64,000 nt of DNA from positions 11,343 through 75,342 of the forward strand of contig SUVA01000004.1 of NCBI GenBank assembly GCA_015062245.1, written 5' to 3'. This DNA is from Alphaproteobacteria bacterium (GTDB lineage: Bacteria; Pseudomonadota; Alphaproteobacteria; CAAHEQ01; UBA3637). Positions within the stretch are counted from its first letter, which is position 1, and the number at the start of each line of letters is the position of its first letter. The notes under the pieces are model-generated. The model was not told where the DNA came from. It saw nothing but the letters and a program-made list of their open reading frames with translations, and did not search any database. This document shows positions 1 to 64,000 of this stretch, one piece after another. A program made the position numbers and the translations under genes.

Positions 1-574
1 CCGTCTGATTCAATCGTTCAAACGCTTGGCGCACAAGCGGAACAATCAAAGCACTGCCATCAAAAGATTTGGCATTATAAACATCTGTATCACGTTCTAT
101 CACATTAAAATCACCACCCAAAATAATTTGACGCCCTGATTGAAGCAAATTTTGAATATGGTTTGTTAAAGCGTTAAACCACAAAAGTTTATAATCCAAA
201 CGTGAAGTATCAGTCGGATTATTCATTGGTGGCGCACCGTTTGGCGCATAAACACAAATAATAATTTTACCATCGGGCAAAGTGGCCTGAATAAATCGGG
301 CCTGAGTTGGATCGGATTTAGGGCCGTTTGGCAATTCTCTTATCACATCCGTCAAAGGAAACTTTGATAAAAAAGCCACGCCGTTATAGGCTTTTTGTCC
401 CGAAATAACCGCATCATAGCCCAAACCTTTAAAATCCACAAATGGGAAATTTTCTTCGGTGGCTTTTATTTCCTGTAAAAACACAATATCCGGTTGATAT
501 TCTTTTAAAAATTTTTCCAACACAGGCATTCTGGATCGAACAGAAGCAACATTCCATGAAATTATTCTTTGCAT
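1..574 (-). CDS. xth: Exodeoxyribonuclease III, runs off window start
   Basis: Minus strand from ATG at 574 reads MQRIISWNVASVRSR...DIVFLQEIKA...YNGVA...CVYAPNG...GGDFNV, which are ExoIII/AP endonuclease motifs. Not in the ORF track because it is truncated by the window. Confidence 0.9.
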   Translation of the reverse strand, partial: MQRIISWNVASVRSRMPVLEKFLKEYQPDIVFLQEIKATEENFPFVDFKGLGYDAVISGQKAYNGVAFLSKFPLTDVIRELPNGPKSDPTQARFIQATLPDGKIIICVYAPNGAPPMNNPTDTSRLDYKLLWFNALTNHIQNLLQSGRQIILGGDFNVIERDTDVYNAKSFDGSALIVPLVRQAFERLNQT

Positions 575-604
575 TTTATTTTCCTTTGTGCTAATATCAA
601 AATC

Positions 605-1264
605 ATGACAAACAAAAAAGCTTTATTTTTAGCGATATTATCGCTGTTTTTATCCCAAAATGCAAGCGCATTTTGCGATAAAATTGCCACACGGGTTCAA
701 ATCACAACAAATCCCGGAAACGTTCAATATATCACCACATTGTCCAGATCCGATTTTATCCAAGGAAAAAAGCATAAAGTATCACCCAATACTTTGGGAT
801 TGACCGTGGCTGATTTAAGTATTTCCATTTCCGGAAAAACTCAGCCCAAAATAGAAAGACAGGGCAAACAAATCTGCGTCAGTTTGGATACACTGGCATT
901 TAAAATGGGTTATGAAAAAGGCGGATTAAAAGTTTATATTGATAAAAAATATAAACCCGGTTCATGCGAATACGAAGTCATTCGTGAACACGAAAATTAT
1001 CATGTTGCCGTTGCACAACAGGCGATGCTTTTCTTTAAACCGGATATTGAGGCAAAAATCCATGAAATTATTTCCAATATGCGTCCGCAAATTGTTACCT
1101 CGGAAAAAGATATTGATAAAGTAATTCAGGAACAAACAAAGCATGTTATCACGGAACTAACACCCCTTTTAACCCATATCAATCAAACGATTGCCAAAAA
1201 GAACGCCCAAATTGATACACCTGAATCTTATGAAAAAACACAGGCTTTATGTAAAAATTGGTAA
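605..1264 (+). CDS. Secreted hypothetical protein with HExxH motif (DUF922-like putative Zn peptidase)
   Basis: Signal peptide MTNKKALFLAILSLFLSQNASA; motif VIREHENYH. Confidence 0.55.
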   Translation: MTNKKALFLAILSLFLSQNASAFCDKIATRVQITTNPGNVQYITTLSRSDFIQGKKHKVSPNTLGLTVADLSISISGKTQPKIERQGKQICVSLDTLAFKMGYEKGGLKVYIDKKYKPGSCEYEVIREHENYHVAVAQQAMLFFKPDIEAKIHEIISNMRPQIVTSEKDIDKVIQEQTKHVITELTPLLTHINQTIAKKNAQIDTPESYEKTQALCKNW

Positions 1265-2230
1265 TTAAAACCATTTGATGCGTTTAATTAAATACAGCTG
1301 AAACGCAACCATACACAACAGTATCACGCAAATAAAAGCAAAGCCGTAAGGATTATCATTAAAAGGAATACCACCGATATTGGCCCCCAACAGCCCTGTT
1401 ACAAAAGTAAGCGGGGTAAAAATAACCATCACCAAGCTCATCAAATACATCGTTCGGCTGATATTGATATTTGTTTGCGAATCCAATTCTTCTTGTGTCA
1501 ACTTTGAATGGTCTTTGGCAAATTCCAATCCGTCCACAACGGCCGTTAAATCTCGGGCATTTTCACTGAAACGGGCCAAATTTGCTTCGGAAAAAAAGGT
1601 AAAATCCGTTTTTTCCAACAAACGCATCACATCCCTTTGGGGCAAAATATAACGCTTTAAACCAACAACCATATAACGAAGATTACTGAGTGTTTCACGA
1701 AGACTTTCATCTTGGCGAATTCCATTGCCACGAATCACATTTTCTTCCAAATCATCCAAAGAATCATTGATGGTGAAAAAGGATTCTTCTATTTGTTTGG
1801 TCATTTGCGATAACAAAAGCGACAAACAATCCCCCAGTGTTTCAGGTCCTTTTTTACGACGCAGTTTTTCCAAAATCTTGCTGATGGAAGCAACGGGACG
1901 GTGTGACAGGGTCAACAATCGGTTTTGGGTCATCCAAATACGCACGGCAATCATATCGTCATCTTCACCTTTTCGGGGATTCACACCACGCACCACCAAC
2001 AGCAGGCCTTTTTTATGACGAAAGCATCGGGGGGTTGTATCCGCATCAATCAGGTTTTCAAAAACCGTTTCATCAAACTTTAAACTTTTCAACCATTGTA
2101 AATTATCTTCATCGGCATAGTCAATATGAATCCAAACCGGTGATTTTAAGCGTGGCTTAACATCCGACAGGCGAATATTTTTGGCACTGCCATTACCATC
2201 CAATACTTTGCAAAATTGAGGCGTGCTCAT
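1265..2230 (-). CDS. zntB: CorA/ZntB family divalent cation (Zn/Mg) transporter
   Basis: WIHID, LRGVN-like segment, two C-terminal TM helices with the GANIGGIP signature variant. Confidence 0.85.
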   Translation of the reverse strand: MSTPQFCKVLDGNGSAKNIRLSDVKPRLKSPVWIHIDYADEDNLQWLKSLKFDETVFENLIDADTTPRCFRHKKGLLLVVRGVNPRKGEDDDMIAVRIWMTQNRLLTLSHRPVASISKILEKLRRKKGPETLGDCLSLLLSQMTKQIEESFFTINDSLDDLEENVIRGNGIRQDESLRETLSNLRYMVVGLKRYILPQRDVMRLLEKTDFTFFSEANLARFSENARDLTAVVDGLEFAKDHSKLTQEELDSQTNINISRTMYLMSLVMVIFTPLTFVTGLLGANIGGIPFNDNPYGFAFICVILLCMVAFQLYLIKRIKWF

Positions 2231-2272
2231 GTGATTTCTCCCCCTTTTTCACAGAACAACTTTAAACAAAGT

Positions 2273-2866
2273 TTATTCAATACAACAATCAACGGCTTTA
2301 CGCACAACCGCTTTTAATTTGCCGAAAATACCAGTGGCAGGCACAGTTTCAACCTCGGCTTTTTTTTCCGTTTTTTGAGCGACCGATTTTGTCAATTCAG
2401 CAACTTCTTTTTGAACGTCTTCCAAATTATCGGGCTTCCATGCGATATCTTTGGTATCCACCAAGTTCATATTCAAACCCCAAAACAAACAGTATAAATC
2501 ATAGGCCTGAGTGAACAATTGATTAGCCTTTTCTTTATGTCCCATGGATTGTTGTTTTGTCCCCACTTCCATCAAACGCATAGAGGTGGCCAACAAATGT
2601 TTGGAAATACACCATACTTCGCCTTCATAGGACGGAATAATTTGCAACATTAAATTTTTGCGCAATTCACGCACATCCTGAACCAAATCATAAAAGCTGT
2701 CTTTACCCGTTTTAGCACCGGAAAAAATCAGATGTTCTTCAATGGAAATAAGGTTCATGATGGCAATTGTTAAATCCTGATCTGATGACAAATCTTTGGG
2801 ATTTTTCTTTTTGGTGGCATCCACACGTTCCACAAATTCTTTAACTGATTCTGCTTTTTTAATCAT
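2273..2866 (-). CDS. Conserved hypothetical protein, C-terminal DCCIE
   Basis: 197-aa ORF with AGGAG RBS; helical; WCISKH motif. Confidence 0.7.
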   Translation of the reverse strand: MIKKAESVKEFVERVDATKKKNPKDLSSDQDLTIAIMNLISIEEHLIFSGAKTGKDSFYDLVQDVRELRKNLMLQIIPSYEGEVWCISKHLLATSMRLMEVGTKQQSMGHKEKANQLFTQAYDLYCLFWGLNMNLVDTKDIAWKPDNLEDVQKEVAELTKSVAQKTEKKAEVETVPATGIFGKLKAVVRKAVDCCIE

Positions 2867-2878
2867 TTTTTTACTCCT

Positions 2879-3415
2879 TTAATTTAAAATAAAGACTTCC
2901 TTGCATTCGCACAAGTTTGTGCCGCCAAAAATCCAGCACACAAACAAATCCAAAGCGATGGGAATTAAAACTTTTTCAAACGGAAAATGGGCATGCCCCC
3001 CGTTTTTTTCCTTTAACCAACCATACAAATGAACCCCTGAAATATGGGCAATCGCCCCCCATAAAGTGGCCCACAAAAATGAATCAATATAAAACAAATT
3101 CCAATGCAACATCGGTTTATAGGTCAAAGTATTGATATAAACAAAACCCACCGTTGACAAAGATAAAGCCATTAAAATAAAATTACGACCTTTGAAATTC
3201 CAATTTCTTTTTTCAAAAAAGCGAATAAACCAATATCCCAAAATGGCCAACAAAGCACCAAATAAAACACCGACCACTTCGTCTTTTACACCCAATTTAC
3301 GGGCAATTCCCAAAGACGCCCCCAACACCAACGGACACAATGTTGTGCAAGCCGGATTGGCACGCAACGATGTTGCAAACATTGTCAAAATCCCAAGAAT
3401 CCCTAACTTTTTCAT
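2879..3415 (-). CDS. Hypothetical membrane protein with N-terminal CxxxC
   Basis: Signal peptide followed by NPACTTLCP and several hydrophobic segments; AGGAG RBS. Confidence 0.7.
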   Translation of the reverse strand: MKKLGILGILTMFATSLRANPACTTLCPLVLGASLGIARKLGVKDEVVGVLFGALLAILGYWFIRFFEKRNWNFKGRNFILMALSLSTVGFVYINTLTYKPMLHWNLFYIDSFLWATLWGAIAHISGVHLYGWLKEKNGGHAHFPFEKVLIPIALDLFVCWIFGGTNLCECKEVFILN

Positions 3416-3499
3416 ACTTGACTCCTTTAATATGCCAAAACTTATTGTTGTTTAGCATAGTTTTAATTCAATTGCAAGCAAAAAAATCAAAAAGAAAAA

Positions 3500-4135
3500 C
3501 TATTGACTCACCCAAATAACACGGGCCATCCACTTGATATCAGCAGGCTTTAACAAAACGTCATCACAATCCGGATTTAATGATTTTAATTCAACTTGAT
3601 TCATGGAACGGCGAATAAATTCTTTGACCATCACTTCACCCGACACTGTTTTGGTTATCACACGATCACCTTTGCGGATTTCAGAATCGGGCGCTACAAT
3701 CAATTTATCACCATCACGATAGACAGGCTCCATACTGTTACCGGAAACTTCCAAAGCATAAACTTTTTTATCTATCGTCAAAGGAAATTCAACCGAATCC
3801 CAATCATCCGATAGAATCGGCCATCCGTCCGAATCAAAATAACCCGAACGCCCCGCTTTGGCCAAACCGATAAGCGGTATCATATTCTTTGGCATCGGAC
3901 AGGGTTGCCCCGCAAACGCCATAAACTCAAAAACAGTTGTATTGGTCGCCTTTAAAACTTTATTCATACTTTCGGTGGATGGCCAACGTTTGCGCCCATC
4001 AGCACCAATACGTTTGGATTTATTAAAACTGGTGGGATCCAAACCAGCCTTTTGTGCCAAAGCCGACAAAGACAGACCTTTATTTTGCGCCAATCTTTCC
4101 AAACCAAGCCATATTTCATTATAGGATAAGTGCAT
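3500..4135 (-). CDS. HTH + S24 peptidase CI/LexA-like repressor (RogA-like alphaproteobacterial family)
   Basis: N-terminal LSALAQKAGLDPTSFNKSKR...RWPSTES; Ala-Gly site (LAKAG); catalytic VSGNSM Ser and VMVK Lys. Confidence 0.9.
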   Translation of the reverse strand: MHLSYNEIWLGLERLAQNKGLSLSALAQKAGLDPTSFNKSKRIGADGRKRWPSTESMNKVLKATNTTVFEFMAFAGQPCPMPKNMIPLIGLAKAGRSGYFDSDGWPILSDDWDSVEFPLTIDKKVYALEVSGNSMEPVYRDGDKLIVAPDSEIRKGDRVITKTVSGEVMVKEFIRRSMNQVELKSLNPDCDDVLLKPADIKWMARVIWVSQ

Positions 4136-4165
4136 CTTGTTCCTTTCTCTTATTAGTTGTAAATA

Positions 4166-4208
4166 ACCTTAGCATATTTTCAGATGTTTGTCAATAGGAT
4201 TTTTTTCT
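4166..4208 (-). promoter_or_regulatory. Repressor promoter (TTGACA-17-TAAGGT, TGn extended) with degenerate operator just upstream
   Basis: Minus-strand TTGACA 4194-4189 and -10 at 4171-4166; GGAT-TTTT-TTCT at 4197-4208 is a 2-mismatch GGAA-N4-TTCC. Confidence 0.55.
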
Positions 4209-4243
4209 TATTTTTATCTTGACATTCATAAAAAAATATGTTA

Positions 4244-4258
4244 GTTCTCGTTTTGTTC
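4244..4258 (+). promoter_or_regulatory. Alphaproteobacterial LexA (SOS) box GTTC-N7-GTTC
   Basis: GTTCTCGTTTTGTTC overlaps the -10/+1 region of a promoter with TTGACA at 4219-4224. Confidence 0.75.
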
Positions 4259-4284
4259 TTTTTTTATTAACCGAGGAGAAAAAT

Positions 4285-4644
4285 ATGAAGAATAAATATC
4301 TATCATCTGTTGATACCAGACAAACAACACCTTTTTCTTCCAGTGAAGAGGCGTGGTTTTGGTACTGTTTATGTGAAAATTTAAAACACGAAAGAAGCCA
4401 TGGGGGAGAATCCAAAATTGCACGCCCGTGCGAATCGGCCGACATCGCCATTGCCGTAAAAAGATTGATGAAAAACGGCACATTAAAATCAGAACATTTA
4501 AAAGTATTAGCCAAATATGGTTACGCCCAAATTCCCCCACACGAACATTTTGGGGACACACCGAAAATTTGCCGTCTGTGGCAAGAAGGTTTAAAGTTTT
4601 TGGAAAATCTTTTAAAACAAAAAGGAATCGTTTATGCCACATAA
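4285..4644 (+). CDS. Conserved hypothetical protein, candidate activator/antiterminator of the virion module
   Basis: GAGGAG RBS; PFSSSEEAWFW...RPCE...LW.EGL...KGIV; divergent from the repressor. Confidence 0.7.
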   Translation: MKNKYLSSVDTRQTTPFSSSEEAWFWYCLCENLKHERSHGGESKIARPCESADIAIAVKRLMKNGTLKSEHLKVLAKYGYAQIPPHEHFGDTPKICRLWQEGLKFLENLLKQKGIVYAT

Positions 4645-4659
4645 AATAAGGAGTTTCAC

Positions 4660-5067
4660 ATGATAAAGACACCTCAAATAAACGCTTATCGTTTTCCTTT
4701 TGCCTATGTGGCCTTTGGTGGAAATCCAACACATTGGTGGACACGTTTTTTAAAAAAGGGATTTTATCATTGTGTCCTTTTAATCGGAAACGGCTTTGAA
4801 TGGATTTTAATTGATCCCGTTATGCATTATACGGATTTAATTTTAATGCACCAACGCTATGCACCTGAGATTTTAAAGCACAAAGGTTACCGTTTAATTC
4901 GCACAACGCTTACCTTGCCACAAACGGTTTCTTTTCATTTAAGACCCATGACATGCGTTGAAACGGTCAAGCGTTTTTTAGGGATCAGCAATCCCAAAAT
5001 TTGGACACCATATCAACTGTTTTTATATCTTAAATCACAAAAAAGGAAAATTTTCCTTGACAAATGA
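4660..5067 (+). CDS. Hypothetical phage-associated protein, possibly permuted papain/NlpC-P60-like
   Basis: GFYHC...TCVETVKRFLGI...WTPYQL (His before Cys); AGGAG RBS. Confidence 0.6.
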   Translation: MIKTPQINAYRFPFAYVAFGGNPTHWWTRFLKKGFYHCVLLIGNGFEWILIDPVMHYTDLILMHQRYAPEILKHKGYRLIRTTLTLPQTVSFHLRPMTCVETVKRFLGISNPKIWTPYQLFLYLKSQKRKIFLDK

Positions 5068-5085
5068 AAAATTTTATGCTATAAT
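5043..5085 (+). promoter_or_regulatory. Consensus sigma70 promoter with 16-bp palindromic operator abutting the -35
   Basis: AAGGAAAATTTTCCTT (5043-5058), TTGACA 5057-5062, 17-bp spacer, TGC-TATAAT 5080-5085. Confidence 0.85.
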
Positions 5086-5115
5086 GCGAATCAATTAAAA
5101 GATAGAAGTGTATCC

Positions 5116-5150
5116 AAAAGAACTTTTCACATTGTGAAAGGTTCTTTTTT
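5116..5150 (+). terminator. Intrinsic terminator inside the leader of the virion operon
   Basis: Stem AAAAGAACTTTTCAC / ATT / GTGAAAGGTTCTTTT ending in a T run; lies between the promoter and the portal ATG (5186). Confidence 0.7.
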
Positions 5151-5185
5151 CTATTTTTAGTTGCAATCAACCAAAAGGAGAAAAA

Positions 5186-6652
5186 ATGTCCGATATCAAA
5201 AAATTGTATCAAATGTATCAACAAAGCGTTCAACAACGATCTGATTGGGAATCTGTTTGGCAGGAATGTTATGCCTATGCCCTGCCAAGTCGACAAACAA
5301 CATTTTCACCCAATGCCGGCAAAATTTCCGATTTATATGATGCCACCGCTTTGGATGCCACAGACCAATTGGCCGCTTTAATCTTATCCGAATTGACACC
5401 GCCTTGGATTCAATGGTTTCAATTAAATGCCGGGGAAGAATTATCCTCAGGTGAAAAAATCCAAATCGCACCGACCTTAAATAAAATTTCAAATACCTTG
5501 CAATCTCATTTGGACAGATCCAACTTTGCGACCGAAATCCATCAATGTTATTTGGATTTAATCACGGTCGGAACAGCCTGTTTATTATTTGAACAAAACG
5601 ATATCGGTTCGTCATCGGCTTTTAAATTCACCGCCATACCGTTAAACGAAATATGTTTGGCCGAAGGCAAAAACGGCAGATTAGATAAAGTTTTCAGAAG
5701 TTTTTCCTTAGACGAAGAAAGTTTCGTTTCCAAATTCGGCATTCATAAACTGCCCAAACGTGATAAAAATGACAAAACACCTTTGCGCATTATAGAAGCT
5801 TTAATTCCCTGTGCCAAAGGCGGATATACACTCACTTGCTTTTTAGATCCCAATTGCCAGTCTTTCTCAGGCGATAATCAGGAGTCACCTTTCCTCCTGA
5901 GCGAAACACATTACACCACTTCGCCGTTTATCGCTTTCCGCTGGCTGAAAGCACCGGGGGAAATTTACGGGCGTTCCCCTGTCATGAAAGCTTTACCCGA
6001 TATTAAAACAGCCAACAAAGTCGTGGAATTGATTTTGAAAAACGCCACGATTGCCGTGACAGGTATCTGGTTAGCCGAAGATGATGGTGTGCTCAACCCC
6101 GCCACCATCAATCTGACCCCCGGTGCGATTATTCCAAAAGCCGTCGGCTCCAAAGGTTTAACGCCTTTGGAAGCCCCCGGCAAGTTTGATGTTTCGCAAT
6201 TGGTCATCAAGGATTTGCGTGAACGTATTCGTCATGCATTATTGGGCGATAAATTAGGAACGGTTTGTGATGAAATGAAAATGACCGCCACCGAAGTTTT
6301 GGAACGAAGCGAAGAAATGATTCGCATTTTGGGTGCCACCTATGGTCGTTTACAATCGGAACTTTTAACACCATTGATTGAAAGGGCTATTTGTATTTTA
6401 CGCAAACGTGGCGAAATTCCCGAAATCTTTTTGGACGGCCATTTATTAAACGTCAGCTATAAATCACCACGGGCCGAAAATCAGGCCAAAAAAGAAGCGC
6501 AAAATGCTTTTGCTTGGCTATCGGCTGTATCAGGTTTAGGAAATGAAGTTTTAAGCAAAATGAACACTGATGAAATTTTAAAATGGCTGACCGAAAAAAT
6601 GGGATTGCCCGCCAATTTTGTTCAATTACAACCAACCGAAGGCACACCATGA
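5186..6652 (+). CDS. Podovirus-type portal (head-tail connector, T7 gp8-like)
   Basis: WQECYAYALP, YDATA, PPWIQWF, RWLKAPGEIYGRSP, MTATEV...LGATYGRLQSELL motifs. Confidence 0.92.
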   Translation: MSDIKKLYQMYQQSVQQRSDWESVWQECYAYALPSRQTTFSPNAGKISDLYDATALDATDQLAALILSELTPPWIQWFQLNAGEELSSGEKIQIAPTLNKISNTLQSHLDRSNFATEIHQCYLDLITVGTACLLFEQNDIGSSSAFKFTAIPLNEICLAEGKNGRLDKVFRSFSLDEESFVSKFGIHKLPKRDKNDKTPLRIIEALIPCAKGGYTLTCFLDPNCQSFSGDNQESPFLLSETHYTTSPFIAFRWLKAPGEIYGRSPVMKALPDIKTANKVVELILKNATIAVTGIWLAEDDGVLNPATINLTPGAIIPKAVGSKGLTPLEAPGKFDVSQLVIKDLRERIRHALLGDKLGTVCDEMKMTATEVLERSEEMIRILGATYGRLQSELLTPLIERAICILRKRGEIPEIFLDGHLLNVSYKSPRAENQAKKEAQNAFAWLSAVSGLGNEVLSKMNTDEILKWLTEKMGLPANFVQLQPTEGTP

Positions 6653-6846
6653 TTCGCTTTGCCCGTGCTTTTACCAGATTGGCCTCAACAACGGACGGCA
6701 AAACCGCCTTGGATTATTTGCGTCAAAAAATATCAAACCGCATTTTGCCCCCTCAGGCATCCAATCAGGAACTGTGGTATTTGGAAGGTCAACGTGCCTT
6801 GATTGCCACAATGGAACGTTTAATTCAAAAAGGAAAACAACCTTAA
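6649..6846 (+). CDS. Small phage protein (Bbp19-like) between portal and scaffold
   Basis: ATGA overlap with the portal stop; DGKTALDYLR...LEGQRAL motif. Confidence 0.7.
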   Translation: MIRFARAFTRLASTTDGKTALDYLRQKISNRILPPQASNQELWYLEGQRALIATMERLIQKGKQP

Positions 6847-6860
6847 ACAAAGGAAATTAT

Positions 6861-7532
6861 ATGAACCAACAAGAAAACAAAATCACCAAAACAAATGATA
6901 CCCCCGCTATTCCCGAAAAATTTTTAACCAAAGAGGGAGTGTTAAATTCAGATGAATTATTAAAATCATATTTAGCTTTGGAAAAAAAGATGAGTGCCCC
7001 CAAACAAACACCAAACGGCACTTTGCCCAACAAAGCCGATGATTATAAAATCACCCCAAAAGACCCATTGTTGGTATCTGATTCAATCATCAACAAACGA
7101 TTGTTTGAATTAGGATTGACCAACGAACAAGTGCAAGGTGTTTATGATATAGCGGCCGATTTTATTTTACCCCAATTGGAAAACTTTGCCCGTCAGGTTG
7201 GGTGCGACAAAGAATTAAAAGCTTTGGAAGATGAATTTGGCGGTGCTGATTGTTTTAACAATGTCGCCCGTGAATTGTCCGCATGGGGCGAAAAAAATTT
7301 AGATCAAAAAACTTTTGAAATTTTATCATCCACAAAAGACGGTGTTTTAACACTTTACCGCATGATGCAATCACAACAAGAATCACCCGTCATCAAAGGC
7401 AAAAGCCGTTTAAACCCGATGGATGACGAAAAAACTTTGCGCCGATTGATGCAAGATCCCAAATATTGGAAAGATCAGGATCCCGAATTGGTCGGCCGAA
7501 TTGAAAAAGGATTTAAACGTTTATACGGTTAA
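6861..7532 (+). CDS. Capsid assembly scaffolding protein (T7 gp9-like)
   Basis: IPEKF...LLKSYLALEKKM and C-terminal MQDPKYW motifs; sits immediately before the capsid gene. Confidence 0.8.
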   Translation: MNQQENKITKTNDTPAIPEKFLTKEGVLNSDELLKSYLALEKKMSAPKQTPNGTLPNKADDYKITPKDPLLVSDSIINKRLFELGLTNEQVQGVYDIAADFILPQLENFARQVGCDKELKALEDEFGGADCFNNVARELSAWGEKNLDQKTFEILSSTKDGVLTLYRMMQSQQESPVIKGKSRLNPMDDEKTLRRLMQDPKYWKDQDPELVGRIEKGFKRLYG

Positions 7533-7650
7533 ATCTTTTTTTTGACGGATAAGCCCAGCGCCCCGTTTTTTTCACAGCCCTGAATAAAGGCGAAGATTTT
7601 CTTCACAACCTTTGATAAGGATTTTTTAAACTTATAATATGGAGAAAATA

Positions 7651-8499
7651 ATGACAACTTCAAACACAATTGACGCTTCATTTGTTAAACACTTTGAAGC
7701 CGATGTCCACACTGCCTATCAACAACAAGGTTCTAAATTACGCAACACCGTCCGTTTTAAAGGCGGTATTACCGGTTCCAGCACAACCTTTCAGGTTATC
7801 GGCACACAAACAGCCAACCAAAAATCATCCCGCAACGCCCAATTGACACCGGCCGCCATCACGCACGCACCGGTGGAATGCACTTTGTCCGATTGGTATG
7901 CCGGTCAATGGATTGATAAATTGGATGAATTAAAGGTCGGCCATGACGAACGCAAAGTTTTGGCCACAGCCGGTGCCTATGCTTTGGGACGCAAAACAGA
8001 CGAATTGATTATTTCCGTATTGGAAAATGCCACCCAAACAATCGGGGACGGTTCAACCGCTTTGACAAAAGAAAACATTTTGCAGGCCTTTCAAAAACTC
8101 AACGCCGCCAATGTCCCCGATGATGGCGAACGTTATGCCTTGGTGGGACCGGCACAATGGAATCAATTGTTGAGCTTGGATGAATTTTCAAACGCCAACT
8201 ATGTGGGGGATGCGCATCCTTTATTGACAGGTTCCGAAACACGCAAATGGATGGGAATCAATTGGATTATGCACACCGGATTGCCCACAGAAGGTGCCGG
8301 TGATTCAGCCGCCACAACCTGTTTTATTTATCATAAATCCGCTGTTGGTTTGGCCGCCGGTCAGGATATCACAACCGATATCACATGGCATGGCGATTAT
8401 GCCGCCCATTATGTCAATAATATGATGAGCCAAGGCGCCACTTTGATTGATGATAACGGTGTTGTCAAAATTGTTTGTCAGGATAAATTCAGCGCCTGA
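7651..8499 (+). CDS. Major capsid protein, podovirus type
   Basis: FVKHFEADVHTAYQQQGSKLRNTVR, IDKLDELK, YALGRKTDELII; GGAG RBS. Confidence 0.9.
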   Translation: MTTSNTIDASFVKHFEADVHTAYQQQGSKLRNTVRFKGGITGSSTTFQVIGTQTANQKSSRNAQLTPAAITHAPVECTLSDWYAGQWIDKLDELKVGHDERKVLATAGAYALGRKTDELIISVLENATQTIGDGSTALTKENILQAFQKLNAANVPDDGERYALVGPAQWNQLLSLDEFSNANYVGDAHPLLTGSETRKWMGINWIMHTGLPTEGAGDSAATTCFIYHKSAVGLAAGQDITTDITWHGDYAAHYVNNMMSQGATLIDDNGVVKIVCQDKFSA

Positions 8500-8514
8500 T
8501 TTTTTTAAACACTT

Positions 8515-8550
8515 TCCCCCCTTTGTTTTTTTTTTCAAAGGGGGATTTTT
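8515..8550 (+). terminator. Terminator after the capsid gene (T7 T-phi-like position)
   Basis: CCCCCTTTG / CAAAGGGGG hairpin followed by ATTTTT. Confidence 0.65.
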
Positions 8551-8567
8551 CATACAAAAGGAACAAT

Positions 8568-9137
8568 ATGTCATACACAAACATTGATTTATGCTCACGG
8601 GCTTTGGTTGAATTGGGTGCCAACAGTATCTCTTCTTTTGATGAAGCGTCCGCAGAAGCCAAAGTAGCCGCCCAACTTTATCAACCGACTTTGGAAAATT
8701 TGTTGGCATCTTATCCATGGCGTTTTGCATTAAAACAAAAATCATTGGGCCAATTACAAACAAAACCCATCAGCGATTATCAATACGCCTTTCAATTACC
8801 CAATAATTGTTTGCGTATCTTATCGGCCGGCCAAAATGTCAAAAGTTCAGGATTACAGTATAAAATTGTCGGGTCTTGTTTATATACCAACGCACCGTCA
8901 GTTGTTTTAAGCTATATTGAAAAACCGGATGAAAGCAGTTTTCCGGCTTTTTTTGTGAAAGCCTTTATTTCTGCATTAGCCGGCGAATTCTGTCTGCCAT
9001 TGACCGAAAGCACCACACGCACGGATTATATGCGCAAAATTGCCGATACGGAATTAAAACAGGCCCGATTGGTGGATTCACAACAATCCGTCAATCCTTG
9101 TTTTCAGGATTTTTCTTTAATTGAGGTGCGCACATGA
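8568..9137 (+). CDS. Tail tubular protein A / adaptor (T7 gp11-like)
   Basis: IDLCSRALVELGA...ISSFDE...YPWRFA...YAFQLP. Confidence 0.85.
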   Translation: MSYTNIDLCSRALVELGANSISSFDEASAEAKVAAQLYQPTLENLLASYPWRFALKQKSLGQLQTKPISDYQYAFQLPNNCLRILSAGQNVKSSGLQYKIVGSCLYTNAPSVVLSYIEKPDESSFPAFFVKAFISALAGEFCLPLTESTTRTDYMRKIADTELKQARLVDSQQSVNPCFQDFSLIEVRT

Positions 9138-11059
9138 CAAATATGTTCACTGCCAAAACGAATTTTACGGCCGGTGAATTATCCCCTGATTTGTTGGGGC
9201 GGGTGGATTTAACCAGCTATCACAACGGCGCACAAGTTCTGGAAAATGTTTTTATTGAACCCACCGGTGGCGTTCATCGCAGACCTGGGTTAAAATTTAT
9301 TTATGAATTACAAACGAAGGGAAGATTAATCGGCTATGAACAAGATAGTGGGCATACTTATTTATTGGTTATACAAAATTACCAAACGAAGATTTTTCAA
9401 AACGATATCTTGATTGAAACATTATCAAGCCCGTGGTCAGACGAACAAATCAATCAAATTCGGTGGTGTTGTCTGTCGGACGGTATTATTGTGGTGCATC
9501 CGGATATTGCCCCGCAACATATCAGGTTGGAAAATGAAAAATGGAATATTCAAGCGTTTGAATTTTTAACCACCAACGGATACCAACAAATCCCCTATCA
9601 CCGATTCAATAATAAAAATACATCTTTATCGGCCAGCGGTTGCACCGGAAATGTTTCTTTAACATCCAGCGCACCTTTATTTGAAACAAAACACATTGAC
9701 CAAGTTTTTAAATTAGCCTCAGGTTATGTTAAAATCACACAAATTTCAGATGCTCAACATGCCAATGCAACTGTTTTAAAAAAGCTGATTGATGACAAAG
9801 ATGCCACCAACGAAACAAAATTAGAACCAACACGTTATTGGGGCGAAGTGGCATGGAATGATGAACACGGTTGGCCCATCAATGTTACCACTTATCAATC
9901 CAGATTGGTTTTCGGCGGTTCCAAAAGCCTGCCCAACACTTTGTGGTTCAGCCAAAGTAATGATTTAGGAAACTTTGAAGAAGGTGATGCCTTGGATAAT
10001 CAAGCCATTTGTTTTTCGTTGATGTCCGATCAGGGCAATAAAATAGTCGCCTTGTTTTCGGGTCGGCATTTACAGGTTTTTACCACCGGTAGTGAATGGA
10101 TGGTATCGGGCAATCCTTTAACACCTGAATCCATTCAGGTGCATCGTCAAACGCAGGTTGGTTCGCCCGATGAAAGTTATGTACCGCCCGTTGGTATTGA
10201 CGGCGCCACCATTTTTGCCAGTGCCAACGGAAAAGAAATTCGTGAGTTTTTGTTTTCGGATTTGGAAGGCATCTATCAGGCCACCGATTTATCTTTGTTG
10301 GCCCACCACCTTATCAACCATCCGATTGATATGGCCTATGATAAATATCAACGTCAGGCCTATATCATCATGCAGGACGGTTCTATGAGTGCTTTGACCA
10401 GCTTTCGTGGAGAAAACATTCAAAGTTGGACACGCCATAAAACACAAGGGAAATTTTTAAATGTGGCCGTATTGGGTAAAAACACCTATTTCATCATTCA
10501 ACGAAAAGACAAAACTTATTTGGAAAAAATGGATGATGAAATGTATATGGATTTTGCCCAAATTCAAACCAGCGAAAATGCCAAAACAAATTGGGACGGC
10601 TGGGATTATCTGAACGGATGGAACGTTCAATTGTTGGCCGATGGTCGTGTTCAGGAAAATCAAGATATTTCAAACGGAACAATTCAATTGAACATCAACG
10701 CACAAAATTTACAATCCGGTTTAGCCTTTACGCATAAGGTTGCCCCATTGCCCCCCGGCGCCCCAGCCAATAACGGTTCGGCACCTGTGGTCAATTGTCG
10801 CTTTGTGCGGGGTGTGTTTCGCCTGATAAACACCAAAAGCTTTGAAATAGATACAGGCTGTGGCGTACATCAGGAAATAAATGAAAATCTGACCAATTAT
10901 GTTTTGGACAGCGCCCCCACCACAAAAACAACAGACATTGTTGTGCGGGGGTTGGGTTGGAAAAGAAAACCAACTGAACCATTATGGATGATTCAAGGCA
11001 ATAAACCCTTACCATTTCAATTGGTTTCAGTTACCTGCGATATTAAAATAGGAGGATAA
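9134..11059 (+). CDS. Tail tubular protein B / nozzle (T7 gp12-like)
   Basis: NFTAGELSP...GGVHRRPG, GWP...YQSRLVFGG, LQVFTTGSEW. Confidence 0.88.
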   Translation: MTNMFTAKTNFTAGELSPDLLGRVDLTSYHNGAQVLENVFIEPTGGVHRRPGLKFIYELQTKGRLIGYEQDSGHTYLLVIQNYQTKIFQNDILIETLSSPWSDEQINQIRWCCLSDGIIVVHPDIAPQHIRLENEKWNIQAFEFLTTNGYQQIPYHRFNNKNTSLSASGCTGNVSLTSSAPLFETKHIDQVFKLASGYVKITQISDAQHANATVLKKLIDDKDATNETKLEPTRYWGEVAWNDEHGWPINVTTYQSRLVFGGSKSLPNTLWFSQSNDLGNFEEGDALDNQAICFSLMSDQGNKIVALFSGRHLQVFTTGSEWMVSGNPLTPESIQVHRQTQVGSPDESYVPPVGIDGATIFASANGKEIREFLFSDLEGIYQATDLSLLAHHLINHPIDMAYDKYQRQAYIIMQDGSMSALTSFRGENIQSWTRHKTQGKFLNVAVLGKNTYFIIQRKDKTYLEKMDDEMYMDFAQIQTSENAKTNWDGWDYLNGWNVQLLADGRVQENQDISNGTIQLNINAQNLQSGLAFTHKVAPLPPGAPANNGSAPVVNCRFVRGVFRLINTKSFEIDTGCGVHQEINENLTNYVLDSAPTTKTTDIVVRGLGWKRKPTEPLWMIQGNKPLPFQLVSVTCDIKIGG

Positions 11060-11060
11060 T

Positions 11061-11537
11061 ATGGAAGCAGCAGTCATTGCAACGGCCGTTTCAATTTTGG
11101 GATCGGCCTATTACACAAAAGCCAACGCAGATCGGCAAAAAAAAGCCATTAAACGATCCAATGCCTATATGGCAGAATCAGCCGCCTTACAGGATCAACA
11201 GGCAAAATTAGCCTTGGCCGAACGTCAAAGAAAAAACAAAAACCTGTTGGCACAACAACAGGCCCGTTATAAGGCCAAACTGGGGTCCATCGGATTGGAC
11301 GGTAAATCAGGCACGGGTCAGACCTATTTAAACGCCATGCAAAAAGAATATGATATGGAAGATAAATACTTGGTCAATCAGGCCAAAATTTCATCAGATG
11401 CCCTGTTAAACAGCTTGAATCATTCAACCGGTACAAATTTATTAAAATTAAACAGTATCAATCAGGCCAGTCAAAATAATATGTATGGCACCTTGGGTAA
11501 TTTGGTTTCCGGTATCAGCCGAACAATGATCAAGTAG
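11061..11537 (+). CDS. Putative internal virion protein (gp14-like)
   Basis: Hydrophobic N-terminus followed by an Ala/Gln-rich helix; lies after the nozzle gene. Confidence 0.55.
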   Translation: MEAAVIATAVSILGSAYYTKANADRQKKAIKRSNAYMAESAALQDQQAKLALAERQRKNKNLLAQQQARYKAKLGSIGLDGKSGTGQTYLNAMQKEYDMEDKYLVNQAKISSDALLNSLNHSTGTNLLKLNSINQASQNNMYGTLGNLVSGISRTMIK

Positions 11538-11540
11538 GTT

Positions 11541-11828
11541 ATGATGAAAGGGGAACTGGAAAATCTGAAACCTTTTTTGGAAAAAGCCGTTCAAGCATAT
11601 CAAGCTTTTGCCCAATCCGATTGCCCCATGCAGGCCAAAGATTTTAACGCCTATCACAGCGCATGTAAATCAGCATTGTTGCATATCGCTTTGCTGGTGA
11701 AAATTTTGGATTTACCCAAAGATAAAAACGAAACACAACAAAATGATTTATTGGATTTAATTCATCAGGCCAAAAAGGATTTAAAAGATGAAAACGACTT
11801 TTCTGGAATTTGTATGGATTTGGGATAA
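11541..11828 (+). CDS. Small helical protein, candidate terminase small subunit
   Basis: Directly precedes and overlaps terL; AKDFNAYHSACKSALLHI. Confidence 0.45.
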   Translation: MMKGELENLKPFLEKAVQAYQAFAQSDCPMQAKDFNAYHSACKSALLHIALLVKILDLPKDKNETQQNDLLDLIHQAKKDLKDENDFSGICMDLG

Positions 11829-13179
11829 GATGCAAAATCTGATGGTGCCGAATCACCACAAAATAATGGGGCGTTTTTTGTCTGAACTTTATTTTTCAAA
11901 AGGGCGCAGACAGGCTGTCTTGATGGCCTTTCGCAATTCAGGAAAATCAACCATTGTCGGATTGTTTTGCGCTTGGCTTTTAACACAAAATCCAAATTTA
12001 AGATTATTGGTTTTATCGGCCGATCATGCTTTGGCACAAAAGATGGTCCGGCATATCAAACATATTTTGGAACAACATCCTTTATGCGATGGTTTAAAAC
12101 CAAACCATGCCGAAGAATGGGCCGGTGATAAATTGACCGTTCAACGCCCTGTCAAAGGGCGTGATCCATCTGTGTTGGCCCGTGGTTTAAACGCCAATAT
12201 CACAGGGTGCCGAGCCGATATTATTTTGTGTGATGATGTGGAAGTTCCCAAAACATGCAATACCGCATCCAAACGACAGGATTTAATACAAAAACTGGAT
12301 GAATTGGATTACATATTATCGCCTGACGGATTGATTTTATATATTGGGACACCCCATACACGCCAAACAATTTACCACAAACCCGATTGGAAAATTTTAA
12401 AATTGCCGATTATGGATAAAAACGGACAATCCGTTTGGCCCGAAAGATTTTCTTTGGATAAGATAAACCAAATCAAAAAAACAACACCCCGCTTTAAATT
12501 TTTAAGCCAAATGATGTTAGAAGCGGTGGCCTTGGATAATCAACGGCTGGATGATAAAAAATTAAAAATTTATTCGCAAGGTTTGGATTATACCGAAGCC
12601 AATGGAAAAGCCGTTTTAAAATTAAACGGGCATAGGTTGGTTTCAGGTTGCGCCTGGTGGGATCCGGCCTTTGGTAAAGTCGGTGGTGATAAAAGCGTTG
12701 TCGCATGCGTTTTTTCGGACGCAAACGGTTTTCATTACATCCATCAATTATTATATTTAACCGTTCCAGAAAACGAAGAAGCAACCTCTTATCAATGTCA
12801 AAAAGTTGTTCAGTTTTTAAAAGAATTGATGTTGCCGGCCATTCATTTGGAAACAAACGGTATCGGGCGATTTTTACCGGCCCTGTTGCGTCAGGAATTA
12901 TCCCGCCAACGATTGGCGGTGGCCGTGTTGGAAGAAACCGCCCGACAAAATAAAACCGAACGCATTTTGGGCGCCATAGAACCACCGCTTTTAAACGGCA
13001 ACCTATACGCCCACGAAAGTGTTTTAAAAACACCTTTTATTTATGAAATGCAAGACTTTAATACATCGGGAAATACCCATGATGACGGCTTGGATGCCGT
13101 GGCGGGATGTTTGTTGAGCGAACCTGTTCGTTTGAAAACTTTACCGTTTTTTTATAAACAACGCCCCCTGTGGCGATAA
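11788..13179 (+). CDS. terL: Terminase large subunit (T7-like)
   Basis: Walker A AFRNSGKS, Walker B IILCDDVE, YIGTPH, nuclease WWDPA and HDDGLDA. Confidence 0.92.
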   Translation: MKTTFLEFVWIWDKMQNLMVPNHHKIMGRFLSELYFSKGRRQAVLMAFRNSGKSTIVGLFCAWLLTQNPNLRLLVLSADHALAQKMVRHIKHILEQHPLCDGLKPNHAEEWAGDKLTVQRPVKGRDPSVLARGLNANITGCRADIILCDDVEVPKTCNTASKRQDLIQKLDELDYILSPDGLILYIGTPHTRQTIYHKPDWKILKLPIMDKNGQSVWPERFSLDKINQIKKTTPRFKFLSQMMLEAVALDNQRLDDKKLKIYSQGLDYTEANGKAVLKLNGHRLVSGCAWWDPAFGKVGGDKSVVACVFSDANGFHYIHQLLYLTVPENEEATSYQCQKVVQFLKELMLPAIHLETNGIGRFLPALLRQELSRQRLAVAVLEETARQNKTERILGAIEPPLLNGNLYAHESVLKTPFIYEMQDFNTSGNTHDDGLDAVAGCLLSEPVRLKTLPFFYKQRPLWR

Positions 13180-13188
13180 GGAGAAAAA

Positions 13189-13593
13189 ATGACAGAAGAA
13201 GAAATCTTTTCAAAAACAATTTACGGTGAAGCCCGTGGCGAATCTTTGGCCGGTCAAGAGGCGGTGGCCAATGTGATACTCAATCGGGTTAAAATGAATC
13301 TGATTCAACCGATGTGGTGGGGCAAAAATATCCGTGAAGTATGTTTAAAGCCCAAACAATTTTCGTGTTGGAATCATAATGATGTCAATTACAAAATTTT
13401 AAAAAGCGATTTATCCCAAAATCCCGTTTATCAGATTTGCCAAAGAATTGTCAAACGTGCTTTGGCCGGTGTATTGACAGATAACACAAACGGTGCCACA
13501 CACTATCACACCATTGAATGTCATCCCCTGTGGGCCAGACATTTGATTCCGTGCGCCCAAATCGGCAATCATTTGTTTTATAAAAATGTTTAA
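13189..13593 (+). CDS. Cell wall hydrolase (SleB/Hydrolase_2), putative endolysin
   Basis: TIYGEARGE...VANVILNR...QFSCWN...GATHYH...IGNHLFY. Confidence 0.9.
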   Translation: MTEEEIFSKTIYGEARGESLAGQEAVANVILNRVKMNLIQPMWWGKNIREVCLKPKQFSCWNHNDVNYKILKSDLSQNPVYQICQRIVKRALAGVLTDNTNGATHYHTIECHPLWARHLIPCAQIGNHLFYKNV

Positions 13594-13603
13594 GGAGAAT
13601 TTT

Positions 13604-13834
13604 ATGCCAGCCCCTAACCTATCCATAGAAATCGGAAAATTGATGGCGTCTGTTTCATTGTTGCAACAACAACTGGGCGAAATCAAACAACAAGTTGATA
13701 CGCTGTATGTCAATTTAAAGCAAGAATTTGTTTTAAAAAATGAAATTACACCGATTAAAAATTTAATCACAATTATTGTGGCCACAACAGGCACTGCCTT
13801 GATTATGGCTTTGTTAAACCTTGTTTTAAAATAG
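13604..13834 (+). CDS. Coiled-coil + C-terminal TM protein (holin/hemolysin XhlA-like)
   Basis: AAGGAG RBS; single C-terminal hydrophobic helix; follows the endolysin. Confidence 0.55.
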   Translation: MPAPNLSIEIGKLMASVSLLQQQLGEIKQQVDTLYVNLKQEFVLKNEITPIKNLITIIVATTGTALIMALLNLVLK

Positions 13835-13843
13835 GAGAATAAA

Positions 13844-14023
13844 ATGTTAAACTTTATTATCAATCACTTTTATGATTTTATCACAGCATTGACATCTATC
13901 GTTACGGGGGCCAGCGTTTTAACCGCCATTACCCCCAATTCAAAGGACGACAAAATTGTATCAAAAATCAAAAACGTTTTGGATGTTTGCGCCCTAAACG
14001 TGGCCAATGCCAAGCCGGCCTAA
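13844..14023 (+). CDS. 59-aa holin-like membrane peptide (not in ORF track)
   Basis: AGGAG RBS; MLNFIINHFYDFITALTSIVTGASVLTAITPNSKDDKIVSKIKNVLDVCALNVANAKPA. Confidence 0.7.
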   Translation: MLNFIINHFYDFITALTSIVTGASVLTAITPNSKDDKIVSKIKNVLDVCALNVANAKPA

Positions 14024-15141
14024 CCGCCCAAGCCCATACCGCTGACCATTTGATCCTGCATGGCAAAGGTTCCCCAAACCACCCAACCGATAACACCGGC
14101 AATGGACAAAATAGCAATTGAGTTTAAAATTTCCGCCTGCTTTCCGATGGTGCGAACGGATGATTCCAACCAACCGTTGGCCAAATTTTCCAATGCTTCG
14201 GCAAAGGTATCCAATTCCGAATAAATCCGCAAATCGCCAATCACTTCATCATCGGGAAAACCATATCGGCTATGATACAACGCTTCACCCAAGTTATCAC
14301 CGTTACTGATAAACATCAAAGCTCGATTTAAACGGCTTTTTAAATAGGGACTGGAATCATCACCAATCAAAGAACGAACCGCCTTTGATACCGGCATACC
14401 CGCACGCACCAAAGCCGATAAAGCCAGCAACCAGCTGACCCCAACAAAACCACGATAAATGGACCAAGGCGGAAATTTATCAAAAGCCGCCCGCCCCCAA
14501 CCTTTCCAATAAGGAAATGTAATCATCACACAAATACTGATTGTCGGCACAATGGCAAACAATAATATCGGGTGTTGGTCCACAAAGTTAGATAAATCAA
14601 TCAAACTTTTGGCCACACCTTTCCATTGTAAATTTGGCACGGCTTCTTTCATCGGTGGCACCATAAATTTGGCCACACCCCAAATCAACAAAGCAACCAT
14701 GCACAGCAAAAACAAAGGATAGGCCACAGCGCCCCATACCAAAGCGCGCATTTTGTTCATACCTTCCACCACACGCACCGTATGTTCCAAGGCCAATTCC
14801 AAATTCGCCACATCACCCACAGACAGCAACAGCAATTCATTTTGTGGCGCCCATCCACGCAAAGATTCAGAAAACGTTTGACCGTTTCGGATTTTTGTCA
14901 TCCAGTTAGCAACGGCCATCGCCATTGTATCTGTTGGACTTTTACCGTCTTTTGAAGCAATTTGATACAACCGTTCCAAAGCATCCATCAAAGAGAATCT
15001 GTTTTTCAAAAGGGCCGACAATTTACGATACATTTCCAACCGATCTTCGGCGTGTAAGCGCACCATAAATTGCGCATAGGCCATATTGATAGATTCCAAT
15101 GTACCGCCTTTTAATCTTATTTCTTCTTTTTTTTGTGCCAT
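14020..15141 (-). CDS. pilR: Type IVb pilus platform protein (PilR/BfpE, T2SS F family)
   Basis: Two T2SSF-like repeats and three TM segments; follows the ATPase gene. Confidence 0.85.
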   Translation of the reverse strand: MAQKKEEIRLKGGTLESINMAYAQFMVRLHAEDRLEMYRKLSALLKNRFSLMDALERLYQIASKDGKSPTDTMAMAVANWMTKIRNGQTFSESLRGWAPQNELLLLSVGDVANLELALEHTVRVVEGMNKMRALVWGAVAYPLFLLCMVALLIWGVAKFMVPPMKEAVPNLQWKGVAKSLIDLSNFVDQHPILLFAIVPTISICVMITFPYWKGWGRAAFDKFPPWSIYRGFVGVSWLLALSALVRAGMPVSKAVRSLIGDDSSPYLKSRLNRALMFISNGDNLGEALYHSRYGFPDDEVIGDLRIYSELDTFAEALENLANGWLESSVRTIGKQAEILNSIAILSIAGVIGWVVWGTFAMQDQMVSGMGLGG

Positions 15142-15153
15142 GTTACACCATCC

Positions 15154-17124
15154 TTAAATCAGGTTCGGTTGATTGAGCTGACCACACCAACGTTCCACTT
15201 CTTCAATATCAAACTCACCTTTAAACATATGTTCTATGGCCCCTTCTTTCAAGGTACGGCCATGTAAATCCGTTACCCAATAATTTAAAGCCTTTTGTGT
15301 TTCACCTTTTAACATCAAATCCAAAAAGGTTGTATCGGGCAAAATAAATTCCGCCACGGCCGAACGACCGCTGACACCACGAAAATCACATTCTTCACAC
15401 CCTGCCCCACGCAAATAGGTGTTTTCCAATCCGATATCCCCATAGGCTTCACGCAAACGTTGAACGGCCGGATGATTCAATTGTGTTTTGGTTGCCACAC
15501 GACAAAACGGACAAACTTTACGGAACAAACGTTGCGCCAACATACCACGCATAATGGACGGATCCTGTAATTTAAAATCTTCCACACCGATATCCTTTAA
15601 ACGCAACAAAACCGCCGAAGCCGTATTGGCGTGCAAAGTTGTCCACACGTTATGACCTGACAAAGCACCACGGAAAGCCAAATCGGCCGCAGAAAGTGTA
15701 CGAATTTCACCGATCATCAATGAATCAGGGTCAGAACGCAACGCCGCCGACAAAGCCTTGGTAAATTCACGGTCTTTGGCTTCTTCTATGCCGGCATTTG
15801 TCACCGGCATCTGACGGGCCCCAGGGATGGGATATTCGGGCGGATCTTCCACCGTAATCAAGTTGGTTTCATAATTACGTTCTTTTAGCATGGAAATCAT
15901 ATTACGTTGCAAGGTTGTGGATTTTCCCGAACCGGTCGGCCCCGACACAACCACAATTCCCGTGGGTAATGACCGCAAATATCTGAATTTTTCAATATCA
16001 TAATCCGAAAAACCCAAACTTTCAAGTGCTTGATCGCCGGTGGCCGCATTTTCATCCGCATACAATAAACGGATAATCACATAACGTGTACCAAAGGCAA
16101 TCGGGTTAAATTGCAAACGCAAACCCAAAACAGATTTCGGCAATACCAAACGCCCACCCGAACCACGCAAGGGCGTACGCCCCAATTTTTGGGCCGCCTG
16201 ATATTCATTTTGGGCATAGTTGGAATCCGAAACGTCCGCCGAAGCAAAGGCTGCACGCACAAAACTTTCGCCCCAATCTTTATTGTATTCCATTTCTGTT
16301 TGCATCAAACCGTTGACACGGAATAAAACCGTTGTATGATCGGCCACTACGATATGAATATCGGACACGTGATTGATGGCGGCACGGGAAATCACCGTCA
16401 CAAAGTCCCGTTGCATACGTGTTTGACGTTGTGCCTCTTCGGCACTGATGGTATCCGTGGCAGTACGAATTTGATCGGCGTATGTATAAATCGCCAACAA
16501 TTCAGAAGGTGTCACATATTCGGGATCTGAAATTTGCAAACGCCTTTTTTTGGCCAAATATTCAAACCCCAAAACACGACCGTCATATTTACTTTCTTCT
16601 ACCACAAAAAAACGGCCGTTTGAAAACAAAGCCAACAACTTGCGTGTTTCTTCATTGACGGGAAAGGATCCTGTTTCCGATGTCATACATTCGTTTGAAT
16701 TATCATATAAATCCTTTAAAAAACGAACAGAACTATGATCGTTCGGATCCACTTCATATGAGTAAAGTTCTTTTTTATTGTCTTCTTCGGCGTGCGGATC
16801 TTCTTCAACGGTCAATTTTGTTTGAGCCGTAATTTCCTCAGGCACAACCTCTTGTTGTGGTTGTTGAGGGGGTGTATCTGAAAATTCCTTTAACGTATCC
16901 AATGATTCCGATAAATTTTGACGGGGTGCCAAAATATCGGATGATGAAAACCCCTGATTATCACCTGTTTGCGGTTGCTGTGATGATTGTTGAATATCCG
17001 AAGAAACGGCTTGCCCCGGTAATACCGGGGACGAAAAAACACCATCGGATTTTTCAATACCGTTGTTTTCAGATACAGTTTCAGAAATGATTTTTTGATC
17101 TTCTCCCACCATCTTAAAATCCAA
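15154..17124 (-). CDS. pilQ: Type IVb pilus assembly ATPase (PilQ, GspE/PulE family)
   Basis: SDIHI, GPTGSGKSTT, TVEDPPEY, LRSDPD.IGEIR, TTLHAN, CxxC...CxxC. Confidence 0.92.
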   Translation of the reverse strand: MDFKMVGEDQKIISETVSENNGIEKSDGVFSSPVLPGQAVSSDIQQSSQQPQTGDNQGFSSSDILAPRQNLSESLDTLKEFSDTPPQQPQQEVVPEEITAQTKLTVEEDPHAEEDNKKELYSYEVDPNDHSSVRFLKDLYDNSNECMTSETGSFPVNEETRKLLALFSNGRFFVVEESKYDGRVLGFEYLAKKRRLQISDPEYVTPSELLAIYTYADQIRTATDTISAEEAQRQTRMQRDFVTVISRAAINHVSDIHIVVADHTTVLFRVNGLMQTEMEYNKDWGESFVRAAFASADVSDSNYAQNEYQAAQKLGRTPLRGSGGRLVLPKSVLGLRLQFNPIAFGTRYVIIRLLYADENAATGDQALESLGFSDYDIEKFRYLRSLPTGIVVVSGPTGSGKSTTLQRNMISMLKERNYETNLITVEDPPEYPIPGARQMPVTNAGIEEAKDREFTKALSAALRSDPDSLMIGEIRTLSAADLAFRGALSGHNVWTTLHANTASAVLLRLKDIGVEDFKLQDPSIMRGMLAQRLFRKVCPFCRVATKTQLNHPAVQRLREAYGDIGLENTYLRGAGCEECDFRGVSGRSAVAEFILPDTTFLDLMLKGETQKALNYWVTDLHGRTLKEGAIEHMFKGEFDIEEVERWCGQLNQPNLI

Positions 17125-17129
17125 TCAAA

Positions 17130-18050
17130 CTAAAACGTAATCACATATTCGGCATTATCACGCAATAAAATAACACTGTCTGGTGTAACGGCTGTTACAA
17201 TTTCGCCCAGCAAATTTTCACCCGTACGAACAGTGGTAATTTGATTAGAGGCTGTATTTTTGACACGGGCCTGTAAATTACCACGGGTTCCTTTAACATC
17301 CACCAAAACATAAGACGGATGTGTAACGATGGGTTCCAAATCGGCATCTGTTGTTTCGTCAACAACAACGGCTTCCGGCACCAACTGAACCTGTTGTTGA
17401 GCCTGGGCTTGTGCCTGCGCTTGGGCCTCTTGAACAGCCCGTTGCGCCTCAGCTAATTGTTCTTTTAAGGCCTCGGCTTCCTGACGTTGAGCTTTTAATT
17501 CTTCGGCTTCCTGACGTTGTTTTTCGGCTTCCAAACGCAATTTTTCCTGTTCTTGCCACCATTGAATACGCGTCCGAATCACATCTTCACGTTTGGCAAT
17601 TTCATCCAAGCGATTTTGACGATAGGTTGCCCGCAAGTTTTCCAAATCATTTGTCATCTGAGCCTTTTGAATTTGTAATTTCAAAAAGGCATTATCTCTT
17701 TCCAATTCGGCCATTTCTTCAAAAACATCCGGATTTAAACGACCCAATAATTGTTCACTGGGATAATCATTATCACCCACAGATTCCGAAAAAGGCGCCG
17801 GCCCCGTGATATTTGTTTCACCAACACCGGGTAAGGTTGTCAGTTCCAATTCGTCCATAGAAGTACGGGCAGAAAAATCAACCGTTTTTTTATTGCTTAA
17901 ATCAATATCCGTCAATCCCAACGATTTTGAAACATCCGGTTGAGGTGCTTCGGTTTTGGGCGGGACAGTTGTATCAATCGTCATTGCCCAAGCGGGTACG
18001 GTTAAAAAAGAAATCACGAACAATGTTTTTAAAAATGTTTTATTTTGCAT
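17130..18050 (-). CDS. PilP-like type IVb pilus protein with coiled coil
   Basis: Signal peptide, long E/Q/A coiled coil and C-terminal beta domain; positioned between pilO and pilQ. Confidence 0.65.
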   Translation of the reverse strand: MQNKTFLKTLFVISFLTVPAWAMTIDTTVPPKTEAPQPDVSKSLGLTDIDLSNKKTVDFSARTSMDELELTTLPGVGETNITGPAPFSESVGDNDYPSEQLLGRLNPDVFEEMAELERDNAFLKLQIQKAQMTNDLENLRATYRQNRLDEIAKREDVIRTRIQWWQEQEKLRLEAEKQRQEAEELKAQRQEAEALKEQLAEAQRAVQEAQAQAQAQAQQQVQLVPEAVVVDETTDADLEPIVTHPSYVLVDVKGTRGNLQARVKNTASNQITTVRTGENLLGEIVTAVTPDSVILLRDNAEYVITF

Positions 18051-19398
18051 AGATTCTTCCCTCATACTTCCATTTGTTTGTTGCATCGCCGGACGGCGTA
18101 TATTCCAGTTTTGTTATTTCCAAACCGGAAAACTTTTCAAAAAACGACAACCATTCCATCGGGGCATACGGTGATAAAACCACAAAAGAATAGTATGTGT
18201 ATGTTTTTTGATTGGGTGGACGTGTTCCATCGGCCCGATTGGGCGGATCCAACAGCGTTTGACGGTTAAATTGAAAACTTAAACCAGTTGCCTGTTGAAT
18301 TTCACGAATGTCTTCTTCTAATTCTATCGGGGTCATTTTGGGTTCAGATGAAACAGTGGACAGCTTTGTATCAAAAGTGACCATACCGGTGGCCGATGTT
18401 CCATCAGATTTAATATCAATTTTAAAATTCGGATTTAATTGATATTCATTGACACCATATCGCATCCAAGACAAACGCCCCAATTTGGGATCGGACAATC
18501 GCCAATTGGTCATCACTTCGCCCGGGGTACATTGGATTGTTCCCATGGTCCACCCCGGCACAATAACCGAACGCACCTGATAAGCGGTATCCCAACAACG
18601 ATCAAAAAATTGCTTCATATCCGGCAAAACTTCCCATGGCTTATGGGTGGCAGTTGGCGGTGGTGCCTGAACCCCTATTCCCGTTGTACCGGTAGGTTTG
18701 CGAATCACATCTGTATCATCGGTGAAAACTTCACTTAAAACCTGAACCAACATCCAAATTAAATAGCCCAACCCTAAAACAATCAAAAGCGCAATTGCCA
18801 ACAAAAACTTTGTTCTTTTTTGGGCATTGATGGATTGCAAACGAACCTTGCGGGTACCATGAACAAGCTTGGTTAAATCTTCCTGTTGAACGCCTTCAAT
18901 ATTCCATTCGGGCGGTACAATACGAATTCCCCAATCCGGCACCGCCATCATAGAGGCATAAGCCTTTTGTGCTTCCACTTCGGTGGCAAAAACAATATCC
19001 TCTTCGGCCAAAATTAAATCGTTACGAATGGCAATCAACCACCATCCTTCATCCACACGGAAAACAGCACAAACAGAACTGTATTCGGTTAAAACAGACG
19101 CCACGGCGGCCGCCAAAGACGGCATACCGTCACGATGCCCTAAATCGCTGTACCCCATACCGTATTGCGGGGTTGCCGCCGGACGCAAACAGTATAAATC
19201 GGCCCCTGTTTCGCTGTCGGCAGATTCGCGAATTTCAACAATCGGATCGTCCAGATTTTGAACCGGTTGCCATACCAAGCCAACCGCATATTTTTGACCG
19301 TCAACGGTCACAACACCGGTTGAGGAACGTTTGACGACCTCTTCCCGTGTTGTTTCCAATTGGTCAATTAAATTTGCCGGTTGTTCTTCTTTTTCCAT
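18040..19398 (-). CDS. pilO: Type IVb pilus accessory protein PilO2
   Basis: YAVGLVWQP, SLAAAVA, central TM helix, PW...VPGW motifs. Confidence 0.8.
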   Translation of the reverse strand: MEKEEQPANLIDQLETTREEVVKRSSTGVVTVDGQKYAVGLVWQPVQNLDDPIVEIRESADSETGADLYCLRPAATPQYGMGYSDLGHRDGMPSLAAAVASVLTEYSSVCAVFRVDEGWWLIAIRNDLILAEEDIVFATEVEAQKAYASMMAVPDWGIRIVPPEWNIEGVQQEDLTKLVHGTRKVRLQSINAQKRTKFLLAIALLIVLGLGYLIWMLVQVLSEVFTDDTDVIRKPTGTTGIGVQAPPPTATHKPWEVLPDMKQFFDRCWDTAYQVRSVIVPGWTMGTIQCTPGEVMTNWRLSDPKLGRLSWMRYGVNEYQLNPNFKIDIKSDGTSATGMVTFDTKLSTVSSEPKMTPIELEEDIREIQQATGLSFQFNRQTLLDPPNRADGTRPPNQKTYTYYSFVVLSPYAPMEWLSFFEKFSGLEITKLEYTPSGDATNKWKYEGRIYAK

Positions 19399-19408
19399 AC
19401 GGACTCCT

Positions 19409-21046
19409 TTAATAATCCCGCATTAAGGCTTCTTGCGACAAGGGGGATTGCAACACCTCGGGTGTCATCAAAATTACCAAAACATTTCGGCTACCTTCAT
19501 TTTTAGCATTGCCACCCAATAATCCCATTTTGGCTTTTCCGACACCTGATGTTTCGGTTGATTCATCAATATCTTCAAAACCGGTTAAGACCAAGGTTTG
19601 ACCTGAGCGCATGGCAATTTCTTGCACAAAACCACGCATTTTCAACCAAGGCAATTGCAAACTTGTTGTGGATGCTTCTTCTTCTGAATCATCCTCAGAA
19701 TCACCTTCGGAAGAAGAGCTTTCTTCGCTGGAACCGGAAGTGACTGTAAAGTTTTCCAATTCCACCAAAGAGGTGATTGACAAATTAAACAACAAAATCA
19801 AACGGCCATGATCCAAAATACGGGGCAACACTTCCATCGTAAAACCATAGTTTAAAGTATCCACTTCATAATCGGTATCGGTGGATTTATCCTCACCACT
19901 GCCCGATGTTGTAACAGTAATTTCCTTTAAATAGTTTCTGGAATCAGAAATCTGCACCGGTGCCACTTTGTTATTCAAAGTTGTGACCGTAGAACTGGTT
20001 ACCAATTGCGTTTTACCTTGCTTTGAAAAGGCCTGAATAAAGGCATTAGAACCGCTAAATTTGCTGCTGGGTCTAATCAAGGTCATCGCCAAAGAACCAG
20101 CCGTTGCAACAGCGCCACCCCCTGTCAATGTTGAGCCCAAACCAGACGGTGATAAATATGATGTTTTGATATTATTATTGCCAAAAATCAATCCCAAATC
20201 CAAACCATAGTTATCGGAATTGGTCAGAGTTACCTGTAAAATACGCACAGTTACCGCCACCTGACGGGATAATTTTTCGTTCCAATTGGCGATATAAGCT
20301 GCCACCTTACGCACGATAAAGGGGCTGGCCGTTACGGTTACGGTTCCCGCCACACGGGAAAAGGACAACTGACCGTTTTCACCGACAACTTGTTTGACAC
20401 CTTCTTCAATACTTTCCCAAACTTTTAAATCGGAATTGACCGACAAGCTGGACGAAGCATTACCGCCCCCACTTTCGCCCATGGTTGCGCCGGTAATGCT
20501 GGCCTGTAAGGATGTTTCGGTCGGCAACGCATAAACCGTAAAGACACGTGTTTCTTTTGTGTAAAAATGTATAGCCCCATCCTTATAGCGCCAATACACA
20601 TTATAACGATTAGCCAAATAATTCAACAAACCGCTTAAAGAACCGGAATATTTCAACGGCACGGCATTTTCGGGAATGGCGTTTTCTTGACGCAAATCAT
20701 CCAAGCGAATATTTATGCCCGTGATATCGGAAATTTCCTGTAAGATATTGGGCAAAGTCGCATCTTCGGATACAGCCATTGTGATACCGTCATCTTTTTC
20801 CAACCAACTGGGCAAAGAATCGCCTTCCATAATTTTGACACTTTGGTTGCCCAAGTAAATATCGTTTTGCATGCGCACGGTATCGGTGGGTTCGGGTAAA
20901 TCAGGAATTTGGGCCATTTCCTTATATTCTTCCACACGGGACAAAGTTTCCTCAATACGTTTGTTCGCCTTGGCCACATGCTGATTACATCCGGATAAGG
21001 CAACACAACCCGCCAACAAAACAATGGATAATTTTTTAATGAGCAT
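19409..21046 (-). CDS. pilN: Lipoprotein secretin (PilN/BfpB type)
   Basis: Lipobox ALSGC; TTLNNKVAP, GFTMEVLPRI, SGQTLVLTGFE, ILMTP. Confidence 0.9.
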   Translation of the reverse strand: MLIKKLSIVLLAGCVALSGCNQHVAKANKRIEETLSRVEEYKEMAQIPDLPEPTDTVRMQNDIYLGNQSVKIMEGDSLPSWLEKDDGITMAVSEDATLPNILQEISDITGINIRLDDLRQENAIPENAVPLKYSGSLSGLLNYLANRYNVYWRYKDGAIHFYTKETRVFTVYALPTETSLQASITGATMGESGGGNASSSLSVNSDLKVWESIEEGVKQVVGENGQLSFSRVAGTVTVTASPFIVRKVAAYIANWNEKLSRQVAVTVRILQVTLTNSDNYGLDLGLIFGNNNIKTSYLSPSGLGSTLTGGGAVATAGSLAMTLIRPSSKFSGSNAFIQAFSKQGKTQLVTSSTVTTLNNKVAPVQISDSRNYLKEITVTTSGSGEDKSTDTDYEVDTLNYGFTMEVLPRILDHGRLILLFNLSITSLVELENFTVTSGSSEESSSSEGDSEDDSEEEASTTSLQLPWLKMRGFVQEIAMRSGQTLVLTGFEDIDESTETSGVGKAKMGLLGGNAKNEGSRNVLVILMTPEVLQSPLSQEALMRDY

Positions 21047-21731
21047 TCTCGTCCTCCTGTATACTGACAACCAAAACACGATTACCACGATAAAAAGTTC
21101 CAATGGGTGCCGGTTTTGCACGGGCAAATGTGCGGATAATAGCACTGGCCACTTCGGTATATGTGCCACGGAAAACAACACCGGCTTCCAAATTATAATC
21201 ACGATCCAATTTCCAAACCAAAGTCCAACCGGATACTTCGGACCATTGGGTCAATAAAGATTTCAACGTTTCGCCACGGGCCGCATCCCAATCATGAACA
21301 CCTTCACCAAAGGCCACTTTTTCATTGGTATCATGGGTAACCCATTTCCCCGACAGGGTTTGATCTTCCAAACGTTCCACTTTGCGTGTCGTTTGAATAT
21401 CCTTTGCGCCCGTGCGCACACCGGAAACCTGAGTCGTTGTTGTGCGAACAGCCCCGCTGGGCAAAACTTCCACACGGGTATCGGCCGGCATAGAATAAGC
21501 CAAAGGCTGATAAGACGTTTTGGTGATGGCAGGTTCCACCTGAATTTCACCGGCCACACAATCCACGCAATCGGGCGCCAAAAACACATCATCCGTGGCA
21601 TACAACATATCGCAACCCGCCCCACCTTTTGAACAATCAACAAACTGACCGGATTGAGCATAACCACCAACAGCACTCATAACAACACCGCCGATAACCA
21701 GAGCATTTAATAAATTCATTTTTTTTAGCAT
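21036..21731 (-). CDS. PilL/TcpQ-domain protein
   Basis: Signal peptide; C-terminal W.A.RGETLKSLLTQWSEVSGWTLVW...DY...F.G TcpQ-like domain. Confidence 0.75.
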   Translation of the reverse strand: MLKKMNLLNALVIGGVVMSAVGGYAQSGQFVDCSKGGAGCDMLYATDDVFLAPDCVDCVAGEIQVEPAITKTSYQPLAYSMPADTRVEVLPSGAVRTTTTQVSGVRTGAKDIQTTRKVERLEDQTLSGKWVTHDTNEKVAFGEGVHDWDAARGETLKSLLTQWSEVSGWTLVWKLDRDYNLEAGVVFRGTYTEVASAIIRTFARAKPAPIGTFYRGNRVLVVSIQEDENAH

Positions 21732-21791
21732 ATCAATCTCCCTGTTTTTCAAAAAACATACACTGTTTTTTTTTATAATACAAGCATTTTT

Positions 21792-22553
21792 TTACCAATT
21801 AATTGTTTTTTGTCTTTTTTTATCTTTTTTTACCTCTTTATCAATTGCATTTGCATAACCGATTAAAACATTATCCACCGCACGGGGGCTTTTGTAAACA
21901 TAGATTTGATGGCGTGAAACACCCTGTTCCATCACGGCCTGTAACATCAACGCCACACGTTTGCTTTGCAACGGCCAATTTTCATCAGATGCACGAATTT
22001 CCACCACCAAACGGGGATCATCACGCACTTTCAACGCAAAAATTTTAATCCATTTTAATGCCTGAGCCGACAAAGCCGATTGCCCCGGATAAAAAGAAAT
22101 GCGAATTTCACGGGGAGCCGAAAAAAAAGTCTTTTTACCGCCTTGTAATTCGGCCAACAAATTATTGGCGTATTCGGGCTGTTTTATAAGTGGTGTAATT
22201 TTTGTATCCACCACAGGTTCAAAGGTTACCTGAGGCATCGGCAAATCCGGCAACTTCGTTAAAACATTTTTTTTGGGGTAATATAAACCGGGGGTTGGCG
22301 TAATTGTTTTGGATTCAATCGGCCGTATGGGTTGGTTGGCATTTAATTTTAAAGCGTTTTCGCCAAAAATCTCACTCAATATATCTTTTTGCGGGGGAAT
22401 TTGGGGCGTTTCAACAAAAACAGGGGCATCCGGCATGGCATAGGTGGGTCCCAAAAAATCATCAGCATTGGGCATAGATAAAACATCCGATGTTTGAGCA
22501 AAAACCCCAAAAGACCATCCCAATACAGCCCAACCAATTAAAAACTTTTTCAT
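21792..22553 (-). CDS. Secreted Pro-rich protein with OmpA_C-like C-terminal domain
   Basis: Signal peptide; ISFYPGQSALS...L...GV...I pattern. Confidence 0.55.
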   Translation of the reverse strand: MKKFLIGWAVLGWSFGVFAQTSDVLSMPNADDFLGPTYAMPDAPVFVETPQIPPQKDILSEIFGENALKLNANQPIRPIESKTITPTPGLYYPKKNVLTKLPDLPMPQVTFEPVVDTKITPLIKQPEYANNLLAELQGGKKTFFSAPREIRISFYPGQSALSAQALKWIKIFALKVRDDPRLVVEIRASDENWPLQSKRVALMLQAVMEQGVSRHQIYVYKSPRAVDNVLIGYANAIDKEVKKDKKRQKTINW

Positions 22554-22604
22554 GCATCCCCCGATGCGAATGTTAAAACCGGATTTAATCATAAACATTA
22601 AAAA

Positions 22605-22621
22605 GTTAATAATTTATTAAC
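22605..22621. promoter_or_regulatory. Candidate CtrA box TTAA-N7-TTAAC
   Basis: GTTAA-TAATTTA-TTAAC upstream of the pil operon; AT-rich context raises the chance of a random match. Confidence 0.4.
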
Positions 22622-22851
22622 AATTGTGAAATTTTTATTTTTTTTGCATTTTTTTATAAAAAATACTGGACAAAGGCAAAATTTTGTTTATGATGTAGTT
22701 ATGGTTTGGAATGGTTCTGAACCAAAAATCAACCCTTATAAGGAGTCATGAAAATCAAAATAAAAAATTGGCCGGCGTATCGTAATCGTCAAAAAATTTT
22801 TGAATTTGAATTGAATTGATGCATCATAAAAAAAAGAAAGGAATATAAAAA

Positions 22852-23187
22852 ATGAAAAAATTATTTAAAACTTTGGCCATTGTGGCCATCTTCGGTATCA
22901 TGGCCTTTGCCGGCAACGCTTGGGCACAAGGTATATCCGGCGTTGTCGATGAACTTTCAAATGTTTTTAATGACGTCAGAACTGTCTTTTATATTTTGGC
23001 CGCTTTTGGTTTGATCGGTATGGCCGCCGGCGCTTTGTTGGGTAAAGTCAAATGGTCATGGTTGTGGGCTTTGGTGTTCGGTGTGGCCGTTGTCGCCTGT
23101 GCCGATTTCATTGTTAGCTACGCTGCTGGCGGAAGCCAAGGACAAAACACTGTGGATCTTGGCAATATGGAACAAGGGTATATTTAA
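22852..23187 (+). CDS. TrbC/VirB2-like pilin
   Basis: Signal peptide ending AWA-Q followed by two hydrophobic helices separated by GKVKW. Confidence 0.65.
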   Translation: MKKLFKTLAIVAIFGIMAFAGNAWAQGISGVVDELSNVFNDVRTVFYILAAFGLIGMAAGALLGKVKWSWLWALVFGVAVVACADFIVSYAAGGSQGQNTVDLGNMEQGYI

Positions 23188-23200
23188 TGTATCCACCAAA

Positions 23201-23231
23201 AAGACACTCCGTTTCAACGGGGTGTTTTTTT
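23201..23231 (+). terminator. Intrinsic terminator
   Basis: ACACTCCGT/ACGGGGTGT hairpin plus T run. Confidence 0.7.
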
Positions 23232-23311
23232 ATGCCCCGAATAAATTATTTATAAAAAATAGCAGAGAGTAAATACTTCTTGCTTTTTAATGTAAATCAT
23301 CATACAATTGA

Positions 23312-25372
<2,061 letters not shown>

Positions 25373-25403
25373 GGCTATGATACCTTGAAAAAAGGGGAGA
25401 ATT

Positions 25404-28061
25404 ATGGAAGATTTTAATCAAAATACGCCTAGACCGTCAACTGAGGGCCCTCGCATGAGCGCCAATCATGGCGAATTGTATGCACAAATCACGGCCGAAG
25501 ATGAAGAAGTTGTAACCGTTGCCCCCAAAAAACAATCGCACATCATATCTTTGATGGCCATTTTGATGAAAATCACTTTCCATATTGATGCTTTTCGCAG
25601 AAGCAATGAAAGGTTATTTATCTTTTTGCATTCCATTTGGGCCGGCGCCATGAGTGTTTTGTATTTATCCGGTATCATTACATTATGTTTGTGTATTTTT
25701 TCTTTTGCCCAATTGCCGACTTATTTAAAAGATTATTTGGACAAAAACGGCATTCAGTATGGTTCTTTGGAAATGCCCGATTATTCACTTTCGCAAATCA
25801 ATATCACAAACTTAAAAGACATCAATAACAACTATACAATACCAAGTGTTACCATTCATTCAACTTTTGCCGACTTGTTGCAAAATAGAATCCGTATGTT
25901 GGAAATCAACGGATTAAGAATCAATCTAAATAATAAATCAAACAATGATTTGGAAGGGGCAAAACTACTCTTCGGATTATTGGAAAAACTGAGCGCTCCC
26001 AACAGCGAAAATCAGGATTTAAATATCAATATCGTTCATGTCAATAATGCCGCCTTAACCGTTCAGGGAAAAGAACAAAACGTATCTGTGGCCTTTTCTT
26101 TGTCCGGCACATATATGAACGAAAATCAGGTTGTTATTCCTTTTTCAATCAACGAAGATTTTTTAAGAATAGATGCTTTTTTGCAAATAACAGGCCCACA
26201 ACAAAATCGTCAAATTGAAATAAAAACAACCAATGTCGGTGAAATTACTTTGCCCCAAAGATTACCCGAAAAATTGGAAGGAAACATTACCTTAAAAATG
26301 CAACAAAACAACATCCAAAATATTTTGATGGATGCAAAATTAAGCCGTTCTAATTCCATAAAGAAAATTCAAGTGGATTTAGAAAACAACGGACAAAATA
26401 AGTTTGACGGCAACTTTATGTTCGCTGAATCAGCAACGGAAAATGCCGAACCGACAACTGATTTGGTTTTATACATAAAAGAATTGGAATTAAACAATGA
26501 CGGGCAGTTGATTTCAAATGCACCGTTACAATTGAATTTAAAACATTTTGAAAATCAGTTTGTTGTACTTGACAACTTACAATCCAACTTAAACGGTCAA
26601 CTGAATTGTTCTTTGAAAAATAAAAAATGTGATTATACCATACAAAAAGAAAGTATGTTGAATGTCAATGCCTTTTCTTTTGACATCAAAAATCAATCGT
26701 TGTTTTTTTCAAATCCAAGCGCTTTTACTTTGAAGTCCGTCAATAAAAAAGCCATAACACTTCAATTTAAAAATCCGTATATGCAACTTGAATTGCCGAT
26801 TAAAGGGCCAAAGTTAAATGGCTATATCGGCACCAATCAAGAAAAATTATCAATAGAAGCCGATGATTTAAATTTAATTATCCATTTGGGACAAGACAGA
26901 AGCGATAACCATTTACAATTATCCGTCAAAAAAGCCAATTATCAAACATCAGGATTGACAATAAACGAAATGGATCTTTTTGTGGAGGATTATTTTAATC
27001 CAACCGCCAAAATTCAATTAAATGCGAACAAGCTTCAAACCTCTTCGCCATTGATGTTAAAACCCGTCAAATTGGATATTTTAAATATAGGCGAACAAAC
27101 ATCCGTAAAAGGTTCTGTTTTGGATACACCCATTGCATTTGAAGCATATGGCATTTTGAACCCGTTCAAATCTTATTTTTCGGGAAAATTTTCCATCCCT
27201 GAATTTGATTTAAATCAGCTACCTTTTGAATTATCCGAACTATCCCAAATTTTCCCATCCAAGCTTTCAAATGTTGGCGGGCAAGTTATGGCCTATGGTC
27301 AATTAAATCTGTCTGATGCTGATATAACAGGACCAATGAATATCGCATTAAAAGACATTGAATTTGATTTAGATGGTACAAATGTATCGGGCCTTAACAG
27401 TGTTTTAAAATTAAAATCTTTATTGCCTTTGATTACAAACAACAATCAAAATCTGTTTGTTCAAAACATTCAAGCATTGGTACCGATTTCCAATTTAGAT
27501 ATGCAATTCCAAATCAACAATCAATCTTTGCGATTGGCCAATTTAAATGCCCAAATTGCGGGGCAAGACGTTATGATGTCCAGCACATTGATTCCCATGA
27601 AAAATCCAAGTGAGATTTTGTCATTAAAAACAGCTGGCACATTTAATTCAGAGGATTTAAATGATTATATGCAATTGTCCGGCATATCCATAGAAGATGG
27701 TAAAGCCTCACTGAACATTCCTGTTTTTATTTCAAATAACGGCATTGACTTTGGAAATTTAACGTTAAAACTTTCCAATACAACCTGGCAAAAACAATCC
27801 GATGAAACGCTTATTCCAAATTTATTCAGTGTTGCTTCAACGGGCTATACCGTGCGTTCCGGTCAATTGATTTTAAACGCCGACAATGAATTGGATGTTA
27901 CTTTGGACGGATGGTTGTTACCCGATAATATTAAAAAATCATATGGTCCAAATCTGATTCAATTGGATGAACCGTTATTTTTGAAAAGTCAGAGCTTGCC
28001 TGTACCAAGCGAAATTCAAAATGAACAAAATCAATTGTTTGAAACGGAAAATATAAAATGA
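25404..28061 (+). CDS. YdbH/AsmA-like intermembrane lipid transport protein
   Basis: N-terminal TM anchor followed by a long beta-rich body. Confidence 0.55.
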   Translation: MEDFNQNTPRPSTEGPRMSANHGELYAQITAEDEEVVTVAPKKQSHIISLMAILMKITFHIDAFRRSNERLFIFLHSIWAGAMSVLYLSGIITLCLCIFSFAQLPTYLKDYLDKNGIQYGSLEMPDYSLSQINITNLKDINNNYTIPSVTIHSTFADLLQNRIRMLEINGLRINLNNKSNNDLEGAKLLFGLLEKLSAPNSENQDLNINIVHVNNAALTVQGKEQNVSVAFSLSGTYMNENQVVIPFSINEDFLRIDAFLQITGPQQNRQIEIKTTNVGEITLPQRLPEKLEGNITLKMQQNNIQNILMDAKLSRSNSIKKIQVDLENNGQNKFDGNFMFAESATENAEPTTDLVLYIKELELNNDGQLISNAPLQLNLKHFENQFVVLDNLQSNLNGQLNCSLKNKKCDYTIQKESMLNVNAFSFDIKNQSLFFSNPSAFTLKSVNKKAITLQFKNPYMQLELPIKGPKLNGYIGTNQEKLSIEADDLNLIIHLGQDRSDNHLQLSVKKANYQTSGLTINEMDLFVEDYFNPTAKIQLNANKLQTSSPLMLKPVKLDILNIGEQTSVKGSVLDTPIAFEAYGILNPFKSYFSGKFSIPEFDLNQLPFELSELSQIFPSKLSNVGGQVMAYGQLNLSDADITGPMNIALKDIEFDLDGTNVSGLNSVLKLKSLLPLITNNNQNLFVQNIQALVPISNLDMQFQINNQSLRLANLNAQIAGQDVMMSSTLIPMKNPSEILSLKTAGTFNSEDLNDYMQLSGISIEDGKASLNIPVFISNNGIDFGNLTLKLSNTTWQKQSDETLIPNLFSVASTGYTVRSGQLILNADNELDVTLDGWLLPDNIKKSYGPNLIQLDEPLFLKSQSLPVPSEIQNEQNQLFETENIK

Positions 28062-28456
28062 AAAAGTGGGTTATATGCGGTTTATTGATGCTGACGGGGT
28101 GCGCCAAATCTTTTTTGGTTCAACCTGAAATTTCCCGTTCGCAAATATTTTATGGTCAAACGGTGGCTGAATTGCAGGATAACTTTGGCATCCCGACAAA
28201 GGCCGAAAGATTTGCCTATGATGTTATAGTTTATACTTTTGATAACCAAGATATTGTTGCCGGCCGATTGGATAAAATCGTCAAAAATTGTAATTTGCGC
28301 GTCTTTGTTCAAAATGCTCGTGTCATAGATTGGGAATGGAAAGGCAATAATTGTCAATTCAAAGTAAAGAAAACGCAGAGTTTGTTGCTGGACGATTTTT
28401 ATGAAGGCTTTAATACACCCAACCAAACAAAAGAATACGAAGATATGTTTGATTAA
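28058..28456 (+). CDS. Lipoprotein
   Basis: Lipobox LTGC; ATGA-coupled to the upstream gene. Confidence 0.7.
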   Translation: MKKWVICGLLMLTGCAKSFLVQPEISRSQIFYGQTVAELQDNFGIPTKAERFAYDVIVYTFDNQDIVAGRLDKIVKNCNLRVFVQNARVIDWEWKGNNCQFKVKKTQSLLLDDFYEGFNTPNQTKEYEDMFD

Positions 28457-29400
28457 CCGGCTCGTGGGTGGGATTTTTGATAAACCCGTTGCATATCACG
28501 TGTGGTAATTTTGGTGTATCTTTGCGTGGCCGATAAAGTTTTATGCCCCAACAATTCCTGAATGCTTTTTAAATCCCCGCCATTTTCCAATAAATGCGTG
28601 GCAAAGCTGTGGCGCAGGGCATGTGGCGTGGTTGTTTCAGGCAAAGATAACTTTTCACGAATTTTACGCACGGTTCTTTGAACCACACCCGGGTTGATTC
28701 TGTCCCCATGAAAACCGACAAAAAGCGGATTGTTCGGGTGTGGATAAGGGTGATGATCCAAATACGTTTGTAATATCGTTTGAACAGCCGGCAAAACAGG
28801 CACCAAACGTTCCTTGTTTCCTTTTCCTTTAATACACAAAACTTCAGGCATCGGCACAACGTCTTTCACATCCAAGGCCAAAGCTTCGGCAATACGCAAA
28901 CCGCAACCGTACATCAATGTAAACAGCGCCCTATCCCGCCAACCTGACCATGGATATTTATGTAATTCAAAAGCCGTTTTTAAAAACTTTTTCGCCTGTT
29001 CCGATGTAATCGGATGGGGTAAATGATGTTTGGGGCGTGCCACGGCAACCGACATAACGGCCGTATTTTTTAATATGTTTTGACGCATCAGATATTTAAA
29101 AAAGTTTTTTATGGCGGATATGCCACGGGCAACCGTTGTGCGATCCGCCTGATTTTGATGGCGCCAAGCCAAAAAAGAACGAAAATCAGTTACACTTAAA
29201 TCCTGTAATAATTTTTCATCAACCGGTTGCGAAAAAGATGAAAATAAAAAATCACAAAAGCCTTTCATATCTTCCATATAAGACGAAACGGTTTTATCGG
29301 ATAAATTACGCTGAACGGATAAATATTCGCACCATTGGTCCAACATTTTTCGGACATTTTCATCGGTTGTTTCACTTAAAGGGTTGAATTGTGTCGTCAT
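28453..29400 (-). CDS. xerC: Tyrosine recombinase XerC
   Basis: YGCGLRIAE, GKGNKER, TPHALRHSFATHLL, LLGH..LSATQRY; adjacent to priA. Confidence 0.9.
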   Translation of the reverse strand: MTTQFNPLSETTDENVRKMLDQWCEYLSVQRNLSDKTVSSYMEDMKGFCDFLFSSFSQPVDEKLLQDLSVTDFRSFLAWRHQNQADRTTVARGISAIKNFFKYLMRQNILKNTAVMSVAVARPKHHLPHPITSEQAKKFLKTAFELHKYPWSGWRDRALFTLMYGCGLRIAEALALDVKDVVPMPEVLCIKGKGNKERLVPVLPAVQTILQTYLDHHPYPHPNNPLFVGFHGDRINPGVVQRTVRKIREKLSLPETTTPHALRHSFATHLLENGGDLKSIQELLGHKTLSATQRYTKITTRDMQRVYQKSHPRAG

Positions 29401-29445
29401 TTTGTGTATCCTTTATAAAAAGATTTTAAAGGAAAAATAAAAAAA

Positions 29446-31398
29446 ATGCAACGCCTGTCTGTTTTATTTCCCGTGGCATTAGGGACCTATGATTATTTAT
29501 CGGATGAAAATTTAACACCTGGGACTTTTGTATCCGCCCAATTGGGGCGTAAAAAATTGGTGGGCGTTGTTTGGGATAAAAAACCGGATGAATCATATCC
29601 CGAAAATAAATTAAAAAAAATTGATGCTGTTTTGCCTGAACCGCCTTTAAACAAACAAACCATGCGCTTTATCAACTGGGTGGCCGGTTATACCTTAACA
29701 CCCGTTGGGGCTGTTTTAAAAATGGCATTAAATCCCGAAATGGGAAAGGTCAGCAAAAAACCTTTAATCTTTATGCCCCCTAACCCACATCACGACCAGA
29801 TTCATTTTTCACCATCCCAAGAAAAAGTCGTCCGACAATTATGTCAAATGCAAAAGTTTCAGGTGGCCCTGTTGGATGGCGTGACGGGCTCAGGCAAAAC
29901 AGAAGTCTACTTTGAAAAAACCGCTGATGTTTTGGAAAAAACAAATCAACAAATTTTGGTATTATTGCCCGAAATTATCTTAACAACCGCTTGGTTAAAT
30001 CGCTTTGAAAAACGTTTTGGTGTTAAACCGGCCCTGTGGCATTCATCACTCACACCCAAACAAAGGCGGGACACTTGGGAGGCTGTCAGAAACGGTTCAG
30101 CCCGTGTAGTGGTGGGGGCTCGTTCGGCTTTATTTTTACCTTTTACGGATTTGGGTTTAATTATCGTGGACGAAGAACACGATCCATCTTTTAAACAAGA
30201 AGAAGGTGTTTTATATCACGCACGGGATATGGCTGTTGTACGTGCCAAAATTGCGGATTGCCCTTTGATTTTGGCCAGTGCGACCCCCAGCTTGGAAACC
30301 TATGTCCACACCCATCAGGGCGATTATTTACATTTAATTTTAGCCGAACGTTTTGCCGGCGCCCGATTGCCCGATATTCAAATCACCGATATGCGTCAAA
30401 AAGAAAAAGGCCCCATCCAATTTATATCAAAAGATTTACAAGATGCATTAAAAGAAAAGCTGGATAAAAAAGAACAATCTTTATTGTTTTTAAACCGCCG
30501 TGGCTATGCGCCTTTGATGTTGTGTCGCAACTGTGGTCACCGTTTACAATGTCCGCATTGTTCGGCATGGCTGGTCACCCATAAAGGCGATAAGAATTTA
30601 CAATGTCATCATTGCGGTTATCACTTGCCTGTGCCGAAAAAATGCCCAGTTTGTCAGGCGGAAAATCTGGTGGCCTGTGGGCCGGGGGTGGAACGTGTGG
30701 CCGAAGAAACAATTTCTTTGTTTCCTGATGCCAAAATTGCCCAAATCACATCCGAAACATTAAAAAACCCAAAGGATTTTGAAACCATTATTGAACAAAT
30801 GGATAATGGCGAAATTGACATTTTAATCGGCACTCAAATTTTGGCCAAAGGGCATCACTTTTCCAATTTGACATTGGTGGGTGTGATTGATGCCGATATG
30901 GGGTTGGCGGGCGGTGATTTACGGGCGGGAGAAAGAACTTTTCAATTGATTCAACAGGTGATGGGACGGGCCGGTCGTGAAAGTAAAAAAGGCTTGGCGA
31001 TTTTGCAATCCTATAATCCCGATAATTTAATTATTCAGGCCTTACAAAAAAACGACCGTTCCGCTTTTTTAAACGAAGAAATGGCCACACGCAAAATATT
31101 AAAAATGCCACCATTTGGAAAATTGGCCAGCCTGATTATCAGCGGAAAAAATCAAACCTTAACCTATCAAACCGTTCAAAAAATCGTGCGCCACGCCCCA
31201 CAACAAGACGGCGTTTTGGTGATGGGTCCCGTGGTGGCGCCTATTTCAAAATTGCGGGGCAAATATCGCTATCGTTTATTGGTCAAAACCAACAAGCAAA
31301 CAAACATTCAAAACTATTTGCATCTGTGGATGGACGGTGCTGTCATTCCACCGTCTGTGGATGTACGTATTGACATTGACCCTTACAGCTTTTTTTAA
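29446..31398 (+). CDS. priA: Primosomal protein N' helicase
   Basis: GVTGSGKTEVY, DEEHD, SATPS, four CxxC pairs, DIDP C-terminus. Confidence 0.96.
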   Translation: MQRLSVLFPVALGTYDYLSDENLTPGTFVSAQLGRKKLVGVVWDKKPDESYPENKLKKIDAVLPEPPLNKQTMRFINWVAGYTLTPVGAVLKMALNPEMGKVSKKPLIFMPPNPHHDQIHFSPSQEKVVRQLCQMQKFQVALLDGVTGSGKTEVYFEKTADVLEKTNQQILVLLPEIILTTAWLNRFEKRFGVKPALWHSSLTPKQRRDTWEAVRNGSARVVVGARSALFLPFTDLGLIIVDEEHDPSFKQEEGVLYHARDMAVVRAKIADCPLILASATPSLETYVHTHQGDYLHLILAERFAGARLPDIQITDMRQKEKGPIQFISKDLQDALKEKLDKKEQSLLFLNRRGYAPLMLCRNCGHRLQCPHCSAWLVTHKGDKNLQCHHCGYHLPVPKKCPVCQAENLVACGPGVERVAEETISLFPDAKIAQITSETLKNPKDFETIIEQMDNGEIDILIGTQILAKGHHFSNLTLVGVIDADMGLAGGDLRAGERTFQLIQQVMGRAGRESKKGLAILQSYNPDNLIIQALQKNDRSAFLNEEMATRKILKMPPFGKLASLIISGKNQTLTYQTVQKIVRHAPQQDGVLVMGPVVAPISKLRGKYRYRLLVKTNKQTNIQNYLHLWMDGAVIPPSVDVRIDIDPYSFF

Positions 31399-31408
31399 AG
31401 GATGAAAA

Positions 31409-31681
31409 ATGAACGATAAAACAGTTTTACAAATTCGCCTGAGCCCCGGTGCCAAACGCTGTGGAGTGGAAGGATTATGGAATAACACCCATTGGAAAAT
31501 TGCCGTCAAAGAACGGGCGGTGGACGGTCGGGCCAATCAAGCCCTGATTGATTTTTTATCGGATGAATTAAAAATCCCCAAAAAAATGATTCAAATCACC
31601 GCTGGCCACACCAATCGTTTAAAGCGGGTGGAAATAGCCAAAAGCATTGATTTGCCGTGGACAGATAATAAAAGTGCATAA
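31409..31681 (+). CDS. DUF167/YggU family protein
   Basis: LSPGAK...DGRANQALIDFLS...GHTNRLK. Confidence 0.85.
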   Translation: MNDKTVLQIRLSPGAKRCGVEGLWNNTHWKIAVKERAVDGRANQALIDFLSDELKIPKKMIQITAGHTNRLKRVEIAKSIDLPWTDNKSA

Positions 31682-31734
31682 TTTTTTAAAAAAGGATTGC
31701 ATTTTAAATGAAAATAAGTTATAATTACCCTTGT

Positions 31735-31810
31735 GCCGACATAGCTCAGCTGGTAGAGCAACTGATTTGTAATCAGTAGGTCCTTGGTTCGAATCCGAGT
31801 GTCGGCACCA
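31735..31810 (+). tRNA. tRNA-Thr(TGT)
   Basis: Cloverleaf GCCGACA...GTCGGCACCA, anticodon TGT. Confidence 0.97.
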
Positions 31811-31955
31811 TTTTTATGCCTTGATTTACAAGGCTTTTTTTATATCAAAGAAATTGTATTTTATCTTTTTCTTGTTTTTGTGTTTTCCTTTATTTTCAGG
31901 CACTTACATCAAATCCTAACGTTAAAAACAACCGGAAATATACAAAATGAAAAAC

Positions 31956-31977
31956 TGTGATGCAAAGTGTGATGCAA
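31956..31977. repeat. TGTGATGCAA direct repeat, resembling integrase arm-type sites
   Basis: Copies at 31956-31965 and 31968-31977, about 150 bp downstream of tRNA-Thr. Confidence 0.5.
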
Positions 31978-32024
31978 TTAATGCTCCAAGACCTATTCAT
32001 TTATGGTTGAGAAATAACACATTT

Positions 32025-32663
32025 TTAAATTTTAAGGGGGGCGTATAACGTTTTCCCAATCCGTGTGATGACGGCCCATTCAATTTCACCATAACTGAAA
32101 TGCCACCATTCTTCAAAATAATTTACAAAACCGGCAATTATCATTGCATCGTACAACATTTTTCGGTTTTGTTTTTGCTCTTCTGTCAATGTCGGATCCA
32201 AAGAAAATGTTTTTGTTTTAGAATTAAACTCACGCCACTTGGTCCCCATATCCAATTCCCGTCCCTGTTCATCGCACAAAGTTAAATCAATTGCCGCACC
32301 AGTTTGGTGTCCACTACCTTGCTTATATGGATTTGCGATAAAGATATTTGCCTTTTCATACAATTCTTCATCCGATATATATGGATTTTTATTTCTCAAT
32401 TCATCCAAAATACACTTCCAATAATATACCTGACTGTGAAAAGGACGGTATAATTCAAACGCCTTAAACTTATATCCTTTAGGTAAATGTTTGTGCGCAA
32501 TAGTCAGCATTTCATAAACCCGTTTACGCAACAAAAAATATTCACAGGATATTTTGTTAATAAAGATTTCATTATAATCATCGGATACCAATTCCGGTGG
32601 ATTTTCTGATTCAAATATTTCACATTCAAGGGATAAATCCCCTACACTATGTTTGATTTTCAT
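32025..32663 (-). CDS. D-alanyl-D-alanine dipeptidase (M15D, VanX/DdpX family)
   Basis: ELYRP, SGHQTGAAIDLTL, LDMGT, EEWWHFSYG. Confidence 0.9.
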   Translation of the reverse strand: MKIKHSVGDLSLECEIFESENPPELVSDDYNEIFINKISCEYFLLRKRVYEMLTIAHKHLPKGYKFKAFELYRPFHSQVYYWKCILDELRNKNPYISDEELYEKANIFIANPYKQGSGHQTGAAIDLTLCDEQGRELDMGTKWREFNSKTKTFSLDPTLTEEQKQNRKMLYDAMIIAGFVNYFEEWWHFSYGEIEWAVITRIGKTLYAPLKI

Positions 32664-32686
32664 TTTTGAGCTTTCAATTTAATTAT

Positions 32687-33886
32687 TTATCTTTGGCAAC
32701 AGCTTTTTTTGATGTTTGTGATGTTGCTGATTTTTTTTTCGCGTTCTCTTTGCAAGCGATTGGTATAAACAAGATCCATTGAATTAAAGCAACACATAAT
32801 TTCACTGTCCAAACGATCTGCATCAACGCAAAAATCGTTGATGGTATATCGTCGATTGACAAGGGAAGCTTTTGATTTTTTTAAAGCCGATTGGGGAACC
32901 TTTGTTACATCACAATTTAAAAGTCCCATAGATATACGACCAATAATGGGGGCAGAATAAAATTCATCACCGTCTTGGAACCAAACTTTTCCGTTATTAC
33001 TTAAACTTCTGGGAATACCATGACTGTATCCAATCCCCAAAACGGCAACTTTTGTATCTTTTTCGGCTTGAAAAGTTGCACCATAACCAACATTATCTCC
33101 CTTTTTAATTGTTTCAATTTGTAAAAGTGGCGCTTCAATTGTCATAACAGGGGACAAATTTAAAACTTTTGGGAACACATTAATTCCATATAATGCAGCA
33201 CCACTGCGTATTTGAGAAATTGGTGCCTGTTCTGTATTTGCCAAGTGGGCATCCAATGCCAAGCTTCCGGGCAAGCCAAAATGTTTCAATGCTCTTTGAT
33301 ATGTATCAAATTGTTTTTTATTTTGTTCTTGAACTGTTTTACGGCGTTGTTCATCTTTACAATCAGCCATTTCCGGCACATCGCTTGCACATGATAAATG
33401 TGACATAATCAAGGAGACTTTGTATTCCTTTAATTTTTCTTTCGTAAAATGGGGCCATTCGGATTCCTTTATGCCCAAACGATTAAAGCCTGTTTCTAAA
33501 TTCAGAATACACCCAGTTTGGGAAGAAGAACAAATTTTTTCCCACAACCGTAATTGTTCCATACTGTTAATAACAGGAGTTAATGCGTTTTTTTTAAATA
33601 AAATCAAATTTGATTTATGCGGACCATTTAATACATTGATTTGAATATCCGGAAAGTGTTTACGTAAATGAATACCTTCTTGTGCCGTCGAAACGTAAAA
33701 ATTACGACAACCACATTTGATCAAGGATTCAGTCACTTCTTTTGCCCCTAAACCATAGGCGTTAGATTTGACAACAGGACAAATTTCTTGTTTTGGAGCA
33801 TGGCGACACAATTCATCATAATTTTCCTGAACAGCCGCCAAATTCACTGACATTTTTGGTTGATAAATTTGTTCTTCCGGCATCAC
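32687..33886 (-). CDS. alr: Alanine racemase family protein (divergent)
   Basis: VVKSNAYGLG (PLP Lys), ETGFNRLG, MSHL, GYG, GRISM. Confidence 0.88.
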   Translation of the reverse strand: MMPEEQIYQPKMSVNLAAVQENYDELCRHAPKQEICPVVKSNAYGLGAKEVTESLIKCGCRNFYVSTAQEGIHLRKHFPDIQINVLNGPHKSNLILFKKNALTPVINSMEQLRLWEKICSSSQTGCILNLETGFNRLGIKESEWPHFTKEKLKEYKVSLIMSHLSCASDVPEMADCKDEQRRKTVQEQNKKQFDTYQRALKHFGLPGSLALDAHLANTEQAPISQIRSGAALYGINVFPKVLNLSPVMTIEAPLLQIETIKKGDNVGYGATFQAEKDTKVAVLGIGYSHGIPRSLSNNGKVWFQDGDEFYSAPIIGRISMGLLNCDVTKVPQSALKKSKASLVNRRYTINDFCVDADRLDSEIMCCFNSMDLVYTNRLQREREKKISNITNIKKSCCQR

Positions 33887-33890
33887 TTTT

Positions 33891-34559
33891 TTACCTTTCC
33901 TTCATTTGTAAAAAACCTTTTACTTGGATCGTTTTTGTTGAGATTTCTAAATTTTTCTTTTTTCCCAAATGATTTTTATGTTTAAAAAATTCATCTCTTG
34001 AAACTTTTAACAACAACCGTGGCTCAGGCGGATTTCCCGGTTTCATAATTTTCATTGTTTTTCCATACTGAATCATACCCAAACCGCCCTCTAAAACCTG
34101 TCTGGATAGCACATTATCAGGGCGAACGGTTGCGTTGCATTGTTTAAATTTAGGATTTTCGAAAAAAATCTTTGATAAAAAAGCACGAGACGCTTCGGTT
34201 GCATAACCTCGTCTTTGAAATTTAGGATCAATAAAATATCCCAAATCAATACGAGCATGTTTATCTTTCCATTTTCTTGAAGAAAGACGAGTTGTTTCAC
34301 CAATCACAAAACCAATCATGTTATGAGGTGCCGATTTTTCTGCCACCGCCAACGAAATAGTTCTTCTTGGAAAAGTTTTCTGTTGATCTATAGCTGATCT
34401 ATAAAATTTTACAGTGTCTTCTGGATTTGTTAAATCATAATAATTGATATTGTTAGGTTCTTCATTTATTGAACGACGAATACGTTCAATTGCAAAAACA
34501 TCCGCTGCTGTAATTTCACGCAAAATAAGATTATCCGTTGAAATATAAATATCCTTCAT
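33891..34559 (-). CDS. RimJ/RimL-type GNAT acetyltransferase
   Basis: TDNLILRE, LGYFIDPKFQRRGYATEA, N..S..VLE..G. Confidence 0.85.
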   Translation of the reverse strand: MKDIYISTDNLILREITAADVFAIERIRRSINEEPNNINYYDLTNPEDTVKFYRSAIDQQKTFPRRTISLAVAEKSAPHNMIGFVIGETTRLSSRKWKDKHARIDLGYFIDPKFQRRGYATEASRAFLSKIFFENPKFKQCNATVRPDNVLSRQVLEGGLGMIQYGKTMKIMKPGNPPEPRLLLKVSRDEFFKHKNHLGKKKNLEISTKTIQVKGFLQMKER

Positions 34560-34704
34560 AGGCTTTTCCTAGCGTTAGGTATCTAAATCTGTTTAAATTT
34601 TAACAAATAATTCAAAGAAAGTCAACATTTTTGTCTTACATCATTTTTTTGTTGCTATTCTTTTTTATTTTATGTATCATTTTTAACAGAAGTTTTTTTG
34701 TGGG

Positions 34705-35898
34705 GTGACTATGCAAAAAATGGAACAAATTTTATCAACGCTTATATCCTTTGATACTTCCAAAAAAGATCAGATTGAAGTGTGTTGTGATTTTGTTCAG
34801 TCGTTATTAAAAGAAGCTGGCTTTGAAATTCATCTTTTAAAATCTTCTTCTGGTAAAATCCGTGCCTTGTGGGCATGTCGGCCAGATTCGTCTTTAAAAA
34901 CAACAGGCGGTATTATTCTTTCCGGACACTTGGATGTCGTTCCTTGCAATAAAAAGAAATGGAATACGAACCCTTTTGAATTGGTTAAAATTTCCGACAG
35001 ATACTATGGACGTGGTACATGCGACATGAAAGGATTTATGGCATGTGTTTTGGAAATGGCAATAACTTTAAAGGATGTTCCCATCAATCGGCCCTTATAT
35101 ATTTCCATTACTTTTGATGAAGAAAGTAAAATGAAAGGAATACGTAAAATTCAATCTGTTTTAGGGGAATTTTCACCGGCTTGGTGTTGGATTGGAGAAC
35201 CATCTTGTATGCAAATTATTGATACACACTTTGGATGGTTGGGTGGTAAAATAACAGTAAGAGGACAGTCATCCCACAGTTCTACCCCTAACAAAGGTTT
35301 AAGCGCCATTGAAATCGCATCAGATATCATAAATTATATCAGATTGTTGGCAGAACAAAAAAAACAAACTCCTTTTAAAAATTCGCACTTTGAAAACCCA
35401 TATACCTTATTTAATATCGGAACAATTAAAGGTGGAATAGCATCTAATGTCATCGCAGACGAATGCTCATTTTTATACGAGGTAAGAACGCACCCAGGGG
35501 AAGATTTAACAAAGATTGTGAATGATATTGATAACTTTATTGAAAAAGAAATAAATCCAAAGTTTGAAAATTTTCCATCAACAGGAATTGAACACAAAAA
35601 ATACGAAGGTTACGCATTGGAACCATGGCATGGTTTAGCATACAGATGCATGTCAGAATTATTGGGGCAAAATGAAACCAAAGCGGTTTGCTATATGACG
35701 GAAGCCGGATTTTTCCAAACAAATAATATTCCAACTGTTATCTGTGGCCCCGGCTCTATTGAACAGGCACACAAGGATAATGAATTTGTTTCTTTAGAAG
35801 ATATTCAACATTGCCGAAGCCTTTTAAAAAGGCTGGCAGATTATTTAAAAACAAAAGAAACAATACATTTGGATGAATATTTAAAAAAAACAAAATAA
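34705..35898 (+). CDS. argE: Acetylornithine deacetylase (M20A)
   Basis: SGHLDVVP, GRGTCDMKGF, DEE, GEP, GPGSIEQAHKDNE. Confidence 0.9.
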   Translation: MTMQKMEQILSTLISFDTSKKDQIEVCCDFVQSLLKEAGFEIHLLKSSSGKIRALWACRPDSSLKTTGGIILSGHLDVVPCNKKKWNTNPFELVKISDRYYGRGTCDMKGFMACVLEMAITLKDVPINRPLYISITFDEESKMKGIRKIQSVLGEFSPAWCWIGEPSCMQIIDTHFGWLGGKITVRGQSSHSSTPNKGLSAIEIASDIINYIRLLAEQKKQTPFKNSHFENPYTLFNIGTIKGGIASNVIADECSFLYEVRTHPGEDLTKIVNDIDNFIEKEINPKFENFPSTGIEHKKYEGYALEPWHGLAYRCMSELLGQNETKAVCYMTEAGFFQTNNIPTVICGPGSIEQAHKDNEFVSLEDIQHCRSLLKRLADYLKTKETIHLDEYLKKTK

Positions 35899-35911
35899 AT
35901 GGAGATAATAA

Positions 35912-36361
35912 ATGATACGTAATGCTACAATGGCAGATTCTGTCGCAATTTTGGAATTAGTCAATTACCATGCAGACAGAGGTTTGATGTTAAAAAAATG
36001 TCCTTATGATGTTTATCGGAACATTCAAGGTTTTTTTGTTTATGAAGAAGACGGCAAAATTCTTGGTTGCGCACGTGTTTCTGTTGCATGGAAAGATTTG
36101 GTTGAAGTTGCTTCCTTGGCTGTTCACAAAGAACATCTCAGAAAAGGAATCGGGAAAAAATTGGTGGAAAAATGCATAGAACGTGCCAAACAATTAAATG
36201 TTCCCAGAATTTTTTCCTTAACATACCAATGTGAATTTTTTGAAAAATGCGGTTTTCATGAAGTGGAGCGAGATACCTTACCGCATAAAGTTTTTGGTGA
36301 ATGTTTAAACTGTGCAAAAGTTGAATGTTGTGATGAACATGCTTTTATAAAAGATATATAA
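35912..36361 (+). CDS. Short GNAT N-acetyltransferase (ArgA-like N-acetylglutamate synthase)
   Basis: LVEVASLAV...GIGKKL...FSLTY..EFF.KCGF...LPHKVFGEC..C.K...CDE. Confidence 0.85.
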   Translation: MIRNATMADSVAILELVNYHADRGLMLKKCPYDVYRNIQGFFVYEEDGKILGCARVSVAWKDLVEVASLAVHKEHLRKGIGKKLVEKCIERAKQLNVPRIFSLTYQCEFFEKCGFHEVERDTLPHKVFGECLNCAKVECCDEHAFIKDI

Positions 36362-36441
36362 AAATATAAATAAAAATTCTTGACACAAAAAAAAGCATGT
36401 GTTACAATCCAATCACATCATTGTGACATAGGAGGTTGAAT

Positions 36442-36954
36442 ATGGAATTTGAACATCTTGAATCACGCATTTCAAAATTGTATAAAGACTTTTTTGATGG
36501 GAAAAAAATAAATTTTATCAGTGGTGTACAGCTTTTCCCTTCAATCGCTGATAAAACACAAGCTACCACTTCCGATATCTTGGATGTTGCTCAAACGGAA
36601 GATAAATTGTTTGGATTATATTCTCTTATCAATTTAAAAACTCAAGATAAAGCCCCTTCTTTTTTATCCGATAAAGAAGCATTATCTGTGTTAAATCTTT
36701 TTTCCGAAAAAGGATATCCTAAAGCCCAGTTTTTATATGCCCATGCTTTGGAAAAACAAAATGATATTCCTGAACAGGACAAACCATTGTTAATGGTACA
36801 ATCTTATGGGAAAATTTTGAAAAATCCTTATGCGCTTACGGAATTAAGACATGAAGCGTCATCTGCTATGAGAAAATGGATGAATTACCTTTCTGAAACG
36901 GAAAAAAAGCCTTTCGTTGCTTCTTATATGAAATATCAAAATAAAATGCGCTAA
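36442..36954 (+). CDS. Hypothetical protein with Sel1-like segment and basic C-terminus
   Basis: GGAGG RBS; own TTGACA/TACAAT promoter; KGYPKAQFLYA. Confidence 0.6.
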   Translation: MEFEHLESRISKLYKDFFDGKKINFISGVQLFPSIADKTQATTSDILDVAQTEDKLFGLYSLINLKTQDKAPSFLSDKEALSVLNLFSEKGYPKAQFLYAHALEKQNDIPEQDKPLLMVQSYGKILKNPYALTELRHEASSAMRKWMNYLSETEKKPFVASYMKYQNKMR

Positions 36955-37027
36955 TTTTAAGTCTTGAATTGTAAAAAACTTGTTTTTTATAAATACATTT
37001 TGTATACTCGTAAAAAAGGAGGTTTTG

Positions 37028-37531
37028 ATGCGATTTGAAAAGGGCAGAACGATAACTGAAATTTTGGTTGTTTTGGGCATTATTGGTGTGTTATCATTGA
37101 TGGGGGTGTGGTATTATTCTCGTTCAACGCAGGAACAAAAAGTTAACGATATATTGAATACAATACATGTTCAAACGGTTCAAATTGCACCCGTATTGTC
37201 ACAACACAAGTTTGAAACATCAGAAGAAATGGCTGAATTTTTAAAAGCATATACAGTTGAAACTTCCGGATATCGCATTGAGTTTGAGCCGATTTTGGAT
37301 GAAACTTCTTTTTCGGGGGAAGATTTTACAGCGCGTGTTTATTCATCAAATGGTCAGCCGATAAAAGGAAGTATGTGTCGTCGGTTGATAAAAGCGTTAT
37401 CTGAACAGGAAATGGCCAAGGATGTTGATTTTACATTAAAGGATGAGGAATTGGAAGATGGTCAAAAAGGTGATGTTCAAGTTAAACTGAATGAACAAAT
37501 TATTGATTTAGACGCATTATGTGGAGGTTAG
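37028..37531 (+). CDS. Type IV pilin-like protein
   Basis: Class III signal EKG|RTITEILVVLGIIGVLS with Glu at +5. Confidence 0.8.
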   Translation: MRFEKGRTITEILVVLGIIGVLSLMGVWYYSRSTQEQKVNDILNTIHVQTVQIAPVLSQHKFETSEEMAEFLKAYTVETSGYRIEFEPILDETSFSGEDFTARVYSSNGQPIKGSMCRRLIKALSEQEMAKDVDFTLKDEELEDGQKGDVQVKLNEQIIDLDALCGG

Positions 37532-37532
37532 G

Positions 37533-38396
37533 ATGAAAAGAAAAATTTTAGGTATGTTGGTCTTTTTGTTTAGTATGCCGGCGTATGCTTCTGTTGATTA
37601 TATCAATTCCACCGATAGATATGGTAATACTATTTTATGCAGTGCTATTTTAAATGGCGATATGATGTTTGCTAAAACTTTGATTCAAATGGGGGCAGAT
37701 CCAAATTCGCCTTGTATGCAAAAAATTCATTTTTCTAAAATTCGTATTCAAAGACAAAATATTCAAGAAGGATGGTATAACTCTCATCAAAATCAAGGAA
37801 CTCAATATTTTTCTGCACCTGTTTACAGCAACAGCGTTGTTCGTCAAAAAAGTTTAAGTCCATATATATCCGGTAAGTTAGGTGTCAGTTTTCATCGTTC
37901 TCAATTACAGGCCTCATACTCTGGCATGAGCGAAAAAGAAAACATTAAAGATACTGCTTATTCTGGTTCGTTGGCATTTGGTGCCAAGTATAAGTTTTTG
38001 CGTGGCGAATTGGAAGGATCATATACCACCAAAGCAGAAGAAAAAATTGGTGATGCAACCGCAGGTGTTCAAACGGGTTCATTGATGATGAATTTGTATT
38101 TTGATATTCCTGTTTCTGACTCTTTTTTGCCGTATGTTATGTTGGGTGGTGGTGCCGCCTATAATCATGTTAAATTGGAATATGGCAATCAATCCGTAAG
38201 CAATCATAAAATGAATCCGGCATGGCAAGTTGGGGCTGGTATTTCCTATAAAGTGAATCAAAAACTGTTTACAGATTTAGGTTATCGTTATTCCGATTAT
38301 GGCAATGTTGACATTATCCGTGAAGATGGTGTAGACTATACATTGGATAAAATAAAATCGCATTCACTGACATTGGGATTAAGGTATCACTTGTAA
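37533..38396 (+). CDS. Outer membrane beta-barrel (OmpA/opacity-like) with N-terminal ankyrin-like repeat
   Basis: DRYGNTILCSAILNGD...LIQMGADPN; barrel motifs PYVMLGGG, DLGYRY, terminal LGLRYHL. Confidence 0.8.
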   Translation: MKRKILGMLVFLFSMPAYASVDYINSTDRYGNTILCSAILNGDMMFAKTLIQMGADPNSPCMQKIHFSKIRIQRQNIQEGWYNSHQNQGTQYFSAPVYSNSVVRQKSLSPYISGKLGVSFHRSQLQASYSGMSEKENIKDTAYSGSLAFGAKYKFLRGELEGSYTTKAEEKIGDATAGVQTGSLMMNLYFDIPVSDSFLPYVMLGGGAAYNHVKLEYGNQSVSNHKMNPAWQVGAGISYKVNQKLFTDLGYRYSDYGNVDIIREDGVDYTLDKIKSHSLTLGLRYHL

Positions 38397-38409
38397 AAAA
38401 GGATAGAGT

Positions 38410-39402
38410 ATGAAAAAGTTATTTTTGGGTATTTTTATTTTGATTTTTGCCACGGCTGTTTTTGCCGGTGGCAGTATATTTAAGAACAAACGAAAAGAAC
38501 GCAATACAAATGGTGTTGAATCTATCGGTATGCATATTTGCGGTTCGTTAAAATGCCCACCAATAAAAATTATCCAAGGTTCCTGTAAAGATAAAGAAAA
38601 CGCTTCTTTACATTGGGGCGTTTGTATGTGTAACGAAGGATTTGTATCACAAAACAACCAATGTGTTGTGGATAGAGGTAGTTCCTGTAATCAAATGGGT
38701 TCTTGCAATGCTGGATATTTTTGCAATTTTGGTGCCGAGAATACACCCAATCAATGTGAAAAAATAGCCTCGGAAGAATTGGAATACAATGGTGCTATCT
38801 ACTTACTTAATTCGGCTGCTAGTTTTTCAAATTGGTGTCGTTCATCAGAAGGAACAAACGATTGTCAATATGGATATTTGACATATTATTCGGCCTATGA
38901 TTGGTGTTCAATGCAAGGGGCCCGTTTGTTGAATTCAGAAGAACTTCCATCGGATAAAACAGAATGGTTAAGCAAATTGCATTGGGATGGATATATGTCG
39001 GCTTATTGGTTAGACAACGGTCGTATTGAAACGGATGGTACCGTTATGGAATTGGGTGATGCTACGGGTTTTTCGGGTGCTGGTGGCGTTGTTTGTATAA
39101 AAGATGGTGAACAAGAATCAATGAACACAACGGGTGAAGCACGTTGGTTGGAAATTGCCGATTGTGAATGTGATACCGAAAAGGGAATTTCGTTGGATCC
39201 ATCGGACGAACTTTGTAATATCCAATGTTGCAAGAATAAACACGGTGATAATTCGTACTATACCAAAGGTGTTTGTGCCAAAAATATAGATGATTTATCG
39301 GTTGTTTGTGCGGCCAGATGCCCTGATGAAACTTGTCCGACAGGTGATGAATCCACACCTATGGATGATTATTGTTGGGCGTATTATGAAGGCTTAATAT
39401 AG
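38410..39402 (+). CDS. Secreted cysteine-rich protein
   Basis: Signal peptide; EGF-like CxC spacing; A.DWC...G.RL lectin-like segment. Confidence 0.7.
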   Translation: MKKLFLGIFILIFATAVFAGGSIFKNKRKERNTNGVESIGMHICGSLKCPPIKIIQGSCKDKENASLHWGVCMCNEGFVSQNNQCVVDRGSSCNQMGSCNAGYFCNFGAENTPNQCEKIASEELEYNGAIYLLNSAASFSNWCRSSEGTNDCQYGYLTYYSAYDWCSMQGARLLNSEELPSDKTEWLSKLHWDGYMSAYWLDNGRIETDGTVMELGDATGFSGAGGVVCIKDGEQESMNTTGEARWLEIADCECDTEKGISLDPSDELCNIQCCKNKHGDNSYYTKGVCAKNIDDLSVVCAARCPDETCPTGDESTPMDDYCWAYYEGLI

Positions 39403-39411
39403 GGGGATAGG

Positions 39412-41727
39412 ATGAAAAAGACACTTTGTTTGACGACTTTGATTTTGACATCTGTATCCGCTTATGCTGTTGAATGTATAAAACCAAAGGAATGTACTTT
39501 ATGGGCGCATCAAATGTGTACGGAATCTCAAAAATTTTTGGGTGATGATGAATGTTTGGAATGCGGTTGTTCCACTGGTTATACAGAAATGCCCGATAAA
39601 AGTTGTTGTAAAAACGATAGAGTTGCCGAACATGGTGGCGTAAAAGAATGTTGCTTGGATTCTCAATCCTATTTAATGGCTTTAAATGGTGAAACTTTTT
39701 GTTGTGGAGGTGCTATGAAAGCCGTTACCACATCAGGGGATTGTTGTATGGAACAGGTATATATTGATAAGAATAAAAACGAAACCTGTGAAGCGCCCGA
39801 AAGTTGTCCGGATGGTTATGAAGATAGAACAACGGCGAATAGTAGTACATCACTCGTCTGTTGTAAAAATGGATATTTTTTTAGCTTTTTATTTGGGGGA
39901 GATATGGTTTCCCCATATTTTTGTGGGTGTCCGGATAATGGCATATCATATGATGATGGAAGCAATTTAATCTGTTGTCAAAATGGGAAAGCCTATGATG
40001 AAAATAAAGGCACATATACTTTGACGAATTCTATTTGTTCAAGTTGTCCTGAAGGAGAACAAAAGCTAAACGATGGCAGTTGTTGTAAAAACGAAAATAT
40101 TTATAATGATCCGAATACCTATGAAGAAAAATGTTGTGGTACAGGTCATCATCTGTCGGAATATGTTGATGTGTACAATGTAAGCCAAAGAAAAAAACAA
40201 TGTTGTCCGAATGGGCAAGATGCCTCTTCTTGGGGAACATGTTGCCCAACAAATGATTTGGTAGATGATTGGAGTCTGGCTCCATATAAGTGTGCTTTTA
40301 AAACACCTTATGATGATATAAATAAAGCATGCGAACGCCCAACGCCGAATCAGTATGGTATTAAAAGATGTATTAGGGGCGCTCAAAGGACAACATATTC
40401 ATCAACTGGTGCGATTTTGGCATGTAAAAATGGGGTTCCCTTTTGTGGAAATGAAGGAGGGGTTACATTTGAATCACCTGGTTTATCCTGCCATTGTGGT
40501 TGTTATAGTAATGATGATTGTATAAGAATAACGGATGTTGGAATAAAAAGGCGTTGTCAATCTGATAACACGTGTGGCATTCCTAAGGTGCTTACTTTTG
40601 AAAATATAACTGTTGTTTATGATAAATTTGCCGGTGGTGAAATAACCCAAGAAAAAATGGAAAAAATTGTGGCAAAAATGAAGGAAAAGTTAGCATTATC
40701 AAATGAAGATGCTGTGACTGTTAATTTTACCTCAGTACAGGGAAATGCAGCAATGAAAGGTTTCGGAGGTTTTTGTTGGGATGGCGATCGTAAAAATATT
40801 CACATAAACACAGCTTATTGTGAGGTTGTTAATGAAACTCAATTATCATGTGAAGGAACGATTGTTCATGAAAATATTCATCGGATTGACCGAATGAACG
40901 AACCACTATGGGGTAACTTGAATGTTGGTTTATCTTCATTCTACCAAGGTATTATAACCGAAGTAAATGCGCAAGCAATAGGCACAACAATAGATATTTC
41001 TAATGCCATAAAGGCGTGTTATAAAAACAGAGACGGTTTGGTTGTCGGTATTTATCGTGATGGACCAACGGCATCATCGCCACAAGAAAAACAAGAATGT
41101 AAAGACTTTATGAGAGACGTGAACTCTTATGGTAAGGGAGTTGATTATTATGTCAATCTTGGAAATGCCAAGCGCTATTTTTCGGATCCTGAATATTTTA
41201 ATCCTAACAATTGCAACGGTTTAAGGGGTGAACTTGAAAGGGATTTTATGAATTCCACTTATGCCCGTACAGGCTATTATCAAGAAAATATTGAATGGAT
41301 TGAAGAAACTCACCAAAATGTTATTGCTTACAATAAAATTAAAGATAAATTACTTGTGGGATATAACTTAGGTAAATTAGGGTGGAATCCTTTTAAATCA
41401 AAGGATTTAAACCTTTCGGATTTATTGGTTGAACTTTATAAAAAGAATGCTAAAATGTGTATGTCTGCGAATGAATTTACAAACCATCCAATCATGAATA
41501 TTGAGTTGTTAAAGTCGGATTTAGGGGAAATGGCAGATGCAAATGATTTTACGGTTTCCAATCGAGAGTGTATGGATTGTTGGACTGGGAAAGGATCACT
41601 TGCTTCACAAGTATGTGCCGATTGTCAAAAAAAATTGGAATGTATAACAGATCAATTTAATGAACAATGTACACCAGTTGAAGATTTTAATAAACTTATT
41701 GGAAAAGAATTTTTCTTTACTTTTTAG
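39412..41727 (+). CDS. Secreted Cys-rich repeat protein with C-terminal zincin (HExxH) domain
   Basis: Signal peptide; many CC repeats; TIVHENIH...TEVNA. Confidence 0.7.
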   Translation: MKKTLCLTTLILTSVSAYAVECIKPKECTLWAHQMCTESQKFLGDDECLECGCSTGYTEMPDKSCCKNDRVAEHGGVKECCLDSQSYLMALNGETFCCGGAMKAVTTSGDCCMEQVYIDKNKNETCEAPESCPDGYEDRTTANSSTSLVCCKNGYFFSFLFGGDMVSPYFCGCPDNGISYDDGSNLICCQNGKAYDENKGTYTLTNSICSSCPEGEQKLNDGSCCKNENIYNDPNTYEEKCCGTGHHLSEYVDVYNVSQRKKQCCPNGQDASSWGTCCPTNDLVDDWSLAPYKCAFKTPYDDINKACERPTPNQYGIKRCIRGAQRTTYSSTGAILACKNGVPFCGNEGGVTFESPGLSCHCGCYSNDDCIRITDVGIKRRCQSDNTCGIPKVLTFENITVVYDKFAGGEITQEKMEKIVAKMKEKLALSNEDAVTVNFTSVQGNAAMKGFGGFCWDGDRKNIHINTAYCEVVNETQLSCEGTIVHENIHRIDRMNEPLWGNLNVGLSSFYQGIITEVNAQAIGTTIDISNAIKACYKNRDGLVVGIYRDGPTASSPQEKQECKDFMRDVNSYGKGVDYYVNLGNAKRYFSDPEYFNPNNCNGLRGELERDFMNSTYARTGYYQENIEWIEETHQNVIAYNKIKDKLLVGYNLGKLGWNPFKSKDLNLSDLLVELYKKNAKMCMSANEFTNHPIMNIELLKSDLGEMADANDFTVSNRECMDCWTGKGSLASQVCADCQKKLECITDQFNEQCTPVEDFNKLIGKEFFFTF

Positions 41728-41736
41728 GAGGATAAA

Positions 41737-41952
41737 ATGAAACCAACGAAAAAATCACTTTTGAAAACTTTATTTATTTCGGCATTGGCTGGTCTTTCTG
41801 TATTGGGTGGGTGTAAAAAAAATCAATCCAACAATGTACCCCAAAAGGGTGATGGAACACGTCCGTCTGTGGAGGAAATGTGGAAAGAAGCTGCAGAAGT
41901 CAAAAAATGGATAAAGGAGAATATTCAACATAGCACTAAACAAAGGGATTAA
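41737..41952 (+). CDS. Small lipoprotein
   Basis: Lipobox LGGC; AGGAGG RBS. Confidence 0.65.
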   Translation: MKPTKKSLLKTLFISALAGLSVLGGCKKNQSNNVPQKGDGTRPSVEEMWKEAAEVKKWIKENIQHSTKQRD

Positions 41953-41954
41953 AT

Positions 41955-43712
41955 ATGAAAATATCATCACGCATTGGCTTATTGGCATTTGTTTCATCTT
42001 TGGGATTAAGTTTGTCGGCTTGGGCGGCATGGCAATGTTGTTCATTGGATTCAGTGGCATTGTGTGGTGATGTATGTTGTAAAACCGAATGTGCAGGTGA
42101 TGGTTCTTGTCCAGATTGTCCATCGGATCAGAAAAAATACGGTGATACCTGTTGCGAAGATGACGACAAAGAATGTATTTGTAATGCAGATCCCGATAAT
42201 GAAATTTGCACAGATCCTTGTAATGGATCTTGTAACGCCTGTCAAGAATGTCGTCCCAGCACAGAAGTGAATGGAACAAATGATTGTGTTGATACTTATT
42301 CCCCTGAAACATATGCGGATTATGATGGTGTTTGTTGTGCCAAAAATAATAAAGAATGTATTTGTAATGCAGATCCCGATAATGAAATTTGTGGATGTTC
42401 TGGTGATGATTGTTGTAAGGATATTTCCAAACCTGGTTCAGGGTGTAGTTATACCTGTCAGGGCAGTGATGGTTCTTATTCTTGGGTAAAAACGGATAGC
42501 GCCTGTTGCGAAGATGATAGCGAATGTGGAACCAATCAAACTTGTGTCAATAACAAATGTCAGGATAAAACCTGTTCAGGTGATGATTGTTGTAAGGATA
42601 TTGCAAAACCTGGTTCAGGGTGTAGTTATACCTGTCAGGGCAGTGATGGTTCTTATTCTTGGGTAAAAACGGATAGCGCCTGTTGCGAAAATGATAACCA
42701 ATGTTTTGGGGGTACTATATGTCAAAATCACAGATGTGAAACACCGACATGCACAGGAACAAGACCATCTGTTTGTCATGAATGTAATGGTACTTCATGG
42801 GTACAAAGATCTGATTGTTGCACGTCAAATTCAGATTGTACACAAGGTCGTACGCTTTGTAGCTCTTGTATATCAAATAAATGTCATTATGAAACTACGG
42901 ATGAATCTTCTGCTTGTTGCCAAAGCAAAGGAAAAAAGTATTGTTCTTCGGACAATACCTGTATTGACATGGACGAATGTTGTTATTCTGAACGGATTTG
43001 CTCTGGTCGATACGGGAATTCTTGCGTCAACGGCTCTTGGCGTTTGAATGAAGGATACAAAAGTTGTGGCGATGGCAGCTGTGTTTCGACATCTTCCTGT
43101 TGTGATAATGAAATGCCAACAATTTTACCCGAATGTTATATATGCAATGAAGAGGGAGAATGGGAATATCGCCACAGCAATAATTATGCCGTTTGTGGGT
43201 GTCCATCCGCAGCACCGATCTATTATGATGGACATTGTTGTTCGGCCGATTCTGGTGAATGGTTTGGTTATTTAAATAGGGTTGTAAAATTGGGTGATAC
43301 AGATGGTTATGAGCCAAGCTCTGAATGCGTTTGTCAAGGGAAAAATGGGTTTGTGCAAACAGTTGATGAAAAGTGTTATTACTGTTTTCGTGATGGAACA
43401 GGTTATAATTATATGACAGATGATATGTATGGAACTTTTTCAATCGAAGAGTCAATGGGATGTTGTAATGTTTTTGGATGGTCAATTTTTAACGAAGATG
43501 ATGAAAAGACATGTTATGATCCTGATCGTTACAAAGTCTGTACAATTGACGACGGCTCGTTTATTACTAGTAAAGATAGTTGCTGTGATGATCCCGATGG
43601 GGAATATCCAGATGAATGTTATGATTGTGTAAGTTCTCAATGGGTTTATGATAAAACTAATGAGTATTGGACAGGAGATTATTGGGAAGACTGTGACTTT
43701 GGAGATTCATAA
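41955..43712 (+). CDS. Secreted, extremely Cys-rich repeat protein
   Basis: Signal peptide; CC/CxxxxxC repeats throughout; internal duplications. Confidence 0.75.
   Translation: MKISSRIGLLAFVSSLGLSLSAWAAWQCCSLDSVALCGDVCCKTECAGDGSCPDCPSDQKKYGDTCCEDDDKECICNADPDNEICTDPCNGSCNACQECRPSTEVNGTNDCVDTYSPETYADYDGVCCAKNNKECICNADPDNEICGCSGDDCCKDISKPGSGCSYTCQGSDGSYSWVKTDSACCEDDSECGTNQTCVNNKCQDKTCSGDDCCKDIAKPGSGCSYTCQGSDGSYSWVKTDSACCENDNQCFGGTICQNHRCETPTCTGTRPSVCHECNGTSWVQRSDCCTSNSDCTQGRTLCSSCISNKCHYETTDESSACCQSKGKKYCSSDNTCIDMDECCYSERICSGRYGNSCVNGSWRLNEGYKSCGDGSCVSTSSCCDNEMPTILPECYICNEEGEWEYRHSNNYAVCGCPSAAPIYYDGHCCSADSGEWFGYLNRVVKLGDTDGYEPSSECVCQGKNGFVQTVDEKCYYCFRDGTGYNYMTDDMYGTFSIEESMGCCNVFGWSIFNEDDEKTCYDPDRYKVCTIDDGSFITSKDSCCDDPDGEYPDECYDCVSSQWVYDKTNEYWTGDYWEDCDFGDS
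42168..42689 (+). repeat. Intragenic duplications: 41 bp (42168-42208 / 42351-42391) and 117 bp (42396-42512 / 42573-42689)
   Basis: KECICNADPDNEIC occurs twice; CSGDDCCKDI.KPGSGCSYTCQGSDGSYSWVKTDSACCE occurs twice. Confidence 0.9.
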
Positions 43713-43743
43713 GTATCGTAAAATTTTTCAACTTCGACCTTTC

Positions 43744-43775
43744 AAAAAAACGCCCCTTAAACAAAGGGGCATTTG
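43744..43775. terminator. Intrinsic terminator after the Cys-rich operon
   Basis: GCCCCTT/AAGGGGC hairpin. Confidence 0.6.
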
Positions 43776-44066
43776 AATTTTTAAAATTCATTTTTGTTGT
43801 TATTCAAAACAGCCCAAAAATGTTCTATTAAAGAGAACACTTTTACAGTATTTTTGGTAAGCAAATCAAAACAAAATGAAAGGTAAAAAAACTCGGGCGT
43901 CCCTTTTCTGCCCAATCAAAAAAATTAGAGTTTTGATTATTTTTAGATGTTCTAATTTGATAATTATTCCTCTATATGTATCTTGAATAAATAAATAAAA
44001 AAATATACTTAAAGTATTCTTTTATATTCTTTCAATATAACTATTTAAAAAAAAATATGGATTTTT

Positions 44067-44108
44067 AGGAATATTTTCCTTGACTTTTTGTGTGATTTAT
44101 GTTATTAT
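44067..44108 (+). promoter_or_regulatory. Second copy of the operator-promoter module
   Basis: GGAA-TATT-TTCC 44068-44079, TTGACT 44080-44085, 17-bp spacer, TGT-TATTAT 44103-44108. Confidence 0.8.
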
Positions 44109-44167
44109 TTGGTCGATTAGCAGGCACCGGTGTATCCGGTGTTTTTTTGCTAATCTATATCTAATTC

Positions 44168-44199
44168 AAAGGCTCTGCTCTATGGCAGAGTCTTTTTTT
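44168..44199 (+). terminator. Intrinsic terminator in the tail-fibre leader
   Basis: AAAGGCTCTGC / GCAGAGTCTTT hairpin plus T run; a second hairpin lies at 44115-44155. Confidence 0.7.
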
Positions 44200-44236
44200 A
44201 GGGACTTTTTTATTATAATAAAATGGAGAAAAACAA

Positions 44237-45232
44237 ATGTCTAACCATATTAAAATACAGGGTACAAGCCCACGAATACAGTATGTGGCGGACGGAAATT
44301 TAACAAGTTACGAGTTTCCGTTTGCTATTTTTAAAACATCAGATATTGATGTTTATTTTAATGATAAAGTGCAGGATTCTGATACCTATACGGTTACAAT
44401 GAGCAAAAACATAGAAGGTGGGGAAATATCTTTTGAAACATCCCCTACTTCGGGTACAGTTATTACCATTGTTCGAAATCTAGCCATTAAACGGACAACC
44501 ACTTTTCAAGAAGGCGGTGCTTTGCGGGCCAAAGTTTTAAATAAAGAATTTGACTATCAGATGGCCTGTCAACAACAAATAGCGGATAATTTGAACAGGT
44601 CTATGGTATTACCGCCTTATGCGGTTGATACAGATGTTGATTTGACCTTACCAACGCCCAGCGCCGGCAAAGCGATTGTATGGAACAAGGATGGCACGAA
44701 TTTGGAAAACTCGACCATAAAAATCAACGAGTTGGAAAGTACCTTAAAGGGCTATAAAGAAAGCGCTGAACATTCTTCAATTATATCCGAAGAGTCGGCA
44801 AAAAGCGCTTTACAGCAAGTCATAGAAGCCACAAAACAGGCCGATATCGCCACCGAAAAAGCACAAGAAGCCGTTTCCACCCTTGCCAGCAAAGCCAACC
44901 AAGATATGGATAATTTGTCTGTATTAGGGAAACAAATGTCAGCCAATTTGGCTATGCCAAGCGATACATATATTGATTACACATTAACAGATCGTTCTTT
45001 TACGGCACCAGCCAATGGATATTATTGTGCTAAGGCAAACATGGGAACCAACAGCATGATAAAATTGGAAAACTCAACAAATGGAATGATGACATCATAT
45101 ACCAATTCCACAAATGATACCCGAGCAGTGGGAGTATTGCTCCCTGTAAAAAAAGATGCAGCTGTGCTTCTTACAGTTAATCAAATATCACCATCAATGA
45201 TAAGATTTATTTATGCACAAGGAGAAATATAA
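44237..45232 (+). CDS. Phage tail fibre, T7 gp17-like N-terminal anchor
   Basis: PRIQYVADG...YEFPFAIF...TIVR...RTTTFQEGG.LRA..LN.EFD; coiled coil; C-terminal FTAPANGY...RFIYAQG. Confidence 0.82.
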   Translation: MSNHIKIQGTSPRIQYVADGNLTSYEFPFAIFKTSDIDVYFNDKVQDSDTYTVTMSKNIEGGEISFETSPTSGTVITIVRNLAIKRTTTFQEGGALRAKVLNKEFDYQMACQQQIADNLNRSMVLPPYAVDTDVDLTLPTPSAGKAIVWNKDGTNLENSTIKINELESTLKGYKESAEHSSIISEESAKSALQQVIEATKQADIATEKAQEAVSTLASKANQDMDNLSVLGKQMSANLAMPSDTYIDYTLTDRSFTAPANGYYCAKANMGTNSMIKLENSTNGMMTSYTNSTNDTRAVGVLLPVKKDAAVLLTVNQISPSMIRFIYAQGEI

Positions 45233-45534
45233 TGATATACTATGAATTACTTTCTGATAACACTATCGGCCGTTCCACAAACAGCAAAAAAATTGCACAA
45301 GACCTTGGGCTAAATCTTATAACAGATACAGAGATTGTTGCAGGATATGATGGCAAACGCCATCTTCAAGGTCAAGAACCCAAAGTTCCTGAACCGACAT
45401 ACACAGAAAAAAGAGTTGCTGAATATCCTCCTATTGCGGAACAGTTGGATATGATTTATTGGGATAAAGTAAATGGCACAAATTTGTGGGTTGAAAAAAT
45501 AGCTAAAATTAAAGCAAAATATCCCAAAGAATAA
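45232..45534 (+). CDS. Tail fibre-associated protein
   Basis: Y.EKR.AEYP.I.EQLDMIYWD...W...I..IKAKYPK motif typical of phage tail-fibre neighbours; stop/start overlap with the fibre gene. Confidence 0.7.
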   Translation: MIYYELLSDNTIGRSTNSKKIAQDLGLNLITDTEIVAGYDGKRHLQGQEPKVPEPTYTEKRVAEYPPIAEQLDMIYWDKVNGTNLWVEKIAKIKAKYPKE

Positions 45535-45553
45535 ATTTATTAGAGCCCGTCAT

Positions 45554-46639
45554 TTATTTGGCGGGCTTTTTCTTTTTATGTAAAACAAACTTGATTCCCA
45601 GAACACGATAAATTCTTTTATCGCCCTTTTTACGTTTTGAAAACAAGGTAACACCCAACAAACGGATACGACATTTATATTCTTTTTCAATAGGAGATTG
45701 GGTATTTTTATGAGACACAGAAAATAGTGTCACCCCAAACAAGCGAAATCGTCTTTTATTTTCTTCATCTTTAGGGCAAACTAAAACTTTATTCTCTGCC
45801 TGTTCTTTAGATTGTATCAATTCATCAGTTGATACACAAAACACTGGCTTACCTGTAAGTGCGAAAATTTCTCTTGCTTGTTCAATTTCACTTTCATAGA
45901 AAAAAGGAGAGTTCAATTTTTTATAAATTTTTGCTTTAAATTTTGCATGTGCGTTTTGTTTAAGCCTCTCTTCTCGACTTGGTAAATCAAGCATGTACAG
46001 TTTTTCATATTGTACTTCATGTTTTTTTAACCATTCTTCTGTTTCTGGACGATATTTTTCCAAACGTGATGTCACAAGTGCCTTTATCTTATATTTTGGG
46101 ATAAATAATGGTTTAGCATTTAAAATAAAGTGTCTATACTTTTCACCATCATCATTCTCCTCTGGCGTTGGATCATAGCATAGCACACCATCTATATCAA
46201 AACAAGCACGGGTGATCTCAGGATGATTGAGATAGTTCCATTGAAACATACGTGGAACAGAGGCATATTCAAAAAATCCATCCACCTTATCCTCTGCCCC
46301 TGGCATCAAATAAAATGCCCAAAAATGTATCTGATATTTTTTTATTTGTTCTGATAGTGCTTCCCTTGCTTCGCGAATGGAATTTCCGCTTGATGAACAA
46401 TCATCCAAAACTAAAACAGTGTGAACATCCTTTATATTGAGCACACGGTGGGAATGAATATGAAATATATTTGCTTTGAATTCATCCAATGAACAAACTG
46501 GGATATTCGTCAAAAAGCTCAACATATATGCAGGAATCATTCCAGATCGAGGAACGCCAACGATGAGATCACAAGGAGGCATTTTCCACAAATTCTTTTT
46601 TATATCTTGGTTTAAATCTTGGTATGTCTTATACAACAT
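45554..46639 (-). CDS. Phosphoribosyltransferase + HAD-like fusion (polysaccharide locus)
   Basis: GVPRSG, LVLDDCSSSG (PRT); FDIDGVL (HAD). Confidence 0.8.
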   Translation of the reverse strand: MLYKTYQDLNQDIKKNLWKMPPCDLIVGVPRSGMIPAYMLSFLTNIPVCSLDEFKANIFHIHSHRVLNIKDVHTVLVLDDCSSSGNSIREAREALSEQIKKYQIHFWAFYLMPGAEDKVDGFFEYASVPRMFQWNYLNHPEITRACFDIDGVLCYDPTPEENDDGEKYRHFILNAKPLFIPKYKIKALVTSRLEKYRPETEEWLKKHEVQYEKLYMLDLPSREERLKQNAHAKFKAKIYKKLNSPFFYESEIEQAREIFALTGKPVFCVSTDELIQSKEQAENKVLVCPKDEENKRRFRLFGVTLFSVSHKNTQSPIEKEYKCRIRLLGVTLFSKRKKGDKRIYRVLGIKFVLHKKKKPAK

Positions 46640-46640
46640 T

Positions 46641-47648
46641 TTATTTCCTTTTTTTCAATTTTATACGTATCCCTAAAACGTATGTTTTCTTTTTTATTTC
46701 GTTTTTTTTAATTTTAATAATAGGCAAACCAAATACCTTAAACATTTTTTGCCTATAATCTGCCTTGTTCTTTGTTTCCCACCCAAATAATTTTGAAAAT
46801 TGGATTCCATAATGATACCTGTAGATGTAATTAATTGCCTTCATATTGTATTGAATTTCTTTTGGGTGTACAATTTTATCTATATCAAAAGAGGCTGTAT
46901 TTAAACTGTTAGAGCCATCATCTTTACCTTTGTAATGTTCACCCTCTAAACCTACATTTGTAATCATATTTTTATATGGATTGATACAATATCCATCATT
47001 AGCAACAATCCAAAAACTCCATGGCCATGCCCAAGTTTCTTTTGGATTGCTTTCTCTTAAGACCTTTAAAATTCCTTTCATTTTTTTCTGAACAGCTTTA
47101 TTACGGGAAAATTTTTTAATATTTTCGTCATCCCAACCACTCAAATCTAAAGAAAAGTATTTCCATCTATCAGCCCAACTGGCCCAACCCCAACAGTGTT
47201 GAATCTTGGAAAAGTAATATGTTTCTGTTGCTTTAGGGTCTTGGTAATAGCCATATCCTGTGATATGCCAAACCTTTTTGTTATCTTTATATTTATCCAA
47301 CAACTCTTCGCAATACGGGAAAAAGGATTGACTTGGAACACAATCATCTTCCAAAATTATACCATCTTTTTCGTTTTCAAAAAACCAAGTCACTGCACCA
47401 GAAACACCATAGGCACATCCACCAGAATTTTTATCTAAAAACCTAGTTTTAACATCACACTTCCAATCAACATGGTCCAAAACCCACTTACGAATCCCCT
47501 CTACTTTTTCCTTTTCCCCAACTTTATTATCTCTAGGCCCATCTGATGCCAGATAAAGTCTCGGTGGTTGTGCTATTCGTACCTGCTCAAACACCTTTTT
47601 TAAATTATCCAAACGATTAAAAAAGACCAACAGAACTGCTTTTTTCAT
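46641..47648 (-). CDS. GT-A glycosyltransferase (HlpA-like)
   Basis: FFNR, DGPR, IILEDDC, WGWASW. Confidence 0.85.
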   Translation of the reverse strand: MKKAVLLVFFNRLDNLKKVFEQVRIAQPPRLYLASDGPRDNKVGEKEKVEGIRKWVLDHVDWKCDVKTRFLDKNSGGCAYGVSGAVTWFFENEKDGIILEDDCVPSQSFFPYCEELLDKYKDNKKVWHITGYGYYQDPKATETYYFSKIQHCWGWASWADRWKYFSLDLSGWDDENIKKFSRNKAVQKKMKGILKVLRESNPKETWAWPWSFWIVANDGYCINPYKNMITNVGLEGEHYKGKDDGSNSLNTASFDIDKIVHPKEIQYNMKAINYIYRYHYGIQFSKLFGWETKNKADYRQKMFKVFGLPIIKIKKNEIKKKTYVLGIRIKLKKRK

Positions 47649-48925
47649 TTCATCATCTCCTTTATCATTAAATCAACGGTTTTATCCCAAGAAAATTGCT
47701 TGGCACGTTCAAGTCCTTTTTTATGATTTTCATCACGCAATTCTGGATGAAAGTAATAATCTTCATAGGCTGTGATGTGTTGTTCATCGCTGTCCCAGTC
47801 AATCATAATGCCGGCATCACCAACCACTTCGGGCAAGCTGGAATTGTTACTGGTAATAACAGGGCAACCACAGGCCATTGCTTCCAACGGCGGCAGACCA
47901 AATCCTTCATATTGGGATGTATAAACGAACCACTCAGCACCACTGTAAAGTGGAGCCAAATCTTCATCATCAATATAACCCGCCTTGATAATTTTGTTTT
48001 TATACTCACCCAATCCTTCAATTTCCTTATCCAATTTTCCAATAAAATCTTCCCAGTGACCGCCACCCAAAATAAAGACCATATCTTCAATTTTATTTTT
48101 TTTGATAAATTCAATAAAAGTTTTGACAGCCCGAATTAGGTTTTTTCTGGGCTCTAAAGAACACAAGGAAAAAACGTACCTTTTATCAGTTGGCAAATTG
48201 TATTTTTCCAAGGATTTTAAAGTTTCTTCCTTTGAACAAGGATGAAAAGCATCACTGCACGCCAAAGGCGTTACAGTGATTTGTTCTGATTTCAGTCCCG
48301 GAACAAATTTTAAAAAATCTTTTTTTGTTTGTTCTGAAATAGCAAAGGCATGAATGGATGAATCAGATTTCAAGCAATTCACAACATCCAAAAGCCAATA
48401 CTTTCCATTTTTTATTTGAGGATAATATTCTGGATACAACAATGGTATTGCATCATATAACAGGATATATCTTTTTTGTGAATTAATACTTTTTTGTCCG
48501 TTTATTGGTGAAAACATAGGTGACAGAAATAACTCTGACTCAACTTTAAATTTCTGGCACAACTTTTTTATAATAAAATTACAAATATTAAAAGGTAATT
48601 TTGTAAAGAATAATAAATAATGCCAAAATATTTTTTTTACCAATTTATTATTTCTTTTTGCTATTTGTTTATTAGTTCTCATTTGAACATACCATGTATC
48701 AAAAATAGAAACATACGGATAGACAGGGATATCCTGAAAATCATGAATCATTCTTAATGAAGTCTGTTTTTTTTCCGAACAAAAAAAAGATAGATTGATA
48801 TTAGAATTAGACATTAGGTGTTTAGCAATCTGGTATGATGTAAAAAAGATACCACTACGAGAAGCATTCTTGGATATTGAGTTTGCCAATATAGTTGCAT
48901 CAAATGTCAAATTTATTTTTTCCAT
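47645..48925 (-). CDS. GT4 glycosyltransferase
   Basis: [21 protein letters not shown]. Confidence 0.92.
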
Positions 48926-49956
48926 TAAAGATTTCCTTTTCTTGAACGTTCAATATCTTTTTCCATCATCATTTTTGCCAAATCTGCAAAACTAACTTTT
49001 CGATGCCACCCCAAAGTGTTTTCAGCTTTCCTGGGATTTCCCAATAAAACTTCCACTTCCGCTGGACGATAAAATTCAGGATTCACTTTTACAACGGTTT
49101 TTCCCGTCTTTTTATCTACTCCAAGTTCATTGATGCCTTCACCTTGCCATTCAATATCAAAACCTGCCGTTTTACCCGCTTCTTCCACAAATTCACGAAT
49201 AGAATGTGTTTCATTGGTAGCCAGTACATAAGTATCTGATTTTTCTTGTTGCAACATCAACCACATACCTTCCACATAATCACCGGCAAAGCCCCAGTCG
49301 CGTTTTGCATTCAGATTGCCTAATTCCACAGGTTTATCAGTTTTTCCTGTTACCATCTCAGCGAAATGGGCAGTGATTTTACGCGTAACAAATTCTTTGC
49401 CACGCATTGGACTTTCATGGTTAAATAAAATTCCAGAACAAGCAAAAATATTAAAACTTTCACGATAATTTGTTACCATCCAATGGGCCATTAATTTTGC
49501 AACGCCATAAGGACTGCGGGGATAAAAAGGCGTTGTTTCTGATTGAACAGGTTCTTGAATTTTTCCAAACATTTCACTGGTAGATGCTTGATAGAATTTT
49601 GTTTTTGGTGAAAATTCACGAATCGCTTCCAAGATATATAAAACCCCCATTCCGTCAGCCTGTGCAGTATAAACAGGTTCGGCCCAACTGGTTGCCACAA
49701 AACTTTGCGCAGCAAGGTTGTAAAATTCATCAGGTTGGTAATTTTTTAACAATCTGGCAATATTGGAAAATTCCAATAAATCAAAATCCTTCATTTCAAT
49801 TTGGTTTAAAATTCCGTGTTCTTTTAATTTTTCAAAGGTATCTGTTGCTCCACGACGATAAAGCCCAATTACTCTATATCCTTTTTCTAATAAGAACTTG
49901 GCTAAATAGCCTCCATCTTGACCTGTAATTCCTGAAATCATTGCTGTTTTTGTCAT
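48925..49956 (-). CDS. gmd: GDP-mannose 4,6-dehydratase
   Basis: GITGQDG, NLAAQSFV, YQASTSE, PRSPYGVAK, LFNHES. Confidence 0.97.
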   Translation of the reverse strand: MTKTAMISGITGQDGGYLAKFLLEKGYRVIGLYRRGATDTFEKLKEHGILNQIEMKDFDLLEFSNIARLLKNYQPDEFYNLAAQSFVATSWAEPVYTAQADGMGVLYILEAIREFSPKTKFYQASTSEMFGKIQEPVQSETTPFYPRSPYGVAKLMAHWMVTNYRESFNIFACSGILFNHESPMRGKEFVTRKITAHFAEMVTGKTDKPVELGNLNAKRDWGFAGDYVEGMWLMLQQEKSDTYVLATNETHSIREFVEEAGKTAGFDIEWQGEGINELGVDKKTGKTVVKVNPEFYRPAEVEVLLGNPRKAENTLGWHRKVSFADLAKMMMEKDIERSRKGNL

Positions 49957-49968
49957 TTTAGTTTCCTT

Positions 49969-51138
49969 TCATTTTAAGTTAAAAATTTGATTGACTGTTT
50001 TTGCCCAACTGAATTGTTGAGCTCTTTTCAAACCGGCCGAGGACATTTTTTGACGCATTTTTTCATCTTGATGTATTTCGGCCATTTTTTGAACTGTTTC
50101 ACTGATATCTTTACCTGAAATGTATTCTGTTGCTTTTCCACCCACTTCTGGCAAAGAAGTATTATCACATGTTAAAACAGGGGTTCCGCATTGCATAGCC
50201 TCCAAAACAGGAAGACCAAAACCTTCAAACAAACTGGGATAAATAAAAAGTTCTGCCTCAGTATAAAGTGCGGGTAAATCTTCATCCGGCACAAATCCTG
50301 TCAAAATAATCTTGTCCTTTAATTCTTTTAAATTAGCAACCAATTCTTCAATTTCATTAAACTGTTTTTTAGGTCCCACCAAAACCAAGGAAATATCAGA
50401 TACTTTTTTGGACTTTACAAATTCTATGAATGATTGAATCAGGTGTGGAAAATTCTTGCGTGGATTGTGATCAGAAACACCCAAGAAATACTTTGCTGTT
50501 TGTATATCATATTTTTCTTTTATTTTTGCATTCTGAGTCGGTTTAAATCTTTCATCTGCCGCCAAATAAACAACTTTTGTTTTTGACGGATGAATATCAG
50601 GTCTGAATTTCAAAAAATCAGCTTGCGTATTTTGGGATATACAAATAAATTCATCAACCTTTGCCATTTGCATCCAATGGGTATATTTTTGAATAAACTT
50701 TTTATCACACGCCTTGGGAAAATTTATAGGGAATAAGTCATGAATAAATAATCTTGTTTTTAAGTCGGATTCCAAAACCAAAGGAGAAATCGGTGAAAAA
50801 ATACTGATATACTCATCATATTTTTTCAGTTCTTTCTTGTATTTTTTACCACACAAGAATTTCAAAATTTTTGCTTTAATCCTGTATTTTCTTTTTATTC
50901 CACCACAGGTTGCCTTTAAATATGGCAGATAAACAATTTTATTCGTCAAACTATCCAATCCTTTAGAACTCAAATACTGTTCAACATTTATGCTTGTACG
51001 CAAAGAAACCAAAGGATAAATTTCATATTCACGACGCTTTGACAGTTCCTTTAATATCTGTAAGCAAACACGACAAATGCCCGTTTCTTTGCCCTGAGAA
51101 TTAAGTAGTATATCAATGTCAAACAATAGCTTTTTCAT
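49969..51138 (-). CDS. GT4 glycosyltransferase
   Basis: PRKN, FEGFGLPVLEAMQCG. Confidence 0.92.
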   Translation of the reverse strand: MKKLLFDIDILLNSQGKETGICRVCLQILKELSKRREYEIYPLVSLRTSINVEQYLSSKGLDSLTNKIVYLPYLKATCGGIKRKYRIKAKILKFLCGKKYKKELKKYDEYISIFSPISPLVLESDLKTRLFIHDLFPINFPKACDKKFIQKYTHWMQMAKVDEFICISQNTQADFLKFRPDIHPSKTKVVYLAADERFKPTQNAKIKEKYDIQTAKYFLGVSDHNPRKNFPHLIQSFIEFVKSKKVSDISLVLVGPKKQFNEIEELVANLKELKDKIILTGFVPDEDLPALYTEAELFIYPSLFEGFGLPVLEAMQCGTPVLTCDNTSLPEVGGKATEYISGKDISETVQKMAEIHQDEKMRQKMSSAGLKRAQQFSWAKTVNQIFNLK

Positions 51139-51570
51139 CTATCTTTTCCATTTTTCTAAAATCCAACTGGATGAATTGGCTTTGTTATTGCCACCCACAC
51201 CAAAAACTTTATCCACATGACATTCATGACAAACATCATCTTCACGGATATTATCTTTTCCCCGATCACCACCGTTGGCGAAAACCAAATGCTCATCAGG
51301 ATACATAGAACGAACCTTGCGAATCCCATCACTGGCTGAGTTATCGGTATCATCAAACCCTAAAGCACAAATAACACCTTTTAAATTTTCACAAATCGTT
51401 TTGCGTGTGTGAAAATTTTGAAAAGCTTTTCCCTTTTTGCGAATCAACCAATCATCTGAATTGACCAAAACAATCACGCCATCGCTTGCTTCAGCTGATG
51501 CCTTTATCATTTCAATATGACCTTCGTGAATGGGATCAAAACCACCGCTGACGATATAGTATGTTTTCAT
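51139..51570 (-). CDS. Cytidylyltransferase (TagD-like)
   Basis: SGGFDPIHEGH, FANGGDR, NSSS. Confidence 0.9.
   Translation of the reverse strand: MKTYYIVSGGFDPIHEGHIEMIKASAEASDGVIVLVNSDDWLIRKKGKAFQNFHTRKTICENLKGVICALGFDDTDNSASDGIRKVRSMYPDEHLVFANGGDRGKDNIREDDVCHECHVDKVFGVGGNNKANSSSWILEKWKR

Positions 51571-64000: not shown

Follow-up and report, generated by a model that had tools for sequence, protein, structure and literature searches.

A LexA-boxed small gene at the head of a podovirus-type particle cluster in an uncultured alphaproteobacterium: a candidate Q/AlpA-like antiterminator

Results

Gene content of the locus

The window, by which we mean the whole 64,000-nucleotide stretch of alphaproteobacterial DNA analysed here, carries a divergent regulatory switch, a particle cluster to its right and a detached tail-fibre gene (Table 1). 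The initial annotation had placed the small gene divergent from a repressor, and this is what we find: the leftward gene encodes a CI-like protein of the S24 type, Rep, with a further match to the transcriptional repressors of PHROG 4 (E 1.1e-25). An alignment with host LexA matches Rep at the A-G cleavage site, at the Ser (GNSM) and at the Lys (VKEF). Rightward, the short early operon holds the small gene and orf135. The late operon follows, with a T7-type portal, a scaffold-like ORF, the major capsid, tail tubular proteins A and B, two small ORFs, the large terminase and a cell-wall hydrolase. Late gene order was identical in 12 of 12 extended loci, three of them without matches for some genes (no match for orf158 and orf95 in L037, a contig that ends after tubular B in L044, and a hydrolase matched weakly in L043). 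Judged by these genes, the cluster is a domesticated podovirus-type particle cluster of 10 kb, T7/HTVC010P-like, in an uncultured gut bacterium.

The orf135 product appears to be an enzyme. Twenty-seven orthologues share H37, D52 and C99 without exception, and the best folds for its model (pLDDT 88) were TseH (Z 7.1 over 112 aa) and YiiX (Z 6.0), which like all fold scores in this work lie below the tool's noise line (Z under 8) and count as weak matches. We considered orf135 as an alternative regulator and rejected it for this enzyme-like fold.

Table 1. Genes and regulatory features of the window, in order of position
Feature	Position	Strand	Basis
Rep, CI/LexA-like repressor, 211 aa, N-terminal HTH and S24 peptidase	3500..4135	-	Pfam Peptidase_S24, E 1.8e-23
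Rep leftward promoter: -35 TTGACA 4194-4189, 17 nt, -10 TAAGGT 4171-4166	4166..4194	-	read from sequence
O1, imperfect palindrome AGGATTTTTTTCTT, between the two -35 boxes	4196..4209		motif scan
P1 rightward promoter: -35 TTGACA 4219-4224, 17-nt spacer ending TGn, -10 TAGTTC 4242-4247	4219..4247	+	sequence
LexA (SOS) box GTTCTCGTTTTGTTC, GTTC-N7-GTTC	4244..4258	+	overlaps P1 -10 and likely start site
Small gene, 119 aa, candidate Q/AlpA-like antiterminator	4285..4644	+	ATG 4285 preceded by GAGGAG
orf135, second early-operon gene, permuted NlpC/P60/YiiX-like cysteine hydrolase	4660..5067	+	fold and conserved residues
O2, perfect palindrome AGGAAAATTTTCCT, one-base overlap with P2 -35	5044..5057		motif scan
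P2 late promoter, TTGACA-17-TATAAT with TG, 12/12 consensus	5057..5085	+	top promoter-scan match; precedes portal gene
P2 leader ATTAAAAGATAGAAGTGTATCC (family form cAGTTAAA..TAGAAnTGTATC), candidate loading/pause element	5094..5115	+	partly conserved, 22 loci
Intrinsic terminator: 15-bp stem, 3-nt loop, then TTCTATTTTT	5116..5158	+	between P2 and portal ATG
Late operon	5186..13593	+	portal Pfam Head-tail_con, E 1.9e-120; PHROG assignments; Hydrolase_2
O3 AGGAATATTTTCCT, 44067-44080, abutting P3	44067..44108	+	motif scan
P3 (with O3): -35 TTGACT 44080-44085, TGn-TATTAT 44100-44108	44067..44108	+	precedes tail-fibre gene
P3 leader: GTGTATCC 44130-44137 and two T-run hairpins, 44125-44148 and 44171-44199	44125..44199	+	
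Tail-fibre gene (T7 tail-fibre N-terminal domain), detached from cluster	44237..45232	+	Pfam Phage_T7_tail, E 2.8e-7, 30.8 bits vs 25.2

The divergent switch and its LexA box

Two TTGACA hexamers stand back to back in the switch, as first described, on the plus strand at 4219-4224 and on the minus strand at 4189-4194 (TGTCAA on the forward strand), 24 bp apart. In an alignment of 23 close loci, the TTGAC of both divergent promoters never varies, and the TA-GTTC of the P1 -10 is likewise conserved in all 23. Neither P1 nor the Rep promoter was listed by a simple promoter scan because their -10 hexamers are weak. The extended -10 of P1 (TGn-TAGTTC, 4239-4247) is overlapped by the perfect GTTC-N7-GTTC that had been noted over the rightward -10 and start.

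As a bare motif, GTTC-N7-GTTC is not enriched, either in the window (1 observed against 1.56 expected) or genome-wide (21 observed against about 28 expected from composition). What is above chance is the exact sequence of the box and its position, rather than the motif as such. The only other genomic copy of the exact 15-mer lies just upstream of recA, letter for letter, and the chance expectation for a second copy is 0.003. The narrower form GTTC-yyN-TTTT-GTTC occurs at only five of the 21 genomic sites, namely lexA (twice), recA, ruvA and the small gene; the lexA promoter has two boxes, GTTCCTGTTTTGTTC and its inverse, and these and the ruvA box are near-identical to that of the small gene. 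The genome encodes recA and a lexA that scores 43.9 bits against a cut-off of 23.7, so the initial identification of the motif as a LexA box holds for this genome, where the same box is in use at lexA, recA and ruvA. The condition first named as refuting the proposal, a genome without lexA or with a different box, therefore does not apply. The SOS box of Caulobacter is likewise GTTCN7GTTC (PMC9578287, Table 1).

Of 30 orthologous loci, 26 keep the box, at roughly -34 to -43 relative to the ATG; the count includes the window's own locus and kin loci that are not independent, and the box reads GTTC in 25 of the 26 and GAAC in one. In L005, L028, L031 and L032 there is no LexA box at the orthologous promoter, and in two of these, L028 and L032, Rep is without its self-cleavage residues. 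Among the distant loci, seven of 20 have a perfect box within 200 bp. The locus thus shows what is expected of the alphaproteobacterial LexA regulon: a box within the promoter, LexA and RecA with the same box at core SOS genes, and conservation among orthologues. Because its box is the recA box, has variants at lexA and ruvA and is conserved to this extent, the small gene is very likely under host LexA control, with binding of LexA predicted at the box.

Operators, late promoters and terminators

A palindrome of the form AGGA-W6-TCYT occurs at three places in the window (O1 to O3), against 0.24 strand-hits expected. The O1 block, GTCAATAGGAwTTTTTTCTTATTT, is nearly invariant in 23 close loci, and distant loci have two to three AGGAA..TTCC palindromes at the same position. 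At O2, AAGGAAAAT..TCCTTGAC is invariant or almost so in 22 close loci, while the O3 operator is exact in 14 of 17 orthologous upstream regions. The operator combined with TTGAC occurs in the 1.12-Mb genome only at O2 and O3. Conservation across the class extends to the operator half-sites and to the HTH region of Rep, and on these patterns Rep probably binds all three sites. The palindromes at P2 and P3 could instead be sites for the small protein, which could then be a conventional DNA-bound regulator.

The late promoters are near consensus and are followed by terminators. At P2, the pattern TTGAC[AT]-N16-18-TAnnnT is kept in 24 of 29 orthologous loci, and the leader folds at -24.8 kcal/mol (z -5.7). 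A hairpin with a T-run (at or below -11.9 kcal/mol) was found in 26 of the 29 loci, compared with 2 of 290 shuffles; from locus to locus the stem sequence varies. The same layout of operator, -35, TGn -10, GTGTATCC and terminator is repeated 39 kb further along the window, ahead of the tail-fibre gene (44067-44232). There, TTGAC is present in 17 of 17 loci, at least one hairpin with a T-run precedes the ATG in all 17, and the first stem covaries (CACCGG/CCGGTG, CACCAG/CTGGTG, CACTGG/CCAGTG). Both P2 and P3 are therefore arranged as in 21Q/AlpA-type systems, with a promoter and then one or more intrinsic terminators upstream of the first gene. A late promoter ahead of the portal gene with an operator on its -35 and a strong terminator directly after it, repeated at the tail fibre, is new here.

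The two leaders also share sequence. GTGTATCC lies 23 nt past the -10 of P2 and 22 nt past that of P3, and a GTTAA motif is common to both; together they make a candidate, putative loading or pause element. At neither P2 nor P3 could a Q-binding element or a sigma-dependent pause site be assigned. Of the 18 distant loci in which a portal gene was present, only three (L045, L052, L063) clearly showed a promoter like that of the window with a terminator close by, and the small gene persists in distant loci where this layout is not clear. Short contigs of related strains, covering rep, the switch, the P2-terminator region and the portal gene, were recovered from a metatranscriptome (three RNA-library runs, 5-7% of sampled words); these contigs are silent on starts, ends, strand and level, and the libraries may contain DNA.

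The small protein, its family and its fold

The initial description of a basic, helical 119-aa ORF of no assignable function is borne out. The protein has a pI of 9.06 (family median 9.07) and no Pfam family at E<=0.1, its sole match against PHROGs was at E 0.099, and tblastn against 50,697 phage records gave no match. The AF2 model (pLDDT 88) has four predicted helices, with a long low-confidence loop after helix 1 and a helical C-terminal half. By sequence it belongs to a large unnamed alphaproteobacterial family, with 342 clusters in the protein library at E<=0.001 and members in 57 of 401 alphaproteobacterial genomes sampled. Searching 101 members against Pfam returned no family except for one weak DUF3990 match, and nine longer relatives (178-255 aa) showed no additional Pfam domain; one relative gave a SHOCT-like match that, at 26 bits over 20 residues (cut-off 27), was set aside. 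The family profile gained no name from PDB sequences either, with a best E of 0.15 to a cGAS-like receptor. In the ESM Atlas the nearest clusters are unnamed and named clusters reach at most 0.82, including DUF1133/Phage_antitermQ at 0.81, which we take as a lead only.

At the level of the class, 18 of 20 loci keep the small gene beside the portal gene. One homologue, also with a LexA box, precedes rmuC-recJ, and the 13 kb downstream of it gave no portal match. The most conserved residues of the family (F17, W24, W26, R47, C49, D53) are in the N-terminal half, a pattern that would fit a constant contact with RNA polymerase (RNAP) and a more variable, DNA-reading C-terminus.

Comparison with Q, sigma region 4 and GafZ folds had been suggested at the outset, and its outcome leans towards the antiterminators: 21Q and AlpA matched best (Z 5.6-7.6, weak), with sigma region 4 nearly as good. 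In a structure search of 48,161 chains, rank 1 was 21Q (6jnx_P, Z 6.1, rmsd 4.1, 90 aa) and rank 2 was AlpA (7xyb_G, Z 5.6, rmsd 3.5, 85 aa). In a second comparison with 995 chains, the top seven were all 21Q (Z 6.1-7.6), sigma region 4 came next at 5.3 and 4.5, and all others were at or below 3.7. Foldseek of the model returned nothing at E<=0.001 in PDB or BFVD; the best BFVD rows (E 0.14-0.76, probability at most 0.97) were small proteins of phages, annotated as RNA polymerase alpha subunit or sigma factor, and a DUF6456 (GafA-type) protein of phage RDJL Phi 1 appeared at probability 0.44. DUF6456 is the label that GafA carries (PMC9638019).

Sequence profiles gave no such lead. PF06530 (Phage_antitermQ, the 21Q family) had no match in the small protein, the 101 members or the genome, and an hhalign comparison of the family with 11 PF06530 members reached a probability of 0.6%. 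By eye, the order of conserved motifs seems alike in the two families (W..W, C.D, L..Y.G, L..AE), a resemblance with no statistical support. The DUF6456 domain of the GafA/GafZ regulators was not matched among the 101 members, nor were Sigma70 domains, including Sigma70_r4, matched in the small protein or the members. A sigma-70 or ECF sigma factor was considered and rejected, as the protein is 119 aa with four helices and its matches are region-4-like only (Z 4.5-5.3). A predicted complex of the small protein with the RpoB flap domain scored 0.06 and 0.08 against a mark of 0.32; run without controls, this is uninformative either way.

Discussion

In the circuit that we propose, the small gene is the first gene of the early operon heading the particle cluster, followed by the cysteine hydrolase, and host LexA would shut P1 through the box over its -10 and start site, with Rep sitting on O1, O2 and O3. 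DNA damage would activate RecA, LexA and Rep would both self-cleave, P1 would fire and the small protein would be made. P2 and P3, as near-consensus sigma-70 promoters, should need no activator, and their transcripts would be blocked by the intrinsic terminators within about 25-80 nt. The small protein, like phage 21 Q or AlpA, would load onto RNAP at both promoters, and the loaded polymerase would read through the terminators into the particle and lysis genes. That the small protein is such an SOS-induced, Q/AlpA-like antiterminator we regard as evenly balanced between true and false.

Of the original proposal of an SOS-gated antiterminator or activator, the SOS part is well founded on lexA, the recA-identical box and its retention in orthologous loci, and the regulator part is what the layout and the folds suggest. 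Between the two kinds of regulator we favour the antiterminator, because P2 is already a perfect sigma-70 consensus and is then followed by a terminator; the weak 21Q/AlpA folds point the same way. The term "master" activator goes too far. The late promoters carry a palindromic operator of their own, most likely for Rep, and for this reason the circuit would be a layered one.

Other readings of the small protein must be weighed against these data. Its position is the classical one of Cro, as the first rightward gene of a divergent CI-type switch, and it might compete with Rep for the AGGA-N6-TCCT palindromes O1-O3, shutting the Rep promoter and tuning the late promoters, with the terminators overcome by some other means. 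It is basic, its C-terminal HTH-like part matches sigma region 4 (Z 4.5-5.3), the two to three palindromes of distant switch regions resemble OR1-3, and O1 adjoins the Rep -35. We consider this unlikely, since no Cro/CI HTH family was found in the 101 members, 119 aa with a conserved Trp-rich N-terminal half are unlike Cro, the class-wide conservation of operator half-sites and Rep HTH fits Rep as the binder, and the conserved promoter-then-terminator layout at two loci is left unexplained. The terminators would also go unexplained if the protein were a sigma-region-4-like activator or sigma appropriator of the RinA/ArpU or GafA/GafY kind, raising initiation at P2 and P3. Matches to sigma region 4 domains are many (Z 4-5.3), and the BFVD labels of RNA polymerase alpha subunit or sigma factor, together with the one DUF6456 protein, fit such a role. 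However, with P2 at full consensus with TG and P3 close to it there is little left for an activator to add, none of the 101 members matched Sigma70_r4 or DUF6456, and a sigma factor carrying both region 2 and region 4 would be longer than this protein, which makes this reading distinctly unlikely.

It also should be considered that the small protein may not be a transcriptional regulator at all. Small basic helical proteins beside portal genes are often small terminases, no library searched gave a function, and the rmuC-recJ homologue lacks a portal match nearby, so that one could envisage a role in packaging or morphogenesis, for example as a small terminase or an accessory that binds DNA, or else in a response to DNA damage that is unrelated to particle gene expression. 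Against this, the gene has its own SOS-gated promoter ahead of a promoter-terminator barrier, the fold matches are transcription proteins, and orf95, which overlaps the large terminase gene, is the better small-terminase candidate; we think the idea improbable to a marked degree. Coliphage 186 Tum and the Gifsy antirepressors inactivate phage repressors, and a LexA-boxed small gene beside a phage repressor, as seen here with the box on the gene's own promoter, is a known antirepressor architecture in which the small protein would bind and inactivate Rep. However, Rep needs no antirepressor, because it retains the self-cleavage residues of S24 repressors (A-G site, Ser, Lys), and the partner of a Tum-type protein is a repressor that does not cleave itself. 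Where Rep has lost these residues, in L028 and L032, the LexA box is missing too, the opposite of what an antirepressor predicts, and the fold matches are RNAP-binding proteins. Of the readings discussed, this is the one we find most improbable.

Returning to the antiterminator, the nearest known counterpart is the AlpR-AlpA system of Pseudomonas aeruginosa, in which AlpR is a LexA-like self-cleaving repressor. AlpA is a small, DNA-damage-induced positive regulator that acts as a processive antiterminator at two separate loci, where the promoters have intrinsic terminators downstream that begin 54 and 26 nt from the transcription start (PMC7969949). It shares the 21Q fold without sequence homology, and in both proteins an N-terminal segment contacts the RNA exit channel and a C-terminal HTH reads DNA (PMC9371919). 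The likeness to the present locus lies in the candidate small regulator, the two loci with promoter and terminators, and the lysis output (PMC7969949; PMC9371919). The differences are several: the small protein has no detectable sequence similarity to AlpA, its gene has an additional host LexA box, a palindromic operator sits on the -35 of the late promoters, and the output goes beyond lysis genes to a complete head-tail-terminase set. The AlpA binding element lies between -35 and -10, and none was identified here. Phage 21 Q (structures 6p18, 6p19, 6jnx) is the best structural match (Z 6.1-7.6, weak, over 83-94 of 119 residues), and the two proteins are small and basic with a late promoter followed by a terminator. 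Unlike 21 Q, the small protein has no PF06530 match and hardly any hhalign probability, is 119 aa long compared with about 150 aligned-chain residues, and is encoded at the cluster head under LexA, whereas the 21 Q gene ends the delayed-early operon.

The GTAs controlled by GafY/GafZ and GafA are siphovirus-like, whereas the cluster here is T7/HTVC010P-like, and the small-protein family also differs from GafA/GafZ in having no DUF6456 match. What they have in common is a small dedicated regulator of a domesticated particle cluster in Alphaproteobacteria, with co-regulated accessory genes elsewhere in the genome (PMC11150451; PMC9638019). GafZ is an antiterminator that bypasses terminators in a 14-kb GTA cluster (PMC11150451). 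RcGTA depends on LexA indirectly, through CckA (PMC9638019), whereas here the LexA box is directly on the regulator's own promoter. The small protein can also be set beside phage-derived genes of a more general kind. In PrtR-PrtN of the pyocins and Tum of 186, a RecA-dependent signal is turned into expression of particle and lysis genes via a small phage-derived gene; PrtN is an activator and Tum an antirepressor, roles at odds with the promoter-terminator layout and with the self-cleavage residues that Rep retains.

Known Q-type processive antiterminators fall into a few sequence families. AlpA shows that the fold can hide in proteins without sequence similarity to those families, and the unnamed family described here has the genomic signature of such a factor. 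If, beyond this, the locus is a working GTA of the kind considered below, this would be the first direct link from LexA to a GTA and a new sequence family of Q/AlpA-fold antiterminators, present in about one in seven of the alphaproteobacterial genomes sampled. A compact circuit of two SOS-sensitive repressors and terminators would decide on the sacrifice of the cell for release of phage-like particles. Should these contain host DNA, damage to DNA would be a direct driver of gene exchange in an uncultured gut lineage. The literature searched for LexA-boxed or podovirus-type alphaproteobacterial GTAs did not turn up the present system, nor did a protein search of the 50,697 phage records. In the literature searched, the only podovirus-like GTA described was that of Faecalibacterium (PMC12946183).

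Taken as a whole, the locus could represent a vertically inherited, working podovirus-type GTA with a split genome, its fibre encoded elsewhere, and with release wired directly to the SOS response via the LexA box, Rep and terminators opened by a new Q/AlpA-fold family; we hold this fuller reading to be possible yet doubtful. Of 20 genomes of the genus, 17 have the tail-fibre gene, in most cases on a different contig from the cluster; in one genome (G045) it lies inside the cluster.

Results

SOS box of the small gene

Re-reading of the sequence bore out the initial annotation's layout of back-to-back TTGACA promoters, GTTC-N7-GTTC box and ORF, and its coordinates were correct: the two -35 hexamers of the switch are arranged back to back, between the gene for the divergent S24 repressor (Rep) and the small gene, whose rightward promoter is P1. 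The product, described there as a 119-aa basic helical protein, has a pI of 9.06 and four predicted helices.

Features of the switch and of the start of the particle cluster, by position in the window
Feature	Position	Strand	Remarks
Rep promoter -10, TAAGGT	4171-4166	-	from sequence
Leftward -35, TTGACA (read as TGTCAA)	4189-4194	-	from sequence
Operator O1, AGGATTTTTTTCTT	4196-4209		imperfect copy of O2; between the switch's two -35 boxes
Rightward -35 of P1, TTGACA	4219-4224	+	from sequence
P1 -10, TAGTTC	4242-4247	+	weak; 17-nt spacer with TGn at its end
LexA-type box, GTTCTCGTTTTGTTC	4244-4258	+	covers P1 -10 and likely start site
Small gene	ATG 4285, end 4644	+	GAGGAG 5' of start
Operator O2, AGGAAAATTTTCCT	5044-5057		perfect palindrome; shares one base with -35 of the portal-gene promoter (P2); nearly invariant
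Portal gene, T7-type	ATG 5186	+	Head-tail_con, E 1.9e-120

The bare box pattern is not above chance: the window has one where 1.56 are expected, and the 1.12-Mb genome has 21 where its composition predicts about 28. The information lies in exact sequence and placement. The T-rich spacer form, GTTC-yyN-TTTT-GTTC, is found at only 5 of the 21 genomic sites: lexA (twice), directly 5' of recA, 5 nt 5' of ruvA, and the small gene, whose box equals the recA box at 15/15 bases (a second copy is expected by chance 0.003 times). The host's lexA promoter reads TTGACA-AT-GTTCCTGTTTTGTTC-TAAAAT, then the inverse box GAACAAAACAGGAAC (L001 1440-1500, G000:C23), the first box exactly filling the 17-nt spacer from TTGACA to TAAAAT and the inverse one lying directly downstream. 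The genome thus neither lacks lexA nor uses another box, the same form standing at lexA, recA and ruvA, and GTTCN7GTTC is the SOS box given for Caulobacter in Table 1 of PMC9578287. Judged from sequence, the small gene is very probably under LexA control.

Conservation was assessed in 30 loci including the window's own. The order of leftward Rep and rightward small gene-orf135-portal is kept in 28; the exceptions are L005, with no Rep match within its ±1.5-kb locus (Rep sits 1.7 kb further upstream), and L013, which ends before the portal gene. The box is perfect in 25/30, 34-43 nt 5' of the ATG (65 in L023, where the start is estimated), is inverse at -38 in one distant locus (5.9-Mb genome), and is absent from four (L005, L028, L031, L032). 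In 23 close loci, no variation is seen in either TTGAC box or in the half-sites of the LexA-type box. Among 20 loci from other families, seven have a perfect box within 200 bp and three more a one-mismatch box. By these counts box conservation spans several families, related genomes not being independent samples. Profile searches with the small protein found a single copy in 20/20 genomes of other species in the genus, and matches in 29/36 genomes of the family, in 3/24 other families sampled and, with the class sampled evenly, in 57 of 401 genomes. L005/L035 (G022:C4), where Rep and the small gene stand 1.7 kb apart, has a degenerate LexA box and an orf135 frame interrupted by a stop codon; P2 and a terminator are retained.

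Late promoters, operators and terminators

The best promoter-scan match of the region is P2 (5057-5085), a TTGACA-17-TATAAT with TG that overlaps the end of orf135 (4660-5067), the second gene of the early operon. It is followed by the region's strongest terminator-like hairpin (5116-5148), a 15-bp stem and then TTCTATTTTT, with the portal ATG after it; the folding energy of the leader is -24.8 kcal/mol (z -5.7). The promoter was found in 24 of 29 orthologous loci, and a hairpin with T-run at or below -11.9 kcal/mol in 26/29 loci against 2/290 dinucleotide shuffles, the stem sequence varying between loci. Of 18 distant loci keeping the small gene, only three clearly show a promoter resembling the window's and a terminator close to it. 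No loading element for the small protein was assignable from the sequence. TTAGTTG occurs on the + strand at 4153-4159, in the Rep leader antisense to rep, where it is invariant in 23/23 close loci, and at 5157-5163, directly past the P2 terminator.

Besides O1 and O2, AGGA-W6-TCYT occurs in the window only at 44067-44080 (O3); for the whole window 0.24 strand-hits are expected, and none of 100 shuffles reached the observed count. O3 abuts TTGACT, then 17 nt and TGn-TATTAT (promoter P3), a leader, two hairpins with T-runs and an ORF with a T7 tail-fibre N-terminal domain (30.8 bits, cut-off 25.2; region 44067-45232), repeating the portal-promoter layout of operator, -35, TGn -10, leader and terminators. 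P2 and P3 both carry GTGTATCC, 23 and 22 nt past the -10 respectively, and an operator joined to TTGAC has no further occurrence in the genome. Upstream of fibre orthologues the operator is exact in 14/17 regions, and all 17 have TTGAC and one or more terminator-like hairpins, the first stem covarying.

The particle cluster and its detached fibre gene

Downstream of the small gene come orf135, portal, a scaffold-like ORF, major capsid, and tail tubular proteins A and B, the cluster ending with two small ORFs, the large terminase and a cell-wall hydrolase. The capsid shares 30-43% identity with the capsids of HTVC010P-type pelagiphages and of some Vibrio podophages. The flanks are host-like, with CorA at the left and type II secretion or type IV pilus genes at the right, and the stretch they enclose has neither an integrase nor a replication gene. 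From Rep to hydrolase, the twelve genes keep an identical order in 12/12 extended loci, three of which have no match for at least one gene; three species of the genus also show synteny in the flanks. The cluster is a domesticated, GTA-like element of about 10 kb. The tail-fibre gene lies ~30 kb past its end and 39 kb from P2, and in genomes of the genus is mostly on a different contig from the cluster; in a distant large genome it sits within the cluster, so its detachment here is secondary. Such a split "genome" is like those of known gene transfer agents. In the stretch directly past the cluster (14020-23187), the - strand encodes T2SS-F, a T2SS-E ATPase, PilO and a secretin, and the + strand a TrbC/VirB2-type pilin (22852-23187).

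Products of the switch region

Rep (211 aa), encoded leftward at 3500-4135, combines an HTH at its N-terminus with a Peptidase_S24 domain (E 1.8e-23; PHROG "transcriptional repressor"), and its A-G cleavage site, catalytic Ser and Lys align with those of host LexA. The operators' palindromic form and the strong conservation of the Rep HTH region suggest that a Rep dimer would bind O1, O2 and O3. Two distant Rep orthologues (L028, L032), at loci without the LexA box, have lost the A-G site, Ser and Lys, and from their sequences these elements seem not to be tied to the SOS response.

The small-protein family comprises 342 clusters (E<=0.001, 50%-identity library), with the consensus PF.SAEEAWFW ... 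RPCEP.DI..V.RL...G.L...HL.VL..YG....PP ... LW.EA...L...L..KGIV; it falls in no Pfam family, and searches found no relative in PDB sequences and nothing matching in 50,697 phage records. Foldseek with the AF2 model (pLDDT 88) returned nothing significant. A Foldseek-independent search of 48,161 chains ranked phage 21 Q (21Q) top (6jnx_P, Z 6.1, rmsd 4.1, 90 residues), then AlpA (7xyb_G, Z 5.6, rmsd 3.5, 85 residues) and a run of sigma region 4 domains (Z 4-5.3); in a second comparison, with 995 chains, the best seven were all 21Q (Z 6.1-7.6), ahead of two sigma-4 chains and the rest at 3.7 or below. The proposed comparison with Q and sigma region 4 folds thus ranked 21Q first, with Z values below the tool's stated noise line, so the modelled match is a lead. 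Hhalign of the family against 11 PF06530 members found nothing (probability 0.6%); AlpA itself is reported to have the 21Q fold without sequence homology (PMC9371919).

Discussion

The initial annotation had proposed that DNA damage induces the small gene as the best candidate for an antiterminator or activator. Predicted LexA control has stood, strengthened by the identity with the recA box; as to function, we favour an antiterminator with about even confidence, from the modelled fold and the arrangement of the late promoters. What lends weight to the fold lead is solely its agreement with the separate evidence from promoters and terminators. AlpA, as described in PMC7969949, acts at two loci where terminators follow the promoters, at distances of 54 and 26 nt from the start sites. 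A regulatory role for orf135 was considered and rejected: its nearest folds are TseH (Z 7.1) and YiiX (Z 6.0), permuted NlpC/P60-type hydrolases, and with His37, Asp52 and Cys99 invariant it is a predicted enzyme, a cysteine hydrolase. The small protein is therefore the sole regulator candidate encoded by the early operon.

In an undamaged cell, LexA would block P1, Rep would occupy O1-O3, and transcripts from P2 and P3 would end at the leader terminators. DNA damage would remove both LexA and Rep through RecA-stimulated cleavage; P1 would then yield the small protein, RNA polymerase from P2 and P3 would become terminator-resistant, and the capsid, tail, fibre, terminase and lysis genes would be expressed. 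Our literature search for a LexA-boxed or podovirus-type alphaproteobacterial GTA returned nothing matching; the effect of LexA on RcGTA is described as indirect (PMC9638019), and within the literature searched a podovirus-like GTA is claimed for Faecalibacterium only (PMC12946183).

One further homologue of the small gene, 30% identical, lies directly 5' of rmuC and recJ (13055-13360, - strand, of L058, G186:C1:490000-506400). No portal or other cluster gene was matched within 13 kb downstream of it, and it carries a LexA box, GAACATAACAAGAAC, 42 nt before its start; it is possibly a host-recruited copy.
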